Source: Candidatus Zixiibacteriota bacterium (GTDB lineage Bacteria; Zixibacteria; MSB-5A5; GN15; JAAZOE01). From it: a stretch of 64,000 nt of DNA. Below the pieces are notes generated by a model, which was not told the DNA's origin, searched no databases, and saw nothing but the letters and a program-made list of their open reading frames with translations. This document shows positions 1 to 64,000 of this stretch, one piece after another (the first letter of the stretch is position 1; each line of letters starts with the position of its first letter). Both the position numbers and the translations under genes were made by a program. The DNA is taken from the NCBI GenBank assembly GCA_030668485.1, contig DAOUTW010000006.1:6717-70716 (forward strand), read 5' to 3'.

Positions 1-2137
1 TGAAATCGATTTTGGTTTTCAGCCGGGACAATCGACCCGGATGCTGGCGGCGATGAAGGCCAGATCACTGGCACAGCAGGTCGAAAAAGAAAAACTATTG
101 CTCCCGGAAACCAAATCGGAGATCGACAAATACGATGTCACCTACTATGACATCATCTGGCGCCCGGATTTTTCCGATTCGACCATTTACGGAGAAGTAA
201 CGATTCATGCCATATCGAATGAGCCGGACCTGGACCGGGTACTGGTGTTTTTGCATGAAAACATGATCGTCGATACAGCGTACAACGCCTCCGGCGAATT
301 GTTGGCCACTCACCAGAGCGGGCTGCTATTTGTCGACCTTGATCGGGTGTATCAGGAGGGTGAGCGATTTGATTTTACAATTGTTTATGAGGGACATCCT
401 CCCCCCTACGAATTGTTTTTTGACGGACTCATGTTTACTGCTCATAATGGTGTCCCGATTGTGGAAAATTTGTCTGAACCGTACAGCGCCCGGCAATGGT
501 GGCCCTGCAAGGATGTTCCCTGGGATAAGGCCGACTCCAGCGATGTCCGGATCATTGTCGATACCGGCATGGTCGGGACCAGCAATGGTCTGCTGATCTC
601 CGATATCGATCATGGTGACGGGACGCATACGATGCACTGGAGATCTCGTTATCCGATAACCACCTATTTGATCTGCCTCGCCGTCACCAATTACGTTTCA
701 TATACCGACTATTACCATTATTCACCGACCGACTCGATGCCGATAGTCAATTACGTATTTCCTGAATGGGAGGATGACCCCAATCTGGCAATGGATGTAA
801 CCCCGCTGGCTATTTCGGTTTTTGCCGATCTTTTTTGCGAGTACCCGTTTATCGATGAAAAATACGGACATTCAATGTGCAATGTGCATGGTATGGAGCA
901 TCAAACCAATACCTTTCTAAATCATTTCTACCTCTGCGACGAGCCCACCATCGTGCATGAGCTGGCCCATCACTGGTGGGGTAATCTGGTCACCTGCCAA
1001 ACCTGGGAGCATATATGGCTCAATGAGGGTTTCGGCACTTATTGCGAGGCATTATTTTATGAAGCGATCAATGGTCCCCAGTACCTCCATGCCTATATGA
1101 AGGAAATCAGATATTTGGATGGCGGCACCGTTTACGTATACGACATTTCCGCCCCTATGACTATCTTTTCGATACGCAGCTATTGGAAAGGAGCCTGGGT
1201 GATTCATATGCTTCGTGGAGTTGTAGGAGACAGCATTTTCTTTTCTGCCATGCAGGAATACGCCACCGCATATGCCTACAGTAATGCCACTTCGGATGAC
1301 TTTCAGCAGATCATGGAGGATGTTTCCGAGCAGGATCTCGATTATTTCTTTCAGGAATGGCTCCATGGAGAGTATTACCCGAATTACCGTTACTCCTATT
1401 TTATCGAGGATAATCTCTCCGGGGGCAGCGATATTTATCTCCATGTCCGACAAATTCACACTACCGATCCCCAGGTATTTTCGATGCCAATCAAAACCCA
1501 TCTTAAAACCGACGATGGGGAAGTCATAACCAGCATATTCAATGACCAACGTGAGCAGAACTATATTCTCAATACCGAATATAGAGTAAACTCCCTGGCT
1601 CTCGATCCCGATAGCTGGATTTTGCGATACCTGCTATGGGAAGAATACGACCTGCATATCGTCAAAGATGAACTCGCATCTCCCCACCAGGCCGAATGGT
1701 ACTCCGATTCGATCATCTGCAAAGGCGGAAGTGGCGATTATGATTACGAATTGCTATCCGGTAAGATGCCTGAGGGATGGATTCTTGAGGCCGCCACCGG
1801 CAATATCTCCGGTTATTCCACTGAAGATGGGGCATTTACTTTTACCATCAAGGCTTCTGACGCGCTTTATCCGCTCTATTATTCCGATACGATAACCTAT
1901 GCTGTAACTATGGGTCTGCCGTCACCTCGCCCCGGTGATGCCAATGCCGACCAGGAAGTTAACGTCGGTGATGCTGTGTATACCATCAATTACATTTTCA
2001 GCGGCGGCCCGCCGCCGCCAATTCTGAACTGGGCCGATGTTAATGGCGACTGCGCCATCAATGTCGGTGATGCCGTTTATTTGATAAATTACGTCTTCAA
2101 AGGAGGTCCGGCCCCGCAAATGGGCTGCGTTGAATAA
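1..2137 (+). CDS. M1-family zinc aminopeptidase with C-terminal dockerin-like module (5' end cut by window edge)
   Basis: The ORF track gives 41..2137, but the frame stays open back to nt 2. EIDFGFQPGQSTR there aligns with KVDLGFDP and KIDLGFSP of the two downstream paralogs, so the true start lies upstream of the window. Motifs: HELAHHWWGN plus WLNEGFGTYCE gluzincin signature, and HGMEHQTN in place of GAMEN. A He_PIG-like Ig module precedes the dockerin-like module at 1934..2134, which ends ...[34 protein letters not shown]. Confidence 0.9.
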   Translation, partial: EIDFGFQPGQSTRMLAAMKARSLAQQVEKEKLLLPETKSEIDKYDVTYYDIIWRPDFSDSTIYGEVTIHAISNEPDLDRVLVFLHENMIVDTAYNASGELLATHQSGLLFVDLDRVYQEGERFDFTIVYEGHPPPYELFFDGLMFTAHNGVPIVENLSEPYSARQWWPCKDVPWDKADSSDVRIIVDTGMVGTSNGLLISDIDHGDGTHTMHWRSRYPITTYLICLAVTNYVSYTDYYHYSPTDSMPIVNYVFPEWEDDPNLAMDVTPLAISVFADLFCEYPFIDEKYGHSMCNVHGMEHQTNTFLNHFYLCDEPTIVHELAHHWWGNLVTCQTWEHIWLNEGFGTYCEALFYEAINGPQYLHAYMKEIRYLDGGTVYVYDISAPMTIFSIRSYWKGAWVIHMLRGVVGDSIFFSAMQEYATAYAYSNATSDDFQQIMEDVSEQDLDYFFQEWLHGEYYPNYRYSYFIEDNLSGGSDIYLHVRQIHTTDPQVFSMPIKTHLKTDDGEVITSIFNDQREQNYILNTEYRVNSLALDPDSWILRYLLWEEYDLHIVKDELASPHQAEWYSDSIICKGGSGDYDYELLSGKMPEGWILEAATGNISGYSTEDGAFTFTIKASDALYPLYYSDTITYAVTMGLPSPRPGDANADQEVNVGDAVYTINYIFSGGPPPPILNWADVNGDCAINVGDAVYLINYVFKGGPAPQMGCVE

Positions 2138-2213
2138 CTCTGATCGTACACCGGCTGGTCGCCAGGTGATCGGCAACCATAAATATTTCCCATCTGCGCA
2201 AAGGAAATCATCA

Positions 2214-4415
2214 ATGTTTTCGAAGTATCTTCTTCTCACAATTGCGATTTGGCTGATGACAACACTTGCCCTCGGTCAGGACATCTATTATCCGTCCGAA
2301 AAAGTGGATCTGGGTTTCGACCCTAATTCCGCTGTCGAAAAGATGGATCGGGCTAGAGCCGCGGCGCTTCAACACCAAGGGGATGTCGAACCCGACCGGA
2401 TAGCCGACAACAACACCAACTGGCAGGAATACGACATTACCTATTATGACTGCTACTGGTATCCTGATTTTGCTACCGAGGCCCTCTCCGGCCGGGTCGG
2501 TATACATGGATTGGTAACCGTACCCGAACTCGATAGTGTGATTGTCAATCTGACCGACGGCGCCACCGTCGATTCCGTTTACAATACTACCGGAGTATTG
2601 TCATATACTCATACCAATCATCATTTGACTGTTTACCTGGATCGAATTTATGAAAGCGGCAAATTGTTCGACTTCACCGTTGTATACAGCGTCCCGGAGC
2701 AAGGGTATTGGGGTATGATGTTTTACACTCGCGACGGCTATCCCGAAGCCTCCGTGTTTACCGAACCCTACTATTCCCGTGAATGGTGGCCATGCAACGA
2801 TATTCCGATGGATAAAGCCGATTCGGTCGATGTGCATGTGACCACCGATACCGCCTTGGCCATCACCGGCAACGGACTGCTGATGGCGGATATCGACAAC
2901 GGCGATGGAACCCATACCGCCCACTGGAGCGAACGATATCCTATCTCCACCTACCTGGTTGCTATCGCCGTCGGACGTTTTATACGCTGGGAAGATCAGT
3001 ACATTTCTCCCTTTGGAAACACCATCCCGATCGTCAACTATCTGCAGCCCGACGAATACGACATCAGCATCATCACCCTGGCGGTGACCAATGACGCCAT
3101 GGAGATTTTCGAGAACCTTTTCGGCCCCTACCCCTTTGCCGATGAAAAATACGGCATCACTCAGGTCACCGGCGGCGGCATGGAATATCAAACCAATACG
3201 GCTTTAGATCCCGATTACAGTAAAAGAGACGAAGTGATCGTCCACGAGTTGGCTCACTCCTGGTGGGGCGATATGATTACCTGTCGTACCTGGAGCAATG
3301 TCTGGCTCAACGAGGGTTTTGCCACCTACTGTGAAGCGCTTTTCTTTGAAGCCACCAAGGGGATCGGTTTCTACCATGCCTACATGCTTGAGAAGGAGTG
3401 GTTTACTTATGGCAGCGTTTACCAGTACGATACTACCAATGTTCTGAGTTCTATCGTTTACCGTAAAGGCGCCTGGGTGCTGCACATGCTTCGCCATCTC
3501 ATCGGCGACGAAGATTTTTTCCCGATCCTGCAGCAGTACGGCGCTACCTATGCCTACGAATCCGCAGTCACCGATGAGTTTATAGCCGTCTGCGAAGAGG
3601 TCACGGGTCAGGACCTTGACTGGTTTTTCCAGCAATGGGTATACGGGTTCGCCCATCCGACATACCAATATTCGGCGGTGATTAGACGGCCACCCGTCGG
3701 AACTGGTTGGAATACCTATATCTATTTGGAACAGATTCAGGCCACCAATCCACAGGTTTTTGTCACATCGATCGATATCCAATTCTGGATAGACAGCAAC
3801 TATGCCGTACAGGAGGTGCAAAACGATCAGCGACGGCAACTGTATATGTTCCACACTTTGTATCACCCCGACGCCATCGGACTTGATCCCCACAACTGGG
3901 TGCTCGATGAACATTCCGAATCTGCATACACCCTGCACATTTTCACTGATGAATTACCGGATGGTGTTCAGGGCGCCGGGTACGACGATACAATTGTCAT
4001 TATCGCCGCCAATGAAGCATTCACCGCCGAAATCGTCTCCGGCGATCTCCCAACCGGCTGGGAACTCGATCCCGCCAGCGGCATCATTTTCGGTTCGACC
4101 TGGGAGACCGGCGAGTTTACCTTCACCGTGCTGGCAACAGACGCCCTCGAACCCGGCTATGTCGATTCGAAAGAATACACGATTAGCGTCACTGACATGG
4201 GCTACAGCCCCGGCGATGCCAATCTCGACGGCTCAGTCGATATCGGCGACGCCGTCTACCTGATCAACTATATCTTCAAAGGAGGCCCGGCGCCGGAAGT
4301 GCCAAACTGGGCCGATGTCAATGCCGATTGCGCCGTCAATGTCGGCGATGCCGTTTATCTGGTAAATTATGTTTTCAATTCAGGTCCCGAACCGCAGCCG
4401 GGATGCGTGGAATAG
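2214..4415 (+). CDS. M1-family zinc aminopeptidase, secreted, C-terminal dockerin-like module
   Basis: Start moved from 2130 to the ATG at 2214. The 2130 start overlaps the upstream gene; 2214 has an AAGGA RBS and opens with signal peptide MFSKYLLLTIAIWLMTTLALGQ. Motifs: HELAHSWWGD, WLNEGFATYCE, GGMEYQTN. Dockerin-like module at 4212..4412, ending GCVE. Confidence 0.9.
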   Translation: MFSKYLLLTIAIWLMTTLALGQDIYYPSEKVDLGFDPNSAVEKMDRARAAALQHQGDVEPDRIADNNTNWQEYDITYYDCYWYPDFATEALSGRVGIHGLVTVPELDSVIVNLTDGATVDSVYNTTGVLSYTHTNHHLTVYLDRIYESGKLFDFTVVYSVPEQGYWGMMFYTRDGYPEASVFTEPYYSREWWPCNDIPMDKADSVDVHVTTDTALAITGNGLLMADIDNGDGTHTAHWSERYPISTYLVAIAVGRFIRWEDQYISPFGNTIPIVNYLQPDEYDISIITLAVTNDAMEIFENLFGPYPFADEKYGITQVTGGGMEYQTNTALDPDYSKRDEVIVHELAHSWWGDMITCRTWSNVWLNEGFATYCEALFFEATKGIGFYHAYMLEKEWFTYGSVYQYDTTNVLSSIVYRKGAWVLHMLRHLIGDEDFFPILQQYGATYAYESAVTDEFIAVCEEVTGQDLDWFFQQWVYGFAHPTYQYSAVIRRPPVGTGWNTYIYLEQIQATNPQVFVTSIDIQFWIDSNYAVQEVQNDQRRQLYMFHTLYHPDAIGLDPHNWVLDEHSESAYTLHIFTDELPDGVQGAGYDDTIVIIAANEAFTAEIVSGDLPTGWELDPASGIIFGSTWETGEFTFTVLATDALEPGYVDSKEYTISVTDMGYSPGDANLDGSVDIGDAVYLINYIFKGGPAPEVPNWADVNADCAVNVGDAVYLVNYVFNSGPEPQPGCVE

Positions 4416-4438
4416 CATACTAATCGGGGAGAATAGTC

Positions 4439-6676
4439 ATGAGTGCACGATATCGAATTATGGCAGCCCTAATGATTCTACTAGCTGCTTCACCCATAGT
4501 TTCGCAGGAGTTGATATATCCGCGTGATAAAATCGATCTCGGATTCAGCCCCGTCGAATCCCATCAACAACTGGCCCGACTGAAGGCCGGAAGCCTCGAA
4601 AGAAGGCATGCCATCAGCAAGTTCCTGGAATCATCGCAGAGCACCAACTGGCAGGAGTATGATGTCACGTTCTATGATATTCTGTGGCATCCTCATTATG
4701 AGACCGAGACCATCAGCGGTACAATCGGAATCTATTTTACTCCGGTGGTAGCTTCTCTTGATTCCGTCAGGATTAACCTCCTCGATTGTATGACAGTTGA
4801 CTCCGTATATAATCAATCCGGCTCGCTGGTATTCAGCCACATGGATGATATCGTGACAATTTATCTTGAGAGAGCCTATATGCAGGATGAGTTGGCCGGT
4901 GTTTCGATTGCCTATAACGGTCAGCCGCCGCCAAATCCTTTTGATTGGTTCGCCTCACTGGCCTTTAGAAGTCATGATGGATATCCTGTTATCGAAAGTT
5001 ATGCCGAGCCTTTTGTCGCCCGGTCATGGTGGCCCTGTAACGATATCCCCTGCGACAAGGCCGATTCGGCCGATATCCGGATAATTGCCGATACCGGTCT
5101 GACCGTGGCATCGAACGGCCTTCGGATTTCCGATACCGACAACGGGGACGGGACTTACACCTCCTACTGGCAGGAACGGTATCCGATTACCACTTATCTC
5201 CTGTGCCTAAACATTGGCAAGTATATACTCTGGACCGATTACTACCATTATTCGCCGAGCGATTCGATGCCGATTGAAAACTACTATTTCGCCGATCAGC
5301 ATGATTCTGTCATCGAGGCCTATGCGGCGACTCCCGAGGCAATCGAAATTTATTCTAACCTATTCGGTGAATACCCGTTCATCAACGAAAAATACGGCCA
5401 CTCCATGGGGATCGTGCATGGCATGGAACATCAAACCAATACTCTGCTCAATATCCAACTGTCACGGCGGCATGACATAATCATTCATGAATTGGCGCAT
5501 CACTGGTGGGGCAACCTGGTCACCTGTAAGGACTGGCATCACATCTGGCTTAATGAGGGTTTTGGGACATATGCTGAAGCTCTGTTGTATGAGCAGAAAT
5601 ACGGCAAGTACTTTTACCTCGAATACATGGACGAGCTGGAAAACCATGTCAACGGCAGCGTCTATGTTTATGACACCACCGACGTCTGGCGGATTTTCTC
5701 GGCTTCTCTCACTTATCACAGAGGCGCCTGGGTTTTACATATGCTTCGTCGCCATGTCGGTGACAGCCTTTTCTTCCCCATCTTTCCCGCCTATGGTGCA
5801 GCTTTTGCCTATGATAATGCCACTACCGAGGATTTCCAGTCCATATGTGAGGATGTCACCGGTATCGACCTTGGATATTTCTTCCAGCAATGGGTTTACG
5901 GCGACAACTATCCTATTTACCGATTTTCAACCAAAACAGTAAAAACTCCGGGGACCGGTGCTTCCGGTTACGACACCTATGTTCATCTATCCCAGGTTCA
6001 TGATACCGATCCTCAGGTATTTACCGCCCCGATAGATTTTCAATTCTGGTACGGCCCCGGTTATACCATCGTCTCGGCCTGGAATGATCAACGCGTTCAG
6101 GATGTGGTTTTGCATACCACATTCGAACCCGATTCGATCTTTTTCGATCCCCATAACTGGCTTTTGGAATACCATCAGCGTGAGGATTATACTCTCCATA
6201 TCATCACCGACAACATCGACGATGCCGTTCAGGGTGAGGAATATTGCGATACTGTTGTTATCATTTGCGCCAGCGATACCTTTACCGCCGAAATCATATC
6301 CGGCAGCCTTCCCTCCGGATGGCAGCTCGATGAATCCACCGGGATCATTTCCGGGAGATCTTTCGATACCGGTGAATTCAGCTTTACTATCAGGGCGGCC
6401 GACGCCCTGGAACCCGGATATATCGACATAGAAGAATTAACACTATCCATCGAGGATGCCGGCTATGGTCCTGGCGATGCCAACCTCGATGGTCAGATCA
6501 ATGTCGGCGATGCCGTGTTTCTTATCAACTTTATCTTCAACGGCGGACCGGCGCCGGACTATCCCAACTATGCCGATGTCAATGCCGATTGTACTATCAA
6601 TGTCGGCGACGCCGTATATTTGATCAGCTATGTCTTCAAGGGAGGTCCGGCACCATTATTGGGATGCGTTGAATAG
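4439..6676 (+). CDS. M1-family zinc aminopeptidase, secreted, C-terminal dockerin-like module
   Basis: Signal peptide MSARYRIMAALMILLAASPIVSQ. Motifs: HELAHHWWGN, WLNEGFGTYAE, HGMEHQTN. Dockerin-like module at 6473..6673, ending GCVE. Third member of the tandem paralog array. Confidence 0.92.
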   Translation: MSARYRIMAALMILLAASPIVSQELIYPRDKIDLGFSPVESHQQLARLKAGSLERRHAISKFLESSQSTNWQEYDVTFYDILWHPHYETETISGTIGIYFTPVVASLDSVRINLLDCMTVDSVYNQSGSLVFSHMDDIVTIYLERAYMQDELAGVSIAYNGQPPPNPFDWFASLAFRSHDGYPVIESYAEPFVARSWWPCNDIPCDKADSADIRIIADTGLTVASNGLRISDTDNGDGTYTSYWQERYPITTYLLCLNIGKYILWTDYYHYSPSDSMPIENYYFADQHDSVIEAYAATPEAIEIYSNLFGEYPFINEKYGHSMGIVHGMEHQTNTLLNIQLSRRHDIIIHELAHHWWGNLVTCKDWHHIWLNEGFGTYAEALLYEQKYGKYFYLEYMDELENHVNGSVYVYDTTDVWRIFSASLTYHRGAWVLHMLRRHVGDSLFFPIFPAYGAAFAYDNATTEDFQSICEDVTGIDLGYFFQQWVYGDNYPIYRFSTKTVKTPGTGASGYDTYVHLSQVHDTDPQVFTAPIDFQFWYGPGYTIVSAWNDQRVQDVVLHTTFEPDSIFFDPHNWLLEYHQREDYTLHIITDNIDDAVQGEEYCDTVVIICASDTFTAEIISGSLPSGWQLDESTGIISGRSFDTGEFSFTIRAADALEPGYIDIEELTLSIEDAGYGPGDANLDGQINVGDAVFLINFIFNGGPAPDYPNYADVNADCTINVGDAVYLISYVFKGGPAPLLGCVE

Positions 6677-6707
6677 CTATTCCCCCGGAGCACAGGGCTC
6701 CCACTGG

Positions 6708-6760
6708 GACAGGCAAAAGCCTGTTTTTGGCTGTCGCGAAGATGATCAATCTCTGGAGCA
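6708..6760. repeat. Dispersed intergenic repeat, family D (short copy)
   Basis: The string caggcaaaagcctg-tttttGGCTGTCGCgaaGATGATCAATCtctgg recurs with an insertion at 9385..9462 and in rearranged, inverted form at 56329..56520. Confidence 0.6.
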
Positions 6761-6786
6761 GAACGCAGGATTGCTCTTCATGAAAT

Positions 6787-6930
6787 TCGCCGTTACCTAT
6801 AATCTTACAGCCGCTTACACCGAATTGGGTTCGTTCGTCATGTTTTTGTTTTTCTGCGGCGTCAGGAACCCTTTCCTGACGCAACTCGCTGTTACCTATA
6901 ATCATACAGCCGCTTACGCCGAATTGGGTT
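6787..6930 (+). repeat. Pair of 45-nt direct repeats, 99 nt apart, flanking a 10-bp-stem hairpin
   Basis: 6787..6831 (tcgccgttacctataatcttacagccgcttacaccgaattgggtt) versus 6886..6930 (tcgctgttacctataatcatacagccgcttacgccgaattgggtt), 42/45 identical. Hairpin GCGTCAGGAA-ccct-TTCCTGACGC lies at 6859..6882 between them. Confidence 0.8.
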
Positions 6931-7142
6931 TGAATTGTCATTTTTAACCGGTGAACATTAAAACTATGTTGTTTTTGTATTCTCGCAGCCGGCATACGCT
7001 ACCTCCATTCTGGTCTTTCACAATAGTAGATGCTTCATGAATCAACATTGATTCTATGTCGAAATTGTCTATATTTAAAATAGTGTCACGGAGGGACAGG
7101 CATCTTGGGCATCATCAAGGTGACGGGAACAACCATGAATGG

Positions 7143-7182
7143 CGGCAGGTCACAATCCGCCAAGGCGGATCAAGACCTGCCG
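7143..7182. repeat. 40-nt nested-hairpin repeat, family A (copy 1)
   Basis: CGGCAGGTCACAATCCGCcaagGCGGATCAAGACCTGCCG. The outer arms CGGCAGGTC/GACCTGCCG and the inner arms ATCCGC/GCGGAT are both self-complementary. Copy 2 at 9294..9333 differs only in the 4-nt loop. Lies 54 nt upstream of the TPR gene. Confidence 0.85.
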
Positions 7183-7235
7183 CAACACGCAAAGCGTTGC
7201 CGCGAGCGAGTACAGTACCGTAAAGGATATAAAAT

Positions 7236-8558
7236 ATGGGTGAAAAGTGTCAGGGGAGCACGAAATCGGGCGAGCCATGCAAGAAAAACGCTGTTAAAGG
7301 CGAAGGATATTGCCGGACTCATTTATATCAAAAATATGAGAAAGGCACGAAAAGGGCATGGCTCAGGCTTGGCAGTTTCATTACGCATCCCGTAGTGCTG
7401 ACAATTCTGGGACTATGTGCAGTAGTCAGTGTCTATTATGCTGTCAGGTCATCGCAAACGTCAGTCACGAAAGAAGATGTGCCTCAATTAATCGATGAAG
7501 CGATACGGGCGCGTGATGAGCGGACGGGGATACTGCCACCAAAGACCTTTGAGGAAATTCTGGATGCGACGGGGATGACATGCCCCGAAATCGGCCAGGC
7601 GGTGTGCGACAAAATTAAGGCTGCGGGTGAAGCGATTGCCGAGGGGCGTTATGCTGACGCGGTGCGAATGTATGAAGCCTTGATAGAAGTATTTTCGGAC
7701 GTGAATGACCAACCGCTAAAATATAATATGGGTTTGTCTTATTACTATGCGGGAAAATATTACAAGGCCTGTGACATATTTGCGGAACTGCTTGAAAAAA
7801 CCTCCGATGACCCGGCGGTTTTATCTGGCATGGGCCTTGCATTATTGTGTGGGGGAAACTACGAGCAGGCCGAATCGCATATTAACCGGGCAATTGAGAT
7901 CGGGAAAAAGACACTTGGTGAGGATCATCCCGATTATGCCAAGTGGCTAAACAATCTCGCGGAATTGTATCGTGCACAGGGGAAATACGGAGAAGCAGAG
8001 TCGTTGTATGAACGAGTGCTAGAAATTAATGAGACGGCCCTTGGTGAAAACCATCCAAATATGGCTGCAGCATTGAACAATCACGCATTATTATATAAAT
8101 CACAGGGGAAATATGCCGAGGCGGAGCCGTTATATAAGCGGGCGATAGAGATAGACAAAAAAGCCTTGGGGCCAGATCATCCAGATTTTGCCATCGACCT
8201 CAATAATCTCGCAGAAGTGTATCGTAAACAGGGGAAGTACGCCGAGGCGGAACCTTTGTATAAGCGGGCGCTTGAGATAGACGAAAAGGCATTAGGACCA
8301 AATGAACCCGGACTTGCCACCGACTTGAACAACCTTGCGCAATTGTATCGTGCACAGGGAAAATACGCCAAGGCCGAACCGTTATTTATGCGGGCGTTGG
8401 CAATTTTTGAAACAAATAATCTGACAGGTCATTCGAATTTTGCAACCCTGCTGGGAAATGTTGAGATCATGTACCGCGAATGGGGGAAGGAAGAGGAGGC
8501 GCGGAAGTATGAGAAGAGGCTGGCGGAGATAAAGGGAGAATCTGAACAGGGCGAATGA
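7236..8558 (+). CDS. TPR-repeat protein (kinesin-light-chain-like TPR_12 repeats) with N-terminal Cys/His motif and one TM helix
   Basis: About seven repeats of the type NNLAELYRAQGKYGEAESLYERVLEI..ALGxxHP. N-terminus GEKCQGSTKSGEPCKKNAVKGEGYCRTH has C-x10-C-x12-C-x2-H spacing. Hydrophobic segment VVLTILGLCAVVSVYYAV follows. The overlapping ORF 7105..7395 is rejected because it covers repeat A. Confidence 0.85.
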   Translation: MGEKCQGSTKSGEPCKKNAVKGEGYCRTHLYQKYEKGTKRAWLRLGSFITHPVVLTILGLCAVVSVYYAVRSSQTSVTKEDVPQLIDEAIRARDERTGILPPKTFEEILDATGMTCPEIGQAVCDKIKAAGEAIAEGRYADAVRMYEALIEVFSDVNDQPLKYNMGLSYYYAGKYYKACDIFAELLEKTSDDPAVLSGMGLALLCGGNYEQAESHINRAIEIGKKTLGEDHPDYAKWLNNLAELYRAQGKYGEAESLYERVLEINETALGENHPNMAAALNNHALLYKSQGKYAEAEPLYKRAIEIDKKALGPDHPDFAIDLNNLAEVYRKQGKYAEAEPLYKRALEIDEKALGPNEPGLATDLNNLAQLYRAQGKYAKAEPLFMRALAIFETNNLTGHSNFATLLGNVEIMYREWGKEEEARKYEKRLAEIKGESEQGE

Positions 8559-8608
8559 TTGGGGGCACCAATCTTATTCAGGCTACCGGGTAGGGACACC
8601 ATAGATTG

Positions 8609-8659
8609 CTTCGTCATTCGGGTTACGCTTCGCGCAGCCCTCATTCCTCGCAATGACCG
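8609..8659. repeat. REP-like palindromic element, family C (degenerate copy)
   Basis: cttcgtcattcggg...cctcgcaatgaccg has imperfect inverted termini. It is related to tcgtcattgcgag...ctcgcgatgacga at 17707..17835 and 20210..20314. Confidence 0.5.
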
Positions 8660-8691
8660 TCTAAAGTATAAATTACCGTTTTAGATAAAAT

Positions 8692-8745
8692 GGCAGGATC
8701 CCCCTCGGAAGACTCGGGGCCTACGGCACGGATCCTGCCCTACGG
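8692..8745. repeat. Palindromic repeat, family B (copy 1)
   Basis: GGCAGGATCCccctcggaagactcggggcctacggcacGGATCCTGCCctacgg. Its reverse complement matches 20338..20390 at roughly 45 of 52 positions. Confidence 0.75.
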
Positions 8746-8761
8746 TATATGGAAAAGAATA

Positions 8762-9241
8762 TTATCGTTCCAAAAACGTCTTCACATTCGGGAGGTGGGC
8801 GCGGTAGTGTTTGTGGGTGTTATCTGCGAAAACCTGCCACGGTTGCCATTCGGACGGCATGCCGGGAAAGCGAGCCGGATCATTGAGGTCGTCGTCGGTG
8901 AGCTGTGTCATCAAGTCCATCATCTCAGCATAAACACTTTTGTAATCGGCTCGGACCTGCTCCGGATCGTTGTCTTTGTTTTCTTCGTAAATAACGGCGT
9001 TGCGTTCATGGGTCGGCAGTTGCCAGTGGTCGGAACCGACAAAGGCGTGAGCCTTGAGCAGCCCGATCATTTGCCGCTCGTACCAGGTGATATGACACAG
9101 GACATCTTTCAGCGACCATTCTCCGCAAAAACCGGGGCGGACAAAGTCGTCGCCGCCTATCCCCTCGATGACGCTGTCCCATTCCTGCCGGGCTTGTTTG
9201 ATTTCTTGGATGAATTCCGATATTTTGGCGGTTTTGTTCAT
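8762..9241 (-). CDS. DinB-superfamily-like four-helix-bundle protein (family assignment tentative)
   Basis: 159-aa ORF. WSLKDVLCHITWYE and a C-terminal HKHYRAH motif resemble DinB/DinB_2-type proteins. The antisense ORF 8690..9316 has no recognisable motifs and is rejected. Confidence 0.55.
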   Translation of the reverse strand: MNKTAKISEFIQEIKQARQEWDSVIEGIGGDDFVRPGFCGEWSLKDVLCHITWYERQMIGLLKAHAFVGSDHWQLPTHERNAVIYEENKDNDPEQVRADYKSVYAEMMDLMTQLTDDDLNDPARFPGMPSEWQPWQVFADNTHKHYRAHLPNVKTFLER

Positions 9242-9293
9242 GGGGGTAATTTACAGTATGATCGGGTTTGGAACAATGGTTTGTTGTATCAAT

Positions 9294-9333
9294 CGGCAGG
9301 TCACAATCCGCAATAGCGGATCAAGACCTGCCG
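9294..9333. repeat. 40-nt nested-hairpin repeat, family A (copy 2)
   Basis: CGGCAGGTCACAATCCGCaataGCGGATCAAGACCTGCCG, 38/40 identical to 7143..7182. Lies in the rarA upstream region. Confidence 0.85.
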
Positions 9334-9384
9334 AAACAGGTAACTTGACAGCAAACACTTGCCAAAGATTGCCGCGTCGGCCAG

Positions 9385-9462
9385 CAGAGGCTGGATTTTG
9401 GCTGTCGCCAGGTGGCAGGGGCCACTCTTTGACTGTCGTCAGGATGATCAATCGCTGGCACA
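9385..9462. repeat. Dispersed intergenic repeat, family D (long copy)
   Basis: attttGGCTGTCGCcagg-[tggcaggggccactctttgactgtcgtc]-aGGATGATCAATCgctggcac. The bracketed insert is the inverted counterpart of 56346..56377. Confidence 0.6.
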
Positions 9463-9542
9463 GAAAAAAGGCTTCTGCCACCGTGAAGAATGTGATCTTC
9501 TCCCCTTTTTATCTCTGTCATAATTATATATATTGTTCACCT

Positions 9543-10889
9543 ATGGATATGTTTGGCGAAAAAGATGGAGCCGAGGTTGAACAGGCATCGACTAACCGGC
9601 CATTGGCCGATCGGATGCGGCCCGATAGCCTCGATAATTTCTTCGGGCAGGAAAAAATAATCGGCCCCGGCAAACCGTTGCGCCGCGCTATCGAGGCAGG
9701 GCGGGTCGGATCGATCATTTTCTGGGGACCGCCGGGAACCGGCAAAACGACGTTGGCTTTTCTTATCGCCAACACATGCAAGGGCGAATTCCTGCCGTAT
9801 TCGGCGGTAACATCGTCGATCAAAGAATTGAAAGGCGTTATCGCGAGTGCCAAAAAACGCCGCAAAATGTATGGCACCATCACCTACATGTTCATAGATG
9901 AAATCCATCGCTTCAACAAAGCGCAGCAGGATGCGTTCCTGCCCTTCGTTGAGGATGGATCGATTACCCTCATCGGGGCAACCACCGAAAACCCCTCATT
10001 CGAAGTCATTACCGCGCTTTTGTCGCGAATGAGGGTCTATGTGCTGGAGCGGTTATCGCAGGAACATATCCGGACCATCATCAAGGCCGCACTTGCAGAT
10101 ACCAAGCGCGGAATCGGTGAACGGAAGCTGACCATCGATGATAAAGGACTGAATTATCTTTCGGAGCAAGTGGACGGCGATGCCAGACGAGCCTTGTCGA
10201 TCCTTGAGGCCGCCGCTGATGATATTGCCGACGGCAAAGAAATCACCTATGAGTTGCTCAAAGAAATAATCGGGCGACGAAATATTATCTATGACAAGTC
10301 GGCTGAGGAGCATTTCAATATTATTTCAGCCTTGCATAAATCATTGCGCGGCGGAGATCCTGATGCAGCGTTGTATTGGCTGGCGCGGATGCTCAAAGGA
10401 GGTGAAGATCCCCTTTACATTCTTCGCCGACTGGTGCGGTTCGCGTCTGAGGATGTGGGACTGGCTGATCCGTTTGCCTTGACCTTTTGTATTTCGTGCA
10501 CCGATAGTTTTCGATTTTTGGGGCCGCCGGAAGGTGAGTTGGCGATTGCTCAGGCGGTAATTTATCTGGCGACGGCGCCGAAATCGGTTTCGGCCTACAA
10601 GGCGTTTGGGCAAGTCATGGATGAAGTGGAGCGGACCGAAAACCTCCCGGTGCCGATGCATATCCGTAATGCGCCGACTCGGTTGATGAAGGAAGTCGGG
10701 TACGGGAAAGATTATATTTATCCGCCCGACAGCGATACGCCGTTTGTCGATCAGCAGTTTTTGCCGGACAATATCAAGGATAAAAAGTTTTATCATCCGA
10801 CCGACAAAGGGCGTGAAAAGAAAATCGCTTATTACCTGGCATCATTCCGCCACTACCGGGGCCAAAAGGCCCGTGATGAAAAAAAGTAG
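9543..10889 (+). CDS. rarA: Replication-associated recombination protein A (AAA+ ATPase, MgsA/RarA family)
   Basis: Start moved to the ATG at 9543 (MDMFGEKDG...). The 9168 extension runs through intergenic repeats A and D. Motifs: Walker [12 protein letters not shown], Walker B/sensor [40 protein letters not shown], and C-terminal MgsA_C-like [20 protein letters not shown]. Confidence 0.93.
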
Positions 10890-10906
10890 GAATTCGGGCT
10901 GAATCC

Positions 10907-11548
10907 ATGTCATACGACGACGCATATAAGAAAATTCCAGATTATTTTGGTACTGAACCATCCCCTTTATTGGTGGAGTATTGTCACCTCCTGAATAAAC
11001 CAGGGCCGGTGCTCGATATCGGGGCCGGACAGGGGCGCAACAGCCTCTTTTTGGCGCAGAAAGGTTACACGGTTGATGCTGTCGAGCCATCCCAGGTGGG
11101 CGTCGATACGATCAACCGGATCGCATCGGAAAGCAATCAACCTATCCGTGCATATTGCACGGATTTTGAAGATTTTGTCCCGCCGGAGACTCCTTTTGGA
11201 GCGGTATTGTTATTTGGCATTATCCAGATGCTTGAATGGGAATCAATAAATCTGTTGATTGAAAAAATACAGGCCTGGACAGCCCCCGGAAGTCATATTC
11301 TGATTTCCGCCTTTACCACCGACGACCCCGGTTTTGGCCGTATTGCGGCCACATCGGAGAAAGTCGGAAAAAATTCGTATCGTATGGAAGGCGGGACCTG
11401 CCGTACATTTTTGGAGCCTGATGAGGTATTGAATTTATTTTCCGGACTTGAGACAATCCATCATTGGGAAGGGATGGGCCCGAGTCATACTCACGGCGGC
11501 AAAGAACCTCATCGTCATGCCGTTGCCCATACCGTTTTTTGTTACTAA
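10907..11548 (+). CDS. Class I SAM-dependent methyltransferase (TehB-like)
   Basis: SAM-binding motif I VLDIGAGQGRNSLFLAQKGYTVDAVEPS. Length 213 aa. Confidence 0.8.
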   Translation: MSYDDAYKKIPDYFGTEPSPLLVEYCHLLNKPGPVLDIGAGQGRNSLFLAQKGYTVDAVEPSQVGVDTINRIASESNQPIRAYCTDFEDFVPPETPFGAVLLFGIIQMLEWESINLLIEKIQAWTAPGSHILISAFTTDDPGFGRIAATSEKVGKNSYRMEGGTCRTFLEPDEVLNLFSGLETIHHWEGMGPSHTHGGKEPHRHAVAHTVFCY

Positions 11549-11734
11549 TTCGAGGCCGGCAGTACGTATTATTATAAGTGATCGCTATTGAATCGACTCC
11601 TTCGCAAAACACCCCATATCGGTCCGGAATTATCCTAATGCGGTACAAAGTTTGAACGAAATCCGATATAGAATTGTTATAATATAGTGAGGGTGGTGAT
11701 GTTGTTATTGGTATTGTTCGCATTCTAAAAACGA

Positions 11735-11763
11735 TTGACATATATCCTCTGAAACTGTATATT
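11735..11763 (+). promoter_or_regulatory. Sigma-70-type promoter candidate
   Basis: TTGACA, 17-nt spacer, TATATT. Lies about 115 nt upstream of 11877. Confidence 0.4.
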
Positions 11764-11876
11764 GAATCTGTGGACGCACTGGTTCATAATACTCCGCCAT
11801 TATCCCCACCCGTGCTGACTAATGACTATAAGAACGCACTTGACAAATATATAAATTTAAGAGGAGGAGTGGTGTT

Positions 11877-12257
11877 ATGCGGTCAAAATTAATCATTTTA
11901 GTGGTGATGGCTATCTTCTTGATGGCCGTCGGAATCCCCGTTTTCGCACATAGCGGCCGGATATCAAATCTTGTAGACGATCCGAACGAAGCTGATGAGC
12001 ACCCCTGGGGTGGGGACCATCAGTTAATTGATGGCCCGCAACTTGCCCCGCAAAAATCAGGTGACCTTTTCATCGGAAGCAGGACGTTTTTCTTCATCAA
12101 ACTGACGGTGGAACATTACTGGATTAGTGTCCGACATATTTTCCAGGATATCACCAATGAAGAAACTTCGGGAACGGACGTCAAGCATGACACCCAAACG
12201 ACTCCGACCCTGATGACCAATGATAACAACACTAACGGTTTAGGAGCGAGGAACTAG
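11877..12257 (+). CDS. Small secreted hypothetical protein
   Basis: AGGAGG RBS and signal peptide MRSKLIILVVMAIFLMAVGIPVFA. No recognisable domain. The stop lies 5 nt before the EBP gene, which suggests co-transcription. Confidence 0.6.
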   Translation: MRSKLIILVVMAIFLMAVGIPVFAHSGRISNLVDDPNEADEHPWGGDHQLIDGPQLAPQKSGDLFIGSRTFFFIKLTVEHYWISVRHIFQDITNEETSGTDVKHDTQTTPTLMTNDNNTNGLGARN

Positions 12258-12262
12258 TAATC

Positions 12263-14521
12263 ATGAAATCATCATCTTCCAAGAAACCGGATGTCCGGTC
12301 CGAATTGCTGCGGCAACTGTCGTGTGCGGTTCGATTCCGGGATATCTCCGGAGGACTGCGCCTGGCTGAAAAATGTCAGGATGCGATGTCCGATCGGAGC
12401 GATCCCACGGCTGGACAATTACGGCGTCTTGAGGCTGAGCTGCTTTATATTTCTCATGATTATAAAAAAGCCCTCGCATCCGCCCGTCTTGCAGCCTCTT
12501 TGCTGGAGCCCTTCGGGGAAACGGCGGAACTGGCTGAAGTGTTTTTATTGACGGGTAAAGCGTTGATTAATCTTGGAAATTATAAAGAAGCGGAAACCGC
12601 CTTTTTGGACGCTAAGTCGCTTTTCAGGCGAAACGACAACAATTCGGGGAATATTGACGCGGCCAACCAACTGGCCCGGGTCTATTTCACCCGATCTGAG
12701 TATCAAAACGCGATTAAATATCTCCTGGAAGCGGTCAAGCTGGCTGAACAGTTGGGCGACAAACGCCAACTGGCTTTTCTCTGGGGTAATATCGGCCGTG
12801 TTTATACGCTGATGGGTAATTTCAAGAGAGCAGCCGAAGCGCTCATGATGAATATCGATATCTCCGCGGAACTCGGAGATGACAAGGAGCGAGCCAAGGC
12901 ACTGCTTTCGATCGGCTATATTGAAATGCAGTCGGAGCAGTACGAGAAGGCTGCCGAACATTTCGAACAAGCCCAACCGCTGCTGATCAAAGAAGAGCTG
13001 CGGCGTGAAACCGCAATTTACAAGACCTATTGCGGTGAGCTAAAAATCAGGTGCGGTCAACATTCAAATGCCCGACGCCTGCTGAATGATGCGATCAAGA
13101 TAGCCAAATCTCTCTCGCCCGAATCGTCACTGCTGGTAACTCCGATTCGGCACCTGGCCGAACTGGAACTGGCCTTAAAGAAATACAGTGAGGCTTCAAG
13201 GTTGGCTGAGCGGGCTTTGGCGTTGGCACAGAAGGTCGGTGAGGCGGCTGAAGAAGGCGCTGCACTGCGCATTCTGGCCCGCGCAGCCCTTGGCAAAAGC
13301 AAGTCGTCTGCCAAAGATCGGTCAAAGGCCATCGACCTGTTCTCTCGCGCTCTGAATATTTTTGAAGAAATCGGGGCACGCTTTGAACGGGCCGAGACGC
13401 TTGTAATGATGGCGACCTGCGGCATGGGATCGCCTCGGCGGAGGCTGGCCAACCTGTTCCGGGCTCATGATCTTTATAAACAAATGGGAATCGACACCAA
13501 GTATGAGCAAACCCAGAATCTTATCAACCGGGCCGATGCTCCCAATCCGGCGCTGGATTCGCAAGACCAGGGATTGCCGGAGGAGAATCGTAAGTTCATA
13601 ACTGCCAACCGGCAAATAAAGAAGGCCCTCGGACACCTTGAGACGGCAGCACATTCCGAATTGCCGGTACTGTTGATCGGAGAAACCGGCACCGGCAAGG
13701 ATCTCCTGGCCAAACATTATCACCGGCATTCCGGCCGCAAAGGGGAATTCGTCGCGGTCAACTGTGCCGCCTTCCCTGAGACTCTTCTGGAATCGGAGCT
13801 GTTCGGTTACCGCAAAGGCGCTTTTACCGGCGCATCCGCGGACAAGCAAGGTCTTTTCCACAGAGCCAACGGCGGCACATTTTTCCTTGATGAAATAGGT
13901 GAGTTGTCGCATGCTTCGCAGGCCAAGCTGCTGACGGTTCTCGAAACCCGCCGAGCGCGAAGGCTGGGCGACACCGCTGAAGATAAACTTGACATCAGGT
14001 TTATCGCCGCAACCAATTGTGACCTGTCCGCCATGGTAGAGGCGGGAACTTTCCGTCGCGATCTGTATTATCGTCTCAGCGGTATCCAATTCAGGATTCC
14101 TCCGCTGTCAGAACGCCCTGAGGATATACCTCTTTTGCTCCACCATTTTCTGATCAAAGAGGGCGTTGCCGGCGAAAACGAGCAGATCGACCCTGCCCTG
14201 ATCGGCGAATTCTCATCACGGTCATGGCCGGGCAATGTTCGGCAACTTGAATCGGAAGTGCGTAAACTGGCCCTATTTTCGACCATGGCCCGCGAGGACT
14301 CGCTGGGCGATCTGGCCGGTGTCCTGATTCAAGATGACTCTGATAGTCATACCGTATCGTTATTCAACCAGGTTGAACAGTTTGAACGTGGCCTTATTCT
14401 CAAGGCTCTTAAACAATCGAACTGGAATAAATCGCAGGCGGCTCGTTCATTATCGATTCACGAATCGACTTTGCGAGCCAAAATGAAGCGATACGATATT
14501 CACGAAACCGCGATTTCGTAA
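12263..14521 (+). CDS. Sigma-54-dependent transcriptional activator (bacterial enhancer-binding protein) with N-terminal TPR-like sensor region instead of a receiver domain
   Basis: Motifs: Walker A GETGTGKD, GAFTGA loop (RKGAFTGAS), Walker B FFLDEIGE, and C-terminal Fis-type HTH NWNKSQAARSLSIHESTLRAKMKRY. The first ~440 aa are helical TPR-like repeats. Confidence 0.92.
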   Translation: MKSSSSKKPDVRSELLRQLSCAVRFRDISGGLRLAEKCQDAMSDRSDPTAGQLRRLEAELLYISHDYKKALASARLAASLLEPFGETAELAEVFLLTGKALINLGNYKEAETAFLDAKSLFRRNDNNSGNIDAANQLARVYFTRSEYQNAIKYLLEAVKLAEQLGDKRQLAFLWGNIGRVYTLMGNFKRAAEALMMNIDISAELGDDKERAKALLSIGYIEMQSEQYEKAAEHFEQAQPLLIKEELRRETAIYKTYCGELKIRCGQHSNARRLLNDAIKIAKSLSPESSLLVTPIRHLAELELALKKYSEASRLAERALALAQKVGEAAEEGAALRILARAALGKSKSSAKDRSKAIDLFSRALNIFEEIGARFERAETLVMMATCGMGSPRRRLANLFRAHDLYKQMGIDTKYEQTQNLINRADAPNPALDSQDQGLPEENRKFITANRQIKKALGHLETAAHSELPVLLIGETGTGKDLLAKHYHRHSGRKGEFVAVNCAAFPETLLESELFGYRKGAFTGASADKQGLFHRANGGTFFLDEIGELSHASQAKLLTVLETRRARRLGDTAEDKLDIRFIAATNCDLSAMVEAGTFRRDLYYRLSGIQFRIPPLSERPEDIPLLLHHFLIKEGVAGENEQIDPALIGEFSSRSWPGNVRQLESEVRKLALFSTMAREDSLGDLAGVLIQDDSDSHTVSLFNQVEQFERGLILKALKQSNWNKSQAARSLSIHESTLRAKMKRYDIHETAIS

Positions 14522-14537
14522 ATTCATACGAAATCGC
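14510..14537. promoter_or_regulatory. Perfect 11-bp inverted repeat (candidate EBP upstream activating site 1)
   Basis: GCGATTTCGTA-aattca-TACGAAATCGC overlaps the EBP stop codon. It lies about 190 nt upstream of the -24/-12 element. Confidence 0.45.
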
Positions 14538-14556
14538 ACAGAATCTGTGCCTTATG

Positions 14557-14590
14557 ATAAGCGCATGAATAACATGCGCTTATCTTTTTT
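14557..14590 (+). terminator. Rho-independent terminator of the EBP gene
   Basis: Perfect 11-bp stem ATAAGCGCATG/CATGCGCTTAT, 5-nt loop, followed by CTTTTTT. Confidence 0.7.
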
Positions 14591-14596
14591 ATGAGA

Positions 14597-14622
14597 AATT
14601 TCTCGTAATCTCATACGAAATT
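14597..14622. promoter_or_regulatory. Imperfect second copy of the TTTCGTA-N6-TACGAAA palindrome (candidate UAS 2)
   Basis: aaatttcTCgta-atctca-tacgaaatt. It shares half-sites with 14510..14537 and lies about 100 nt upstream of the -24/-12 element. Confidence 0.4.
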
Positions 14623-14709
14623 AGAGATTTCCCAAGAATCCTTAGCAATCGTCATAACACATTATCATACAATAGCATAGAGTGATAATTGCATCTTATA
14701 TGCAACTTA

Positions 14710-14725
14710 GGGCATACCTCTTGCT
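14710..14725 (+). promoter_or_regulatory. Candidate sigma-54 (-24/-12) promoter
   Basis: gGGCAtacctcTTGCT has GG and GC separated by exactly 10 nt, as in the TGGCAC-N5-TTGCW consensus. It is the only such match I found in the window and sits immediately downstream of the EBP gene and its palindromes. Confidence 0.45.
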
Positions 14726-14735
14726 CTAGATATAT

Positions 14736-14831
14736 ATGTCATTTATAGCTCCTTTTGCGCTGCTTTAAGTAGTCCTTTTTTCTCGGAAAAGCCGCCCGTG
14801 CCAGAGGGGTGCACGGGTGGCTTGCTTTTTA
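14736..14831 (+). ncRNA. Candidate sigma-54-dependent small RNA (about 95 nt), speculative
   Basis: The predicted TSS lies about 12 nt after the -12 GC. The transcript would end at hairpin GCCGCCCGTGC/GCACGGGTGGC followed by TTGCTTTTT (14792..14831). It carries CU-rich stretches (CTCCTTTT, TCCTTTTTTCTC) complementary to the AAGGAG/GGAGG RBSs used in this window. The only ORF inside is a 10-codon ATG ORF without an RBS. Confidence 0.25.
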
Positions 14832-14908
14832 AAGCCACTCATTTGCCATTTCCTATTATATCACTCAAAAATGAAATTGTGATTCAAAAGTGTTGATCTT
14901 GATCCGCG

Positions 14909-15457
14909 ATGCGAATATCTTGTGGGATGGATAATTACAACGAGCAACGACGGAAGCAACTGGCAGAATTTTCCAAAGAGCAACTGATCGGTATGCTTGA
15001 AGATGCCGCCAAAAACTGGCTGGCCCACGACGGCCTTTGGTTCCTGGCGGTGGAGGCCGATCACGGCATGGAAACCGCTATCAAGCATGACCGTACCGCC
15101 TGGGAAAAATTTACGGTTATCGAGGCAAAGCGGATTATGAGGCGCCACGGTATCGAACCTGGATCAGGATTGGATGGTCTCAAAAAGGCCCTTCAGTATC
15201 GGCAATACGCTCATTTGAATATTCAGACGATTGTCGATGAAACCGAAAACAGCTTTGTTTTCAGGATGAACGATTGCCGGGTCCAGGCGGCTCGCAAGCG
15301 CGACAATCGGCCCGATTTCCCCTGCAAACCGGTCGGTCTGGTGGAATATGCTCGATTTGCCGAAACAATCGATCCCCGCATAAAAACGGAATGTATTTGC
15401 TGCCCGCCGGATAAGCATCCGGATCAATATTACTGCGCCTGGAAATTCAGCCTTTAA
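14909..15457 (+). CDS. Conserved hypothetical cytosolic protein (possibly DUF6125-like; family uncertain)
   Basis: 182-aa ORF with KNWLAHDGLWFLAVEADHGMETAIKHDRTAWEKFTVIEAKRIM and a C-terminal Cys cluster CICCPPD. The start could also be the ATG at 14927. Confidence 0.6.
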   Translation: MRISCGMDNYNEQRRKQLAEFSKEQLIGMLEDAAKNWLAHDGLWFLAVEADHGMETAIKHDRTAWEKFTVIEAKRIMRRHGIEPGSGLDGLKKALQYRQYAHLNIQTIVDETENSFVFRMNDCRVQAARKRDNRPDFPCKPVGLVEYARFAETIDPRIKTECICCPPDKHPDQYYCAWKFSL

Positions 15458-15465
15458 AATACCAC

Positions 15466-15497
15466 AGGCGACCGGCTTGGGGGTTCGCCGGTCGCCT
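15466..15497 (+). terminator. Hairpin terminator candidate
   Basis: 11-bp stem AGGCGACCGGC/GCCGGTCGCCT lies 9 nt after the stop codon. The U tract is weak. Confidence 0.4.
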
Positions 15498-15841
15498 GCT
15501 CTTGCAGGGGCAATTAAGGCAAGGAGGTTACCTTACACCGGGCTTTAGGGGAAGCCCGGTGTAAGAGAAAACGGTTTGGCTCATGATGTAGAGTTCCTGG
15601 TGTCGATTCGCTCAATCCGCTTTCCATTACTTTATAACCCAGTCAGCCCCTCATTGGTTCCTTTTTAATCTTCTTTTTATTCCAAATACAGCTTTATTTT
15701 TCGCACCATTTTTGCAATTGTTTTCCTGTTTAAAAGCTATATATTAATCAGTCTCGTTACTGGCAGAGTCAATGTCTTGGGATTATATAATGACCAGTGG
15801 TCGGTGTTTTTTGGTAAAGCGTAAAGAAATGGACGGACACC

Positions 15842-17017
15842 TTGAATAGCAACAAATTACGACAAATACAGGGCGAATTGGCCCGCCTCGGGCTGGACGG
15901 ATGGCTAATTTATGATTTTCACGGCGGGAATGATATCGCCGTTCGTTTCCTGAGCCTTTCCGGAATTATTACCCGGCGCTCGTTCTATTTTATCCCGGCC
16001 AGCGGCACTCCGATCGCCTTTGTCCATGCTATCGAGAAGAAACCTTTCGATCATCTTCCGGGGCAGAAAATTTATTACAGCTCCTACCGGATCCTGGAAG
16101 AAAAACTGCGTCGAGCTCTTGAAGGGAAAAAACGGTTGGCGATGGAGTATTCTCCCAAGGGAAGGCTGCCGTATATCGGCAAGGTCGACGCTGGAACCCT
16201 GGAACTGATTCAATCTTTTGGAATCGAGGTCGTCACCTCGGCCAATCTTGTAGCCCGGTTTGACGCCTGCCTTTCCCCCGAACAAATCGAATCGCACCGC
16301 GAGGCGATAGCCCATCTATTTGAGATAAAGGGCGCCACTTTCAGCCTTATCAAAAGGCGAATCGAAACCGGTAATAAAATCACCGAATACGACGCCGTAC
16401 AGTTTATGCTTGAATGTTTTGAACGGGCCGGGATGATAACCGACGATCCCCCGATCTGCGCCGTCGGTCCCAACGGCAGTAACCCTCACTATGTCCCGAC
16501 CGAGGACGGAGCCGCTGAAATTACGAGGGACAACCTGGTTTTGATCGACCTCTGGGCCAAACTCAAAAAACCACGTTCGGTTTATGGCGATATAACCTGG
16601 ATGTGTTATACCGGCAGTGAACTTCCCCAAGAGTATGCCGAACATTTTGCTCTGGTTTGTATGGCCCGTGATGCTGCCGTAAAATATATGCAGGACCACT
16701 GGAAGAAGCAGAAAATTTACGGCTATCAGGTCGATGATGTCTGCCGCGCTATTATCACTCATGATAACCTGGGAAATTATTTCACTCATCGGACAGGGCA
16801 TTCGATTGCCGAAGACCCGCATGGCCCCGGCCCCAATATCGACAACCTTGAAACCGAAGACCGCCGGCAGTTGATGCCGGGACATCTTTTTTCGATCGAA
16901 CCGGGACTTTATTTCGAGGATCATGCCGTCCGGACCGAAATCGACGTATTGATCACCGAGGACGGCCCGGAAATTACTCAAACCCCGATTCAACAGGAGG
17001 TGGCACTGCTTTTTTAG
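15842..17017 (+). CDS. M24-family metallopeptidase (Xaa-Pro aminopeptidase/creatinase-fold), cytoplasmic
   Basis: Metal ligand motifs HRTGHSIAEDPHGPGP, FSIEPGLYF and VRTEIDVLI. TTG start. No signal peptide. Confidence 0.85.
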   Translation: MNSNKLRQIQGELARLGLDGWLIYDFHGGNDIAVRFLSLSGIITRRSFYFIPASGTPIAFVHAIEKKPFDHLPGQKIYYSSYRILEEKLRRALEGKKRLAMEYSPKGRLPYIGKVDAGTLELIQSFGIEVVTSANLVARFDACLSPEQIESHREAIAHLFEIKGATFSLIKRRIETGNKITEYDAVQFMLECFERAGMITDDPPICAVGPNGSNPHYVPTEDGAAEITRDNLVLIDLWAKLKKPRSVYGDITWMCYTGSELPQEYAEHFALVCMARDAAVKYMQDHWKKQKIYGYQVDDVCRAIITHDNLGNYFTHRTGHSIAEDPHGPGPNIDNLETEDRRQLMPGHLFSIEPGLYFEDHAVRTEIDVLITEDGPEITQTPIQQEVALLF

Positions 17018-17039
17018 TTTAGCATCCGTTTAGTTTATC

Positions 17040-17594
17040 ATGTACGTCACTTACCGCCAAATACAGGAAGCAGCCGACAAATACGGCTATCCGCCGGTGA
17101 TCCAGATGGTCGCCCCGATTGATCGTGAAGAGTTCGAATTTATCCGTTCCACTCAGACTTACGGCCGGGCCCATGATGTCACCATGTTTATTTTCAAGGG
17201 GCAGGAACTGCTGGTGATCGCCAAGCATGATTATCCGGAAGGTCTTTATCGTCCACCGTCAGGTGCGATCAAGCCGGAGGAATCGCTGGCCGAAGGCGCG
17301 CTGCGTGAGGCGTATGAGGAAACCGGGTGCAAGATCGAATTGACGCGGTATATCCTTCAGGTCAATGTCAATTTCACCGATGGTCGGGGCGTTATTCCCT
17401 GGAAATCACATGTTTTCACCGGGCGGTATTTATGCGGCGATCCTCATCCGATCGACACTCGTGAAATCCGTGAGGTTGTCCTGGCTCGTCTGGATGAATT
17501 TGAGAAATACAAAGAGATCATCCGCAGCAAAACCACCTCCGGCGGCCTCAATTACCGCGCCCGATTACATGATGAAGTCTTGCGGTTGTTGTAG
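17040..17594 (+). CDS. NUDIX hydrolase
   Basis: Nudix box GAIKPEESLAEGALREAYEETGC (GX5EX7REUXEEXGU). Confidence 0.88.
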   Translation: MYVTYRQIQEAADKYGYPPVIQMVAPIDREEFEFIRSTQTYGRAHDVTMFIFKGQELLVIAKHDYPEGLYRPPSGAIKPEESLAEGALREAYEETGCKIELTRYILQVNVNFTDGRGVIPWKSHVFTGRYLCGDPHPIDTREIREVVLARLDEFEKYKEIIRSKTTSGGLNYRARLHDEVLRLL

Positions 17595-17706
17595 GCATCA
17601 AAACCGATTATTGCAGGGTCATCCTGCCATGGCGGTCCCTTTCCGGGAAGGACCCTGCAGAACAGTTGCAACTCCTCACACCATAATATAAATTGTTACA
17701 CTTATA

Positions 17707-17835
17707 TTCGTCATTGCGAGGCCCGTCTGCGGGCCGTGGCAATCTCGTAGCGTTATTTGCCGGAAAAATGGAGATCGCCACGTCGGCCCCATCCTTCGCT
17801 TCGCTCGGATTTACGAGCCTTCTCGCGATGACGAC
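17707..17835. repeat. REP-like element, family C
   Basis: ttcgtcattgcgaggcccgtctgcgggccgtggcaatctcg ... atggagatcgccacgtcggcc ... gccttctcgcgatgacga. The last two blocks recur at 20210..20230 and 20294..20314. Confidence 0.7.
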
Positions 17836-18117
17836 GTTTTTTTATTCGATCATAAAATCATGACAAACGCCTGTTGTATTCATCATTGATTTTACCGGGT
17901 ATTTGATGTACATTAATTCTATCAATTGATATGGCATCGGGAATATCATCGATATATATTTTTGTAAATGAGGCGTCGGGGTTCTCTCTCCGTTGGCACC
18001 CGATCCTCTATGTTTGATTATGACCCAAAAACAGGCCCCTGCCTGTGTTCCGCTGGGTCCTTCCCGGCATGGTCCGCCATCGGCGGATGACCCGGCGGCA
18101 ATCAGGAATGCGATAAC

Positions 18118-18609
18118 ATGATTTTTCGTTTAACACAAAAGCTCGGCAAAAAAATCAAGGTTTCTCCTTCGCTGTGTCTGGCGCCGGACATGAACCCCTT
18201 TGCCGATTGGACCGCTAATATCTTCAGGGTCGAGCATGTTCAATTTATCATCCTTACAAATTCAGCGTCGCTTTATTCCGTCATGATGCCGGGCCGGGGA
18301 ATTACGGATGATGATAAGTTCGTCAGCCTCTCATTGAAATCTATGCGCGAATATATGACCCATGATGGGTTGGATGATATTTATCTTCGCCATATTGCTC
18401 CCGATACTCAATCCATATCGTTTTCCAAGACCGGAGACAGGCGGGTTCTGGGTTCGATGAATGATCTCATATTTAGTGCCAAAGTGCATATGATTGAACA
18501 AGGGAAATCGCCGTTTCATGCATCGCGGGATATAAATCATATGCCGTTATCGATGATTAATTATGGATACCCAATAGAAGCGTTTTTGGCACTGAGGAAT
18601 GAAGAATAA
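18118..18609 (+). CDS. Hypothetical protein
   Basis: 163-aa ORF with no motif I can name. It lies 22 nt upstream of the pentapeptide-repeat gene on the same strand. Confidence 0.55.
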   Translation: MIFRLTQKLGKKIKVSPSLCLAPDMNPFADWTANIFRVEHVQFIILTNSASLYSVMMPGRGITDDDKFVSLSLKSMREYMTHDGLDDIYLRHIAPDTQSISFSKTGDRRVLGSMNDLIFSAKVHMIEQGKSPFHASRDINHMPLSMINYGYPIEAFLALRNEE

Positions 18610-18636
18610 GAATATTAACATAAAGGCGGTGTGATC

Positions 18637-20151
18637 ATGCGGGGGATGGGCATCAAATCATATTTCGCGATAATAGTTGGAATTCTGATTATCACGTCAA
18701 CTAGTGGTCATTGTAAGCTCTCGAGTTTCTGCGATTTCAGGGACACAACATTCACCGGACCTGTAGATGCCGATTACTGGCAAAGATCGTGGCGGTTTGG
18801 CTTCCCGGCTGGTAAGATTGGTCTCTCGGATAAGATTCGATTTTATTTTTCTATGTTATTCAACAATGCTACGTTTGATTCCGCTGCCAAATTTTCCAGC
18901 GCATCCTTTAATTCCACGGCCAATTTTTCCGACGCAACCTTCAATTCCTTAGCCGAATTTTCTGATGCGACCTTTGATTCCACGGCCGATTATTTTAGTG
19001 CGAACTTTAAATCCACGACCGATTTTAGTTTGGCGAACTTTCATTCCACGGCCGATTTTATGTACACGACCTTTGATTCCACGGCCGATTTCTCAATGGC
19101 AAACTTTTATTCCACAGCCGATTTTAGAAACGCGACCTTCGATGTCACAGCCTTTTTTTTGGAGACACGCTTTGTTTCCATTGCTGACTTTAGATTCGCT
19201 GAGTTCCGGGATAGAGTGCTTTTTAAACCCAACACATTACCTGAATTTTTGGATATGAGACATGTGACTCAAATAGCCAAGCCAATCGATATGACCTATT
19301 CTGGAAAAGCGCGAAGCGGGGAACGATGCAAAATCGCTCTGACCAAGGCGGATGTGAGCAAAATCTGGATTAATATGGAATTGTTTGAGGTATGGTTCCC
19401 TGCCGATACCTCATACCGCGCATCATGCATTTGGCACGACACGACTATCAAAAGCACATATCTGCCGATTAATAATAATCGATTTCTTGAGTATGAATAC
19501 AAAACCATGTACGCCATAGGTGATACCATGTTTGTAAGAGTACATACGCCCTCATTTGATAGTCAATTATATAAATTTGAATATGACACACTATACTCCA
19601 AATGCGACATGATAGTCGACACCACGATTTCGCCAAGTTATGACGATCAACTTGCCGTGTATGAAGGAGTTTTGAAGCAATTCGAAAATAGGGGTCGGAA
19701 AGAAAGTTATGAAATCCTCGATAAGGAATACCGGCATTTTGTGAATCGGCATAAAGGGGGAATCTATAAGGGGATTGATTGGTTCCAGAGTCTATGGTGG
19801 GGGTATGGGTATAATCCGGAACGGGTGTTCGGGATCACACTTGGATTGTGGCTACTCTTTACAATAATCAATCTTAAATTTTACCGTTGCCTGAATGAGA
19901 ATGTATACGCTGTGTCCTTCCTCGGGTCAAGAAGGCGGCCAATATTTGGCCGTCCCAAAACATGGATGCGGTATCTTCTCCAAACACTGGCATATACGGC
20001 GGTCGTATTTTTTGGCCTGAAAATGAGTCTTGATAAATTCCGAAAAGGTATAATCAAAGACCATCCGGTATTGTTTTCCTATCTGATGATCGTCTATGTA
20101 AGCGGTCTGGTGTGCTTTGGTTTTATTGTCAATATCATCTTCACCAAGTGA
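18637..20151 (+). CDS. Pentapeptide-repeat protein with C-terminal multi-TM domain
   Basis: Start set to the ATG at 18637, 7 nt after AAGGCGG. About 20 consecutive pentapeptide units (ATFDS AAKFS SASFN STANF SDATF ...). Three C-terminal hydrophobic helices: VFGITLGLWLLFTIINL, LLQTLAYTAVVFFGL and VLFSYLMIVYVSGLVCFGFIVNIIF. Confidence 0.85.
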   Translation: MRGMGIKSYFAIIVGILIITSTSGHCKLSSFCDFRDTTFTGPVDADYWQRSWRFGFPAGKIGLSDKIRFYFSMLFNNATFDSAAKFSSASFNSTANFSDATFNSLAEFSDATFDSTADYFSANFKSTTDFSLANFHSTADFMYTTFDSTADFSMANFYSTADFRNATFDVTAFFLETRFVSIADFRFAEFRDRVLFKPNTLPEFLDMRHVTQIAKPIDMTYSGKARSGERCKIALTKADVSKIWINMELFEVWFPADTSYRASCIWHDTTIKSTYLPINNNRFLEYEYKTMYAIGDTMFVRVHTPSFDSQLYKFEYDTLYSKCDMIVDTTISPSYDDQLAVYEGVLKQFENRGRKESYEILDKEYRHFVNRHKGGIYKGIDWFQSLWWGYGYNPERVFGITLGLWLLFTIINLKFYRCLNENVYAVSFLGSRRRPIFGRPKTWMRYLLQTLAYTAVVFFGLKMSLDKFRKGIIKDHPVLFSYLMIVYVSGLVCFGFIVNIIFTK

Positions 20152-20209
20152 TATGTCGGACGCGGCAATGTTAAATTTGGGGCAGACGGGGGCGTCTGCC
20201 GCCCACATA

Positions 20210-20314
20210 ATGGAGATCGCCACGTCGGCCAGGCAGGGCCTGATTCATGCTTTCGCCAGAATGATCCCGGTTGAGTGCATGAAGTAAGAATTTTGGGCCT
20301 TCTCGCGATGACGA
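20210..20314. repeat. REP-like element, family C (second copy)
   Basis: atggagatcgccacgtcggcc and gggccttctcgcgatgacgag are shared with 17768..17835. Confidence 0.7.
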
Positions 20315-20337
20315 GACCATTTAAGATATCATGCTAT

Positions 20338-20390
20338 CGTAGGGCAGGATCCGCGCCGAAGGCCCCGAGTTTATCGAGGGGGATCCTGCC
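20338..20390. repeat. Palindromic repeat, family B (copy 2, inverted relative to copy 1)
   Basis: cgtagGGCAGGATCCgcgccgaaggccccgagtttatcgaggGGGATCCTGCC. It is followed by a third related arm, gggatcacacggatcccgccctac. Confidence 0.75.
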
Positions 20391-20444
20391 ATTAAGAGGC
20401 GGGATCACACGGATCCCGCCCTACAAGATGTGTCATTTCAGAGT

Positions 20445-21233
20445 TTAATATTCCTCGATCGGTATTTCATAGATGTCGCCGTAGGTATCCCGTTCGGCGG
20501 CCAGAATCGGATCCCATTCACCGCGACGGCGGAGCAGGACCCTCGACCAGTCGTAAGGCGGAATCATGACATGATAGCAGAGTCTCAATTCCCAGTCGGC
20601 GTCAAGATAGGTCCAGTGCTCGACGACAAGGATACCGGGATAGGTGAGATAAGTCGACCAGATTCTCTCGGAAAAGTCGCCCAGTTCCGGGAATTCCGTT
20701 TCGAGCCAGGGGATGAAAGGCGCCAGTTCCTGATCGGCGACTTCCGGGTCCCAGCCGGGCCAGTCGATTATTTCGACTTCCAGCGGCAGTACCACGGTAT
20801 TACCGGTATATGAGGCTTTGACTTCGATGGTATAAGTGGTAATGGCGATCGAGCTACTGGGATTAATCGTTATCTCGGCAATTCTTTCGTCAAGATTCAG
20901 TATGGTCCGGTCGAGTTCGGCATTGAGGCGATTGTTGGCCTTGAGCGACAATCTGACATCACCAGAAAAACCCTCTTCAGGAACCAGTCGTATCACGAAA
21001 ATGCCACCGCTGGCCGAGCAACTGCGGATACTGGCCTCTCTGGCCTCAATCGAAAATCCGGCCACGCTTTTTGCAATCGAATCAACCGGTTTATAGAATT
21101 GATCGGTGACTGTCAAATATCCGGTATCACTAGGCGCTACGCCCGTTTCCTGGGAGCACCCGATAAACAGTATCCCCAAAATGAATATGGCGATCATCGG
21201 GAACATAGAAATAGAACCGTTTCTGAGGGACAT
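20445..21233 (-). CDS. Hypothetical lipoprotein
   Basis: AAGGAGG RBS and a lipobox-like signal MFPMIAIFILGILFIGC|SQE. No recognisable catalytic motif. Confidence 0.7.
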   Translation of the reverse strand: MSLRNGSISMFPMIAIFILGILFIGCSQETGVAPSDTGYLTVTDQFYKPVDSIAKSVAGFSIEAREASIRSCSASGGIFVIRLVPEEGFSGDVRLSLKANNRLNAELDRTILNLDERIAEITINPSSSIAITTYTIEVKASYTGNTVVLPLEVEIIDWPGWDPEVADQELAPFIPWLETEFPELGDFSERIWSTYLTYPGILVVEHWTYLDADWELRLCYHVMIPPYDWSRVLLRRRGEWDPILAAERDTYGDIYEIPIEEY

Positions 21234-21686
21234 TATGTCCTCCTTCCATGAGAAAATTAAATTGTTATCGGCGAGACTTGATGCACACCAATAAAGATGA
21301 CTTATACATCCATGTGTTGCGTAATATTAATGTTTCTTTCAAATATTTTTATTGCGGACCCATATTGAATCAACCCGAACCAACTCCATCCTATTTAAGC
21401 GCATCCTAATACTGTGACATTCGATTGCTAAGCTGTCGCCCTGCAATATCAATAGTCGTTGCGTATCATATGGCAAATAAATGAAAATCGGAATATCTAT
21501 AAATGCATCCCGGTTTTGGGGAACCTATGTTGCTATAAGTCAGTTATTTGAGTTAATTAGACTGAGGCTTTTGCAGGTGGCAACACGCAATTAGAAATTC
21601 GATCTGAAAAAAACACTGCCTGCACATGCAGATGCGAACATGAAAATTTAAACAACTTAAACTGATAAATTGAAAGGAGTATGAGG

Positions 21687-22499
21687 ATGGAAGGGATTTG
21701 GGAAAAACTGGCCGATTGGGGCGCGCTTTATGGGACCAAGGTTATCGGCGCTATCGCGATACTCGTTATCGGTCGTATCGTGGTCGGTATTTTGGCCAGC
21801 CTCGTGCGGCGATTGATGACCAAGGCCGATGTCGATGAAACTCTGACGAAATTTGTCATCAGCCTGGCTCGCATTCTACTCATGATCTTTATTGTATTGG
21901 CCGCCCTCAGCACTCTGGGTGTGGAAACGACATCATTTATAGCCATTCTTGGCGCCGCCGGTTTGGCTGTCGGTTTTGCATTGCAGGGCTCGCTGTCGAA
22001 TTTCGCATCGGGAGTTATGCTTATTATATTCCGTCCGTTCAAGGTTGGGGACTTTGTCGAGGCCGGCGGAACTTCAGGTTCGATCGAGGCGATCCAGATA
22101 TTCAATACTATTCTCAAGACGCCGGACAATAAGACAGTGATTATTCCCAATAGCAATGTCACCGGTGGTAACATCACCAATTATTCAGCCAAGGAAGAGC
22201 GACGGGTCGATATGGTTTTCGGAATCGGCTATGATGATGATTTGAAAAAAGCCAAGCAGATTTTGGAGAAATTGATTACCGATGATTCCCGGATATTGAA
22301 AGATCCGGCGCCGACCGTGGCCGTTTCCGAGTTGGCTGACAGTTCGGTCAATTTTGTTGTCCGCCCCTGGGTCAAGTCCGCCGATTACTGGGCCGTGTAC
22401 TGGGATTTCACCGAAAAAGTAAAACTTACTTTGGATGCCGAAGGTATCTCGATTCCATATCCGCAACAGGATGTCCACATGCATCAGGTCGCGGCCTGA
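21687..22499 (+). CDS. mscS: Small-conductance mechanosensitive channel (MscS family)
   Basis: Three N-terminal TM helices, then GSLSNFASGVMLIIFRPFKVGDFVEAGGTSGSIEAIQIFNTILKTPDNKTVIIPNSNV. The ATG at 21687 is preferred because it has 7-nt spacing from AAGGAG; 21681 has 1-nt spacing. Confidence 0.92.
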   Translation: MEGIWEKLADWGALYGTKVIGAIAILVIGRIVVGILASLVRRLMTKADVDETLTKFVISLARILLMIFIVLAALSTLGVETTSFIAILGAAGLAVGFALQGSLSNFASGVMLIIFRPFKVGDFVEAGGTSGSIEAIQIFNTILKTPDNKTVIIPNSNVTGGNITNYSAKEERRVDMVFGIGYDDDLKKAKQILEKLITDDSRILKDPAPTVAVSELADSSVNFVVRPWVKSADYWAVYWDFTEKVKLTLDAEGISIPYPQQDVHMHQVAA

Positions 22500-22550
22500 T
22501 TCATTGCACCATAACGGATGATTTTGAACAAGGAAGATAAGGAGGTATAA

Positions 22551-23522
22551 ATGTCACTCAAAGCGAAGGTACTTGTCTTAATTTTTGCCTTCCTGGTTTT
22601 AATCCCGGTTTCTCAGGCGACGGCTCAGGACACCACTGCGACCGGGTGGAAGACATCGCTGGTGTTCGATATGACCGCTAACCAGACTGCATATTCCGAT
22701 TCGTGGACCGGCGGCGAAGCCGGTGCATTGAGTTGGGTTTCCAATCTCAACGGGTCTGCCGAAAAGCAGCTCTCACCCTCATTTAATTTCACCTCGAGGT
22801 TGAAGCTATCTTTCGGGCAAACTCATACCCAGCAAACCGACACCCTCGGCAATAAGTACTGGGAGAAGCCAAAAAAATCGACCGATCTGATCGACTGGGA
22901 AAATGTCGGGCGATTGACCAAAGGATGGGCGGTTGATCCCTATTTCGCGCTCAGGCTGGAGTCACAGTTCATGGACGCTTCCGTCGATTCTGTAAAGCGC
23001 TATTTGACCCCATTGAGGCTTACTGAGTCGGCCGGTATTGCCAGAAAGCTATATGCACAAGACAAGGATGAGATTATAAGTCGCCTCGGTATCGCAATAC
23101 GTGAGACGTTTATCAAGGGCTTGGAAAAGATTATTGTAGAGGATACTGCTATTTCTGTAGATGAGACCGATACCACCATCACGGTTTATCAGCATTATGT
23201 GCGCGATGACACCACTTTGACCGATGGCGGTATCGAATGGGTGACCGACGCCAAGCTGACACTGCATGAAAATATCCAGTATACCGGCAAGTTGACCCTG
23301 TATAAAGCTTTCTTCTTCTCGGAAAAAGACCAGGTTCAGGGGAAAATAGAAGAAGATTACTGGAGGTCGATCGACGTCAACTGGGAGAATATCCTTTCGG
23401 CCAAGATTACCAAGTTGATCACCGTCAACTTTTACCTGCAGTTATTGTATGACAAGCAAGTGGAAGCGCGGGGACGCTTGAAGGAAACGCTCGGTGTCGG
23501 ATTCGTTTATTCACTGCTCTGA
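22551..23522 (+). CDS. Outer-membrane beta-barrel protein (DUF3078-like, tentative)
   Basis: AAGGAGG RBS and signal peptide ending SQATAQ. Alternating-hydrophobicity strands throughout. ANQTAYSDSWTGGEAGALSW resembles the DUF3078 signature. Confidence 0.6.
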   Translation: MSLKAKVLVLIFAFLVLIPVSQATAQDTTATGWKTSLVFDMTANQTAYSDSWTGGEAGALSWVSNLNGSAEKQLSPSFNFTSRLKLSFGQTHTQQTDTLGNKYWEKPKKSTDLIDWENVGRLTKGWAVDPYFALRLESQFMDASVDSVKRYLTPLRLTESAGIARKLYAQDKDEIISRLGIAIRETFIKGLEKIIVEDTAISVDETDTTITVYQHYVRDDTTLTDGGIEWVTDAKLTLHENIQYTGKLTLYKAFFFSEKDQVQGKIEEDYWRSIDVNWENILSAKITKLITVNFYLQLLYDKQVEARGRLKETLGVGFVYSLL

Positions 23523-23544
23523 TCCCGAATGTGGCTTTACAAAT

Positions 23545-23617
23545 AAAAAAACACCGGGCCGCTTCAACCGTCAGGAGCTCCTGCGGTTTGTGCTCTGGCC
23601 CGGTGTCTTCCTTTTTG
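23545..23617. terminator. Bidirectional hairpin between convergent genes
   Basis: A-run, then ACACCGGGCC ... GGCCCGGTGT (10-bp outer stem with an inner sub-stem), then CTTCCTTTTT. Confidence 0.5.
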
Positions 23618-23674
23618 GCGCAAGGTCTTGCTAATTCCGACAACTGTATCACACCGATATTAGCTACCGGACGA

Positions 23675-26600
23675 TTACTTCATCAATACCATCTTCTTCT
23701 CAGCAGTAAAGTCATCGGATGTGATGCGATAGAAGTATATACCGCTGGAAACCTTGCTTCCCGATTCGCTTCTACTATCCCATTGTACACTGTGAATTCC
23801 CGCTTCTTCACGGCCATCGAGAAGGGTCGCAACTCTCTGACCCAGGACATTGAAGACCTCAATCCTGACATGCGAAGGAGCCGGTAATTCATAAAAGATG
23901 GTGGTGTTGGGGTTGAACGGATTCGGATAATTCTGATGGAGGGAGTATTCCGAAGGCAGAATACCCTGTTTATCGATAGTAACCTCCAGGAGATTTCCGT
24001 AATAATCGGACAACTGCGCTTCGGTCATCACGATTTCGCCCTCGTTGTCAATCGGAATTGCGAAAACACTCTCCAGGCCGGCAGGGATTCTGATGTCCTT
24101 CTCCATACTATACACCAGGACTTTCAGTATTCCGTCGGCATCGCTGTACTTCAGGGTCATATCGGAAGCGCCGTTAATTAACTGCGGTTCACCTATATCA
24201 TAACCCGAATGATTGAAAACGAAGTACCCGGCGCCGATATCTGCAGTCGATGAAGTCGAAACTCCCACTGCGGAATGGTTGACTGAGGTGTGCACCGAGG
24301 CTTCCTCGGCATAAGGAGTCAGTTTCGGATACGGCGGGGCATCGCCGGTGATGACGCGCACCTGATAAACCAGATCCGCTACCGAGAGAGCAATACCATC
24401 AGCGTTGACATCCGAGGCCGCAATTGAGGCCTCAACATGATCACCGAAGGCACTCAGGCCATTGATGAAGTAATTGGTGAACATTACCGCGTCGGCGATT
24501 TCATTGGGAAGACCGTTGCAGTTAATATCCCCGCGGAGATCGATACTATCGGAACATACAATATCAATCCCGCCATTGACAAAGCCGGGGCAGCGTTCGG
24601 CTGAGGGTTTATCAGGGTCGGGATTTAGACAAAAATCAGGCGCTCCGACAAACGGAATTCGCTCATCTTCGGGGAACTGATCATCATCGTCTTCATCCCA
24701 GATCAGATTACCCTCAAAATCATAGATGGCGCGGTCGATATACAATATCTGGCCATCAATACTTGAAATGGCATTGTCATTACAGTCGTCCCAGAAGAAA
24801 TAAATGGGCACATACTGGCATTCATAGGTTCTGTCATTGGTGACGAAGAATGTCATGGTCGCCAGTTCATGTGGATCGGTGTCGGGCGGGCCGTAGCATG
24901 ACGGATGGTTGGGGCCGTTATTGGTTTCGGCGATAGCTATAATACGAAGAAGTCCGGACGGGCAGGCATCACCGCAATTACCGTCAACACCGTAGCGATA
25001 AGTGAAGTACTCCCAACCGCAGTCTTCCAACAATTGTCCCGGCTCAGCTTCAGTAAAGGCCAGCGCCGAGGCATCATAGGCGATGAGGAAGTCGAAGCCA
25101 CCCATGTCGAGGTCCCAATCTTCGACTGTAATTGAAACATCCTGGTAATGCCCCTGGAGGGTTTGGTGGGTTTTTTCGATGGCAATAATCGATTTGCAAG
25201 CCGGCGGACATTGCTTAGGAAAGAGGCAGATGCTGTCCAAGCCGATTTCCTCCAGTTGCCATGAGTTCCAGTCAAAATGGAATTTAAGATCAGTGACATC
25301 GCTAAGAAGAAGTTCCCACTTGGTTTCGAGAGCGTTGTTCATTGTCCAACCGGGGGGAAGCTTGCCGGTGAAATTCAAACCATAGATCGGCGCACAAATA
25401 TGAGTCCAAGGGTCGCTCTCCGTCATAGGGGCGCCTCTGAACGTCGCGCTAACAGCGGGAAAAGCATTATTGTTGTAAATCGTAAATGCGGGTGTTCTCG
25501 GAGTGGGGATAGAATTATCGTTGTCGCCATCGTTGAAAATACGGTAGTAGAAACACAATTGGCCGCATCCTCCATACAACATGCTGGGATCATAATCTTT
25601 AAATGCACCCATCCAGTCGCCATCGCAATCATCGGGCGCGCAGATAGCAGATGCATTGGCGTCATCTTTGGCGCGGAGATAATAATCAGTGCTTAAGCCG
25701 GTGGGACCACCACCGTCAGCAGTAGAAAGCCAGAGTGTAACATTGGGCGCATCCGGACAGGCCGCCCAGCCATGCAATTGAGAATCATCCTGGAAATTGG
25801 TGCAGCATGGCAGTGAAGGCTTGGGGGGAATAGGCAGGCTATCCACAATGCATATACTGTCTAAACCAATTTCATCATCCTGAGTCGGCTGCCAATCTAA
25901 GAAAAACCTTAGAGCAACAACATCTATCATGAGAGCATTCCAACGAGCACCCCAAGTATTATAAGGGATTGCGGGATCCATTTCCCAGTGTCCATAGGCG
26001 TTATTAGGAAGCGGATCACCCGGCCACACGTATTCAATAGGTGCATAGAAACGGTGCCAACCGGGGCTGTGACCAGCAGGTTCTGTTATAGGGAATTTGG
26101 GTCTGAATATTGCCCTATCGGTTGAACTTAGGATGTCGATGGCGTAATAGATATCATTAGACCCAGTAGCGTCGCCATCATTCAAAATCTGGACATAGTA
26201 ACTGAGAGCGGTATTCCCACCGGGAAAGAACACACTCCAATCGCCGTGGCAATCATCAGGGCCACAGATTATGGAAGATTCCCCAACACCATTCGCTAAA
26301 TCCTTAGCGCGTAGGTAATAATCAGTGCTTAAGCCAGTGGGTCCGGGCTGATCAATCGAGACAGTTACTCTATGATCAGGGGTTGGACAAGGTCCCCAGC
26401 CATGAAGAGATTGGTCATCATAACCGGTGCAACACTCCCCCAATTCCTCCTGCAGTTCGTTGCCGCCGAGTTCATAGAGAGTACTCCACCCGGTGGCCCA
26501 GAAATGGCCCATAGGGCCAAACCCCATTCCCTCAACATCATCTGCGCTGCCTCCTCCTGAATAGGAAAAGACATTGACCTCATCCCAGCCGTTATAACTT

Positions 26601-27334
26601 CCGACGCCGGTATATTCGAATTGGCCGAGTTTATCACTTGTCATATCCGAAATCCAGAGATATCCATTGACGAATTCCATTCCATCATGATGACTGCCGG
26701 CGTAACCAGGAGAGTAATCAAATATCTGGGACCAGGCTGTACTTGCCGGCCCCCAACTCCAGATGCGCCGGCTGTAGCTGTCGCCGCCTCCGTACCAGGT
26801 CTGAGTATTGGCGTCATAGCCTAAAGACTGTGAGTGAGTAAGTGTACTATTAACGACTCTCCCCAGGTAGGTTCCGGGCAATCCGTTAGGTAGTTTGGTC
26901 CATTGGTGGATACCCCCGTTAGAGGCGACGAGCCCCCCTGTGGGGCCAAAGTATATGTGTGTATCATCAACATAAAACTCATTTTCTTGCTGATCAAACC
27001 ACCCCCCAATATCATTAGCAATATCATAGCTCCCAATAAGGGTCAATGTCCGAGTTGCCATCGGCAGTGCCAATGCCGGAACGGAATGTCCCAGATGCCA
27101 TTCCGGATTATCCCCAGCCGGAATCGAAACCTCATATACGTCACAATAAGGTTGCCTTGCCACGTAAATGAGGCCATGGTTATAGTCCACTCGGTATCCT
27201 CCGCAAGCTTGCCCCCCTAGGAATGGCGATGAGGTAGTATTAAAACTCGCGTAGCTCAAAAAAGTCTGAGCCGCAAGAGGCCCGGTTAGAAATAAGCAAA
27301 TCAGTATCACCCAAGCTTTGACAATCTTTTTCAT
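23675..27334 (-). CDS. Large secreted multi-module protein: duplicated Cys-rich domains, cohesin-like module, divergent dockerin and T9SS-type C-terminal sorting domain (candidate surface scaffold)
   Basis: AAGGAGG RBS and signal peptide MKKIVKAWVILICLFLTGPLAAQ. The modules are listed as separate features below. Confidence 0.9.
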   Translation of the reverse strand: MKKIVKAWVILICLFLTGPLAAQTFLSYASFNTTSSPFLGGQACGGYRVDYNHGLIYVARQPYCDVYEVSIPAGDNPEWHLGHSVPALALPMATRTLTLIGSYDIANDIGGWFDQQENEFYVDDTHIYFGPTGGLVASNGGIHQWTKLPNGLPGTYLGRVVNSTLTHSQSLGYDANTQTWYGGGDSYSRRIWSWGPASTAWSQIFDYSPGYAGSHHDGMEFVNGYLWISDMTSDKLGQFEYTGVGSYNGWDEVNVFSYSGGGSADDVEGMGFGPMGHFWATGWSTLYELGGNELQEELGECCTGYDDQSLHGWGPCPTPDHRVTVSIDQPGPTGLSTDYYLRAKDLANGVGESSIICGPDDCHGDWSVFFPGGNTALSYYVQILNDGDATGSNDIYYAIDILSSTDRAIFRPKFPITEPAGHSPGWHRFYAPIEYVWPGDPLPNNAYGHWEMDPAIPYNTWGARWNALMIDVVALRFFLDWQPTQDDEIGLDSICIVDSLPIPPKPSLPCCTNFQDDSQLHGWAACPDAPNVTLWLSTADGGGPTGLSTDYYLRAKDDANASAICAPDDCDGDWMGAFKDYDPSMLYGGCGQLCFYYRIFNDGDNDNSIPTPRTPAFTIYNNNAFPAVSATFRGAPMTESDPWTHICAPIYGLNFTGKLPPGWTMNNALETKWELLLSDVTDLKFHFDWNSWQLEEIGLDSICLFPKQCPPACKSIIAIEKTHQTLQGHYQDVSITVEDWDLDMGGFDFLIAYDASALAFTEAEPGQLLEDCGWEYFTYRYGVDGNCGDACPSGLLRIIAIAETNNGPNHPSCYGPPDTDPHELATMTFFVTNDRTYECQYVPIYFFWDDCNDNAISSIDGQILYIDRAIYDFEGNLIWDEDDDDQFPEDERIPFVGAPDFCLNPDPDKPSAERCPGFVNGGIDIVCSDSIDLRGDINCNGLPNEIADAVMFTNYFINGLSAFGDHVEASIAASDVNADGIALSVADLVYQVRVITGDAPPYPKLTPYAEEASVHTSVNHSAVGVSTSSTADIGAGYFVFNHSGYDIGEPQLINGASDMTLKYSDADGILKVLVYSMEKDIRIPAGLESVFAIPIDNEGEIVMTEAQLSDYYGNLLEVTIDKQGILPSEYSLHQNYPNPFNPNTTIFYELPAPSHVRIEVFNVLGQRVATLLDGREEAGIHSVQWDSRSESGSKVSSGIYFYRITSDDFTAEKKMVLMK
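23678..23941 (-). other. T9SS-type (Por_Secre_tail / FlgD-Ig-like) C-terminal domain
   Basis: LHQNYPNPFNPNTTIFYELPAPSHVRIEVFNVLGQRVATLLDG...SGIYFYRITSDDFTAEKKMVLMK. It shares the signature with the C-termini at 48865..49134 and 59887..60156. Confidence 0.8.
24343..24532 (-). other. Internal divergent dockerin-like module
   Basis: Two EF-hand-like segments, GDINCNGLPNEIADAVMFTNYFING and SDVNADGIALSVADLVYQVRVITG. The sequence is clearly different from the [20 protein letters not shown] type carried by the enzymes. Confidence 0.6.
24720..25195 (-). other. Cohesin-like module
   Basis: IAIEKTHQTLQGHYQDVSITVEDWDLDMGGFDFLIAYDASALAFTEAEPGQLL...LLRIIAIAE...ELATMTFFVTND...YVPIYFFW. The pattern parallels clostridial cohesins (V.IPV....I...DF...YDP..LE.....G.I...). 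Called by eye only. Confidence 0.5.
25200..26435 (-). repeat. Internal tandem duplication of a ~205-aa Cys-rich domain of unknown function
   Basis: Copy 1 (26435..25803): CCTGYDDQSLHGWGPCP...GPTGLSTDYYLRAKD...CGPDDCHGDW...IGLDSICIV. Copy 2 (25806..25200): CCTNFQDDSQLHGWAACP...GPTGLSTDYYLRAKD...CAPDDCDGDW...IGLDSICLF. Confidence 0.8.
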
Positions 27335-27780
27335 ATTCTCCTCCTTATGTGACCGACCATTATCCTGCCATCCTGCTCGAATGTCGGGTTCTCTGACGGT
27401 CGTTATCTATGGCGTTGGCGGGGCAAAAGGCATGTAGATTCAGGCCCGACCGCCAACAATGAACAATGCCGGTAAAAAGTTCGACTCCAATCCTCATAGC
27501 CAGTAGGGCAGAAATCGAGGACTTCTTGGGCAGAGAAGTAATGGCGTACATGTTTTGCTCCGACTGGCCAAGAAGGCAACAATTTTAACAACTTACATTT
27601 GCCTGATATTTGACGCCTTTCAAACAGCAGTATATAACCGGTAGCAAAAATGTAAAGCTGATGAAGATGCGCGGTGATTTTCCCCTGAGCTTGGTGAGAT
27701 TATACTATTTTAAATGGTAATTGTCAAGATGTTTTTAAAGATTATTAATAATATCAATTTCTGGGGGATAAAAGCAGTCG

Positions 27781-27808
27781 TTGACAAAATCGGCAATATT
27801 CGTATTTT
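27781..27808 (+). promoter_or_regulatory. Sigma-70-type promoter candidate
   Basis: TTGACA, 16-nt spacer, TATTTT. The same architecture occurs at 44724..44751. Confidence 0.4.
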
Positions 27809-27930
27809 ATCTGTAGGTAACAGGTCCCGGGAAGATATCACCGAGATCTGTCTTGTTACTGCAGAAATCGCGTCCCACGACGCCTCATGTTGCAACCCTC
27901 ACCGCCTGCAGCACCCTTTGGGAGGGAAAG

Positions 27931-30900
27931 ATGTCCAGATTCGGCATTGACACATGTACTATATCAAGATGCATTTTATCCCTGATAATCATAACGGCCT
28001 TTTTCGCTATCGCGGCTGATGATGGATATGCGCAGGGAATCGATTCCGGTTCGTCTCAGGATGGCGAATGGAAAGGAGTCCCCGATGATTTCCCGGTGAC
28101 CCGGTGGCCGGAAGATTCTCCTATCCGCCCGATCCGTTTTGATCAATGGAAGGCTCGGCAAGCCCCGGCAGCCCCCCTGGAAACAGAGCTGATCTCGCGC
28201 CGGAGCCCGAGTAAAAACGCAGCCGATCGAGGATTGTTCGTCATCATCGTTAATTTCGATTTGCAGACCGCCATACAAACATCACTCGATCAGTATATCG
28301 CCGATCTGATAACGGACGGTTATGAAGTCGAGCAAATCTCCGCTTCCGGTGGCACGCCGGAGGAGTTTCGCGATTTGTTGTATGACAAATATACCGAGGG
28401 TATGCAGGGTACTGTCCTGATCGGCGATCTGCCTATCGCCTGGTACGAAATCAACTGCTGGGACCCGATTGAACATGAGGAGTTCCCCTGCGATCTTTAT
28501 TATATGGATCTCGATGGCGGCTGGGGTGACAGCGATGGCGACGGGATATTCGATTCTCATTACGGCGCGGTCGACCCGGAAATCTGGGTCGGGCGGCTGA
28601 CCGCCTCGCCGATGGGCCTTAACGGCGCTGACGAAGCGACACTGGTTAATAACTATTTTCGCAAAAACCATCTTTACCGAATCGGTCAGTTACCGCTGGC
28701 CGACCGGGCGCTGTTGTACATCGATGACGATTGGCAATATGACAGCACCTGGTGGGGCGATGCCGTAGGTCTGGCATATCCCAGCCCGACGGTTATTGCC
28801 GATCCGTACGAAACGGTAGCCGAAGATTATGAAGATCATCTTGACGACAACTACGAGTTAGTCCAGGTCTGCGCGCACAGCGATCCCCATACTCATTACT
28901 TCAGTACTCCATCAGGCAGCGGCGGTACGACCAGTGTCGGCCGGATGGTAACGATTGATCCTCAGGCAGTGTTTTACAATTTGTTTGCCTGCTCCAACGC
29001 CCGCTATGTAGAAAATGACTATATGGCCGGTTGGTATATCTTCTGTCAGACCTTCGGGCTGGCTTCGGTCGGTAGCACTAAAACCGGTTCGATGCTCAAC
29101 TTCCACGATTTCTACGGTCCTTTTGCTTCCGGGCGCACTATTGGTGAGGCGTTTTTCGACTGGTTCACGGTTATTGTCTGGGATGGGATGGGTGAATCGG
29201 ATATCTGCTGGTTTTATGGCATGACCTTATGCGGCGATCCGACTCTTCTCCCCGGCCTCTCATCCAGCCCCGAATTGCTGGCCTCTGACCTCTCCGACGT
29301 GGTCGGCGATGGCGATTATGTTTTGGAACAGGGTGAGACCGTTGAGTGTCGTTTCGCATTCAAGAATATTGGCGCCGCCACTGCTTCCGATGTCGAAATC
29401 GGATTTTATATCAACGATGCCGCGATAACGATCCTCGATGATTACGCTTATATCGGCGACATCGGGCCCGGAAGCGTCGGGACCAATGATGCCAACCCTC
29501 TGATTTTTTCTATTCCGAGCGATTATACACCCCGGGTCGATTCGATTTATGTAAATCTGATTTGGAACGGGGGCCTATGCGTCGATACCATCGCCTTCGA
29601 ACAGGCGCTGGGAGGCGCTGAGATTATATTGGTCGATGACGACGACAACGATGTTATAGATCAATATTATATCCCTTTTCTCGAAAACAGCTTTATTCCC
29701 TATCATCTCTGGGATGAGGCCGATAGTTTTATTACCGCATCGGCGCTCAATGAATATGATGTTGCCGTCTGGCTGACCGGAGGTTATCGCGCCGATCTTA
29801 TCAATTCTGCGGAAATAACGGCCATGACCGGATATATGGATAATGGAGGTAACCTGTTTTTAACGGGACAGGGGATTGCCGAGCAGTTGAATGCCAGTCA
29901 GCCTGACTTCCTCGGCAATTACCTCAGGTCGGAATACTTGTCAACATCTTATCTGCCGTTGCTGATAGATATTCCGGGGGGCCAGGTTTTTGAATTCGTC
30001 GATTCTATTTGTATCACCGGAGTGGGCGGTCCGACATATCAGACCAATTGCGATCAGATCGGCGCCATCAACGGTGGCGTCGATGAAATCGAATATATGA
30101 CCGAGATAGGGTCCGGTGGGGTGTCTTATGCGGGCGCTTATAAGACGGTCTTTTTCTCTTTTGGTTTCGAATCGGCCCTGAACGGCAACAGCCGCTGGGT
30201 AGATCGCGATTCGCTCTATGGCGACATCCTCGACTTTTTTGAATACTCCCGCCCCTCCAATTATCCGGAGGTTACTACAGTGGAGATCACACCCGGCGAT
30301 CCGATGTGTATGATCGATCATACGCCGGAAATCTCCTGGACTTATTTCGATCCCGGAGCAAATCCCCAGTCGATGTATCATGTTCAGGTCGGCAGCGATG
30401 ATTTTTGGGGTACCGCCGAGATGTGGGATACCGGCCCGATATCGGGGACAGAAACGACCAGAACTTATGACGGTCTTTATCTCGAATGCGGCGAACGATA
30501 TTACTTCCGTGTCCGGGTTTTTAACGGCATCTTATGGTCTGCCTGGACCACAACTTACATTCTGATGAATGCCGTGCCGGTTCCGACCGGAATGACGCCG
30601 TGTAATATGGATGGGGTTTACGATTTCTCGCCCGATCTGACCCATGACAACATGATCGATCCTGAAGGCAGTCCGCTGGTTTATACATACGAATTATATG
30701 AAGATGCAGCGATGACAACTCTGCTGGCTCATGCCGAAGACCAGCCCGCCGGCGGCGGCGGCACTACTTCATGGCCGATTCCGATTACCTTATCGGCTGA
30801 GGAAGATTATTACTGGCGAGTACATTCGCGTGATACGATTGAGGCGGGTCGTTGGAGTGGCCTGGCTTCTTTTGTGGTATTTCCAACCGACCCGGTCGAA

Positions 30901-31113
30901 TATATCTGTGGGGACGCCAATGATGATGAGAGTGTAAATATTGGCGATGCCGTGTTTTTGATTTCGTATATCTTCAAAGGAGGCCCGCCTCCCCAGCAGA
31001 TATGTGTTGGAGATGCCAATGGTGATGGAGACCTCAATGTCGGTGATATCGTATATTTGGTGAGTTATGTATTCAATGGCGGTCCGGCTCCGGTAACTAC
31101 ATGTTGTCCATGA
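27931..31113 (+). CDS. C25 (gingipain)-like clan CD cysteine peptidase with two FN3-like X-modules and C-terminal dockerin-like module
   Basis: Start moved to the ATG at 27931 (GGAGGG RBS; signal peptide MSRFGIDTCTISRCILSLIIITAFFAIAADDGYAQ). C25-type layout: VLIGDLPIAWYE, DLYYMDLDGGW...EIWVGRL, candidate His in VCAHSDPHTHY and Cys in NLFACSNARY. Dockerin-like module at 30907..31110, ending TTCCP. Confidence 0.75.
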   Translation: MSRFGIDTCTISRCILSLIIITAFFAIAADDGYAQGIDSGSSQDGEWKGVPDDFPVTRWPEDSPIRPIRFDQWKARQAPAAPLETELISRRSPSKNAADRGLFVIIVNFDLQTAIQTSLDQYIADLITDGYEVEQISASGGTPEEFRDLLYDKYTEGMQGTVLIGDLPIAWYEINCWDPIEHEEFPCDLYYMDLDGGWGDSDGDGIFDSHYGAVDPEIWVGRLTASPMGLNGADEATLVNNYFRKNHLYRIGQLPLADRALLYIDDDWQYDSTWWGDAVGLAYPSPTVIADPYETVAEDYEDHLDDNYELVQVCAHSDPHTHYFSTPSGSGGTTSVGRMVTIDPQAVFYNLFACSNARYVENDYMAGWYIFCQTFGLASVGSTKTGSMLNFHDFYGPFASGRTIGEAFFDWFTVIVWDGMGESDICWFYGMTLCGDPTLLPGLSSSPELLASDLSDVVGDGDYVLEQGETVECRFAFKNIGAATASDVEIGFYINDAAITILDDYAYIGDIGPGSVGTNDANPLIFSIPSDYTPRVDSIYVNLIWNGGLCVDTIAFEQALGGAEIILVDDDDNDVIDQYYIPFLENSFIPYHLWDEADSFITASALNEYDVAVWLTGGYRADLINSAEITAMTGYMDNGGNLFLTGQGIAEQLNASQPDFLGNYLRSEYLSTSYLPLLIDIPGGQVFEFVDSICITGVGGPTYQTNCDQIGAINGGVDEIEYMTEIGSGGVSYAGAYKTVFFSFGFESALNGNSRWVDRDSLYGDILDFFEYSRPSNYPEVTTVEITPGDPMCMIDHTPEISWTYFDPGANPQSMYHVQVGSDDFWGTAEMWDTGPISGTETTRTYDGLYLECGERYYFRVRVFNGILWSAWTTTYILMNAVPVPTGMTPCNMDGVYDFSPDLTHDNMIDPEGSPLVYTYELYEDAAMTTLLAHAEDQPAGGGGTTSWPIPITLSAEEDYYWRVHSRDTIEAGRWSGLASFVVFPTDPVEYICGDANDDESVNIGDAVFLISYIFKGGPPPQQICVGDANGDGDLNVGDIVYLVSYVFNGGPAPVTTCCP

Positions 31114-31190
31114 ATCGCCGATAGATAATTCCAGAACCGGCAGCCGTTGCTGCCGATTGATGATGAGAAAAAACGAAAAAAGGAACTACC

Positions 31191-34076
31191 ATGAGATGCA
31201 CAACCGGTTTGACAACGAGAGCGTTGATATTGATATCACTGATGTTTTTTACTGGCGCCGTTATGGCAATTATGCCTCCGGCTCCACCGGAATGGTATGA
31301 GCGGATCGATATGCCGATGCCTGAAAATATCAAAAACGGGGTTTATCCGAACTTTGATGTTATCGAGAAAGACCTTGCCCGGGCGGCCAAAAGGCAGCCG
31401 AACAACACTGACAACCTGCTGTTGATCCTGGTGGAATTCAGCGATAACCCGGCCGACCAGCTCAATCATCCGCCTCAGGCGTTTGACGACATGATGTTCT
31501 CTACCGGGGTCGTTCCGACCGGTTCTCTGGTCGAATATTATCAGGAAATTTCCTACGGCGCATTCACACCGGCGGGGACGGTAACGGTCTGGATCACCGC
31601 GCCGCATCCCTATACCTATTATTCCGATGGTAGCTACGGTACCGGATCGTATCCTAACAATTCCCAGGGCCTGTTGGAAGATTGCATCGAGATTCTCGAT
31701 CTGGCCATAAATTTCTCACAATTCGATAATGACGGCGACGGATATGCCGAAGGAATCTTCCTGGTCCATGCCGGGCCGGGAGCCGAGGAAACCGGTGATC
31801 CTGATGACATCTGGTCCCATGCCTGGTATTATGAAGTGGAAACCGACGACGGGACCATGACCGGCCGGTATTCCACCGAACCAGAGGAACATTATGACGG
31901 CAGCATGGTCGCGATCGGCGTTTACTGCCATGAATATGGTCATGTCCTGGGTATGCCCGATCTGTATGATACCGACGGCACGTCGGAAGGGATCGGGGTA
32001 TATTGCCTGATGGCCGGCGGTTCCTGGGGAGCCCTTCCCGGCAACCCGGAACGCCCGACTCATATGTCGGCCGAGATGAAAAGACGCCTTGGCTGGCTGA
32101 CTCCGACAACCGTATCAGGTAATCTGATCGACCTTATAATTCCGCCGGTTGCTACTATTCCGATATGTTATCAGGTTTTCAATCCATCCGATCCGGATGA
32201 GTATTTCCTGATCGAGAACCGGGGCAAGGTCGGTTTCGATTCGCTTTTCCGCGGTGACGGCGGCCTGGCGATCTGGCATGTCGACTGGGACGGCTGGCAG
32301 CAAAATGAAGCCCATCGCTACGTATCATTGGAACAGGCCGACGGCAATGGCGATCTGGAACGCGATTACGGGACCGGCAACCGTCATCCGCGCACTAATC
32401 GTGGCGATGCCGGCGATTTATATCCCGGCTCGGCCGGCAATACTTACTTCAGCTTCTCTTCCCATCCCAGCAGTTATAGCTACAATGATCCGGATGCTTT
32501 CCTGACCCTCAATGAGATCGAAATGTATGGCGATTCTGTTCGGCTCGATCTTTATGCCGCTCCGGATGTACCGATCTATCGCTTCGCTTCGCTTGAAATC
32601 AACGACACCGCCGCCGTCAGTGGTACGCCCGATTTTGATGGCGAGGCCGATTCGGATGAAATAATTGAACTGGTCGTTTCATTAGCCTGTGATGGTGAGG
32701 GCGCTTCAAGCCTTCTGGGAACGATCGTATCATCAGATTCGCGTGTTACAATACTGGACGGCTCCGGCACATTTTCTGCATCGACTCATAATGATTACAC
32801 GACCAACGCCGCCGATCCGTTCCGGGTACAGATCAACTCCGCCGGAAGCGATTCGGCGGTAACTTTCAATCTTAGCCTTGACGCCGATGGCGATGCCTGC
32901 AATCTGCAATTCAAGATGAACATCAATCGGCAGAAGATCCTGATCGTGCTTGATAATAACGGCTCGCATTGGTCAGACAATGTGGTCAAAGCCATGCACC
33001 AATCGGGTTATTCATTCGACGTTTATTCCGTCGCCGAATCCGGAACGACTCAGTATGACGATCTTATTCCATACCATGCGGTGCTGTGGACGACGGCGTC
33101 GTATTTCGGCACCCGCACCTCCAGCGGCGATTATGAATACTGCCTTACTACCGAGGAAACCGATGTCCTGTCGGATTACCTCGATAACGCCGGGCGGCTG
33201 GGACTGTTCAGCCAGGATTATATTTACGATCGTGGCGTCGATGCTTTTGCCTCTGGTTATTTGCATGCTTCCGGCGGCAGTGAGGATCAGATCGCTCAAG
33301 GCTTGACCGGCATTGCGGGAACCGTTTATGATGGTTATGTCGGCAACCTGAAAGAATGGAGTTTCTACGACTATACCGATTTTCTTTATGCTTCCGGCGG
33401 AGCCGAGGTAGTTATGGAGGAATCCTCAACCGGCGGTAATGTCATGCTCAAATATCCATCAACTCCCCAGATCGGTCTTCCTGCGACTACTTTCAGCAGT
33501 TTCAGTATTGAGCGCCTCGATGATGCTTCGCTAGGGGAATTCCTTTCGCTCTGGAGTTCATATATCCTGACCGATATTAATATCGAGGTTCCTATCCCGA
33601 CCATGCCGGCCGATAATGAAACCGTCAGTGTTGCACCGGTATTTGTCTGGACCGCATCGGGTGGTGCTGTCAGTTATAATATCCAGGTGGCAACCGACTT
33701 CGACTTCACCAATATCATCCGCGATACTTCGGTGCCGAGCAACAGCACCGCATTTGCGCAGCCGTTCGACAATGGCGAATATTTCTGGAGGGTTAACGCC
33801 TCGCCTGCCAGCAAAACCGCTTCCGCATACTCTCCGCGTTCTCGGTTTGTTATTTATGCTCCGTACATGTGCGGTGACGCTAATGACGATGATGGTGTCA
33901 ATGTCGGTGATGCCGTTTATGTCATCGCTTATGTGTTCAAGGGCGGACCGCCTCCGCCGTTTATATGTCAGGGCGACGCCAACGGCGATGGCGATGTCAA
34001 TGTCGGCGATGCCGTCTATTTGATCAGCTATGTCTTCAAGGGAGGCCCCGGACCGGTGGAACCATGCTGCCAATAA
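31191..34076 (+). CDS. M6-family (immune inhibitor A-like) metalloprotease with X-module and C-terminal dockerin-like module
   Basis: Motifs: LLLILVEFSD, GSLVEYYQEISYG, IFLVHAGPGAE, and zinc site YCHEYGHVLGMPDLYD. Dockerin-like module at 33870..34073, ending EPCCQ. Only 78 nt separate it from the upstream gene, so co-transcription is likely. Confidence 0.88.
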   Translation: MRCTTGLTTRALILISLMFFTGAVMAIMPPAPPEWYERIDMPMPENIKNGVYPNFDVIEKDLARAAKRQPNNTDNLLLILVEFSDNPADQLNHPPQAFDDMMFSTGVVPTGSLVEYYQEISYGAFTPAGTVTVWITAPHPYTYYSDGSYGTGSYPNNSQGLLEDCIEILDLAINFSQFDNDGDGYAEGIFLVHAGPGAEETGDPDDIWSHAWYYEVETDDGTMTGRYSTEPEEHYDGSMVAIGVYCHEYGHVLGMPDLYDTDGTSEGIGVYCLMAGGSWGALPGNPERPTHMSAEMKRRLGWLTPTTVSGNLIDLIIPPVATIPICYQVFNPSDPDEYFLIENRGKVGFDSLFRGDGGLAIWHVDWDGWQQNEAHRYVSLEQADGNGDLERDYGTGNRHPRTNRGDAGDLYPGSAGNTYFSFSSHPSSYSYNDPDAFLTLNEIEMYGDSVRLDLYAAPDVPIYRFASLEINDTAAVSGTPDFDGEADSDEIIELVVSLACDGEGASSLLGTIVSSDSRVTILDGSGTFSASTHNDYTTNAADPFRVQINSAGSDSAVTFNLSLDADGDACNLQFKMNINRQKILIVLDNNGSHWSDNVVKAMHQSGYSFDVYSVAESGTTQYDDLIPYHAVLWTTASYFGTRTSSGDYEYCLTTEETDVLSDYLDNAGRLGLFSQDYIYDRGVDAFASGYLHASGGSEDQIAQGLTGIAGTVYDGYVGNLKEWSFYDYTDFLYASGGAEVVMEESSTGGNVMLKYPSTPQIGLPATTFSSFSIERLDDASLGEFLSLWSSYILTDINIEVPIPTMPADNETVSVAPVFVWTASGGAVSYNIQVATDFDFTNIIRDTSVPSNSTAFAQPFDNGEYFWRVNASPASKTASAYSPRSRFVIYAPYMCGDANDDDGVNVGDAVYVIAYVFKGGPPPPFICQGDANGDGDVNVGDAVYLISYVFKGGPGPVEPCCQ

Positions 34077-34182
34077 GCGGCCTGTGACAATACCAGCTTG
34101 ACAAATTGGCGATAGGCCATAGTTTATATGTATACTCATCAGTCTATCATCGGAGGGATACCTGAGTACCATAGAATTGTAC

Positions 34183-34299
34183 GTGGTCTATTGCGGCGAT
34201 GCTAATGGCGACGGTTCGGTCAATGTCGGCGATGCCGTCTATTTGATCAACTATGTCTTCAAAGGCGGTCCGGCACCGGTGGAGCCCTGCTGTCATTAA
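34183..34299 (+). pseudogene. Orphan single-repeat dockerin fragment (gene remnant)
   Basis: The frame open from 34123 reads ...[40 protein letters not shown]. There is no ATG, no signal peptide and no catalytic body. Only TTG (34177) and GTG (34183) candidate starts exist, both poorly spaced from GGAGGG. Confidence 0.6.
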
Positions 34300-34336
34300 A
34301 AACCGCCTTGTTACAGGGCAAAGGAGGTTATCATTT

Positions 34337-35746
34337 ATGGGGGAAAAGTATAAGTCGATAATCTTCGGTGTATTTTGCATCTCTGTATTGTCATTTTTAA
34401 TGTATATGCCGATTGCGGCCCAGGATACCGTCTGGACACAAAGTTTTGGGGGTACAGTCAACGACTTCCTGTTTGCTGTCGAACCGACTTCGGATGGGGA
34501 GTTTATTTCGACAGGGGCCTACGATGATGGGCCTTCCGAAGTATACCTGGTCAAATTCGATGCTCAGGGTGATACTGCCTGGACCAAGACTATCGGTCCG
34601 GCCGGCAGAAATATCGGATTGGCGGTAAGGCAAGTTTCCGACGGCGGCTTCATTATTGCTGGTTATTATGATTACGGTGCGGCCTCGGACGGGTATTTGA
34701 TCAAAACCGACCAGGACGGGGGGGTGGAATGGGAAACGACCGCGGGGGAATATCGCACTATTCGTTTTCGTGATGTTCTCGAAACATCCGAGGGCAGTTT
34801 CATGATCGGTGGATATGCGTTTGACAACGATATGAATACCTTTGCCCGTCTGGTCCGCTATGATCGATATGGAGACATCGATATCCTGCATCAGCCTATG
34901 CCATCATACCTGACCGAATGGTACCTGCGCCGGATATACAGCATCGTGACATCTGATGACGAGGGATTTATTGTATCCGGTTTCACGACCGACATTTACG
35001 ACTTATGGGCAGTTGACTTATGGATCTCCAAAACCGATTCCAATATGAATCTTCTGTGGGAGAAAACCTATTCGCTGCCGGATATTTCCGGAAGCTGGGA
35101 TATCTCGACGACCTCCGATGGCGGTTGTATCATCGCCGGGTATAGTGGAGATATGGAATACGAACAAGAGGATTTATGGCTGGTCAAAACCGATGGAAAC
35201 GGCGACACCCTCTGGACTAATGATTTCCCAAGCCCCGGCAATGATCGCATTATGGCGGTAAAACAAACCCTTGACGGCGGCTATATCCTGGCCTGCACCA
35301 TGGGCGCGGATGACGCCCTTTATGGCGGCACCGGGTGGTTGATCAAAACCGATGCCGCAGGTGATTCTCTCTGGTCCTATAAATTCTTCCCCGAGTCTTC
35401 GGATACATCGAGCGTTTTTTACGATGTGGAGCAGATCAGCGAAACCGATTATATTGTAGTGGGAAGCGTATATCCGGGTACCATGGAAGATAGTGATGTA
35501 CTTATTACGAGAATTTCAACTGCGCCCCAGGTTTATGTTTGCGGTGACGCCAATGGCGATGGGAGTGTTAATGTCGGAGATGCGGTGTTTCTCATCAACT
35601 TTGTTTTCAGCGGCGGTCCCGCGCCCGATCCGGAATGTACCGGCGAGGCCAACGGCGATGGCACTCTCAATGTCGGCGATGCTGTCTATTTGATTAACTA
35701 TATCTTCAAAGGCGGGCCGGCTCCGGTGGAGCCCTGCTGCCGGTAG
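34337..35746 (+). CDS. Secreted repeat (beta-propeller-like) protein with C-terminal dockerin-like module
   Basis: Start moved to the ATG at 34337 (AAGGAGG RBS; signal peptide MGEKYKSIIFGVFCISVLSFLMYMPIAAQ). Repeating units are of the type SDGGFIIAGY...YLIKTDQDGGVEW, TSDGGCIIAGY...WLVKTDGNGDTLW and TLDGGYILAC...WLIKTDAAGDSLW. Dockerin-like module at 35540..35743, ending EPCCR. Confidence 0.8.
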   Translation: MGEKYKSIIFGVFCISVLSFLMYMPIAAQDTVWTQSFGGTVNDFLFAVEPTSDGEFISTGAYDDGPSEVYLVKFDAQGDTAWTKTIGPAGRNIGLAVRQVSDGGFIIAGYYDYGAASDGYLIKTDQDGGVEWETTAGEYRTIRFRDVLETSEGSFMIGGYAFDNDMNTFARLVRYDRYGDIDILHQPMPSYLTEWYLRRIYSIVTSDDEGFIVSGFTTDIYDLWAVDLWISKTDSNMNLLWEKTYSLPDISGSWDISTTSDGGCIIAGYSGDMEYEQEDLWLVKTDGNGDTLWTNDFPSPGNDRIMAVKQTLDGGYILACTMGADDALYGGTGWLIKTDAAGDSLWSYKFFPESSDTSSVFYDVEQISETDYIVVGSVYPGTMEDSDVLITRISTAPQVYVCGDANGDGSVNVGDAVFLINFVFSGGPAPDPECTGEANGDGTLNVGDAVYLINYIFKGGPAPVEPCCR

Positions 35747-36109
35747 ACTGAAAATCATCACGGCCAGGCCTTCGGTCGCCTCCTGGAGGCCTAATCTATT
35801 AAGAGACAATTGATTATCATGGCGATCGCCGGCCGGTCACGGTTTATTTTGTTTTGTTTTGTGTTGTATAATTATAGATAATGCAATATATTGATTACAC
35901 ATTTGAAGGCTTGTTCCGTCTTCAACTGTGGGAGGGTAATTGTTTTCAAATTGTGCTTCATCCTCGATCTTTCGCTAACGTTTGCCCAACCAAAGAAGCC
36001 AATCAATTACGCACCGGGATTTTTTATGCCAAAGTATTGTCATGGATGTCAAATTCAGAAGAGGCGCGTGCGCTCCTTTGCGACACGCCGCCCTTCTCGG
36101 GAGGGTATC

Positions 36110-38848
36110 ATGAAGAATTCGTTTTCATTCGTTTTGGCTCTGGTCCTGATGGTCTCGACCTCGAGCTATGTGATGGCAGGAACTGATCCTGGATTACCAG
36201 ATACCGTCAAGGTCAGCGGCGGTCCTCTTGTAGTGGGGCAGTCAATCCCTCTTTCGGTTATAGCCGTGAATGATGAACTTCTTGCCGCATTTGGTATTCC
36301 TCTTAATCTCGTCACCATTGATTCAGGTTTCGCCCGCTATGACTCGGTTGTTTATGTGAATCGGATGTCGGATCCGCTGATTCTCGACTATCGAGCAGTG
36401 AATGTGCTTGATGGCGACGGCATATCACCGGACTCGATTCAATCTATGGCGATGCGGTACGGCGGCAATTTTCTGCCTCTCGGCAACACCCCCATTTTTG
36501 AATTATATTTCACCGGGCTGACCCCGGGAACGATGAATATTGATACCCTTTCCACCGCTCCTTTCGATCTGCATTTTGTCAATACGAGCGGCGCTCAGGT
36601 ATGGAAACCCCGGTTTGTTTCGGCCAATATCACTATTATTGACGGGTTTCGTCCGCCAGTGATAACTTTCAACACCGAAACACCGCAGGTCGTCGCCGGC
36701 ACAGAGGTCGAATTCGATGTTGACGCGGAATCCCCCGAAGGCTTCCCGGTGACATTCCAGTCGCTTCAGATGACTGATTATGATGATTATACCAGGTATC
36801 CGACCAACTCCCCGGTGTTGACTCCCGGGGACCCTGCAGTCTTCACATGGAACAGTACGTCCGCCGACCTTGGCATATGGGAGGTGACTTTCACGGCCTG
36901 CGATACATCGGGAACCTGCGCCTCTCGTACAGTTGAAATACAGGTGGTGAGTGATGAATCATATCTCATTTCCTTCAACTCGCTCGGTTTAACAGGTCCC
37001 GGTAAATCGTCGGGCTTAATGAATGGCAACTATGATACGGATAATCGTCCCGAGGTTATTTCCGGAGGTTTTTATAATCCGAGCATGGTACTCTATGACT
37101 ACCTCTCCCCAACCTCGTGGGGACGATCGGAATTAATTACAAACGACCATCCGATCTTCGGTATAACCCCGGGTTATTACAATAATGATTCCTATCTGGA
37201 TGCTGTATTTCTTTATTTCGAAACTCCCAATGTCCATGTCACGGTCATGCATGGCAACGGCGACAATACCTTTGATCTATACGGCGAGGATAACCCCGGT
37301 AAGTGGGCTCGCGGCATAGCCGTGGGTGAATTCGATGGAGATAATCACCTCGATGTCGCAACCGCCTCGGGAAGCTACGGAGTTTGGTTGTTTTCCGGCG
37401 ACAGCCAGGGTGGTTTTACCGAAGCCGGTTCGTTCGCCATCAATGCCCTCTCGATTAACAGCGCCGATTTTGATGCTGACGGGTTTGATGACCTGGCCAT
37501 TGGCACGGCCGACGGCGTCAACACATATCTGAATAACGGCGCCGGCGGATTTACTTTTGCCTATTTTTACAGTCAAAGCTACGGATCGATGGATATCGAG
37601 ATCACCAATCAGGGCAGCGATTTTAACAATGACAATATTTTTGATTTGTGTATTTCGACTCCCTCAGTCGGCGGACAGTACAGTGAAATGTATGTTTATC
37701 TTGGAAACGGGGACGGATCTTTCTCCCAACATAAAATAAGGGAAGTAAGGGGACAGATTTTCGGTAATTGCGTCGGCGATTTTAACGATGACGGCGAGCT
37801 TGACATCGCCTATGTCAACGGCGCCAAAAAATATGTCGCCATCCTTTTTGGAGCGGGCGATGGCAGCTTTGTCGACGAATTGCGATATGCCGTTCCCTAC
37901 GACAACCCGCAATTTATAGACGGCTTTGATGCCGATGTAGATGGCGATATCGACCTCATGATTGCCGCCAACGGAAGTGACTATTACCATAATTTCATGT
38001 ATTTCCTCGACAACCAAATCGATCCCGACGATTTTTCTCAAAAGAGCTTTGATGTTGATGCCTGCAATAATATCGACATCGAACTGACATCGTTTAAAGG
38101 ACGAATACTCAACCGCGTCAAAAACACCATTCCCTCGGCAAGTTTATACCGCCGTAATATAGATCAGGACCAGATCATCGACGACTTTGTATCGCTCCAA
38201 CTGGTGGAGGAAGGTCGGTACAGATTGAAGGCAATGCCACAGCCCAATGTAAGTCCGGGCGAGCTGTTCACTCTGGAGTTTGAGCTGAACGAGCAATCCT
38301 ATCGTCTGGCCAAGGACATACCGATGACCGGCGATGGTTATGAATTCACCCTGTACCTCGGTGATAGATCCGAGGTTCTGCCGCAACCCGGTATTTTTGT
38401 TTATGCCAATCCTCCGTCATTTACCTGGCTGGGCGAAGGGGAATTTGATTTTCAATTATCGGCTGACATCGACTTCACCGAGGTATTGGTCGAGGCCGCC
38501 GTCATGGAAAATACCTATGCTCCTCCGGAGGCTTTACCGGTCTCCGATGAGGCGACCTTTTACTGGCGGGTTAAGCCATCCGGCCAGCCGGAGTACGATT
38601 GCCTCTACGCGGTGAATATTCTGGCCGGGTCCACATCCGATTGCGGTGATGCCAATGACGATGATAATGTGAATGTCGGTGATGCCGTTTATCTGGTCAA
38701 TTACGTTTTCAAAGGTGGCCCGCCACCGGCGTTTATGTGCCAGGCCGATGCCAACGGCGATTCCGATATTAATGTCGGCGACGCTGTCTATTTGATCAAC
38801 TATGTTTTTAGGGGGGGTCTCTCCCCGGTGGAGGATTGCTGCCAATAG
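36110..38848 (+). CDS. FG-GAP/VCBS-repeat (integrin-alpha-like propeller) protein with X-module and C-terminal dockerin-like module
   Basis: Start moved to the ATG at 36110 (GGGAGGG RBS; signal peptide MKNSFSFVLALVLMVSTSSYVMAG). FG-GAP Ca-loops: GEFDGDNHLDVA, ADFDADGFDDLAIG, DFNNDNIFDL, GDFNDDGELDIAYV, DADVDGDIDLMIA. Dockerin-like module at 38642..38845, ending EDCCQ. Confidence 0.85.
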   Translation: MKNSFSFVLALVLMVSTSSYVMAGTDPGLPDTVKVSGGPLVVGQSIPLSVIAVNDELLAAFGIPLNLVTIDSGFARYDSVVYVNRMSDPLILDYRAVNVLDGDGISPDSIQSMAMRYGGNFLPLGNTPIFELYFTGLTPGTMNIDTLSTAPFDLHFVNTSGAQVWKPRFVSANITIIDGFRPPVITFNTETPQVVAGTEVEFDVDAESPEGFPVTFQSLQMTDYDDYTRYPTNSPVLTPGDPAVFTWNSTSADLGIWEVTFTACDTSGTCASRTVEIQVVSDESYLISFNSLGLTGPGKSSGLMNGNYDTDNRPEVISGGFYNPSMVLYDYLSPTSWGRSELITNDHPIFGITPGYYNNDSYLDAVFLYFETPNVHVTVMHGNGDNTFDLYGEDNPGKWARGIAVGEFDGDNHLDVATASGSYGVWLFSGDSQGGFTEAGSFAINALSINSADFDADGFDDLAIGTADGVNTYLNNGAGGFTFAYFYSQSYGSMDIEITNQGSDFNNDNIFDLCISTPSVGGQYSEMYVYLGNGDGSFSQHKIREVRGQIFGNCVGDFNDDGELDIAYVNGAKKYVAILFGAGDGSFVDELRYAVPYDNPQFIDGFDADVDGDIDLMIAANGSDYYHNFMYFLDNQIDPDDFSQKSFDVDACNNIDIELTSFKGRILNRVKNTIPSASLYRRNIDQDQIIDDFVSLQLVEEGRYRLKAMPQPNVSPGELFTLEFELNEQSYRLAKDIPMTGDGYEFTLYLGDRSEVLPQPGIFVYANPPSFTWLGEGEFDFQLSADIDFTEVLVEAAVMENTYAPPEALPVSDEATFYWRVKPSGQPEYDCLYAVNILAGSTSDCGDANDDDNVNVGDAVYLVNYVFKGGPPPAFMCQADANGDSDINVGDAVYLINYVFRGGLSPVEDCCQ

Positions 38849-38882
38849 CCAAAAACAAATTGGCGGCTGACAAATTAAGTCA

Positions 38883-38917
38883 AAATGTGCCGTCTGCTCA
38901 GGGCAGGCGGCACATTT
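38883..38917 (+). terminator. Hairpin terminator candidate
   Basis: 14-bp stem AAATGTGCCGTCTG/CAGGCGGCACATTT (one G-U pair) lies 35 nt after the stop codon. Confidence 0.45.
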
Positions 38918-38979
38918 CATATTAATAATATCTGCATAACCGGCCAGGAATAAGAAAGTGAAATAATTCACATATTAGC

Positions 38980-39007
38980 TTGACACACAGCTGTTGTGTG
39001 TTATAAT
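38980..39007 (+). promoter_or_regulatory. Near-consensus sigma-70 promoter
   Basis: TTGACA, 16-nt spacer, TATAAT. Lies 48 nt upstream of the porin start codon. Confidence 0.55.
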
Positions 39008-39054
39008 AATTCTAAATGATAATGAATTTCAATATCAGAACAGAGATCGAGAAT

Positions 39055-40080
39055 ATGAAAACTTTTATCGTGGTATTTATCAACCTTGCGATTGTCTTGA
39101 TTACATTTTCGTCATTTGCCCGGGCAGCTTCGTCGACCAACCCGCAATCAACAAAGATCGCCATTAATAATTCAACGACTGTGGAAATGTTCGGCTTCGC
39201 AGACTTGCTGGCCACATTCCGGAATAAAAGCGATGGCAGTACTTTTGATATCGGCCAGGCCGAGATCGACCTCAGGTCTGACTTTACCGATCACTTCACA
39301 ATGGCATTGGCCATTGCCTACGGTGAAGGGGTATTTACCATTGGTGCATTCACCGCGGACTACACCGCATGGTCGGTTTCAGACGAAGCGTCGTCTACTC
39401 CTTTGGGAATCAAAAATATATCCATAGGCGGCGGTCAATATGATGTACGGTTTGGAATAGATTGGCATGTCTATGCCTCCATCGACCGAAAACTGGTCTC
39501 AACCCCATTGGTTGTTGAGAACACTCACAATTCATGGAACGATATGGGCGTATATGCTTCAGCCGAAGCGGCCAGGGGTAATGTTAGCATTTTTGTTGTC
39601 AATGGATTCTGCCATGAGGGAATTTATCCTGATGGCGAGGAATTCACCGCCCATAACGATTTGGCGATGGGTGGTCGCCTCGGTATGACCCCGCAGGAAT
39701 TCGTTGAGGTCGGCGGTTCAATCGCCACCATATCCGGACTGGATGATAGTCATGAAATGCTCCTTGTCGGTGCCGATTTTCGCTTTTCAATGGCGGAAGT
39801 TGAAATAAAGGGTGAATACATCACCCATAGGCTTGAATCCAAGGTTTATAGAGAATTTAGCAATGACGGTTACTATGTTCAAGCGGTATACGGAATCGGC
39901 GAATGGTACCTGGTCGGCCGATACGGTGAATTCCGCTCCGAGCAGAGGAGTACCGATCTTGCCCGATTGAGTGCTGGAATAGGTTATACATGTAACGACA
40001 GAATCGCGCTTCGATTGGAATACCAGGCAAATGATTCGATTGACGATACCGCCTTTTTTCAGGTAGCCTTTGGATTCTGA
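39055..40080 (+). CDS. Outer-membrane porin-like beta-barrel protein
   Basis: Start moved to the ATG at 39055 (signal peptide MKTFIVVFINLAIVLITFSSFARA). Amphipathic beta-strand periodicity throughout, and a C-terminal OMP beta-signal ...AFFQVAFGF. Confidence 0.7.
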   Translation: MKTFIVVFINLAIVLITFSSFARAASSTNPQSTKIAINNSTTVEMFGFADLLATFRNKSDGSTFDIGQAEIDLRSDFTDHFTMALAIAYGEGVFTIGAFTADYTAWSVSDEASSTPLGIKNISIGGGQYDVRFGIDWHVYASIDRKLVSTPLVVENTHNSWNDMGVYASAEAARGNVSIFVVNGFCHEGIYPDGEEFTAHNDLAMGGRLGMTPQEFVEVGGSIATISGLDDSHEMLLVGADFRFSMAEVEIKGEYITHRLESKVYREFSNDGYYVQAVYGIGEWYLVGRYGEFRSEQRSTDLARLSAGIGYTCNDRIALRLEYQANDSIDDTAFFQVAFGF

Positions 40081-40382
40081 AACAATAAGTCGAGCGAGGG
40101 GGATGTCACTCGATTCCACCGATTTCGCATAAGTATATGATAAACAGAATGCTATAGAGCCTCAGTGTTGGGAATATTGGATTTAATCGCCGGCGTTTAA
40201 ATGACACTTTAGTTAATAGCGGCGCCGACTGACCGTAAAAGCGATTGGCAATTTGTTGTTTTTGATTATATTATAAGTACGTCTACCATATAAGGCCTCG
40301 TATCTTTTTGCCGTTACCTTTCTTTATGACCGGGGCCGGACTACTTCAACTGCGGTTGACTTTGGCGATAAGGAGCAAAATC

Positions 40383-41612
40383 ATGAAACGGGACCGACAA
40401 TTAGTTTTCTGTTTGATAATTACGTTATCAGTAATTATCTGCCTCTTTCCCGGATTGGCGCAGGCGACATTTTCAATCGTGGCGGTCGATACCGTCACAG
40501 GAGCGGTCGGCGGAGCCGGAGCCTCATGTATTAACGACTCCTACATAATCAATGATCTGATCGAAAGCGTCGGGGCGGTGCATACTCAGGCCTGGTGGCT
40601 GCAAGCCAACAAGGACAACGCTCACGATTTACTCGCTGCCGGACTGGACCCCGATTCCATCATCGGCTGGCTGACAGCCAACGATGTTCAGGGACAGCCG
40701 GAGTTGAGGCAATACGGCGTCGTCACTCTGGCCGGTCCGGGCGCTTCGGCCGGGCATACCGGATGGGGAACCGATGCCTGGGCGGGACATATTGCCGGGC
40801 CGGGCTACGCTATTCAGGGCAATATCCTACTCGGCGAGGAAATCATCACCGATATGGAAACCGCTTTCCTCACCACCGAGGGACTGCTGGAGGACAAACT
40901 AATGGCGGCACTTCAGGCCGCCAATGTTCCCGGGGCCGATACTCGCTGCCTGCCCGATGGCAAACCGGCGCTGTCAGCCTTTATCAAAGTTCTTCGTCCC
41001 GGTGACGGCGAAACGCCCCATCTTGAGATCGTTATTGGCAGCGCCCCCGGTACTGTTAATCCGATTGATCGGGTACAACTATTTTATGATGAATGGAAGG
41101 CGACTCAGGTCGCCGACGCGGCCTTGTCGACCGCTGAGATATTCCCCACTTACTTGCCAGCTATCGGTGTCGATTCGGCCATTATCACTGTAACCCCTCT
41201 GAATTCAGATGGTATTCCGCCGACCGAAGGCGCCGAGGTTTCCTTATGGCACACAACCCCGGGAACGCTCTCGCCAGTGACCGATAACGGTGATGGAACG
41301 TTTACTGCTTATGTCTTTTCGACTGAAGCCGGCTGGGATACCATTCATCCGGCCGTCACCGCCGGAGGTGAGACGACTTATTTAAACACCCGGCCCACCA
41401 TTCAGTTCTATCTCTGTGGCGATGCCAATGCCGATCTTACAATCAATGTCGGTGACGCTGTCTTTTTGATCTCTTACGTTTTCAAAGGCGGTCCCCCTCC
41501 CTGGCCGGTTGAGGGCGGTGACGCTAATTGTGACGGAGGCACCAACGTTGGCGATGCCGTATATGTGATCTCATACGTCTTCAAAGGCGGCCCCGAACCT
41601 TGCTGCCCGTAA
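40383..41612 (+). CDS. DUF1028-family (Ntn-hydrolase-fold) protein with Ig-like module and C-terminal dockerin-like module
   Basis: Start moved to the ATG at 40383 (AAGGAG RBS). The signal peptide ends GLAQA|TFSIVAVDTVTGAVGGAGASC, which is the DUF1028 N-terminal signature. Predicted cleavage would expose Thr as residue 1. Dockerin-like module at 41415..41609, ending EPCCP. Confidence 0.75.
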   Translation: MKRDRQLVFCLIITLSVIICLFPGLAQATFSIVAVDTVTGAVGGAGASCINDSYIINDLIESVGAVHTQAWWLQANKDNAHDLLAAGLDPDSIIGWLTANDVQGQPELRQYGVVTLAGPGASAGHTGWGTDAWAGHIAGPGYAIQGNILLGEEIITDMETAFLTTEGLLEDKLMAALQAANVPGADTRCLPDGKPALSAFIKVLRPGDGETPHLEIVIGSAPGTVNPIDRVQLFYDEWKATQVADAALSTAEIFPTYLPAIGVDSAIITVTPLNSDGIPPTEGAEVSLWHTTPGTLSPVTDNGDGTFTAYVFSTEAGWDTIHPAVTAGGETTYLNTRPTIQFYLCGDANADLTINVGDAVFLISYVFKGGPPPWPVEGGDANCDGGTNVGDAVYVISYVFKGGPEPCCP

Positions 41613-41637
41613 ACCTTTTAAGAGGTGGTGAAAACGG

Positions 41638-41665
41638 TTGCAAAAATGTCGGCCCGAAGTATATT
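41638..41665 (+). promoter_or_regulatory. Sigma-70-type promoter candidate
   Basis: TTGCAA, 16-nt spacer, TATATT. Lies about 110 nt upstream of 41776. Confidence 0.35.
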
Positions 41666-41775
41666 GAAATTAACACTCCCGCTGTATTGGGGAGAGCAGT
41701 ATCCCTCACCGCCATTGAAGAATACTTGCTATATGTACACCCGGTTCTTTGCGAATTAGACATCTGGAGGTCTCG

Positions 41776-44412
41776 ATGAAACTGCTCTCTTCCTTGTTAA
41801 CAATGCTTCTTTGTATCAGTTTTTATATCACCACTGTCGGTGCCGACCAATCCCCGGTCTCCTCTTTATCGACCCTCGAAACTCCATTAAACCTCTATCG
41901 TGTCGCTGTCCAAAGTCATGAGGAAGCTGAAATTCTATCTACCTCCGGTTGCGAAGTGGTGTTAAAATCCAGCGACGGATACCTGGTGCTGGCAACCGCC
42001 GATGAGGAAAGAGATCTCTCCGCATCGGGAATGGCAGTTGAGATGATCGCGGCCGATTTGACCCGGCGGGAAATTGCGATGGATATGCGGCATGACCGGG
42101 AAAATATCGGCAGGTATGATTTACTTTTCGATGAGGGCGGAGTCCGTCTGTTCCGGGTTGACCGTGTTGAACTGGAGCAAAAAACCGGTTATGACGGTAT
42201 TGTTCCCCTTCGTGCCAGATATATTCCGATTGTCTATCGGCCGCAGCGTTCATTCACTCCCGATAAGATCTCCGATCTGGTCGACCTTGAATCTCTCGCA
42301 TCAAGTATCCTTCAGGATTCGCTGGAGTCATACTCCTACCGTTTGCAAGCCTTTAACGGGCGGGTGGCAGGATCGTCATCGATTCAATCCTGTGCCAACT
42401 GGCTGGTTTCAAAATTCGAAGACTTCGGTTACGACTCGATTGTGGTTGAAGTCTATTGGGATTCGGTTTACGATGAATGGGCCCAGATTCGAAATGTGGT
42501 CGCCTATAAAATCGGGACGCTATATCCCGATTTTCATGTTGTGGTCGGCGCTCATTATGATGCGGTTCCGGGTTCACCGGGCGCGGACGATAACGGTTCC
42601 GGCACGGCCGGAGTTCTGGAAATCGCGCGCGTACTGTCCAGTATGGAAACGAATGTCACCTATGTCTTCGCTCTCTGGGATGGTGAAGAAGAGGGGCTTT
42701 TAGGATCATGGCAATATGCCAGCCGAGCCCTGTTTGCGAATGAGCGAATTGTATCGAATGTCAATATGGACATGGTGGCTCATTACCAGAATACCGTTAA
42801 CGGAAAAGTTTACAGCAATGTCGGCGATTACAGCCAGTTGGTGATAGATCTGGCCGATTCCCTGTCGTCCATCAATCTTAATTTTTACTCAGGCGGCGCC
42901 GGCGGAACCGACTATATTCCTTTCGAGCAATCCGGTTATGATGTCGTCAACTTCCATGAGTATATTTTTTCTACGGTCTATCACTCCTACCGGGACAGTA
43001 CTTCATTTATGAATTTCGATTATATGACGCGCATGGTCAGGGCGGCAGCGGTGACCGGTTATGTTATCGGTGATAATTTCCTCCCCGATCCCGAGGTGAT
43101 CATGTTCGCACCCCATGGTATGCCACAGCTTATATGGCCGGAGATACCGGCCGAAATAGAAATCGTCATCAATGAATATGGCGGAGCCTCTATTGTGCCG
43201 GGTAGCCCCACGCTTCATTATTCCATCAATAACGGCGGATGGATAGCAGCGCCGATGACCGAATCGGACGGTGTCTATTCGGACACCCTCCCTTCGCAGG
43301 GTTGTGGTAACAAAGTTCAATACTATGTCACGGTTGAAGCTTCCGGTCTGGGAACGTCTTACTACCCCGGACCCGGTCTATCGATAACAGCCTGCGCCGC
43401 GACCGGAGTCACGACCATTTTCGAAGATGACTTCAGTTCGGATCAGGGCTGGGAGGTAAGCGGTGACGTCACCAGAGGAGAATGGGAAAGGGCTCTGGCG
43501 TCTCACAATAGCGGTGGCGGAGCGCCCCCTGCCGATTTCGATGGTAATAAGTTTTGCTACCTGACCGAAAGCAATTTTGGCGCGGATGTCGACGATGGCG
43601 CCACCAACCTGGTTTCCCCCCCCATTGACTGCTCGGGGGAAGCCATAAGCGTACGATACGCCCGCTGGTATTCCAATCATACCGGTGGAGCCCCAAACAG
43701 CGACCTGTTTGCAGTTTACGTTTCCATCGACGGTGGCAATTGGCGGGAAGTAGAAATCGTCGGTCCCATATTGCAGGCCGATGGCGGATGGTATGCTAAT
43801 GAATTCTGGATCGACGACTTCGTCGAACCTGCCGACCAGATACAATTGCGGTTTGCCGTTTCCGATAATGGCGACGATTCCCAGGTGGAGGCTGCGGTTG
43901 ATGCGATAGAGGTAATTCAATATACATTCGCCCCCCGGATTATTACCACCTCTCTTCCGGAATGGACAGCCGGTCACCTTTTTGACCAGCAACTGGAAGG
44001 GGCTTCATGCGCCGGCGAACTCACCTGGGTCGACCGTTATGGTCATCTCATCGGCTCGGGATTATCAGTTCTGCCATCCGGCCTCGTGACCGGTACTCCG
44101 CTCGAGGATGGCCTTCAGCTCTTTGTCGCGGAAGCCACCGATGAGTTGGGAGAAAGCGCTCAGAGAATGTACAGCCTCTCCATCAATCCGGCTTTGGAAG
44201 TGAGCACCGATTTACTACCCGTTGCCATGGCCGGTGTGTCATATTCATTTCAATTGGCGGCCTCCGGAGGTACCGGTGATAAATCCTGGTCTGATGCGGC
44301 CGGCGATCTGACCGGCACCGGTCTTGAAATTACCGCCAACGGTTTGTTGACCGGCGTCCCGATTGATACCGGGACGGTAAGCCTGACGGCCAGGGTAGAA
44401 GATGCGGTCTGA
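41776..44412 (+). CDS. M28-family metallopeptidase with MAM-like and He_PIG-like modules, ending at an in-frame TGA just before its dockerin
   Basis: Start moved to the ATG at 41776 (GGAGG RBS; signal peptide MKLLSSLLTMLLCISFYITTVGA). M28 metal site VVGAHYDAVPGSPGADDNGSGTAGVLEIARVL, ALWDGEEEGLLGS and NMDMV. The TGA stop is at 44410..44412. Confidence 0.88.
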   Translation: MKLLSSLLTMLLCISFYITTVGADQSPVSSLSTLETPLNLYRVAVQSHEEAEILSTSGCEVVLKSSDGYLVLATADEERDLSASGMAVEMIAADLTRREIAMDMRHDRENIGRYDLLFDEGGVRLFRVDRVELEQKTGYDGIVPLRARYIPIVYRPQRSFTPDKISDLVDLESLASSILQDSLESYSYRLQAFNGRVAGSSSIQSCANWLVSKFEDFGYDSIVVEVYWDSVYDEWAQIRNVVAYKIGTLYPDFHVVVGAHYDAVPGSPGADDNGSGTAGVLEIARVLSSMETNVTYVFALWDGEEEGLLGSWQYASRALFANERIVSNVNMDMVAHYQNTVNGKVYSNVGDYSQLVIDLADSLSSINLNFYSGGAGGTDYIPFEQSGYDVVNFHEYIFSTVYHSYRDSTSFMNFDYMTRMVRAAAVTGYVIGDNFLPDPEVIMFAPHGMPQLIWPEIPAEIEIVINEYGGASIVPGSPTLHYSINNGGWIAAPMTESDGVYSDTLPSQGCGNKVQYYVTVEASGLGTSYYPGPGLSITACAATGVTTIFEDDFSSDQGWEVSGDVTRGEWERALASHNSGGGAPPADFDGNKFCYLTESNFGADVDDGATNLVSPPIDCSGEAISVRYARWYSNHTGGAPNSDLFAVYVSIDGGNWREVEIVGPILQADGGWYANEFWIDDFVEPADQIQLRFAVSDNGDDSQVEAAVDAIEVIQYTFAPRIITTSLPEWTAGHLFDQQLEGASCAGELTWVDRYGHLIGSGLSVLPSGLVTGTPLEDGLQLFVAEATDELGESAQRMYSLSINPALEVSTDLLPVAMAGVSYSFQLAASGGTGDKSWSDAAGDLTGTGLEITANGLLTGVPIDTGTVSLTARVEDAV

Positions 44413-44667
44413 GCCATCGACGAAAAAATAGTAGTCCTGAATATTAACCTGTTTCATATCTGCGGTGATGGCAACGGCGACATCGATGTCAATGTCGGCG
44501 ATGCCGTTTTTCTGATTAATTATGTATTCAAAGGCGGGCCGGCCCCTGATCCGATCTGTGCCGGGGACGCCAACGGTGATGGCGAAGTCAATGTCGGTGA
44601 CGCCGTTTACCTGATCAACTATGTTTTCAAGGGGGGCCCGGAACCGGTAGAACCATGCTGCCCGTAA
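44413..44667 (+). other. Dockerin-coding extension in the same frame as the M28 gene, downstream of the TGA
   Basis: Frame 1 continues as [84 protein letters not shown]. This is a complete two-repeat dockerin-like module (44461..44664) with no start codon of its own. Confidence 0.8.
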
Positions 44668-44723
44668 TCAGGGAGGCCTTTGCTTTATAGCAACGCTATG
44701 TCAATCGGCAAGTGTTTCGGCAG

Positions 44724-44751
44724 TTGACAACGCCGGGAAATAACGTATTTT
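44724..44751 (+). promoter_or_regulatory. Sigma-70-type promoter candidate
   Basis: TTGACA, 16-nt spacer, TATTTT. Lies about 80 nt upstream of 44834. Confidence 0.4.
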
Positions 44752-44833
44752 GAATTAGACTGTTACGCGCCCGGTGTCGTTTGTGCGCCGGAGTTATAGA
44801 GACCAATCAATTCGCTTCATTGCGGAGGGAAAA

Positions 44834-47734
44834 ATGACGCAGCGTTCACTGTTATCCATGACACTTTTGATTATACTTGTTTTTGGCACCGCCGGAGCGG
44901 CACTAACGAACACATCCGAAAGTATAACCATCGCTATCCCGGTCGGCGAGTATTCGATCGACTCCCGGACGGACGGAAATATTGCGACGATTGAAAATTT
45001 CGGGTATCTGCTAATTCCCGGCAAGCCCAAACTGCCGTCTCGTATTTTTCCGGTGGCGTTGCCCCCCGGCGCCGAAGTCATCTCCGTCACCTATGATGTC
45101 GGAGAGGTGATTGAGCTGTCCGGAACCTACGACATTCCGCCCTCTCCTCTGCCTCGAGCGATCGGGCAGGAGGACCCGGAAGTTTATCAGCGAGACAAAT
45201 TGCAATATGATACCAATTACGAGTCCGTCTATGGCAGCAGCGATGTCTATCCGGTGCAGGCGGTGGAGTTGGTGCAGACCGGCATGTATCGTAAATATAA
45301 TCTGGTTGACATCAGGGTCACTCCCTTTGCCTATTACCCGCAGACCAGGCAGCTTGTTTACCATTCCGACATCGTCGTCACGATCAGCTATGTTATCAAT
45401 GATAAGCGTGCGGATGCCGACATCGGCGATGACAATCTCGCTTACAGCGAAAAAACCGCCGCGGAGATGATTTTGAACTACGATCAGGCATCGCAGTGGT
45501 ATTCGTCGGACGGGTTGAAACGCGGCCTGTTCAGTTTTGTCATAATCACACTGGATGCTCTGACGACGGCCGTCACGCCACTGGTCGATTGGGAAATAGT
45601 CAGAGGCCGCACGGTTCAAGTCGTGACAACGTCATGGATCAACACCAATTACACCGGCTACGATGAAGCCCAGCGGATACGCAATTTCCTCAGGGACAAA
45701 TATCCGGCCGATCAGTGGGGGATCGAGAATGTTTTGATAGTGGGCGATTACGACGATATCCCCATGCGCCAGACGGTTCAGGACTGGGGCTACGGTCCGG
45801 TCAAGACAGATTTGTATTATGCCGAGCTGTCGTATCCCGATTCCCTGTCATGGGATTCCAACGACAATTATCAATGGGGTGATGATGACGATGAGATAGA
45901 TTTTTATTCGGAAGTCAATGTCGGGCGAATCCCCTGGAGCGGCACGACCGATGTGGAAAAAATCTGCCTGAAAACGGTCGCCTATGATCAAAACGCCGAT
46001 CCGTCTTTCAAGAAAAACATGCTGCTGCTCGCCGGGTATTTCTGGAACGATGATCCCAATCCGGTCACCGACTGCGCCGTTCTTATGGAGCAGAAAGTAG
46101 ACCATCCCTGGTTTGCCGACTGGACATTTACCCGCATGTATGAGAAAAACAGCACCTGCTGGTCGGATTACGATTGCGATTATCCCCTGCTTAGCAGCAA
46201 TGTCATGGCGGTCTGGCCGAATGAGCCGTTCGCCTTTGTCAACTGGGCGGGACACGGCTCGCCGACATCGTCGCATATTTACGGCATCGGCGCTCCCGCC
46301 TTTATCAGTTCATATAATTGCCCTTCCCTCAATGACAACTATCCGGCCATTATTTTCGCCGACGCATGCAGTAATTCCGATCCGCAATATGTCAACATCG
46401 GTAAGGCGATGATCAAAGATGGCGCGGTCGGATTTCTGGGCGCAACCGAAGTGGCCGGAGGTATGCCCGGGTGGTCCGGACCGCTTGACGGTTCCAGTCA
46501 GTCACTCGATTATTTCTTCACCAAATATATTACCTCAGGCGATTACACCTTCGGTGAGGCACATCAAAAGGCCCTGCGGGAGATGTATCTGTACTCACTC
46601 TGGGGCGGCGCTGTCAAATATCAGATGTTCCAATGGGGCAATATCTGGGGTAGCCCCGGTATCATGATCAATCGTTTGACGATTGAAATCAGGGCCGAGA
46701 GCGATCTTCCGGAATATATCAATCACACCGAGCCGACGATCATTACCGTGCGTATCACCGAGGGCGCCGACACCTATCTTTCGGAATCAGGAACTATGTA
46801 TTGCTCTTTTGACGGCGGCGATTGGGAACCGGTTGCACTGACTCCCGTAGGCGGCGATCTCTTTGAGGCGGAAATCACTCCGCAGGGATGCGACATCACT
46901 CTTAATTACTATTTCGGCGCCGAGGGAAGCTTATCCGGGGCGATTACCTGTCCCTTCAACGCTCCGGCTGAGGTCTTTTCGACCCATGTGGGTATACCCA
47001 CGATAGTCATGGAAGATGATTTCGAACTGGATCAGGACTGGACAGTGAGTAACTCGCCCGGTCTCACCGACGGCGCCTGGAGTCGGGGCGTTCCCGCCGG
47101 AGGCGGTGAATACGGCGACCCGGCATCTGATTATGATCTGTCCGGGCAATGTTATTTGACCGGCAACGAATACGGCAATTCCGATATCGACGGCGGTGCA
47201 ACCTATCTGACCTCACCGTTGCTGCAGCTTCTGTACATCGATGCCGAAATTCATTATGCTCTATGGTACACCAATAACTTCGCCGAAAACCCCAACAGCG
47301 ATTATTTCATCATCCATCTGTCGGATGACGACGGTGCAAGCTGGACGCCGGTCGACAGTATCGGCCCGCATAGCCTAGCCGGCTGGAGTAAAATGTCTTT
47401 TCGGATCAGCGACTATATTATTCCGAACAACCGGGTTCGCGTTCGTTTTGAAGCCAACGATCTGGGCGATGCTTCGGTGGTTGAGGCGGCGATTGATGCT
47501 GTTTCCGTCACGTACATAGAGTGCGTGACTGTGATTTATGGCGATGTCAACAACGACGGCGATGTCAACGTGGCCGATGCCGTGTATATTATCAATTATG
47601 TGTTCAATGGTGGTCCGGCGCCGAGTATTCCCGAGGCGGCCGATGCCAATTGCGATGAGAATGTCGATGTGGCCGACGGCGTCTATCTGATCAACTATGT
47701 CTTCAAGGGCGGTCCGCCTCCCGGCTGCCTGTAA
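44834..47734 (+). CDS. C25-family (gingipain-like) cysteine peptidase with MAM-like module and C-terminal dockerin-like module
   Basis: Start moved to the ATG at 44834 (GGAGGG RBS; signal peptide MTQRSLLSMTLLIILVFGTAGA). An N-terminal propeptide-like region is followed by VLIVGDYDDIPMRQ and TDLYYAELS...VNVGRIP. Catalytic His in NWAGHGSPTSS and Cys in IIFADACSNSD. Dockerin-like module at 47537..47731, ending PPGCL. Confidence 0.88.
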   Translation: MTQRSLLSMTLLIILVFGTAGAALTNTSESITIAIPVGEYSIDSRTDGNIATIENFGYLLIPGKPKLPSRIFPVALPPGAEVISVTYDVGEVIELSGTYDIPPSPLPRAIGQEDPEVYQRDKLQYDTNYESVYGSSDVYPVQAVELVQTGMYRKYNLVDIRVTPFAYYPQTRQLVYHSDIVVTISYVINDKRADADIGDDNLAYSEKTAAEMILNYDQASQWYSSDGLKRGLFSFVIITLDALTTAVTPLVDWEIVRGRTVQVVTTSWINTNYTGYDEAQRIRNFLRDKYPADQWGIENVLIVGDYDDIPMRQTVQDWGYGPVKTDLYYAELSYPDSLSWDSNDNYQWGDDDDEIDFYSEVNVGRIPWSGTTDVEKICLKTVAYDQNADPSFKKNMLLLAGYFWNDDPNPVTDCAVLMEQKVDHPWFADWTFTRMYEKNSTCWSDYDCDYPLLSSNVMAVWPNEPFAFVNWAGHGSPTSSHIYGIGAPAFISSYNCPSLNDNYPAIIFADACSNSDPQYVNIGKAMIKDGAVGFLGATEVAGGMPGWSGPLDGSSQSLDYFFTKYITSGDYTFGEAHQKALREMYLYSLWGGAVKYQMFQWGNIWGSPGIMINRLTIEIRAESDLPEYINHTEPTIITVRITEGADTYLSESGTMYCSFDGGDWEPVALTPVGGDLFEAEITPQGCDITLNYYFGAEGSLSGAITCPFNAPAEVFSTHVGIPTIVMEDDFELDQDWTVSNSPGLTDGAWSRGVPAGGGEYGDPASDYDLSGQCYLTGNEYGNSDIDGGATYLTSPLLQLLYIDAEIHYALWYTNNFAENPNSDYFIIHLSDDDGASWTPVDSIGPHSLAGWSKMSFRISDYIIPNNRVRVRFEANDLGDASVVEAAIDAVSVTYIECVTVIYGDVNNDGDVNVADAVYIINYVFNGGPAPSIPEAADANCDENVDVADGVYLINYVFKGGPPPGCL

Positions 47735-47749
47735 AATAGTAATCTATCT

Positions 47750-47773
47750 CCTGCCCCGCCGGCGCGGGGCAGG
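47750..47773. terminator. GC-rich hairpin between convergent genes
   Basis: CCTGCCCCGC-cggc-GCGGGGCAGG. No U tract on either side. Confidence 0.3.
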
Positions 47774-47793
47774 ATTCTAATATCCTAATAGCT

Positions 47794-48594
47794 TTATAAA
47801 ACCGCTCCGTATGCTTCGGTGAATGCCTTTTTGGCATAAGCGTTAGATGCATAACCGAAGCCGCCGTCACCCCAGCCTGTGCCCCAACTGTTGCGAACGA
47901 TAAAATAGTCCGGTGTATAACCGACCAGACAAACGGCATGCCCGCCGCGCACTGTGCCGGGATAATAAGTTTTGAGATGGCCATGGGTGCGTCTCGCCTG
48001 ATCCCAGGTGCGGTCGACTCCCAGCCGAGTCAAAATCGGTCCCTGAAAAGCCAGCCACGCTTTCCAATTCCGAGTGTTGGTTCCAATATTGTGATAACTG
48101 GCAATCCGCAAAGCGGCCGCCTTGGTATAAAATACCGATGTCTTGAGATACGAAAGGGAGCCTACCATCGGTAACACATTTTCCAGCACACAACCGTAAT
48201 TGCGGGCTACCCGTAGCGCCAGTTTTGTCTGCGTCCCTGATTTTTCGAGGAAAGTTGTCGGATACGATGTCAACTCGTCGGTCTCTTTGTTGGCCATCCA
48301 GATAAATCTTGGCGCCGGACGTTGTTTCTTGGTGATCCTGCCCATTTTGACAAAGTGCCAACGCAGGAGTCCGTCCGCCGCCCCAAAACCGACACAGGCA
48401 CCGGTCTCTTTCTGGTCGCGAATGTTCCACCAATCTTCACGCAAATCGACCTTTTTAGGAATTAGAGTAAACGGACTCAGCGCTTCCGATGCGATCGCAT
48501 CCTCGAAAGTCCAATCCTGCTCCGTTTTTTCTGAGGGGATACAATTGAGAATGTACTCTTCATACTCGCTCTTTACCTTTTTCCTGGATGGCAT
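47794..48594 (-). CDS. C1-family papain-like cysteine peptidase, no signal peptide
   Basis: GGAGG RBS. Q-x5-C spacing in DQKETGACVGFG, catalytic His in GGHAVCLVGY, and Asn-Ser-Trp in VRNSWGTGWGDGGFGY. Confidence 0.85.
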   Translation of the reverse strand: MPSRKKVKSEYEEYILNCIPSEKTEQDWTFEDAIASEALSPFTLIPKKVDLREDWWNIRDQKETGACVGFGAADGLLRWHFVKMGRITKKQRPAPRFIWMANKETDELTSYPTTFLEKSGTQTKLALRVARNYGCVLENVLPMVGSLSYLKTSVFYTKAAALRIASYHNIGTNTRNWKAWLAFQGPILTRLGVDRTWDQARRTHGHLKTYYPGTVRGGHAVCLVGYTPDYFIVRNSWGTGWGDGGFGYASNAYAKKAFTEAYGAVL

Positions 48595-48861
48595 GTGATA
48601 CCTCCATTGCTGTAATTAGGTTGCAAAATATCGGATGATTAATGTCAAAAAGAAATTGGATTACTAAGCGATGATGCCCTTGTCGACATTAATACTTGAT
48701 CTATCAATATTAATAAATATTAATATATTTGTCAAATGATCTTGATCACAAAGTGAATTGCCAGCGGCAATAATATTCCCGCCGTAAAAAACAACCGACC
48801 CGATCATGGCTGCTTGATGATCGGGCCGGTTGTTCTATGATAAAACGGATATTTCAATTGT

Positions 48862-50580
48862 CTATTTCAACAGCGTCATTTTCTTCGATGTTGTGAAATC
48901 GCCTGTCGTCAAGCGATACATATATATTCCGGAGGCAACCTTTTCGCCGTTATCATCAGTGGCATCCCACTCCACGGACAGTTCACCGGCGGCCACAACC
49001 GCATCGAGTAACGTCCGAATCTTCTGCCCGCTGACATTGAAGACTTCAAGCAGCACATCCTGGGTTTCCGGTATACTGAACTTGATTATCGTCGTCGGGT
49101 TGAACGGATTGGGATAATTCTGTTTGAGCTCGAACCCATCCGGGAGAACCGCGTCGGGCGTTTCCTTCAGCTCGGCATCATCAAACTGCGAATCATCATT
49201 TTTGACCTTGACCATGTCGCCGTCTTTCATACAGCGAATGGTCTGGATCCCACCATCCTCATTGAACGTAACCTTAACGTCAAAACCCAGGGCCTCCAAC
49301 TGTGCAACCGCGTCCGGGTCATTCAAGTTTATCCGATGCAGTTCACCGTCATCATTAACCACAACAACATTATCGCCGTCCTCGGTGCACTTCATATCGA
49401 TTATGCATTGTTTACTTCCCGATCCCTCAGCGCCGGTACAATCTCCGATTTTCTTAATGATAATCTTGTCGGAGTCTCCATTGCACAAATATTCATCGAG
49501 ACGACTAACGCATGAATCATCGCTGATAAATAGGCCATGCATCTTGCCCGCTGAACCGAGAGCGGTGATATTTAGTCCCAACTTTTCCAGATGTTCCTCG
49601 ATATCGGGATCATCGAGATTTAGAAGGCGCTGTTCGCCGTCATCACCTGTGATATATATCTGGGTATGACCTTTTTCCAATTCCTCTATGCTGGTGATGG
49701 AGGTAGCTCCGCTCCGGTGGCCAAGTTCACCGGGCTCGCAATCGGTCTGATACATAATGACATTTCGTCCGTCACTGTCGCTCCCCTGCTGGCATATGAT
49801 AGTATCGGCATCATCGGTAATCCAGATATTGAACATTCCCTCATTGACCGAATCGAGATGGCAGAGGGCATTGATGACGATTTCATGCACCTCTTCGCCA
49901 TCATGGTCAGTCACCGTCTTGATGAACATATTCTTGCTTGCTTTTTGCAGGATGGTCATCGACTCGCTGTCGATTATTTCCTGAATATCCTTCAACTCGC
50001 AATTACCCAGTTCATCGAAGGCGGCAACGATCACCTCGACATCACCCGAAGTTGAAAGGTCGGATATCTTGAGAATGCAGGTGCTCTCACAATCACCGAC
50101 ATCGACATTGGCATTTTCCAAACCCAGGGCAGCCATAAGGTCGTTTATTTTTTCGTTGTCCATGGCCAGGTCTTTATTGACACCGGCGATAGCGACCTCA
50201 TAACCCACGGTATTATCAAAACTGAACGGGATGAATGTTACCAGCGCCAGAACAATCACAGCGAAACCAATGGTAACACCGAGACTGGGGCGCCTTTTAA
50301 CCTGCTTGATTAGAGCACTCATTACGGGAATCTCCTTTGTCTTGGCAGAATGGATGGCTTGAGCCCGCGCCTCGACGCGGGTCTTTAGGGCAGACAGAGG
50401 TATATCATCGGTGTTGTCATCGACCGCGGCTGTCGCCAAATCGCGACACAGGGACTGCTCCGCGCGAGCAAAAGCGGCGCAGTCGGAGCATGTCAGGAGA
50501 TGTTGCCTAAGTTCCCCGTCATTGGCCGATACCGTCCCGTGGGACTCGATTAATCTTCGGCGGATTTCTGAACAACGCAT
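48862..50580 (-). CDS. Membrane-spanning anti-sigma factor (zf-HC2) with repeat-containing periplasmic region and a T9SS-type/FlgD-Ig-like C-terminal domain
   Basis: N-terminus MRCSEIRRRL...QHLLTCSDC carries the H-x3-C-x2-C zinc motif. One TM helix, SLGVTIGFAVIVLALVTFIPF. C-terminus (48865..49134) reads FELKQNYPNPFNPTTIIKFSIPETQDVLLEVFNVSGQKIRTLL...SGIYMYRLTTGDFTTSKKMTLLK. The gene overlaps the sigma gene by 31 nt. Confidence 0.85.
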   Translation of the reverse strand: MRCSEIRRRLIESHGTVSANDGELRQHLLTCSDCAAFARAEQSLCRDLATAAVDDNTDDIPLSALKTRVEARAQAIHSAKTKEIPVMSALIKQVKRRPSLGVTIGFAVIVLALVTFIPFSFDNTVGYEVAIAGVNKDLAMDNEKINDLMAALGLENANVDVGDCESTCILKISDLSTSGDVEVIVAAFDELGNCELKDIQEIIDSESMTILQKASKNMFIKTVTDHDGEEVHEIVINALCHLDSVNEGMFNIWITDDADTIICQQGSDSDGRNVIMYQTDCEPGELGHRSGATSITSIEELEKGHTQIYITGDDGEQRLLNLDDPDIEEHLEKLGLNITALGSAGKMHGLFISDDSCVSRLDEYLCNGDSDKIIIKKIGDCTGAEGSGSKQCIIDMKCTEDGDNVVVVNDDGELHRINLNDPDAVAQLEALGFDVKVTFNEDGGIQTIRCMKDGDMVKVKNDDSQFDDAELKETPDAVLPDGFELKQNYPNPFNPTTIIKFSIPETQDVLLEVFNVSGQKIRTLLDAVVAAGELSVEWDATDDNGEKVASGIYMYRLTTGDFTTSKKMTLLK

Positions 50581-51128
50581 ACCTTGTCCTTACTTTGCAA
50601 AGGGTTTGGCAATTTCTTCGAACCTGGTTTTTTGAAATACCGTATCAACGCCTGGCGCATCTTGCCGCGAGTGCGATGAAGCCGGACTCTGATATTGCCG
50701 CCTGACTTTCCGGTCAACCTGGCAATTTCATCAACGGTCCATCCTTCGAGGTCAAAGAGCGTTACCAGCGCCCGATCTTCGGGCGATACGGCTCCGAAAG
50801 CGATCTCCAGACGCCGCCGAGCGGCGTGACGCGGCCCAGGGTTATCGCCGATAGTTGTTTCGGCGATGGCGGGCGTCAGCGACCTGACCCGTTTCCACCA
50901 CGGCTGCTTGATCCGGTTTCTGAACATGTTGACGATTATCCGGTACAGCCATGGCCGGAAAGCCTCGACTTCGCGCAAATCGGAAAAGCCGGTCAGCGCC
51001 GCTACCAGTGCATCCTGGTAAAGATCGTCGCCATCGTCCCGGTTGCCGATCAGCTTGCGGCAAAAAGCCCGCGCTCGAAGGTGCTCCGGTTCAACAAGAT
51101 TCCAAAATAGGTCCCTATTTCTGTCCAT
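50550..51128 (-). CDS. ECF-type RNA polymerase sigma factor (sigma-70 family, group 4)
   Basis: Region 2: DLYQDALVAAL...FRPWLYRIIVNMFRN. Region 4: LFDLEGWTVDEIARLTGKSGGNIRVRLHRTRGKMR. The ATG at 51128 (GGAG RBS) is preferred over the TTG at 51158. Confidence 0.88.
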   Translation of the reverse strand: MDRNRDLFWNLVEPEHLRARAFCRKLIGNRDDGDDLYQDALVAALTGFSDLREVEAFRPWLYRIIVNMFRNRIKQPWWKRVRSLTPAIAETTIGDNPGPRHAARRRLEIAFGAVSPEDRALVTLFDLEGWTVDEIARLTGKSGGNIRVRLHRTRGKMRQALIRYFKKPGSKKLPNPLQSKDKVCVVQKSAED

Positions 51129-51513
51129 CTGACTCCAAGACAAACAATGAGTGCTCAATGTTACAGATTCTTTTGTTTATACGCGAGTTTTAGTCCCAAG
51201 GTCATCCAAACCGATGAAAACCAACAAAATATTTGAATCTTTGCATATTTTTTGATCGTATAGTGAAAGGAAACAGCCGCCTGTGTTACTTATTGAATAA
51301 CAGAACGGGTTGATAACCCCACCCCACCTGTTAAAAACCCTTCTAAATGCAACGAGGCAAGCGAGGTAATATGTATACCTATTTCTATGGGCAAAATTCT
51401 CCATCCAGCATCACCGGGCATACCGGTGGAGTATCGAAGGTCGGAAATCCCATAGGGCAACCGAGGATAACATATTACAAATTCTGTGGTATATTATTCA
51501 ATGGAGGTGGCAA

Positions 51514-53823
51514 ATGAATATTCGCGTTGTTGTCCTGACTTTGGGGTTGATTTTGCTGGCGGCAATGTTAGCAACCGCGGCGGGCGCCGATGATTCGCGT
51601 ACCAATGCAATACCTGCCTATGAGAATCACTCACTTTTAATCGTACCTGCCCTGTCCGATGATGTTATGAGCCAATTTATAAGAGGCGGATTCGATGTCA
51701 TTCGTACTTTGGATGACGGGAGCATGGAAGTGGTCGCTACTTCGAGGGATAAGGAGAACCTTATCGCCCGGTACGACGCTCATGTAAAAATTGAAAACAT
51801 GGAAGAATTTTACCGGTCGCGCCTCGATCCGACAAAGGCTATGGGCGGCTTCCACACTCATGACGAAATGGTGGCTGAGCTGGCCGCTCTTGAGGCAGCC
51901 TATCCAACTATCGCCCGTCTTGATACTATCGGTTATTCCTATGAAGGTCGGGCCATTTATGCCTTCAAGCTTTCCGACAATGTCGATGTCGACGAAGACG
52001 AACCGGAAGTGCAATTTAATGGTTTGATCCATGCCCGTGAACCGATGGGACTCGAAATCTGCCTGACCACCATAAATTATCTGATCGACAATCAATCCGA
52101 TCCTGAAGTGGCGGAGATAATCAACAGCACCGAAATCTGGATTGTGCCCTGCATTAACCCCGATGGATATATATATAACGAGATGACCAATCCCTTTGGT
52201 GGCGGGATGCATCGAAAAAACCGCCGCGACAACGGCGATGGATCATTCGGTATCGATCTCAATCGGAACTCGGGCTTCAAATGGGCCGCCTACCCCAATT
52301 CGACCGACGATACCTATTCACTTCTTTATCACGGTACCGGGCCGTTCTCCGAACCGGAAACCCAGGTATTAAGGGATTTCTGTCTTGCCCATGAATTTGT
52401 CTTCGTAGTCAATTACCATTCCTACGGGCAGGTTTATTTCACTCCCTTCGGTGTGGCTAATGTCTTCGGATGTCCCGATAATTCCGTTTATGACGGCATT
52501 ATCACCACCAATGCCAACATTGCCAATTATGACATCGGGCCCATTGCCGGCCCTACGGGCTTTGGCGGCGACGCCTCCTGCTGGCAATATGCCGAGCAAT
52601 TGGACAAGCGGAAATCGTTTTCCTACCTGCCAGAGACGGCGACCTCATTTTGGCCTCCGGTGGAGGAAATGGAAGAGCACTGTCAGCGCAATCTCGCCGC
52701 CAACCTGCAATTGATTGAAGATGCTCACGAAATGGTTAATCACCCTACGTGGTGGTTGGGTACCGATCTGGCCAGTGTCGATTCGATCATCTCAGATTGC
52801 AGCGAGGATTTCACGGAATCTTTTGTCTTTCGTAATAGTCATGAGACCACCCCGATTACGATCAGTATGAGTTTTAACGATTACTCTTCAGGATTGAACT
52901 GGTGCACGCCGCACGTATTCTCTGGAACCATCAACCCCGGCGAGAGTGTCGACGTTTCTTTCGACCTGCGGCCCTCAACCATGTTCGGCCTGCCCGACGG
53001 TTCCCGTGTAGGCGGAACTCTCCAACTGGTTGTGATCGCACAGGATGCCCAGGGGACTATCGACCTGCTCAATTATGAGGTTATGATGTGGTACGCCGCC
53101 GATTACGATGACGGCGATTCGTTTATGGCCTGTGAAGACAACTGTCCCCTCAATGCCAATGAGGACCAGGCCGATTTCGACGGTGACGGTATCGGAGACA
53201 TCTGCGACAACTGCTGGGAAACACCCAACTCCGAACAGGATGATGAAGACTATGACGGATATGGCGATGTCTGTGATATCTGTCCCGGAGCCGACGACGA
53301 TCGGGATGATGATGGCGACGGCGTTCCGAACGGATGTGATAACTGTCTTACGGCGGAAAATCCGGATCAGCTCGACTCCGATGGCGACAGCTTCGGCGAC
53401 ATGTGCGATATCTGTGAAGGGTTTGACGACCTGATCGACACCGACGAGGACGGCGTGCCGAACGGCTGCGATATCTGCGAAGGATTCGATGACCTGGCCG
53501 ATATCGATGAGGACGGTGTACCTGACGGTTGTGATAACTGTCCCGATCTCGCCAATGCCAATCAGACTGACTTAGATGAAAATGGAATCGGTGATGCCTG
53601 TCAGGCAGTCTGCGGTGACACCAACGGCGATGGCGACCCGAATGTCGGCGATGCCGTTTATATGATTTCCTATATTTTCAAGAGCGGCCCCGCTCCCGAT
53701 CCGGTTTGTGCCGGAGATGCTAATGGTGATGGCAACCCCAATGTCGGCGATGCCGTCTACTTGATAACTTATGTTTTCAACGGAGGTCCGGCGCCGGTGG
53801 AAAGCTGCTGCGCCACGCATTAG
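51514..53823 (+). CDS. M14-family zinc carboxypeptidase with thrombospondin-type-3 repeats and C-terminal dockerin-like module
   Basis: GGAGG RBS and signal peptide MNIRVVVLTLGLILLAAMLATAAGA. Motifs: NGLIHAREPMG (HxxE), HRKNRRDN...GIDLNRN, NYHSYGQ. TSP3-type DxDxDGxxDxCDNC repeats span about 53125..53610. Dockerin-like module at 53611..53820, ending ESCCATH. Confidence 0.88.
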   Translation: MNIRVVVLTLGLILLAAMLATAAGADDSRTNAIPAYENHSLLIVPALSDDVMSQFIRGGFDVIRTLDDGSMEVVATSRDKENLIARYDAHVKIENMEEFYRSRLDPTKAMGGFHTHDEMVAELAALEAAYPTIARLDTIGYSYEGRAIYAFKLSDNVDVDEDEPEVQFNGLIHAREPMGLEICLTTINYLIDNQSDPEVAEIINSTEIWIVPCINPDGYIYNEMTNPFGGGMHRKNRRDNGDGSFGIDLNRNSGFKWAAYPNSTDDTYSLLYHGTGPFSEPETQVLRDFCLAHEFVFVVNYHSYGQVYFTPFGVANVFGCPDNSVYDGIITTNANIANYDIGPIAGPTGFGGDASCWQYAEQLDKRKSFSYLPETATSFWPPVEEMEEHCQRNLAANLQLIEDAHEMVNHPTWWLGTDLASVDSIISDCSEDFTESFVFRNSHETTPITISMSFNDYSSGLNWCTPHVFSGTINPGESVDVSFDLRPSTMFGLPDGSRVGGTLQLVVIAQDAQGTIDLLNYEVMMWYAADYDDGDSFMACEDNCPLNANEDQADFDGDGIGDICDNCWETPNSEQDDEDYDGYGDVCDICPGADDDRDDDGDGVPNGCDNCLTAENPDQLDSDGDSFGDMCDICEGFDDLIDTDEDGVPNGCDICEGFDDLADIDEDGVPDGCDNCPDLANANQTDLDENGIGDACQAVCGDTNGDGDPNVGDAVYMISYIFKSGPAPDPVCAGDANGDGNPNVGDAVYLITYVFNGGPAPVESCCATH

Positions 53824-54175
53824 TTAAGCACATCCAGCGAAGATTGGATCGGTTGTCCGGTTCGGTCCTCGTTAATATAGATGATGCCGGGAGGCGCCGC
53901 GATCGTCTTCCGGCATCGCAGATGAAACATCCCTCAACAATGTCTATAGAGCAAAAGTTACCGCGGCACAATCGATAGCACAACCGATGGCTGTCGCATA
54001 AGAAATAGCCGCGAGTTAAAAATATCCGGACCCGCGGAGGCGTACGAAAGCTTCATTAATTGGAGATGCGGAGCTTTCGGTAACTTTGCCTCGAGGACCG
54101 GATGTCCATCGGCAGTTTTGTTTGGATCCTCCCACGGCTGTCGGTGGATAGCATTACCGCGCTTTCCGTTGCAAA

Positions 54176-54226
54176 GGCGGAGTTATGCGGCTCAGTACCA
54201 ACCGCATGGCTCCGCCGCCTTTTTTT
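54176..54226 (+). terminator. Strong plus-strand rho-independent terminator
   Basis: GGCGGAG..ATGCGG-loop-CCGCAT..CTCCGCC, followed by gcc and T7. It lies about 350 nt beyond the M14 stop codon. Confidence 0.6.
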
Positions 54227-54296
54227 AAAATAAAACCGGTTCACCAGCATGCGAGGCAATCCGGAACAATTGGTTTTGTTGAAAAGTTTTTAGGAA

Positions 54297-55418
54297 TTAA
54301 AACTGAAAATCGAGTGTCAGCGACATCGACATAGCTTCATAATCATAATATGGATGAGTTGAGTTATTATCGATATAGGAAATGTTGATCGTCGGCCTTA
54401 GTATTCGGCCGTTACCGATCACGATCGGACGCTGAAGCGACAGAGAGGTTTGCATCCGATCATCTTCACGCGTCTGCAGCGAATACGACTCGGTCTCCCC
54501 GGTATTATCCAATTCCAGGGCATCCATAAACCGGGCCTGCTGATACCGTACACCGGTATTGACAATAAAATTCGGAATTATAAAACTCTTCACCTCGGCC
54601 GAGATCGCCTGACCCTCCCAAAATGCTGTCCAGGGAGAAAGGTTATCGAGCGTGAGACCGTAGGTGACGACATTTTCGCTGCCGATAAACGACCGTGCAG
54701 CATATTCGACGGCGATTCCGGTATGACTGCCCAGAGGTCGTGAAAGCCGGACGCTGATATACGCCGTCTGTAAATCGTTTTCTATATCGGTATTGGAACT
54801 GGAGCTGGTATTTCTCCATCCCATGACGCTGGAACTGTCCAGGCTTTCAAAGCTGGTGAAATCGACACCGCCCTCGATATCAATTGTATTGGAACCCCAG
54901 AGTCCGCCATTGACACCCCCGAAGGCGCCAAAACCATGATTATCGCCGGTTACCGAATTATCGAAATCATTCGATGAAAAAGCTCCCCCCAGCTTCAGGT
55001 GGAGTTTCGGGGACAGACGGAAACGAGTTACCGCAGAAAAACTGCTTTGCATGGCGTCATAATCGCGGTATAAATCGCCATAACGCCGGACAGTACTTCC
55101 GGCCGACAGATAGAATGAGATAGGCCGATTATCCCCGGCGCTCACATAAGTGATCGTTCCGCCGGCGTTGACGGAACTCAGATCGGCTGCCTCGCTGAAA
55201 GCGGTATAGATACCGGAAAAACTAATTTCAATGGAAGACGATGGATAAAAGCTGACCCCCAGGTAGGGCGAAGTATAGGAATCGGTGACACCGGTAGAAT
55301 CATTAAACAGATTATCGGTATACCCGGTGCCGATTCCGAACTCGGTCGCCGTTTCCGCTCCGATTGCCGGCAAACTAATAAGAAAAACCAACCCCAGGAT
55401 GATCGCCGCTCTAATCAC
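54297..55418 (-). CDS. Outer-membrane beta-barrel protein, hypothetical
   Basis: GTG start with GGAGG RBS. Signal peptide MIRAAIILGLVFLISLPAIGA. Strand periodicity throughout, and a C-terminal beta-signal ...MSLTLDFQF. Confidence 0.7.
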   Translation of the reverse strand: MIRAAIILGLVFLISLPAIGAETATEFGIGTGYTDNLFNDSTGVTDSYTSPYLGVSFYPSSSIEISFSGIYTAFSEAADLSSVNAGGTITYVSAGDNRPISFYLSAGSTVRRYGDLYRDYDAMQSSFSAVTRFRLSPKLHLKLGGAFSSNDFDNSVTGDNHGFGAFGGVNGGLWGSNTIDIEGGVDFTSFESLDSSSVMGWRNTSSSSNTDIENDLQTAYISVRLSRPLGSHTGIAVEYAARSFIGSENVVTYGLTLDNLSPWTAFWEGQAISAEVKSFIIPNFIVNTGVRYQQARFMDALELDNTGETESYSLQTREDDRMQTSLSLQRPIVIGNGRILRPTINISYIDNNSTHPYYDYEAMSMSLTLDFQF

Positions 55419-55490
55419 TGTCTTCCTCCGATGAATAAATTAAGAGGCGGAAGGACAGAGAGGTACCCTTCCGCCCGCACAGGGGACAAC

Positions 55491-56042
55491 CTACTTGTTG
55501 CCGCCATTCTTTTTACCCTTAGGGCCGGTACCGTCGCAGGTGCCGGTACCCGTACCATTACCGTCCCCGGTACCATCGCCGGCGCCGGCTTGAACTTGCT
55601 GACGAACCTGGCTCATCGTCTGAGTGCGGGTAAAGGTCTGGGCCTTGTTCTGGAATTTCTGCTTGTCTTCACCCTTATTCTGGTTTTTGATGGCCTTCTT
55701 ATACTGATTGCCGGTGCCATCGCCTTCACCAAGTTTCTTGGGTTCGCCGGTTTTGCCCAACTGCTTGGCTTCACCCTTGTTCTTGGTCTGAGTGGCGGTA
55801 CCGTTCTGGTTTTTATGCTGATATCCGGTGCCGTCCTCGGGCTTGATCCAGTCCGGATCCTGACCGTTGGGGATACCGTCGCCATCATGATCGGGCGCGT
55901 TATCATTTATTCCGTCACCGTCGAGATCGACGAAATTGTTGCCATCGCCGTCACAGGTCTGAGCGGTGGCGGTTCCGGATAGCGCGAAGGTCAGGCCAAG
56001 GGCCAGGACCAGCGCCATAAGGGTTTTCATGATTTTGTTCAT
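55491..56042 (-). CDS. Secreted low-complexity G/T/K/Q/N-rich protein with an N-terminal Ca-binding-like DxDxDG segment
   Basis: Start moved to the ATG at 56042 (AAGGAG RBS, 7-nt spacing). Signal peptide MNKIMKTLMALVLALGLTFALSGTATA, then DLDGDGINDNAPDHDGDGIPNGQDPD, then low complexity. The antisense ORF 55431..55982 is rejected. Confidence 0.65.
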   Translation of the reverse strand: MNKIMKTLMALVLALGLTFALSGTATAQTCDGDGNNFVDLDGDGINDNAPDHDGDGIPNGQDPDWIKPEDGTGYQHKNQNGTATQTKNKGEAKQLGKTGEPKKLGEGDGTGNQYKKAIKNQNKGEDKQKFQNKAQTFTRTQTMSQVRQQVQAGAGDGTGDGNGTGTGTCDGTGPKGKKNGGNK

Positions 56043-56328
56043 CTTCACACTCCTTTGTTGTCGAATTGACTGAGGTTGTTTGTCATATTCATACACCGGT
56101 AGTTATCATTTTCCATGCCACAAATCAAACCTTCCCCAACTCATTAATGTGCAACAGATTACCTCGGCACCGGAACTCCCTGAAGAATTCTCATGTGTTC
56201 CGAGAGGTACAGTGTAGGTTTTGTTGTCCCATTTGGGACGGCAATTTTGACCCTCTATTAATGACTGAAGCATGGAATCGAGCTTACGTTCCAACCATTA
56301 TCTCATATACTATCATCAGGTGATTGCC

Positions 56329-56520
56329 AGAAAGTGGCCTTCGTCACCACGACAGCATAAAAGTGGCCCCTGCCACCGTAACAGCCTTAAACGGGCCCTG
56401 CCTATTTCTACCTGCCCTGGGTGCCTCGTCCAGTTTTTTTAGGCACTGTTGTCAGGTCAACCTCGCGACAGCCAAAAGCAGGCCCCTGCCTGGCTGTTTC
56501 ATTTTGGAAGGATTGATCAG
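56329..56520. repeat. Cluster of family-D repeats, including about three degenerate ~29-nt tandem units
   Basis: aaagtggccttcgtcaccacgacagcat / aaagtggcccctgccaccgtaacagcct / aaacgggccctgcc... 56346..56377 is the inverted counterpart of 9411..9443. 56461..56480 is the inverted counterpart of ttttggctgtcgcgagg. Confidence 0.6.
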
Positions 56521-56823
56521 GCCTTGAACAAACTATGGCTCGTTTCCCATAGGTTATTGATTTTCTCCCATATTTGCCCGATTTTTCTCCATTTTCGATT
56601 TTAGTCCCTTTTTGCCAACTGGCATGTTCTGTTATCCTGCAGCAACTTACGACCGCCAAACGCTAACCTGTAATTTGGCCAGCGCGGCATGAAGATTGAT
56701 CTATAATAGTACTGGATATTAGTACACGGGCGGGTTCTGTCATTTCTTGCACAGACTCCGATCTTTGATGGAAGCGGGAGGCGGGAATACCGCCGTTCCG
56801 AATTTTTCGCGAAAGGAGGCACC

Positions 56824-59800
56824 ATGAAAAACCAGGTTGTCATTATACTGGCGGGGTTGCTTCTGGTAACAACGACTGCCGGCGCAGCAAACTGGCATGT
56901 TTCCCTATCGGGGGATGATGGGTCCGGTGACGGTAGCGCCGCCAACCCTTTCGCATCTATTCAGTATGGTCTTGATGCCGCTGTCAGCGGCGATTCTGTC
57001 CTGATCGCGGGCGGGGTCTATACGGAAAATATTAATCCGGGCGGGAAAAACGTCGTCCTAATTTCAATTGAGGGCGCCGAAGCCACCTTCGTTGAATCTT
57101 CTGATGCCTCCATCCCGGTTATCAGTTTTGTTTCCGGCGAATCGGCCGGTTGTATCATCGAAGGTTTTACAATCATGAATTCATCGGGCGCTCCCGGTAT
57201 TCTCTGCGACGGTTCATCTCCAACAATCCGATACTGCATCATCCGCGACTGTTATAATAATGGCGATGGTGGAGGAATTGTTTGCACTAACGGATCGAAC
57301 GCCTCGATACTATCCAACGATATCTGGGATAATGTAGCCGATGGCGATGGCGGCGGCATTTATTGTAAATCGAGTAACCCGATTATAAATGGCAATGCTT
57401 TCGTCTCCAACTCGGCCCGCGACGGCGCCGGGATGTATGTTTTCGACAACGCCTATCCCGAAATTTTATATAACCTGTTTGTCTATAATTATTCCTCACG
57501 CAACGGCGGCGCGATTGCCAGCCTCCGTCAGAATACACGGTCACTGATTATCGACTACTGCACCATGTTTCAAAACCGGGCCGATGGTTCCGGTGGTGCG
57601 ATCTATTCTGAAATGTCGTACTTGATTGTCAGTACCTCGATTTTATGGCAGGATATCGCCTCAGTCACAGGATCGGAAATCGAATGGACTCCGGGAGCCC
57701 TGACAGTGGTTTCCAACAGCGATATTTCCGGTGGATGGCTCGGCGCCGGATCGGGTAATTCCGATGTCGATCCGATGTTCTGCGATATTGCCGGTGGAGA
57801 TTTTCATCTGCAGGAAAACTCACCCCTGGCCGCCTATCCGTTTGTCAACGGTAACCCGATCGGCGCTATGGAATCGGGATGTTTTGAATTCAGTTGCGAT
57901 GATGCCGATGGCGACGGCGTATGCGACGAGGACGATAATTGTCCGTTCACGATCAACCCCGGACAGGGGGATATAGATTTTGACGGTATCGGCGATTTGT
58001 GCGACAACTGTCCCTACATAGCCAACATTGATCAAGCTGATGCCGACGGCGATGGTTTTGGTGACTTATGCGACAACTGTCCCGATATCGCCAACACCGA
58101 TCAAGCGGATACCGACGGAGATGGCTTCGGCGACCTATGCGACAACTGCCCTGATATAATCAACGCCGATCAAGCTGATGCTGACGGTGATGGATTCGGC
58201 GACTTATGCGACAACTGTCCCGACATCGCCAACACCGATCAGGCTGATGCTGACGGTGATGATTTTGGTGACTTATGCGACAACTGCCCGACCGTTGCCA
58301 ATGCCGATCAGGCTGATGCCGACAGTGATGGCTTCGGTGATCTATGCGATAACTGCCCTGATATCGCCAATGCCGATCAGGCGGATGCCGACGGTGATGG
58401 TTTTGGTGATTTATGCGACAACTGTCCCGACATTGCTAACATTGATCAGGCTGATGCCGACGGTGATGGTTTTGGTGACCTATGCGATAACTGCCCTGAT
58501 ATCGCCAATGCCGATCAGGCTGATACCGACACCGATGGTTTTGGTGACTTATGCGATAACTGTCCCGACATCGCCAATGTCGATCAGGCTGATGCCGACG
58601 GTGATGGTTTTGGTGATTTATGCGACAACTGCCCCGACATCGCCAACACCGATCAGGCTGATGCCGACAGTGATGGCCTAGGAGACTTATGCGATAACTG
58701 CCCCGACATTGCTAACATTGATCAGGCTGATGCCGACGGAGATGGTTTCGGTGATTTATGCGACAACTGCCCCGACATCGCCAACACCGATCAAGCGGAC
58801 GCCGACGGCGATGGTTTTGGTGACTTATGCGATAACTGCCCCAACATCGCCAATGCCGATCAGGCTAATGCTGACGGTGATGGTGTCGGTAATTTATGCG
58901 ACAACTGTCCCGATATCGCCAACGCCGATCAGGTTGATGCCGACGGTGATGGATTCGGTGACCTATGCGACAACTGCCCGACCGTTGCCAATGCCGATCA
59001 GGCCGATGCCGACGGTGATGGTATCGGCGATGCCTGCAACCAGGTTACCGAAGGCTCAATCGCCGGTTATGTTCTGGTCGAAACGACAGGTCTCGCCGAT
59101 GTTTACCTCGACCTGATCGATGGTGAGGGAGTCAAGCTGACCTCGACCACCACCGATGCCGCCGGTCATTATCATTTTGACGAATTGAAGGCCGCCACAT
59201 ACAGCGTCAATGTTTGGCCCCCATTCGGATACGAGACCAACGAGGAAATCAAAACGGTTAATGCGATCGGTCCGATCGATAGCATAAATTTCCTTCTGAG
59301 TAAAATCGAGTCAAAGGGCAAATGGCGCGGCAAGGGATATTGGATGCATCAGGTGAGCTGTCACCTCTATGGCCGCGGCCATGCCCATGAATCATATGAG
59401 GAGATGTGTCACTATATGGAGCGGATCAGGATTTATTTTAACCAAAACTCCGAATTCCCAATTTACGCCTTCACCATTAACGACGACGACGACTGCAGTC
59501 AACGCCTGAGTGACCTTGAGAAAGTCTTGCGCATGAAGAAAATAACGATGCTCAGCCAGGCTCGTGCGCAATTTGCTGTCCTGCTGCTCAACCTGGCCTC
59601 CGGCAAAATTCCGCCGTGGGCCGATGTCAACGGCGACTACACCGATGACCCGGATGGTGCTCTCCGTTCAGGCGGCCCCGGTATAATCGTCGCGCAGGCG
59701 GTGGTCTGTTGCGATATACTGATCACCGACGGCAACGCTGATAATGATCCCATGGCGTATGATATCGCGCATAATATCAACGAGGGCGAACCGGTGGATT

Positions 59801-60159
59801 ACGAATGGATCGATCCCGAAACACCGGTGATCGACTTCCTGGGTGTCCTCGATGCCGACAATGACGACCCGGCCCTGCCGGGCAATTTCGAGTTGGGACA
59901 GAACCGCCCCAACCCATTCAACCCGACTACGGCCATATCATTCTATCTTCCGAATGAGGCTGAAATGTCAATAACTGTCTACAATATGCTCGGTCAGCCG
60001 GTGCGAACATTGGTTGATGAAAGCAAGCAGGCCGGATTATATGAGATCATTTGGGACGGCACCGACGATCGCGGCGAATCAGTCGCCAGCGGAATATATT
60101 ATTATCGACTGGTCGCGGATAATTTTACTGACTCGAAAAAGATGATGCTTCTCAAGTAA
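56824..60159 (+). CDS. Large secreted protein: right-handed beta-helix domain, about 16 thrombospondin-type-3 repeats, CarboxypepD_reg-like domain, helical domain and T9SS-type CTD
   Basis: GGAGG RBS and signal peptide MKNQVVIILAGLLLVTTTAGA. Beta-helix signature NPFASIQYGLDAAVSGDSVLIAGGVYTENI with GGGI(Y/V)C turns. Repeat array DADGDGFGDLCDNCPDIANxDQA. GSIAGYVLVETTG...AAGHYHFDELKAATYSVNV. CTD at 59887..60156. Confidence 0.9.
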   Translation: MKNQVVIILAGLLLVTTTAGAANWHVSLSGDDGSGDGSAANPFASIQYGLDAAVSGDSVLIAGGVYTENINPGGKNVVLISIEGAEATFVESSDASIPVISFVSGESAGCIIEGFTIMNSSGAPGILCDGSSPTIRYCIIRDCYNNGDGGGIVCTNGSNASILSNDIWDNVADGDGGGIYCKSSNPIINGNAFVSNSARDGAGMYVFDNAYPEILYNLFVYNYSSRNGGAIASLRQNTRSLIIDYCTMFQNRADGSGGAIYSEMSYLIVSTSILWQDIASVTGSEIEWTPGALTVVSNSDISGGWLGAGSGNSDVDPMFCDIAGGDFHLQENSPLAAYPFVNGNPIGAMESGCFEFSCDDADGDGVCDEDDNCPFTINPGQGDIDFDGIGDLCDNCPYIANIDQADADGDGFGDLCDNCPDIANTDQADTDGDGFGDLCDNCPDIINADQADADGDGFGDLCDNCPDIANTDQADADGDDFGDLCDNCPTVANADQADADSDGFGDLCDNCPDIANADQADADGDGFGDLCDNCPDIANIDQADADGDGFGDLCDNCPDIANADQADTDTDGFGDLCDNCPDIANVDQADADGDGFGDLCDNCPDIANTDQADADSDGLGDLCDNCPDIANIDQADADGDGFGDLCDNCPDIANTDQADADGDGFGDLCDNCPNIANADQANADGDGVGNLCDNCPDIANADQVDADGDGFGDLCDNCPTVANADQADADGDGIGDACNQVTEGSIAGYVLVETTGLADVYLDLIDGEGVKLTSTTTDAAGHYHFDELKAATYSVNVWPPFGYETNEEIKTVNAIGPIDSINFLLSKIESKGKWRGKGYWMHQVSCHLYGRGHAHESYEEMCHYMERIRIYFNQNSEFPIYAFTINDDDDCSQRLSDLEKVLRMKKITMLSQARAQFAVLLLNLASGKIPPWADVNGDYTDDPDGALRSGGPGIIVAQAVVCCDILITDGNADNDPMAYDIAHNINEGEPVDYEWIDPETPVIDFLGVLDADNDDPALPGNFELGQNRPNPFNPTTAISFYLPNEAEMSITVYNMLGQPVRTLVDESKQAGLYEIIWDGTDDRGESVASGIYYYRLVADNFTDSKKMMLLK
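57895..59040 (+). repeat. In-frame 69-bp (23-aa) tandem repeat array, about 16 units, near-identical at DNA level
   Basis: Units read D(A/T)D(G/S)DGFGDLCDNCP(D/T)(I/V)AN(A/T/I/V)DQA. Periodicity is strictly 69 bp from about 57970 to 59040. Confidence 0.9.
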
Positions 60160-60176
60160 CCTCCCATGCACCAAAC

Positions 60177-60211
60177 AAGGGACGAGCCAATTAATGACCC
60201 GTCCCTTTTTT
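60177..60211. terminator. Hairpin terminator between convergent genes
   Basis: AAGGGACG-loop-CGTCCCTT, followed by TTTT on the plus strand. Confidence 0.55.
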
Positions 60212-60260
60212 ATGTAAATCAGTTTTTTGATTTCGTAGAATTTTGATTTCGCAGAAATTA

Positions 60261-61460
60261 CTACTCGTACCGCAGCGCTTCGATGACATCGATCTTGGCC
60301 GCCCGGAAGGCCGGATACAATCCGGCGACGATACCGATACCGCTGCAGATTGTGATACTGTAAAAAATCCAGACCCACGGCAGGATCAATTCCGTCCCGA
60401 CAACTAACTGATTGAAGGCCGTTCCGCCAAGAACCCCCAATGCTCCGCCGGCGACACCGAGCACCATCGACTCGATAATAAACTGGATGATAATCATCGT
60501 CCGGCTGGCTCCTACAGCCCGGCGGATGCCGATTTCCCTCGTGCGCTCGGTTACCGATACCAGCATCACATTGGCGATACCGATCCCCCCGACAACCAGC
60601 GAAATCAGGGCAATGATAATGATAAAATTGGCCAGCTCGGTGTTGGTTTCCTGAATCGTTGACAAATAAAAATCCTGCCGCCGCACCCGGAAATCATTCT
60701 CGGCATCCGGTTGCAGGCGGTGATTGCGCCTCAGGATATTTTCGATATCAAACAGCGCCTCATCATAATCATCCGATGAGGCCAATTGAGCCAGGATCTG
60801 ACTCAGATGATCGCGCCCGAATAATCTCTCCTGAGCCGTCGTCAACGGAATAAATATCTGATCGTCGGGACTCGACCAGCTTTCCCCCACCGTTTCCAGC
60901 AAACCGATCACTTCGAACCGTTTCGAATTTACCTGAATCGCCTGCCCTATCGGCGACCCATCGCCAAACAATTCCTGATTAACATTGGACCCCAGAATAC
61001 ATACCCTTGAACGGGCGACCACTTCCTCTTCGGCAAAATAATTCCCCAGAGCAAATTTTAGATTATTGACCGCTGCATACGATGGTGTCGTCCCGGTCAC
61101 TCGGGCGTTTTGATTCTTGTCCTGGAATTCCAGCATGCTGTTGCCGGAGAAAACCGGCACCGTGATCTCAATTACCTTTGATGAGGCCGATATTTCCCGG
61201 GCATCGTCCCAGGTCAGATTGACGACACCTGCGGATGTGCGCACCCCATGCCTATGGGCATGCGCCGGACGGATTATCAACACATTAGAACCCAGCGATT
61301 CCAGTCTCTCATTGATCCGTTTTTTGGTAATTTCGCCGAGAACGACGACATACAGAACCGCCGCGATTCCGACCGCGATCCCGACCAAAGTCAAAATCGA
61401 GCGTAATGGGTTGGCCCTCAGGCTCTGCAGTCCCAATGATAAATTTTCCAATAATACCAT
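60261..61460 (-). CDS. ABC transporter permease, MacB/FtsX family (MacB periplasmic core domain plus FtsX TM domain)
   Basis: N-terminus LGLQSLRANPLRSILTLVGIAVGIAAV. A ~220-aa periplasmic domain is followed by three C-terminal TM helices with ERTREIGIRRAVGASR. Confidence 0.88.
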   Translation of the reverse strand: MVLLENLSLGLQSLRANPLRSILTLVGIAVGIAAVLYVVVLGEITKKRINERLESLGSNVLIIRPAHAHRHGVRTSAGVVNLTWDDAREISASSKVIEITVPVFSGNSMLEFQDKNQNARVTGTTPSYAAVNNLKFALGNYFAEEEVVARSRVCILGSNVNQELFGDGSPIGQAIQVNSKRFEVIGLLETVGESWSSPDDQIFIPLTTAQERLFGRDHLSQILAQLASSDDYDEALFDIENILRRNHRLQPDAENDFRVRRQDFYLSTIQETNTELANFIIIIALISLVVGGIGIANVMLVSVTERTREIGIRRAVGASRTMIIIQFIIESMVLGVAGGALGVLGGTAFNQLVVGTELILPWVWIFYSITICSGIGIVAGLYPAFRAAKIDVIEALRYE

Positions 61461-61481
61461 AACAATTCCGCCGCCGGGAGT

Positions 61482-62669
61482 TTATTTGCCTTTCGCCTTG
61501 GTTGTATTACTGCTGGTTCCAAAACTGCGGCTGCTTTTTATCCGCTGTTCCATCCGGTCGTTTTCCGCCTTTAGCCGCGACATCATCGGCACGCCCAGGA
61601 GATCACCTTCCTCGAGGCCGGAGAGGATGACCGTCTCCCTGAAATTGGACAACCCGACTTCAACCTTACGAGGTACGAATATTTCACCTTCCTTGACCAA
61701 TACCTTTCGCATATTCGGATTTTTATTTCCGCCTTTTTTCGGCATCTCCAATGCCATGCTCGGGGCCAGAAGAACATTCTCCTCGCGGACGATAGTTATT
61801 TCCACCGTGGCGTTCATGCCTGATTTCAGTTTCCCTTCCGGGTTTTCCACTTCGATAATCACATCGAATAAAGTCACATTCTGCTCAATCCGGGCCTCCG
61901 GTGCGATACGGATGATCTCACCTGAAAACGCCATGAGCGGAAACGCCTCCGCCTTCACAGCCGCGTTTTGCCCCATTCGAATCTTACCAACATCGATTTC
62001 GTCGATACCGGCTTCGACATAAATATATCTCATATCGGCGATATCGGCAATCGGCGTTCCGCCGCCGACATTGCTGATCCCCGAGGCGATAATCTGCCCG
62101 ACCTCGACATATTTCTGCAGAATGATGCCGTCGAGTGGCGCCCGGACGATCGTTTCGCTGAGCCGAATCTCATTACGATCAAGGGCGGTGCGGGCGCGAA
62201 TCACTTTCCCTTTAGCCTGAGCAACATTCAGGTTGGATAGATCCCGTTCCTCTTCGGAAATCAGGCCCTTTTCAAAAAGTTGTTGACGGCGGCTAAATGT
62301 ATTTTCGGCCTGCTTCAGTTCCGCTTCGGCGATATCGAGATCGGCTAGAGCCTGATCGAAATCGGCCTGAACGTCGGTTTTGTCCAAACGGCAGACGAGA
62401 GCCCCCTTGGTGACAAAATCGCCTTCTTCGAACGGCAATTCTTCGATCCGGCCGCTGGCTTTCGATTTAATTTCAATTCGATCAATCGGCCCGACCACGC
62501 CTCCTGCCGAAACCATAGTTTCGAAGACGCCTTGCCTGACCTCGAATTCCTTATAGCGAGGACCTTCCCCCGATGTTTCTGTGGACCGGCCGTTGGTGTA
62601 GAAATAAACACTGGCCGCAACCGCGATGATCACGATAAACCCGATGACATACCATTTGGAAAGTTTCAT
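61482..62669 (-). CDS. Efflux periplasmic adaptor (membrane fusion protein, HlyD/MacA family)
   Basis: N-terminal anchor helix, biotinyl-lipoyl-like GRIEELPFEEGDFVTKGALVCRLD, a coiled-coil hairpin, and beta-barrel domains. Confidence 0.88.
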   Translation of the reverse strand: MKLSKWYVIGFIVIIAVAASVYFYTNGRSTETSGEGPRYKEFEVRQGVFETMVSAGGVVGPIDRIEIKSKASGRIEELPFEEGDFVTKGALVCRLDKTDVQADFDQALADLDIAEAELKQAENTFSRRQQLFEKGLISEEERDLSNLNVAQAKGKVIRARTALDRNEIRLSETIVRAPLDGIILQKYVEVGQIIASGISNVGGGTPIADIADMRYIYVEAGIDEIDVGKIRMGQNAAVKAEAFPLMAFSGEIIRIAPEARIEQNVTLFDVIIEVENPEGKLKSGMNATVEITIVREENVLLAPSMALEMPKKGGNKNPNMRKVLVKEGEIFVPRKVEVGLSNFRETVILSGLEEGDLLGVPMMSRLKAENDRMEQRIKSSRSFGTSSNTTKAKGK

Positions 62670-62980
62670 ATTATCCCATTTTTATCTTTGTACTAATCTT
62701 AATCCTGCCAGGAATATACCCAAATCCCGGCCTATACACAAGCACCGAGCCGCACCCCGGCGTCCTTCTATCGTTTTATTTTAGACAAGTGAGTTTGAAA
62801 AAAGTCTAATCTGGCCATCGCTTCAATATCTTTTGGGGAATAAAAAATATCAGGCGGTAGTCCCGGGATTATCTTTCTGCAAATGATATGCTTTCATTAA
62901 CCCATTCCAGGTCATCCTCGCGATCGCCCAAATGTCGCTTCTGCGACTTGGTGCCGCACCGCTTGCGGTGCGAATTCTTA

Positions 62981-64000
62981 TTACCCCTCATCCTCCGCTT
63001 CAACCCCCATCGCCTCGAAATATTGCAACACCCGCTCCCCCCATTCCGGCAATGGGCGCAGACGATCCGGCGGCATCAAGGCACTCATCCGGTCTTTGAT
63101 CTGCTCAAGGTATTCCTTGTCGCCACGCTGGTATGCCACATCGGCTATCCGGAGGAAGCTGGCATAATAATTAATCGCAATCGTTTTGGTCGTCGGGTCG
63201 ATGATGACATTTTCATCGGCAAAGCCACGATAGGAATACTTTTCAAGGAGGTTGACCGTTAACAACTCTTCATTGGGTGGCGGATTCTTGATCGGGGTCA
63301 GGCGATTGACCAACCCCTCGCTGTTGATATACGGCTGCAGCCAGCCGATCCCGCCGGTTGCAGCGATATATATCGGCCGTCGCCACTTGTTATGCTGAAT
63401 CAGATTGAGGATCAATTGATCGGAAATCAATATGTATTGATTGGCTACTGTCGGCGGAATTTCCAGATACATCGAATCGGGAATCGTAACGTCGGCCGTC
63501 AAACCAAAATCGGATGGTCCCCCTTCGACCGGAATGACAACTATAGTCGTATCGGTCCAGGTCTTGACTCTCAGGCTGTCAATTTCGGAGATATCGACCC
63601 CCAATGGCAGATCCGGCTCACGTTTCAGGCTCTGTCGGATAAACCACGAGGTATTGAGGAGGCTGTTGTTGAGCACCGTGACGTCAGGTCTGATCCCCTC
63701 GACGATCTGGAAATGCCACAATGGAAAGGTATCATTGTCGCCAAAGGTGATCAGGATAGCGTCTTCGGGAAGGTTGTTCAACATATTGAGGGCATAATCG
63801 GCAGCGAAATAGTTTTTGGATCCATTGAGTCTGTCAAAGTTGTTGGCGATCTGGTAGCCCGGAATCAGAATTAGCAGAAGCGCAACCTCGTAATAGACCA
63901 GCCAATGCCGTTTGGTTTGAGTCTTAATGAGCCAGATCAGAATCTGCCCGATACCGAAGGCGATCCAGACGGAAAAAATGACAAACGACGGCATATAATG
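62981..64000 (-). CDS. DUF2723-family membrane protein, C-terminal part (5' end beyond window)
   Basis: The frame is open to nt 64000. NNLPEDAILITFGDNDTFPLWHFQIVEGIRPDVTVLNNSLLNTSWFIRQ matches the DUF2723 signature as I remember it. Confidence 0.7.
   Translation of the reverse strand, partial: HYMPSFVIFSVWIAFGIGQILIWLIKTQTKRHWLVYYEVALLLILIPGYQIANNFDRLNGSKNYFAADYALNMLNNLPEDAILITFGDNDTFPLWHFQIVEGIRPDVTVLNNSLLNTSWFIRQSLKREPDLPLGVDISEIDSLRVKTWTDTTIVVIPVEGGPSDFGLTADVTIPDSMYLEIPPTVANQYILISDQLILNLIQHNKWRRPIYIAATGGIGWLQPYINSEGLVNRLTPIKNPPPNEELLTVNLLEKYSYRGFADENVIIDPTTKTIAINYYASFLRIADVAYQRGDKEYLEQIKDRMSALMPPDRLRPLPEWGERVLQYFEAMGVEAEDEG

Follow-up and report, generated by a model that had tools for sequence, protein, structure and literature searches.

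Organization of the locus

The 64-kb window (the whole stretch of Zixibacteria DNA analyzed) contains a gene for a sigma-54 enhancer-binding protein, hereafter the activator, followed by a compact series of predicted regulatory elements (Table 1). The protein has an N-terminal TPR region (Pfam TPR_12), an AAA+ Sigma54_activat domain (PF00158, 3.6e-63) and a C-terminal HTH_8 domain (PF02954, 4e-13), and a receiver domain is absent. It carries GAFTGA at residues 519-524, ESELFGY and the Walker B sequence FFLDE. Its AAA+ domain, GAFTGA and Walker motifs and HTH_8 place it in the NtrC family of bacterial enhancer-binding proteins. In NCBIfam, it scored under the cut-off of every named activator family; for the LuxO equivalog, it reached 197.7 bits against a cut-off of 800 bits.

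The gene abutting the activator gene on its upstream side specifies a small exported protein, which carries a signal peptide and the conserved motif DEHPWGG, in which HPWG is invariant. Neither Pfam nor NCBIfam gave a match to this protein. At each of the 12 loci for which upstream sequence was available, a gene of 107-135 aa occupied the same position. DEHPWGG-type motifs were also found upstream of paralogous TPR activators, so that adjacency and motif are features of both paralogue groups. The small gene is likely an operon partner of the activator, and its product may provide a cue to the TPR domain.

On the downstream side, the next gene in the window encodes a DUF6125 protein. Its start had initially been placed at 14909, which is 18 nt too early: orthologues point to the ATG at 14927 and a product of 176 aa. 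After the DUF6125 gene, at 15466-15575, lies another RNA element, as invariant as the one described below.

Table 1. Coordinates of the predicted features, counted from the first nucleotide of the window
Feature	Position	Strand	Details
Small exported protein gene	11877..12257	+	126 aa; abuts activator gene
Sigma-54 enhancer-binding protein (activator) gene	12263..14521	+	752 aa; stop TAA 14519-14521
UAS1, perfect inverted repeat	14510..14537		GCGATTTCGTA-N6-TACGAAATCGC; core TCGTA-N6-TACGA at 14516-14531
Intrinsic terminator of activator gene	14556..14590	+	12-bp stem 14556-14584, GATAAGCGCATG / CATGCGCTTATC, then T6
UAS2, second inverted-repeat copy	14596..14622		core TCGTAATCTCATACGA at 14603-14618
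AT-rich spacer, UAS2 to promoter	14623..14710		69% A+T vs 50% in window
Sigma-54 promoter	14711..14725	+	GGCATACCTCTTGCT; -24 GG 14711-12, -12 GC 14723-24
Candidate sRNA	14736..14831	+	~95 nt; near-invariant across loci
Candidate seed 1, anti-SD-like tract	14749..14756	+	CUCCUUUU; CUCCUU at 14749-14754
Candidate seed 2	14770..14786	+	UAGUCCUUUUUUCUCGG; invariant in all 17 sequences
Intrinsic terminator of RNA	14789..14830	+	arms 14789-14801 / 14811-14823, then UUGCUUUUU to ~14830
Sigma-70-like promoter	14893..14929	+	TTGATC-N17-TATCTT; ends 5 nt before ATG 14927; outside RNA unit; consensus match only

A module conserved with the activator gene

The initial annotation had proposed that an activator-dependent sRNA is encoded beside the activator gene, and had named lack of conservation next to orthologous activators as evidence against it. 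Comparison of loci supported the proposal. At all 17 loci encoding an orthologous TPR-type activator (16 distinct sequences, 58-88% aa identity), we found the full module in the same order: TCGTA-N6-TACGA over the stop codon, the activator terminator, a second repeat, an AT-rich spacer, a GGCA/TTGCT promoter and the ~95-nt RNA. Both module and RNA were absent from about 150 other activator loci, among them those of TPR paralogues with 44-49% identity. The elements that had been described in the window (a perfect palindrome, an imperfect second copy, the activator terminator, the AT-rich stretch, and a GC-rich hairpin with T-tract) were all recovered.

The arms of UAS1 are 11 nt long and 100% complementary, and they overlap the activator stop codon. 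Its core was present in 16/16 distinct loci, centered 183.5-189.5 bp upstream of the -24 GG (200.5 bp in locus L003). The UAS2 copy (TCG[TC]N-N6-NACGA), likewise found in 16/16 loci, was centered 95.5-100.5 bp upstream of the GG (110.5 bp in L003). In the window, the two centers lie at 187.5 and 100.5 bp. The distance between the repeats is 86-90 bp across loci, and their positions are fixed within about 5 bp; in L003, both shift jointly by 10-12 bp, or about one helical turn. TCGTA-N6-TACGA occurs exactly twice on both strands of the 64 kb, each time here, where 0.06 occurrences would be expected. Tandem inverted repeats some 80-200 bp upstream of a -24/-12 element are the mark of an enhancer, and the placement of UAS1 and UAS2 suggests that they are one. 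The spacer between UAS2 and the promoter, presumed to be a looping or bending region, contains 53-72% A+T at orthologous loci and is conserved in length, not in sequence. The activator terminator lies between UAS1 and UAS2. Its stem is identical to that of the window in 10 of the 16 distinct loci and one base off in two more, and in L160 and L163 pairing is maintained by GGTAAGCG..CGCTTACC.

The promoter sequence GGCA-N6-TTGCT has canonical GG-N10-GC spacing and matches 9 of the 12 specified positions of TGGCAC-N5-TTGCW. Its site and -24/-12 spacing had been recognized correctly in the initial annotation, but not the gap, given as N7: a search with N7 returned no match, and N6 matched. GGCA and TTGCT were invariant in 16/16 distinct loci, whereas four central positions between them varied freely (three to four bases each) at fixed length. 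The motif has three matches in the window against 0.78 expected, which alone is not statistically unusual; its significance thus comes from conservation across loci and not from the single match. Conservation of the RNA sequence starts 12-15 nt past TTGCW, at the predicted +1.

The candidate ~95-nt RNA and its possible pairing regions

Covariance analysis across relatives, as had been suggested at the outset, yielded a model that matched 17/17 loci with 80-122 bits; four held-out loci, not used in model building, scored 80-112 bits. In Rfam 15, whose comparison covers Qrr and other sigma-54-dependent sRNAs if they are curated there, no family overlapped 14736-14831 even at E values up to 10, and no gathering-level match occurred anywhere across the 64-kb window. 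The predicted ~95-nt RNA is a new RNA family. Its predicted promoter and Rho-independent terminator would delimit a transcript within the 50-300 nt typical of sRNAs.

From 5' to 3', the RNA consists of an accessible region, a weak hairpin, an accessible C/U-rich block and the terminator; the predicted fold of 14736-14832 has a free energy of -31.7 kcal/mol (z = -2.06). The terminator has a G+C-rich stem of 12-13 bp, a 9-nt loop with an invariant GAGGGG (14804-14809) and a U-tract. In the alignment of its stem, pairing extends to 96.8% of cells, and compensatory changes occur in 4 of the 12 pairs. The covariation score was reached by 0/500 shuffles, and shifted registers were only 31-57% paired. 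The 5' part is nearly invariant, and hence gives no covariation for or against any structure or pairing there.

Two tracts are candidate seeds. In seed 1, the CC-UU core is kept in 17/17 sequences, with a mean unpaired probability of about 0.9. Seed 2 includes the C/U-rich tract GUCCUUUUUUCUC at 14772-14784, and unpaired probability is at least 0.9 across UCCUUUUUUCUC within its region; this block is a candidate for either a second seed or a U-rich protein (Hfq-type) binding site beside the terminator. Tracts of the CUCCUU type had been described as complementary to ribosome-binding sites used throughout the window. The tracts are there, and a core SD motif precedes 15 of 35 crude gene starts in the window (11.5% in the background); SD use is real, though not universal. 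Duplex scans, run on the window and on the loci, yielded mostly noise and no specific target, and complementarity of the RNA to the SD of the neighboring operon was generic (6-9 bp). An anti-SD mechanism is a plausible hypothesis.

Alternative explanations

The arrangement had also been read as an attenuated leader of the next gene. The sigma-54 promoter would then serve the genes for a ~170-aa exported protein, DUF6125, an M24 peptidase and a NUDIX protein, with the hairpin as a conditional terminator. These genes share the strand of the RNA and form a conserved neighborhood. A U-rich tail is present at all loci, yet its U-tract is interrupted in several, making some read-through possible. 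However, the RNA is unchanged whether it is followed directly by DUF6125, as in the window, L003, L080, L081 and L160, or by an exported protein of ~170-208 aa, as at 11 loci, and the gap to the next start (34-134 nt) is not conserved. At 7 of 12 loci checked (six by regular expression and L003 by eye), a TTGnnn-N17-TAnnnT site stops 5-8 nt short of the downstream start codon, suggesting separate, nearly leaderless mRNAs; in L163, a similar site terminates 22 nt upstream of the called start, or 10 nt upstream of an ATG that precedes that start. From such sites, some neighboring genes look leaderless. An attenuator would call for a constant downstream gene, no intervening promoter and alternative folds. 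Here, only the terminator fold was predicted, its stem was stable in every homologue, and no anti-terminator pairing was apparent. Because the next gene varies and often has its own promoter-like site, and because a conserved intrinsic terminator closes the RNA, we regard the RNA as independent, linked to the activator and not to the downstream gene, and a leader as decidedly improbable. A different role in cis is suggested by a report (bioRxiv 10.1101/086108) that CT-rich motifs near sigma-54 promoters pair with the SD and in this way silence translation downstream; by this precedent, the C/U-rich tracts would be insulators, sequestering a nearby SD in transcripts that read through. For that mechanism, no more than about 25 nt may separate the motif from the SD it silences, whereas the terminator and at least ~95 nt intervene here. 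In addition, read-through is already blocked by the terminator of the activator gene, and the next gene seems to have no leader, so that insulation is extremely unlikely.

A coding function was considered from the 10-codon ORF that runs from the ATG at 14736 to the TAA at 14766-14768 (MSFIAPFALL), the only one that the initial annotation had seen in an interval otherwise devoid of credible ORFs. ATG or GTG stands at the predicted +1 in 16/17 sequences, the frame is kept in nine of 16 distinct sequences, and leaderless-type promoters are apparently used nearby, as would suit a leaderless mRNA encoding a hydrophobic peptide of 10 residues, MSF[IKL]APFALL, possibly in a dual-function RNA. Against this, six of the 16 do not keep the frame: L003 has no start codon and also a +4 indel, L163 and L165 carry a +1 indel, codon 3 is a stop in L166, and the stop codon is gone in L161 and L169. 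Moreover, codon 4 changes among I, K and L, and the best-conserved nucleotides (UAGUCCUUUUUUCUCGG) sit past the stop codon. No ORF is conserved, and since 6/16 distinct sequences do not keep this one, we interpret the locus as an sRNA gene; a peptide gene is very unlikely. The RNA could instead be structural or bind protein, its GAGGGG loop and U/C-rich tract titrating or recruiting a protein, or its loop forming a pseudoknot with CUCCUU. A simple terminator would not usually keep GAGGGG invariant in 17/17 loops, 98.7% of cells allow CUCCUU to pair with GAGGGG, and the duplex scans revealed no specific mRNA target. However, each motif is present in a single copy, with none of the repeated sites of CsrB- or CrcZ-type sponges, and the data point to no nameable partner protein. 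The pseudoknot shows no covariation, its columns being invariant or changed on one side only. We regard this explanation as unlikely.

Discussion

The locus is, by prediction from its sequence, a previously undescribed gene for a ~95-nt non-coding RNA with its own activator sites, sigma-54 promoter and terminator. We consider it probable that the interval is an independent small-RNA gene controlled by the activator encoded immediately upstream. Dimers of the activator would bind both TCGTA-N6-TACGA repeats, ~100 and ~187 bp upstream of the -24 GG, through HTH_8. A cue at the TPR domain, possibly tied to the co-encoded exported HPW-motif protein, would cause oligomerization, whereupon the activator would loop over the AT-rich spacer and spend ATP to open the GGCA-N6-TTGCT promoter. 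Once expressed, the RNA would start near 14736 and end near 14830, at the G+C-rich hairpin with its U-tract. It would then most likely act in trans, with the accessible CUCCUUUU and UAGUCCUUUUUUCUCGG base-pairing with purine-rich mRNA regions such as ribosome-binding sites. Qrr sRNAs base-pair through conserved single-stranded regions.

The overall layout has precedents in Qrr, Pxr, NrsZ and CrcZ. In Vibrio, as is generally known, the sigma-54 activator LuxO drives terminated Qrr sRNAs of ~100 nt encoded beside its gene (PMC4878744, PMC11407668). The Zixibacteria RNA differs in having no Rfam match to Qrr and in being present as one copy per locus, with the genes in tandem, and its activator misses the LuxO equivalog cut-off and has no receiver domain. 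Pxr of Myxococcus xanthus, a ~100-nt sRNA located downstream of nla19, a sigma-54 activator gene, and conserved with it across genera, shares the succession of activator gene, ~200-260-nt intergenic region with a sigma-54 promoter, and ~100-nt RNA on the same strand (PMC5568312). Pxr belongs to another phylum, has no sequence or Rfam similarity to the Zixibacteria RNA and forms three stem-loops, whereas our RNA is mostly single-stranded before a single terminator. Nla19 has been described as a response regulator, in contrast to the TPR input domain here. In Pseudomonas, NrsZ (ntrC-PA5126 intergenic region) and CrcZ/CrcY (CbrB-dependent) are sRNAs with RpoN promoters that need an NtrC-family activator, and ntrC adjoins the NrsZ gene as the activator gene does here (PMC4253122, PMC6296734). 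NrsZ is cut from a repeat-containing precursor, unlike the short, single-module Zixibacteria RNA. The ~400-nt CrcZ, activated by CbrB, is a protein sponge, and CbrB sites are non-palindromic subsites (PMC6296734), whereas the Zixibacteria sites are classic tandem palindromes.

By analogy, the gene pair resembles RRNPP systems, in which a cytoplasmic TPR regulator stands beside a small signal-peptide protein with a short conserved motif. In those systems, the TPR receptor binds a pro-peptide that has been exported, processed and taken up again. The output would differ (a sigma-54 AAA+ activator, not an HTH domain or phosphatase), as do the domain order, the partner size (107-135 aa versus ~40-50 aa) and the place of the conserved motif, near the mature N-terminus. 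One could imagine a self-contained circuit in which the exported HPWG protein or peptide is an extracellular cue, sensed by the TPR domain directly or after re-import, with the sRNA as main or only output. We think this quite unlikely. If true, the circuit would do with peptides what the LuxO-Qrr quorum-sensing switch does in Vibrio, as a functional analogue that evolved independently in an uncultivated phylum, and the RNA element at 15466-15575 could be its partner or target.

To our knowledge, gene regulation in Zixibacteria is almost entirely uncharted, and the phylum has no cultured, genetically tractable member; we found no mention of an sRNA in Zixibacteria in the literature searched. 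Conceptually, the locus extends a known theme and is not a surprise. The new family joins the short list of sigma-54-dependent sRNAs encoded next to their activators, and its covariance model can serve both for annotating the RNA in metagenomes and for comparative target prediction. Activator, site, promoter and RNA form a complete regulatory unit predictable from sequence, which could be rebuilt in a heterologous host, and the arrangement of an sRNA beside its activator would be extended to a TPR input domain in place of a phospho-receiver.

Activator gene and its orthologues

In addition to its AAA+ and HTH_8 domains, the product of the activator gene carries the motifs GAFTGA (519-524), ESELFGY and, as Walker B, FFLDE, which makes it a complete enhancer-binding protein, one that lacks a receiver domain. 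No named NCBIfam activator model reached its cut-off on this protein. One NCBI protein is identical to it, about 50 full-length proteins match it at 58-88% identity, and a second group lies at about 40-49%; the named members are Zixibacteria. DNA of orthologues was gathered from genome contigs (L001-L003), metagenome contigs (L080 and L081) and exact-protein look-ups (L160-L170). Because L167 equals L001 over the module region, these loci and the window (17 loci) represent 16 distinct lineages and one duplicate.

Features of the activator locus and its surroundings (window coordinates)
Feature	Position	Strand	Description
Small exported-protein gene	11877-12257	+	
Sigma-54 activator gene	12263-14521		752 aa; N-terminal TPR region, Sigma54_activat AAA+ (E = 3.6e-63), C-terminal HTH_8
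IR1	14510-14537		Perfect inverted repeat GCGATTTCGTA-N6-TACGAAATCGC, enclosing the activator stop TAA (14519-21)
Activator terminator	14556-14590		12-bp hairpin and T6
IR2 core	14603-14618		TCGTAATCTCATACGA, second copy of the repeat core
Predicted sigma-54 promoter	14711-14725		GGCATACCTCTTGCT, GGCA-N6-TTGCT, canonical GG-N10-GC geometry
Candidate RNA	~14736-14831		~53 nt with little predicted structure, then a 12-13-bp G+C-rich hairpin (14789-14823), then UUGCUUUUU
Sigma-70-like site	14893-14921	+	TTGATC-17-TATCTT
Second RNA-like element	15466-15575	+	Begins ~10 nt past the DUF6125 stop

Inverted repeats and predicted sigma-54 promoter

The elements after the activator stop codon stand in the same order in all 17 orthologous loci. 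TCGTA-N6-TACGA occurs only twice in the 64 kb, as IR1 and IR2, against 0.06 occurrences expected by chance, and IR1 overlaps the activator stop codon at every orthologous locus (TCG-TAA or TCG-TAG). Measured from the -24 GG, the repeat centres lie 183.5-189.5 bp (IR1) and 95.5-100.5 bp (IR2) upstream, apart from L003, where both repeats are shifted jointly by 10-12 bp, about one helical turn. The spacer between IR2 and the promoter is 69% A+T in the window, compared with 50% for the whole window; in the orthologous loci it is likewise AT-rich (53-72%) and not alignable.

By itself, the sigma-54 motif is unremarkable in the window (3 matches versus 0.78 expected). Across the relatives, GGCA and TTGCT are invariant (16/16), and each of the four central spacer positions shows three or four of the bases while the length stays constant. 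Judged from this alignment, the variation is that expected of a sigma-54 promoter and not of a chance match. The initial annotation had described the site as GGCA-N7-TTGCT with correct -24/-12 spacing; site and geometry stand, and the N7 does not, a search for GGCA-N7-TTGCW returning no match and the actual spacer being N6. The other features it had listed, namely the palindrome, activator terminator, second repeat, AT-rich stretch and hairpin, were each confirmed on reading positions 14300-15100. Elsewhere in the window, the best match to the full sigma-54 consensus is TGGCATGGGCCTTGCA at 7826-7841 on the forward strand, with one mismatch.

The stem of the activator terminator (14556-14584, GATAAGCGCATG/CATGCGCTTATC) is kept exactly as in the window in 10 of the 16 distinct lineages and differs by one base in two more, and the terminator sits exactly between IR1 and IR2. 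An ordinary terminator is seldom conserved in sequence or placed in this way; this one may therefore also act as a DNA palindrome or an RNA element.

Conservation and structure of the candidate ~95-nt RNA

Conservation restarts 12-15 nt past TTGCW, at the predicted +1. In an alignment of 13 RNA sequences, mean column identity was 82%; UAGUCCUUUUUUCUCGG and the loop GAGGGG do not differ between any of the 17 sequences, and UUGCGCUGCUU is the same in 16. In the terminator stem, 96.8% of cells are paired and 4 of the 12 pairs show compensatory changes. None of 500 shuffles reached this covariation score, and shifted registers were only 31-57% paired. Partition-function folding of all homologues predicted the 5' end, CCUUUU and UCCUUUUUUCUC to be unpaired, with a probability of about 0.9. 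A weak internal hairpin and a CUCCUU:GAGGGG pseudoknot are both compatible with the data; because their columns are invariant, they give no covariation signal either way.

A covariance model built from the 13 sequences scored 98-122 bits in the training loci and 80-112 bits in four loci outside the training set. Applied to about 1 Mb of DNA from about 150 other activator loci, it found nothing except a 20-bit match (L164), which was dismissed as terminator-like. No repeats, promoter or RNA were found downstream of paralogous TPR activators (44-49% identity). In Rfam searches, no family reached the gathering score anywhere in the window, and no relevant family was found for 14000-15500 at E up to 10, leaving the RNA unmatched. 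Once the relatives are considered, the module is, by its conservation, far beyond what chance would give.

Probable independence of the RNA from neighbouring genes

The initial annotation had proposed an activator-dependent sRNA or, alternatively, an attenuated leader of a gene starting at 14909. The gene that follows the RNA is DUF6125 in the window, L003, L080, L081 and L160; an exported-protein gene (~170-208 aa) is inserted ahead in 11 loci, and the sequence of L162 stops before any gene. The RNA is the same whichever gene comes next, and the gap to the next start codon, 34-134 nt, is not conserved, which makes a leader unlikely. A motif TTGnnn-N17-TAnnnT, a consensus match only, ends 5-8 nt before the next-gene ATG in 6 of 12 loci by regular expression (window, L160, L080, L001, L164 and L165) and in L003 by eye, the next gene being DUF6125 or the ~170-aa gene; the corresponding site of L163 ends 22 nt before the called start and 10 nt before an earlier ATG. 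These sites suggest that the next genes of the lineage are carried on separate, leaderless or near-leaderless mRNAs. The start of DUF6125 in the window is probably ATG 14927, which gives the 176 aa of the orthologues and fits the sigma-70-like site, and not 14909.

A short peptide gene has in its favour a 10-codon ORF at the 5' end of the RNA, MSF[IKL]APFALL, which is intact in 9 of the 16 distinct sequences. The frame is lost in six, through lack of a start codon and 4 additional nt (L003), a 1-nt insertion (L163 and L165), a stop at codon 3 (L166) or loss of the stop (L161 and L169); in L168, a stop falls at the fourth codon. The best-conserved nucleotides of the RNA lie 3' of the stop of this ORF. 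Going by these comparisons, the RNA is probably neither a leader of the next gene nor a peptide gene, and retention of the module beside the activator in all 17 loci supports the activator-dependent sRNA of the initial annotation.

Proposed mechanism and target searches

Alignment of the loci establishes a conserved unit comprising the activator gene, two palindromic sites, a predicted sigma-54 promoter and a terminated ~95-nt RNA. Enhancer-binding proteins usually dock as dimers on palindromic sites well upstream of the promoter; hexamers assemble more readily where such sites stand in tandem, and looping can be helped if the DNA in between is bent (PMC6296734). The expression, binding, signal and targets of the sRNA unit are what we infer: the HTH_8 domain would bind the TCGTA-N6-TACGA sites, a signal at the TPR domain would license oligomerisation and ATP-dependent promoter opening, and the RNA would be released at its own terminator. 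The activator terminator between the two sites would stop read-through into the RNA.

Because accessible, invariant C/U-rich blocks adjoin a terminator with a U-tail, the RNA fits a trans-acting base-pairing sRNA aimed at purine-rich regions, in which UAGUCCUUUUUUCUCGG and CUCCUUUU would be the candidate pairing stretches. The invariant GAGGGG loop leaves room for a protein-binding or pseudoknot role. A CT-rich insulator (bioRxiv 10.1101/086108) was also considered for the C/U tracts and rejected on geometry. Of 35 crudely called gene starts in the window, 15 have a core Shine-Dalgarno (SD) motif ahead of them, versus 11.5% background. Since CUCCUU is complementary to AAGGAG, an anti-SD action would be reasonable, yet for the same reason the complementarity is not discriminating.

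Prediction of targets at ribosome-binding sites, to which the initial annotation had pointed, did not single out any: energy scans of the window and the loci gave no outstanding site. An RNAduplex scan of the window was uninformative, with broad energies (mean -15.2, sd 4.6) and G+C-rich coding windows at the top. Feedback on the activator operon was also considered; the sRNA would pair with the operon's strong SD (AGAGGAGGAG), that of the small-protein gene, over only 6-9 bp, and such pairing is generic. An ungapped complementarity scan of all loci gave many 9-12-nt matches, conserved in position only at an element after DUF6125.

A second conserved element after DUF6125

This element was found in all 15 distinct loci that extend beyond the DUF6125 stop (window, L001-L003, L080, L081, L160, L161 and L163-L170). 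It consists of a covarying hairpin, a ~35-nt block CUGCUCUUGCAGGGGCAAUUAAGGCAAGGAGGUUA that is nucleotide-identical in 15/15, and another hairpin, variable, whose loop is GGGGAA. It matched no Rfam family, and a literature search on DUF6125 found no paper; the element has the appearance of a structured RNA, or of an element in a 3'-UTR, not described before. The invariant block can pair with conserved parts of the sRNA (6 + 9 + 5 bp), with z-scores of -1.2 to -4.6. Because the site is among the two best in just 2 of 12 loci (elsewhere it falls within the top 1-6%) and the divergent sRNA of L169 has no compensating change in its element, we rate this putative link as weak.

At 15442-15512 on the forward strand, the DUF6125 stop context CCUUUAAAA, with the hairpin after it, resembled a viral frameshift element weakly and below the threshold (20 bits, E = 0.12). 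Chance is the most likely cause, since the conserved element has this hairpin as its first stem.

A small exported protein, possibly on the input side

Directly before the activator gene, in every one of the 12 loci that extend upstream of it, lies a gene for a protein of 107-135 aa; this gene was noted in the window, L160-L170 and L001. The protein has a signal peptide and, 15-25 residues past the predicted cleavage site, DEHPWGG(E)H, in which P, W and G never vary. A protein of this type, with ..GHPWDDG.., is also encoded ahead of the paralogous TPR activators without the sRNA (L004-L006, L084, L086 and L088), and the joint motif of both groups is [DE][EG][HQ]PW[GD]. An exported HPW protein and a TPR sigma-54 activator therefore form a conserved cassette. 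The TPR domain may have the HPW protein as its cognate partner or signal; it is speculation to regard the protein, or a peptide derived from it, as the cue.

At two paralogue loci (L006, 2289-2304; L086, 1813-1828; forward strand), the small exported-protein gene is preceded, at a distance of about 165 nt, by a -24/-12-like site (TGGTACGCCGGTTGCT or GGGTACGCTTGTTGCT) followed by conserved CAGCGCAnAnTTTGCGGCGCAG. Sigma-54 may thus control the exported-protein operon of the paralogues.

Comparison with known sigma-54-dependent sRNAs

The locus is laid out like those of several sigma-54-dependent sRNAs already known, whose genes lie at or near those of their activators. The 108-nt pxr has a sigma-54 promoter in front of it and is found 262 nt downstream of nla19 (PMC5568312), crcZ and crcY depend on CbrB (PMC6296734), and the Qrr RNAs depend on LuxO (PMC4878744, PMC11407668). 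By contrast, the RNA described here has no sequence or fold in common with any of these, its activator has a TPR input domain in place of a receiver, and the host phylum differs. It therefore belongs to no named family and represents a new family in a known kind of system. A literature search for Zixibacteria together with sRNA found no paper. Should the HPW protein prove to be the cue, the locus would amount to a LuxO-Qrr analogue that senses a peptide. Taken together, the results give an uncultivated phylum a solid new family of sRNA, along with a control module that is predicted in full; the principle is one already known.

Follow-up and report, generated by a model that had tools for sequence, protein, structure and literature searches.

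The gene for a secreted M28 family peptidase in the DNA analyzed here (64 kb, hereafter the window) is interrupted by a single in-frame TGA in place of an invariant glycine codon, and we regard this as probably an ordinary, very recent premature stop created by a single base change, the allele being a nascent pseudogene or truncation. The TGA is found at 44410–44412 of the forward strand in the context GTC TGA G, and the frame is uninterrupted from the ATG at 41776 to this point. Frame 1 reads ...LTARVEDAV, the TGA, and then AIDEKIVVLNINLFHICGDGNGD...EPVEPCCP up to a TAA at 44665–44667, with 84 sense codons between the two stops; the figure of 85 given in an earlier note on this DNA includes the TAA. 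The TTG at 41749 had also been taken as the start of the gene, and we replace it by the ATG with its upstream GGAGG (table 1). Nowhere else in the window is a long coding open reading frame (ORF) followed, in the frame of the same gene, by at least 70 open codons split from it by one stop.

Table 1. Positions of the features of the interrupted peptidase gene within the window
Feature	Position	Strand	Basis or remark
Shine-Dalgarno-like GGAGG	41766..41770	+	5 nt 5' of the ATG; from sequence
M28 peptidase coding sequence as it ends in the assembly, 878 aa	41776..44412	+	Corresponds to P0001
Second He_PIG (putative Ig) domain, spanning the TGA	44209..44442	+	Profile match, Gly-substituted segment
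AIDEKIVVLNI codons, 3' of the stop; predicted to form the final beta-strand of the second Ig-like domain	44413..44445	+	Alignment and AlphaFold model of P0122
Two-repeat Dockerin_1, intact, 3' of the stop	44464..44625	+	Residues 18–71 of the 84-aa post-stop translation
TAA at the usual C-terminus of the family (...EPVEPCCP*)	44665..44667	+	CCP-type terminus common to homologues

Membership of a Pfam family was accepted where the score exceeded the gathering cut-off. Peptidase_M28 (PF04389) matches residues 251–433 of the 887-aa ORF (E = 9.1e-35; 120.6 bits, cut-off 21.3), and the product as truncated consists of a signal peptide, this catalytic domain, a first He_PIG repeat, and a second He_PIG repeat that is cut short; a database protein of 878 aa, P0001, is 100% identical to it. 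The 84 residues encoded after the TGA are predicted to hold a two-repeat dockerin (Dockerin_1, PF00404; E = 1.4e-10; 41.6 bits, cut-off 22.9). If glycine is substituted for the stop, He_PIG (PF05345) is matched over profile positions 8–94 of 96 (31 bits, cut-off 24), corresponding to residues 94–171 of the C-terminal segment and running across the TGA; truncation shortens the match, which then extends no further than profile position 81, the TGA falling at about position 82. For structural context we used the AlphaFold model of P0122, a 59%-identical homologue fragment (pLDDT 88.7), in which the invariant glycine, Gly201, lies in a turn between strands 188–197 and 203–213. Profile and model together place the stop site inside the second He_PIG domain, in the predicted turn before its last beta-strand. 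The earlier picture of a TGA that sets the peptidase apart from the dockerin is thus slightly misleading, as the stop falls within a domain and not between domains. Read through with glycine at the stop, the protein would have 963 aa and the arrangement M28-(He_PIG)2-dockerin. That the dockerin is intact and has no start of its own was borne out, as the Dockerin_1 match is accompanied by no ATG-, GTG-, or TTG-initiated ORF of at least 20 aa in its frame after the TGA; as no promoter-like site was found before 44724 either, separate expression of the dockerin was ruled out.

The conservation of the glycine, proposed from an internal repeat of the same protein, was confirmed for that repeat and is seen still more strongly in the homologues. 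Among 119 homologous sequences, 100 of the 106 with a residue at this column have glycine and none (0/119) has a stop; where the codon was read at the DNA level it is GGC, GGA, or GGG, never a stop. All 119 run on for about 65–105 residues past the site (about 81–84 in the close full-length ones), mostly finishing in a dockerin-type C-terminus. The stop is therefore a singleton of this one assembly, and relative to the intact full-length orthologues it is an internal one. The nearest orthologue, P0002 (locus L001), is 75% identical and has GGC at the site, and its locus is syntenic upstream, a DUF1028 gene being common to both (80% identity). Identity to this orthologue is 82% after the stop as against 74% before it, with dN/dS values of 0.084 and 0.153, respectively. 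The codons after the stop have thus not decayed, given the low dN/dS and a dockerin that scores highest among the 11 dockerins of the window, and the change is either very recent or artefactual. The comparison with orthologues that the earlier note had called for therefore returned glycine in the relatives, and the converse case that it had named, orthologues all ending here with decayed sequence downstream, was not observed.

These relatives form a known family, of which the gene is a member: the Zixibacteria (Zixiibacteriota / GN15) M28 peptidases with (He_PIG)2 and a C-terminal Dockerin_1, such as P0002–P0014, entered at NCBI as 'MAG: M28 family peptidase [candidate division Zixibacteria bacterium]'. 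Besides the identity of up to 75%, the gene resembles them in length (about 950–965 aa with the TGA read as Gly) and in the order of its domains, has the ...GGPxPCCP terminus in common with them, and likewise follows a DUF1028 gene; unlike them, only the copy studied here has a stop at the invariant glycine of the second He_PIG.

In the reading that we prefer, the substitution of one base would have turned the glycine codon into TGA in this lineage. The most economical route would be a G-to-T transversion in an ancestral GGA, as the earlier note had suggested: this origin is plausible, GGA making up 314 of the 1533 glycine codons of the window (20%) and occurring at the site in several homologues, but the nearest orthologue has GGC. 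The T at 44410 would then be truly present in the DNA of the organism, and the truncation allele would be that of the majority in the sampled population. For the fate of the truncated protein, we infer that translation under the standard code would stop at 44412 and give a secreted 878-aa M28 peptidase from which the dockerin and its linker are missing along with the final beta-strand of the second Ig-like domain; docking via the dockerin would thereby be lost. Dockerins are carried by at least ten further secreted proteins encoded in the window, most with recognizable peptidase domains, so the loss of the dockerin from one should be tolerable. A few ribosomes may read the UGA by chance, with Trp in place of Gly, which would be a basal leak and not a designed one. 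Ordinary nonsense alleles and nascent pseudogenes of bacteria and metagenome-assembled genomes (MAGs) likewise have a single-base stop, intact orthologues, and recognizable downstream sequence; unlike these, the gene studied here has no second lesion at all, which suggests that the allele is extremely young or not real. That the gene shows no further damage at all would be expected equally of an error, of a functional readthrough, and of a recent mutation.

A sequencing, assembly, or consensus error is a distinctly less probable explanation, though one that deserves some weight. According to it, the organism has GGA at 44410–44412 and makes the 963-aa dockerin-tagged peptidase, the T at 44410 possibly arising from poor coverage, from oxidation that made G read as T, or from the assembler's choice of an allele belonging to a minority strain. 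In its favor, the TGA is one base away from a common glycine codon, everything after it is perfectly intact, and the database protein is one sequence from one contig, so that the base lacks independent support. The cluster of P0001 has a single member, and an exact look-up of P0001 found nothing on record. No assembly of the same population was found in any of the collections searched (genome and metagenome contigs, and proteins): the DNA pattern with NNN at the codon had 0 matches in genome or metagenome contigs, related loci reached at best 40–46% identity in genome contigs and comprised only two weak 18-residue matches in metagenome contigs, and a protein search with the 204-aa C-terminus, aimed at short fragments, gave 59% identity at best. 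Since the base at 44410 thus has no independent copy, a consensus error would look identical to a mutation. Against an error stands the state of the assembly, which does not appear generally error-prone: the 32 other long ORFs listed for the window reach their stops, those among them that were scanned against Pfam show ordinary domain sets, and no other broken gene or frameshift was found in the 64 kb. Two overlapping ORF pairs (8690/9168 and 48862/50550) were considered as frameshifts and rejected, being unrelated genes or long spurious N-termini. By a rough estimate, real nonsense alleles also occur several times as often, for each megabase of a short-read MAG, as consensus errors that create a stop. 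A chimera produced by repeat collapse is unlikely, and misassembly through the dockerin paralogues was rejected, as the post-stop dockerin has at most 77% DNA identity to any other in the window and the TGA lies 5' of it in sequence collinear with the orthologue.

Of the three explanations first proposed, two fit all of the data, namely a recent nonsense mutation (or polymorphism) and an error in sequencing, whereas programmed readthrough does not find support. A functional readthrough of the UGA, programmed or exploited, would yield mostly the free peptidase and, in a regulated fraction, a dockerin-tethered isoform, and we consider it improbable. Still more doubtful is the specific form in which the UGA is real and has been retained in the lineage because leaky decoding supplies a mostly free M28 peptidase with a small dockerin-anchored fraction. 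The open downstream frame, the intact dockerin without a start codon of its own, and the low dN/dS relative to the orthologue would all be expected of such a gene. UGA readthrough of about 2–4%, with Trp-tRNA competing with RF2, has moreover been measured in E. coli reporters (PMC10570021), which counts in the same direction. The base following the stop is G, as compared with T or A after the six genuine TGA terminators of the window, and so the context does not seem to be selected for strong termination. The coding conservation past the stop (82% identity, dN/dS 0.084) is, however, non-discriminating, since the same would be seen after a very recent mutation, and the remaining evidence argues against two designed isoforms. 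The stop is not conserved: it occurs in 0/119 homologues and is absent from the closest orthologue. It lies within an Ig-like domain rather than at a boundary, so that the "free" form would end in a broken domain, and near-cognate decoding would insert Trp, Cys, or Arg and not restore the invariant glycine. No stimulatory 3' context or RNA structure could be recognized either: the base after the stop makes the context UGA-G, the 77 nt beginning at the stop have no greater folding propensity than when shuffled (z = −0.09), and no Rfam match or stimulatory RNA element was found downstream. No tRNA genes, including any suppressor tRNA, were found within the 64-kb window. The A1 extension of the phage Q-beta coat protein likewise has an in-frame UGA followed by an open and meaningful frame without its own start. 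To our knowledge, however, stops subject to programmed UGA readthrough are conserved among relatives and follow a protein or domain that is already complete; unlike such cases, A1 among them, the stop studied here occurs in a single sequence and falls inside a domain.

Recoding of UGA, whether as selenocysteine or genome-wide as Gly (code 25) or Trp (code 4), is effectively refuted. Genetic code 25, in which UGA is read as Gly, is that of the Gracilibacteria and Absconditabacteria, and the TGA does coincide with a glycine position, as this code would read it. GGA is, on the other hand, one of the eight sense codons one step from TGA, and the coincidence is accounted for by this single mutation. 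Unlike in genomes using code 25, UGA terminates genes here, and the G+C content is about 50%: six other genes of the window end at TGA (at least five according to the earlier note, which had rightly judged global recoding unlikely), one of them a dockerin gene at 27853..31113 that ends ...CCP-TGA exactly where its paralogues have TAA or TAG, and an in-frame TGA occurs in 0/32 other genes. A reassigned code (table 4 or 25) was rejected on these grounds. A selenoprotein was likewise rejected, as no SECIS-like hairpin was found downstream of the UGA (fold z = −0.09, no Rfam match), and the homologues have Gly and never Cys at the site.

Dockerins on secreted hydrolases outside cellulosomes are known, likewise as C-terminal type I modules with two calcium-binding repeats; the one described here is attached to a peptidase. 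No match to a cohesin family was obtained among the window proteins scanned against Pfam, and a literature search found no paper joining "Zixibacteria" and "dockerin." The finding carries little biological weight, adding one more single-base premature stop, or base-call error, to a large catalogued family. Were the retained leaky UGA true, against our expectation, it would provide a case, encoded on a bacterial chromosome, of readthrough governing the tethering of an enzyme. The value of the finding lies in annotation: the 878-aa P0001 is what truncation leaves of a 963-aa M28-(He_PIG)2-dockerin peptidase, and its entry should be marked as interrupted by an internal stop rather than be taken for a dockerin-less variant.

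The gene for the M28 peptidase starts at ATG 41776, within its longest ORF (see table), with GGAGG at 41766–41770 upstream of this codon and a signal-peptide-like MKLLSSLLTMLLCISFYITTVGA directly after it. The frame continues to TGTVSLTARVEDAV, where it meets TGA 44410–44412, and then runs on through 84 sense codons to TAA 44665–44667. Pfam recognizes Peptidase_M28 upstream of the TGA (E 9e-35) and Dockerin_1 within the 84 residues that follow it (E 1.4e-10, 41.6 bits), confirming the in-frame TGA and intact dockerin reported in the earlier note; the dockerin part also lacks its own start codon, as had been claimed, given that no ORF of at least 20 aa opened by ATG, GTG, or TTG was found in its frame 3′ of the TGA. 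A mechanical six-frame scan of the window for at least 150 open codons, one stop, and at least 70 open codons in succession returned 11 sites: 44410 is the only one inside a single real gene, another is the boundary of two adjoining transporter genes, and the other nine are all in non-coding frames.

With the Gly-substituted 963-aa protein as query, more than 400 homologues were matched, those of named source coming from Zixibacteria, Zixiibacteriota, or GN15 MAGs; the truncated product of the window itself was recovered as P0001 (878 aa, 100% identical, NCBI contig of 97,983 bp), the one member of its cluster. Among the best 119 of these homologues, which were aligned, 100 have Gly where the TGA lies, 13 are gapped at that column, and the other six carry different residues, including N, S, A, and T. 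None of the 119 ends at this column; all extend about 65–105 residues past it (about 81–84 in close full-length homologues), and most end in a dockerin-type GGPxPCCP. The closest orthologue, P0002 (964 aa, 75% identity, ENA contig L001), has GGC at the site, and its upstream neighbor is a DUF1028-dockerin gene 80% identical to the counterpart in the window. In DNA-level alignments with those homologous loci of GTDB species representatives that matched best, the codon is GGC, GGA, or GGG and in no case a stop. The TGA thus does occupy a conserved Gly position, as first read from the sequence, and the Gly of the homologues together with the sense codons in the DNA of relatives indicates that the stop is unique to this one assembly. 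On L001, a tandem M28-He_PIG-dockerin paralogue (P0021, 832 aa; 4500–6998) directly follows P0002; its slot is empty in the window (44668–44833), where the next gene encodes a C25 peptidase unrelated to the next gene on L001.

The description of the TGA as a divider of peptidase from dockerin did not hold up. When the last 245 residues, with Gly put in for the stop, were scanned, the match to He_PIG, a putative Ig-like domain, covered residues 94–171 (profile positions 8–94 of 96) and spanned the stop; without the post-stop part it stops at profile position 81. In the structure model of P0122, a homologous fragment 59% identical to the M28 C-terminal region (mean pLDDT 88.7; Ig domains >95), the invariant Gly is G201, in the turn between strand 188–197 and the final strand 203–213 of the second Ig-like domain, and the dockerin helices come after that strand. 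The profile match and the model therefore place the TGA inside the second He_PIG domain and not in a linker, and on this model the stop would remove the last beta-strand of the domain (AIDEKIVVLNI, 44413–44445), the linker, and the dockerin.

No signs of decay were seen in the post-stop codons: amino-acid identity to P0002 is 74% before and 82% after the stop, Nei-Gojobori dN/dS is 0.153 before and 0.084 after (with dS, at about 1.1–1.3, saturated), and the post-stop dockerin has the top Pfam score among the 11 dockerins of the window. Judged from these comparisons, the event at 44410 is very recent when set against the split from the closest relative known.

A frame that is open, conserved, and without its own start codon 3′ of the TGA would also suit programmed UGA readthrough at 44410–44412, as would the leakiness of bacterial UGA, which in Escherichia coli reporters is read through at about 2% at 37 °C and 4% at 25 °C, with Trp-tRNA in competition with RF2 (PMC10570021). 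A further point in favor of readthrough is the base after the internal TGA, which is G, as against T (four) or A (two) at the six genuine TGA stops; yet this non-terminator context is exactly that of a freshly mutated sense codon. Moreover, the stop is conserved in no relative and cuts the Ig-like domain at its invariant Gly; this would leave the "free" isoform with part of an Ig domain missing and put a bulky near-cognate residue at the invariant Gly of the readthrough isoform. Stimulatory RNA structure is likewise absent, the fold of the 77 nt from the stop being no better than that of shuffled sequence (z = −0.09) and Rfam giving no match in 44200–44900 even at E up to 1. We consider programmed readthrough very improbable and give readthrough that controls dockerin tethering hardly any credence.

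Selenocysteine was ruled out by the same lack of a fold and of an Rfam match and by the homologues carrying Gly rather than Cys, and a search for a suppressor tRNA found no tRNA gene within the 64-kb window. Global UGA reassignment, already thought unlikely from the sequence alone, is excluded by six window genes that terminate at TGA, including 27853..31113, which ends in TTCCP-TGA exactly where its paralogues have TAA or TAG, and by the finding of no in-frame TGA in any other window gene. In genetic code 25, UGA specifies Gly; the agreement is explained by GGA, which supplies 20% of the Gly codons in the window and is among the eight sense codons that a single base change turns into TGA. Stop usage among the 33 long ORFs of the window is TAA 16, TAG 10, and TGA 7.

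The stop could instead be a consensus error at 44410. Exact look-up of the P0001 protein found no other copy, a DNA pattern with the stop codon masked gave no matches in genome or metagenome contigs, protein-guided scans of both returned distant relatives only and no same-population copy, and a fragment-oriented protein search for the M28 C-terminus gave nothing above 59% identity. A generally poor assembly is unlikely: the other 32 long ORFs listed in the window run through to their stops, nothing unusual appears in the domain sets of those searched with Pfam, two overlapping ORF pairs were rejected as frameshifts, and a repeat-collapse chimera was ruled out, the post-stop dockerin having at most 77% DNA identity to other window dockerins. 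In short-read assemblies, genuine nonsense alleles are expected to outnumber nonsense-creating consensus errors per megabase. Because of this general expectation, we regard 44410 as probably a real nonsense allele, its base known from one assembly, and a consensus error as rather unlikely.

The window encodes a dense cluster of secreted proteins, mostly peptidases, whose very C-terminus is a type I dockerin. The 64 kb hold 11 dockerin-ending proteins (41–6676, 27853–47734, and 51514–53823), with stereotyped termini (GGPxP(VE)xCC[PQRL] or GCVE before the stop). No cohesin-family match was found among the window proteins scanned, and no paper in the library searched named both Zixibacteria and dockerin. 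Three large proteins end in KKM.L[ML]K and carry a T9SS C-terminal sorting domain; their presence together with the dockerin proteins puts two different C-terminal tags on the secreted proteins of one genome.

Proteins of the window with a C-terminal dockerin or T9SS sorting domain
Protein	Positions	Strand
Dockerin, M1 (three copies)		
Dockerin, C25-like		
Dockerin, M6	31191..34076	
Dockerin, no other recognized domain		
Dockerin, FG-GAP		
Dockerin, DUF1028		
Dockerin, M28 (studied peptidase; longest ORF)	41749..44412	+
Dockerin, C25		
Dockerin, M14		
T9SS sorting domain (Por_Secre_tail / FlgD_ig)	23675-27334	-
T9SS sorting domain (Por_Secre_tail / FlgD_ig)	48862-50580	-
T9SS sorting domain (Por_Secre_tail / FlgD_ig)	56824-60159	+

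Directly 3′ of the M6 gene, which already has its own terminal dockerin, lies an orphan, intergenic single dockerin repeat (34180–34298, frame of 34078) with stop codons upstream of it; it looks like the remnant of a 3′-end duplication. The listed ORF 34253..35746 begins within this repeat in a different frame, and the later MGEKYKSII probably marks its true start. Translations compared by eye show a common domain of about 150–200 aa in the M28 (43300–43930) and neighboring C25 (46900–47500) peptidases, with the pattern EDDF..D.GW.V......G.W.R.......DYD....CY.T......D.D.G.T.L.SP......ARWYSN......VEAA.DA..V. and no Pfam match at E below 0.01. Elsewhere, ORF 8690..9316 (208 aa, no Pfam match) overlaps the long N-terminal extension of an MgsA-type AAA+ ATPase ORF (9168–10889), which shows homology only from about residue 150 onward and whose true start is probably well downstream of 9168.

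The M28 gene falls within a known, well-populated Zixibacteria family of M28-(He_PIG)2-dockerin peptidases, and single premature stops are an already familiar type of event; no new mechanism is needed. Standard-code translation ends at 44412, and the product would be a secreted 878-aa M28 peptidase without its dockerin and without the strand that completes the second Ig-like domain; basal UGA leak, at most a few per cent, would yield full-length protein with Trp for Gly. With its dockerin lost, the truncated peptidase would no longer be held at the site where the dockerin normally holds it, a loss that may be tolerable through redundancy, since at least 10 other dockerin-tagged secreted proteins are encoded in the same 64 kb.
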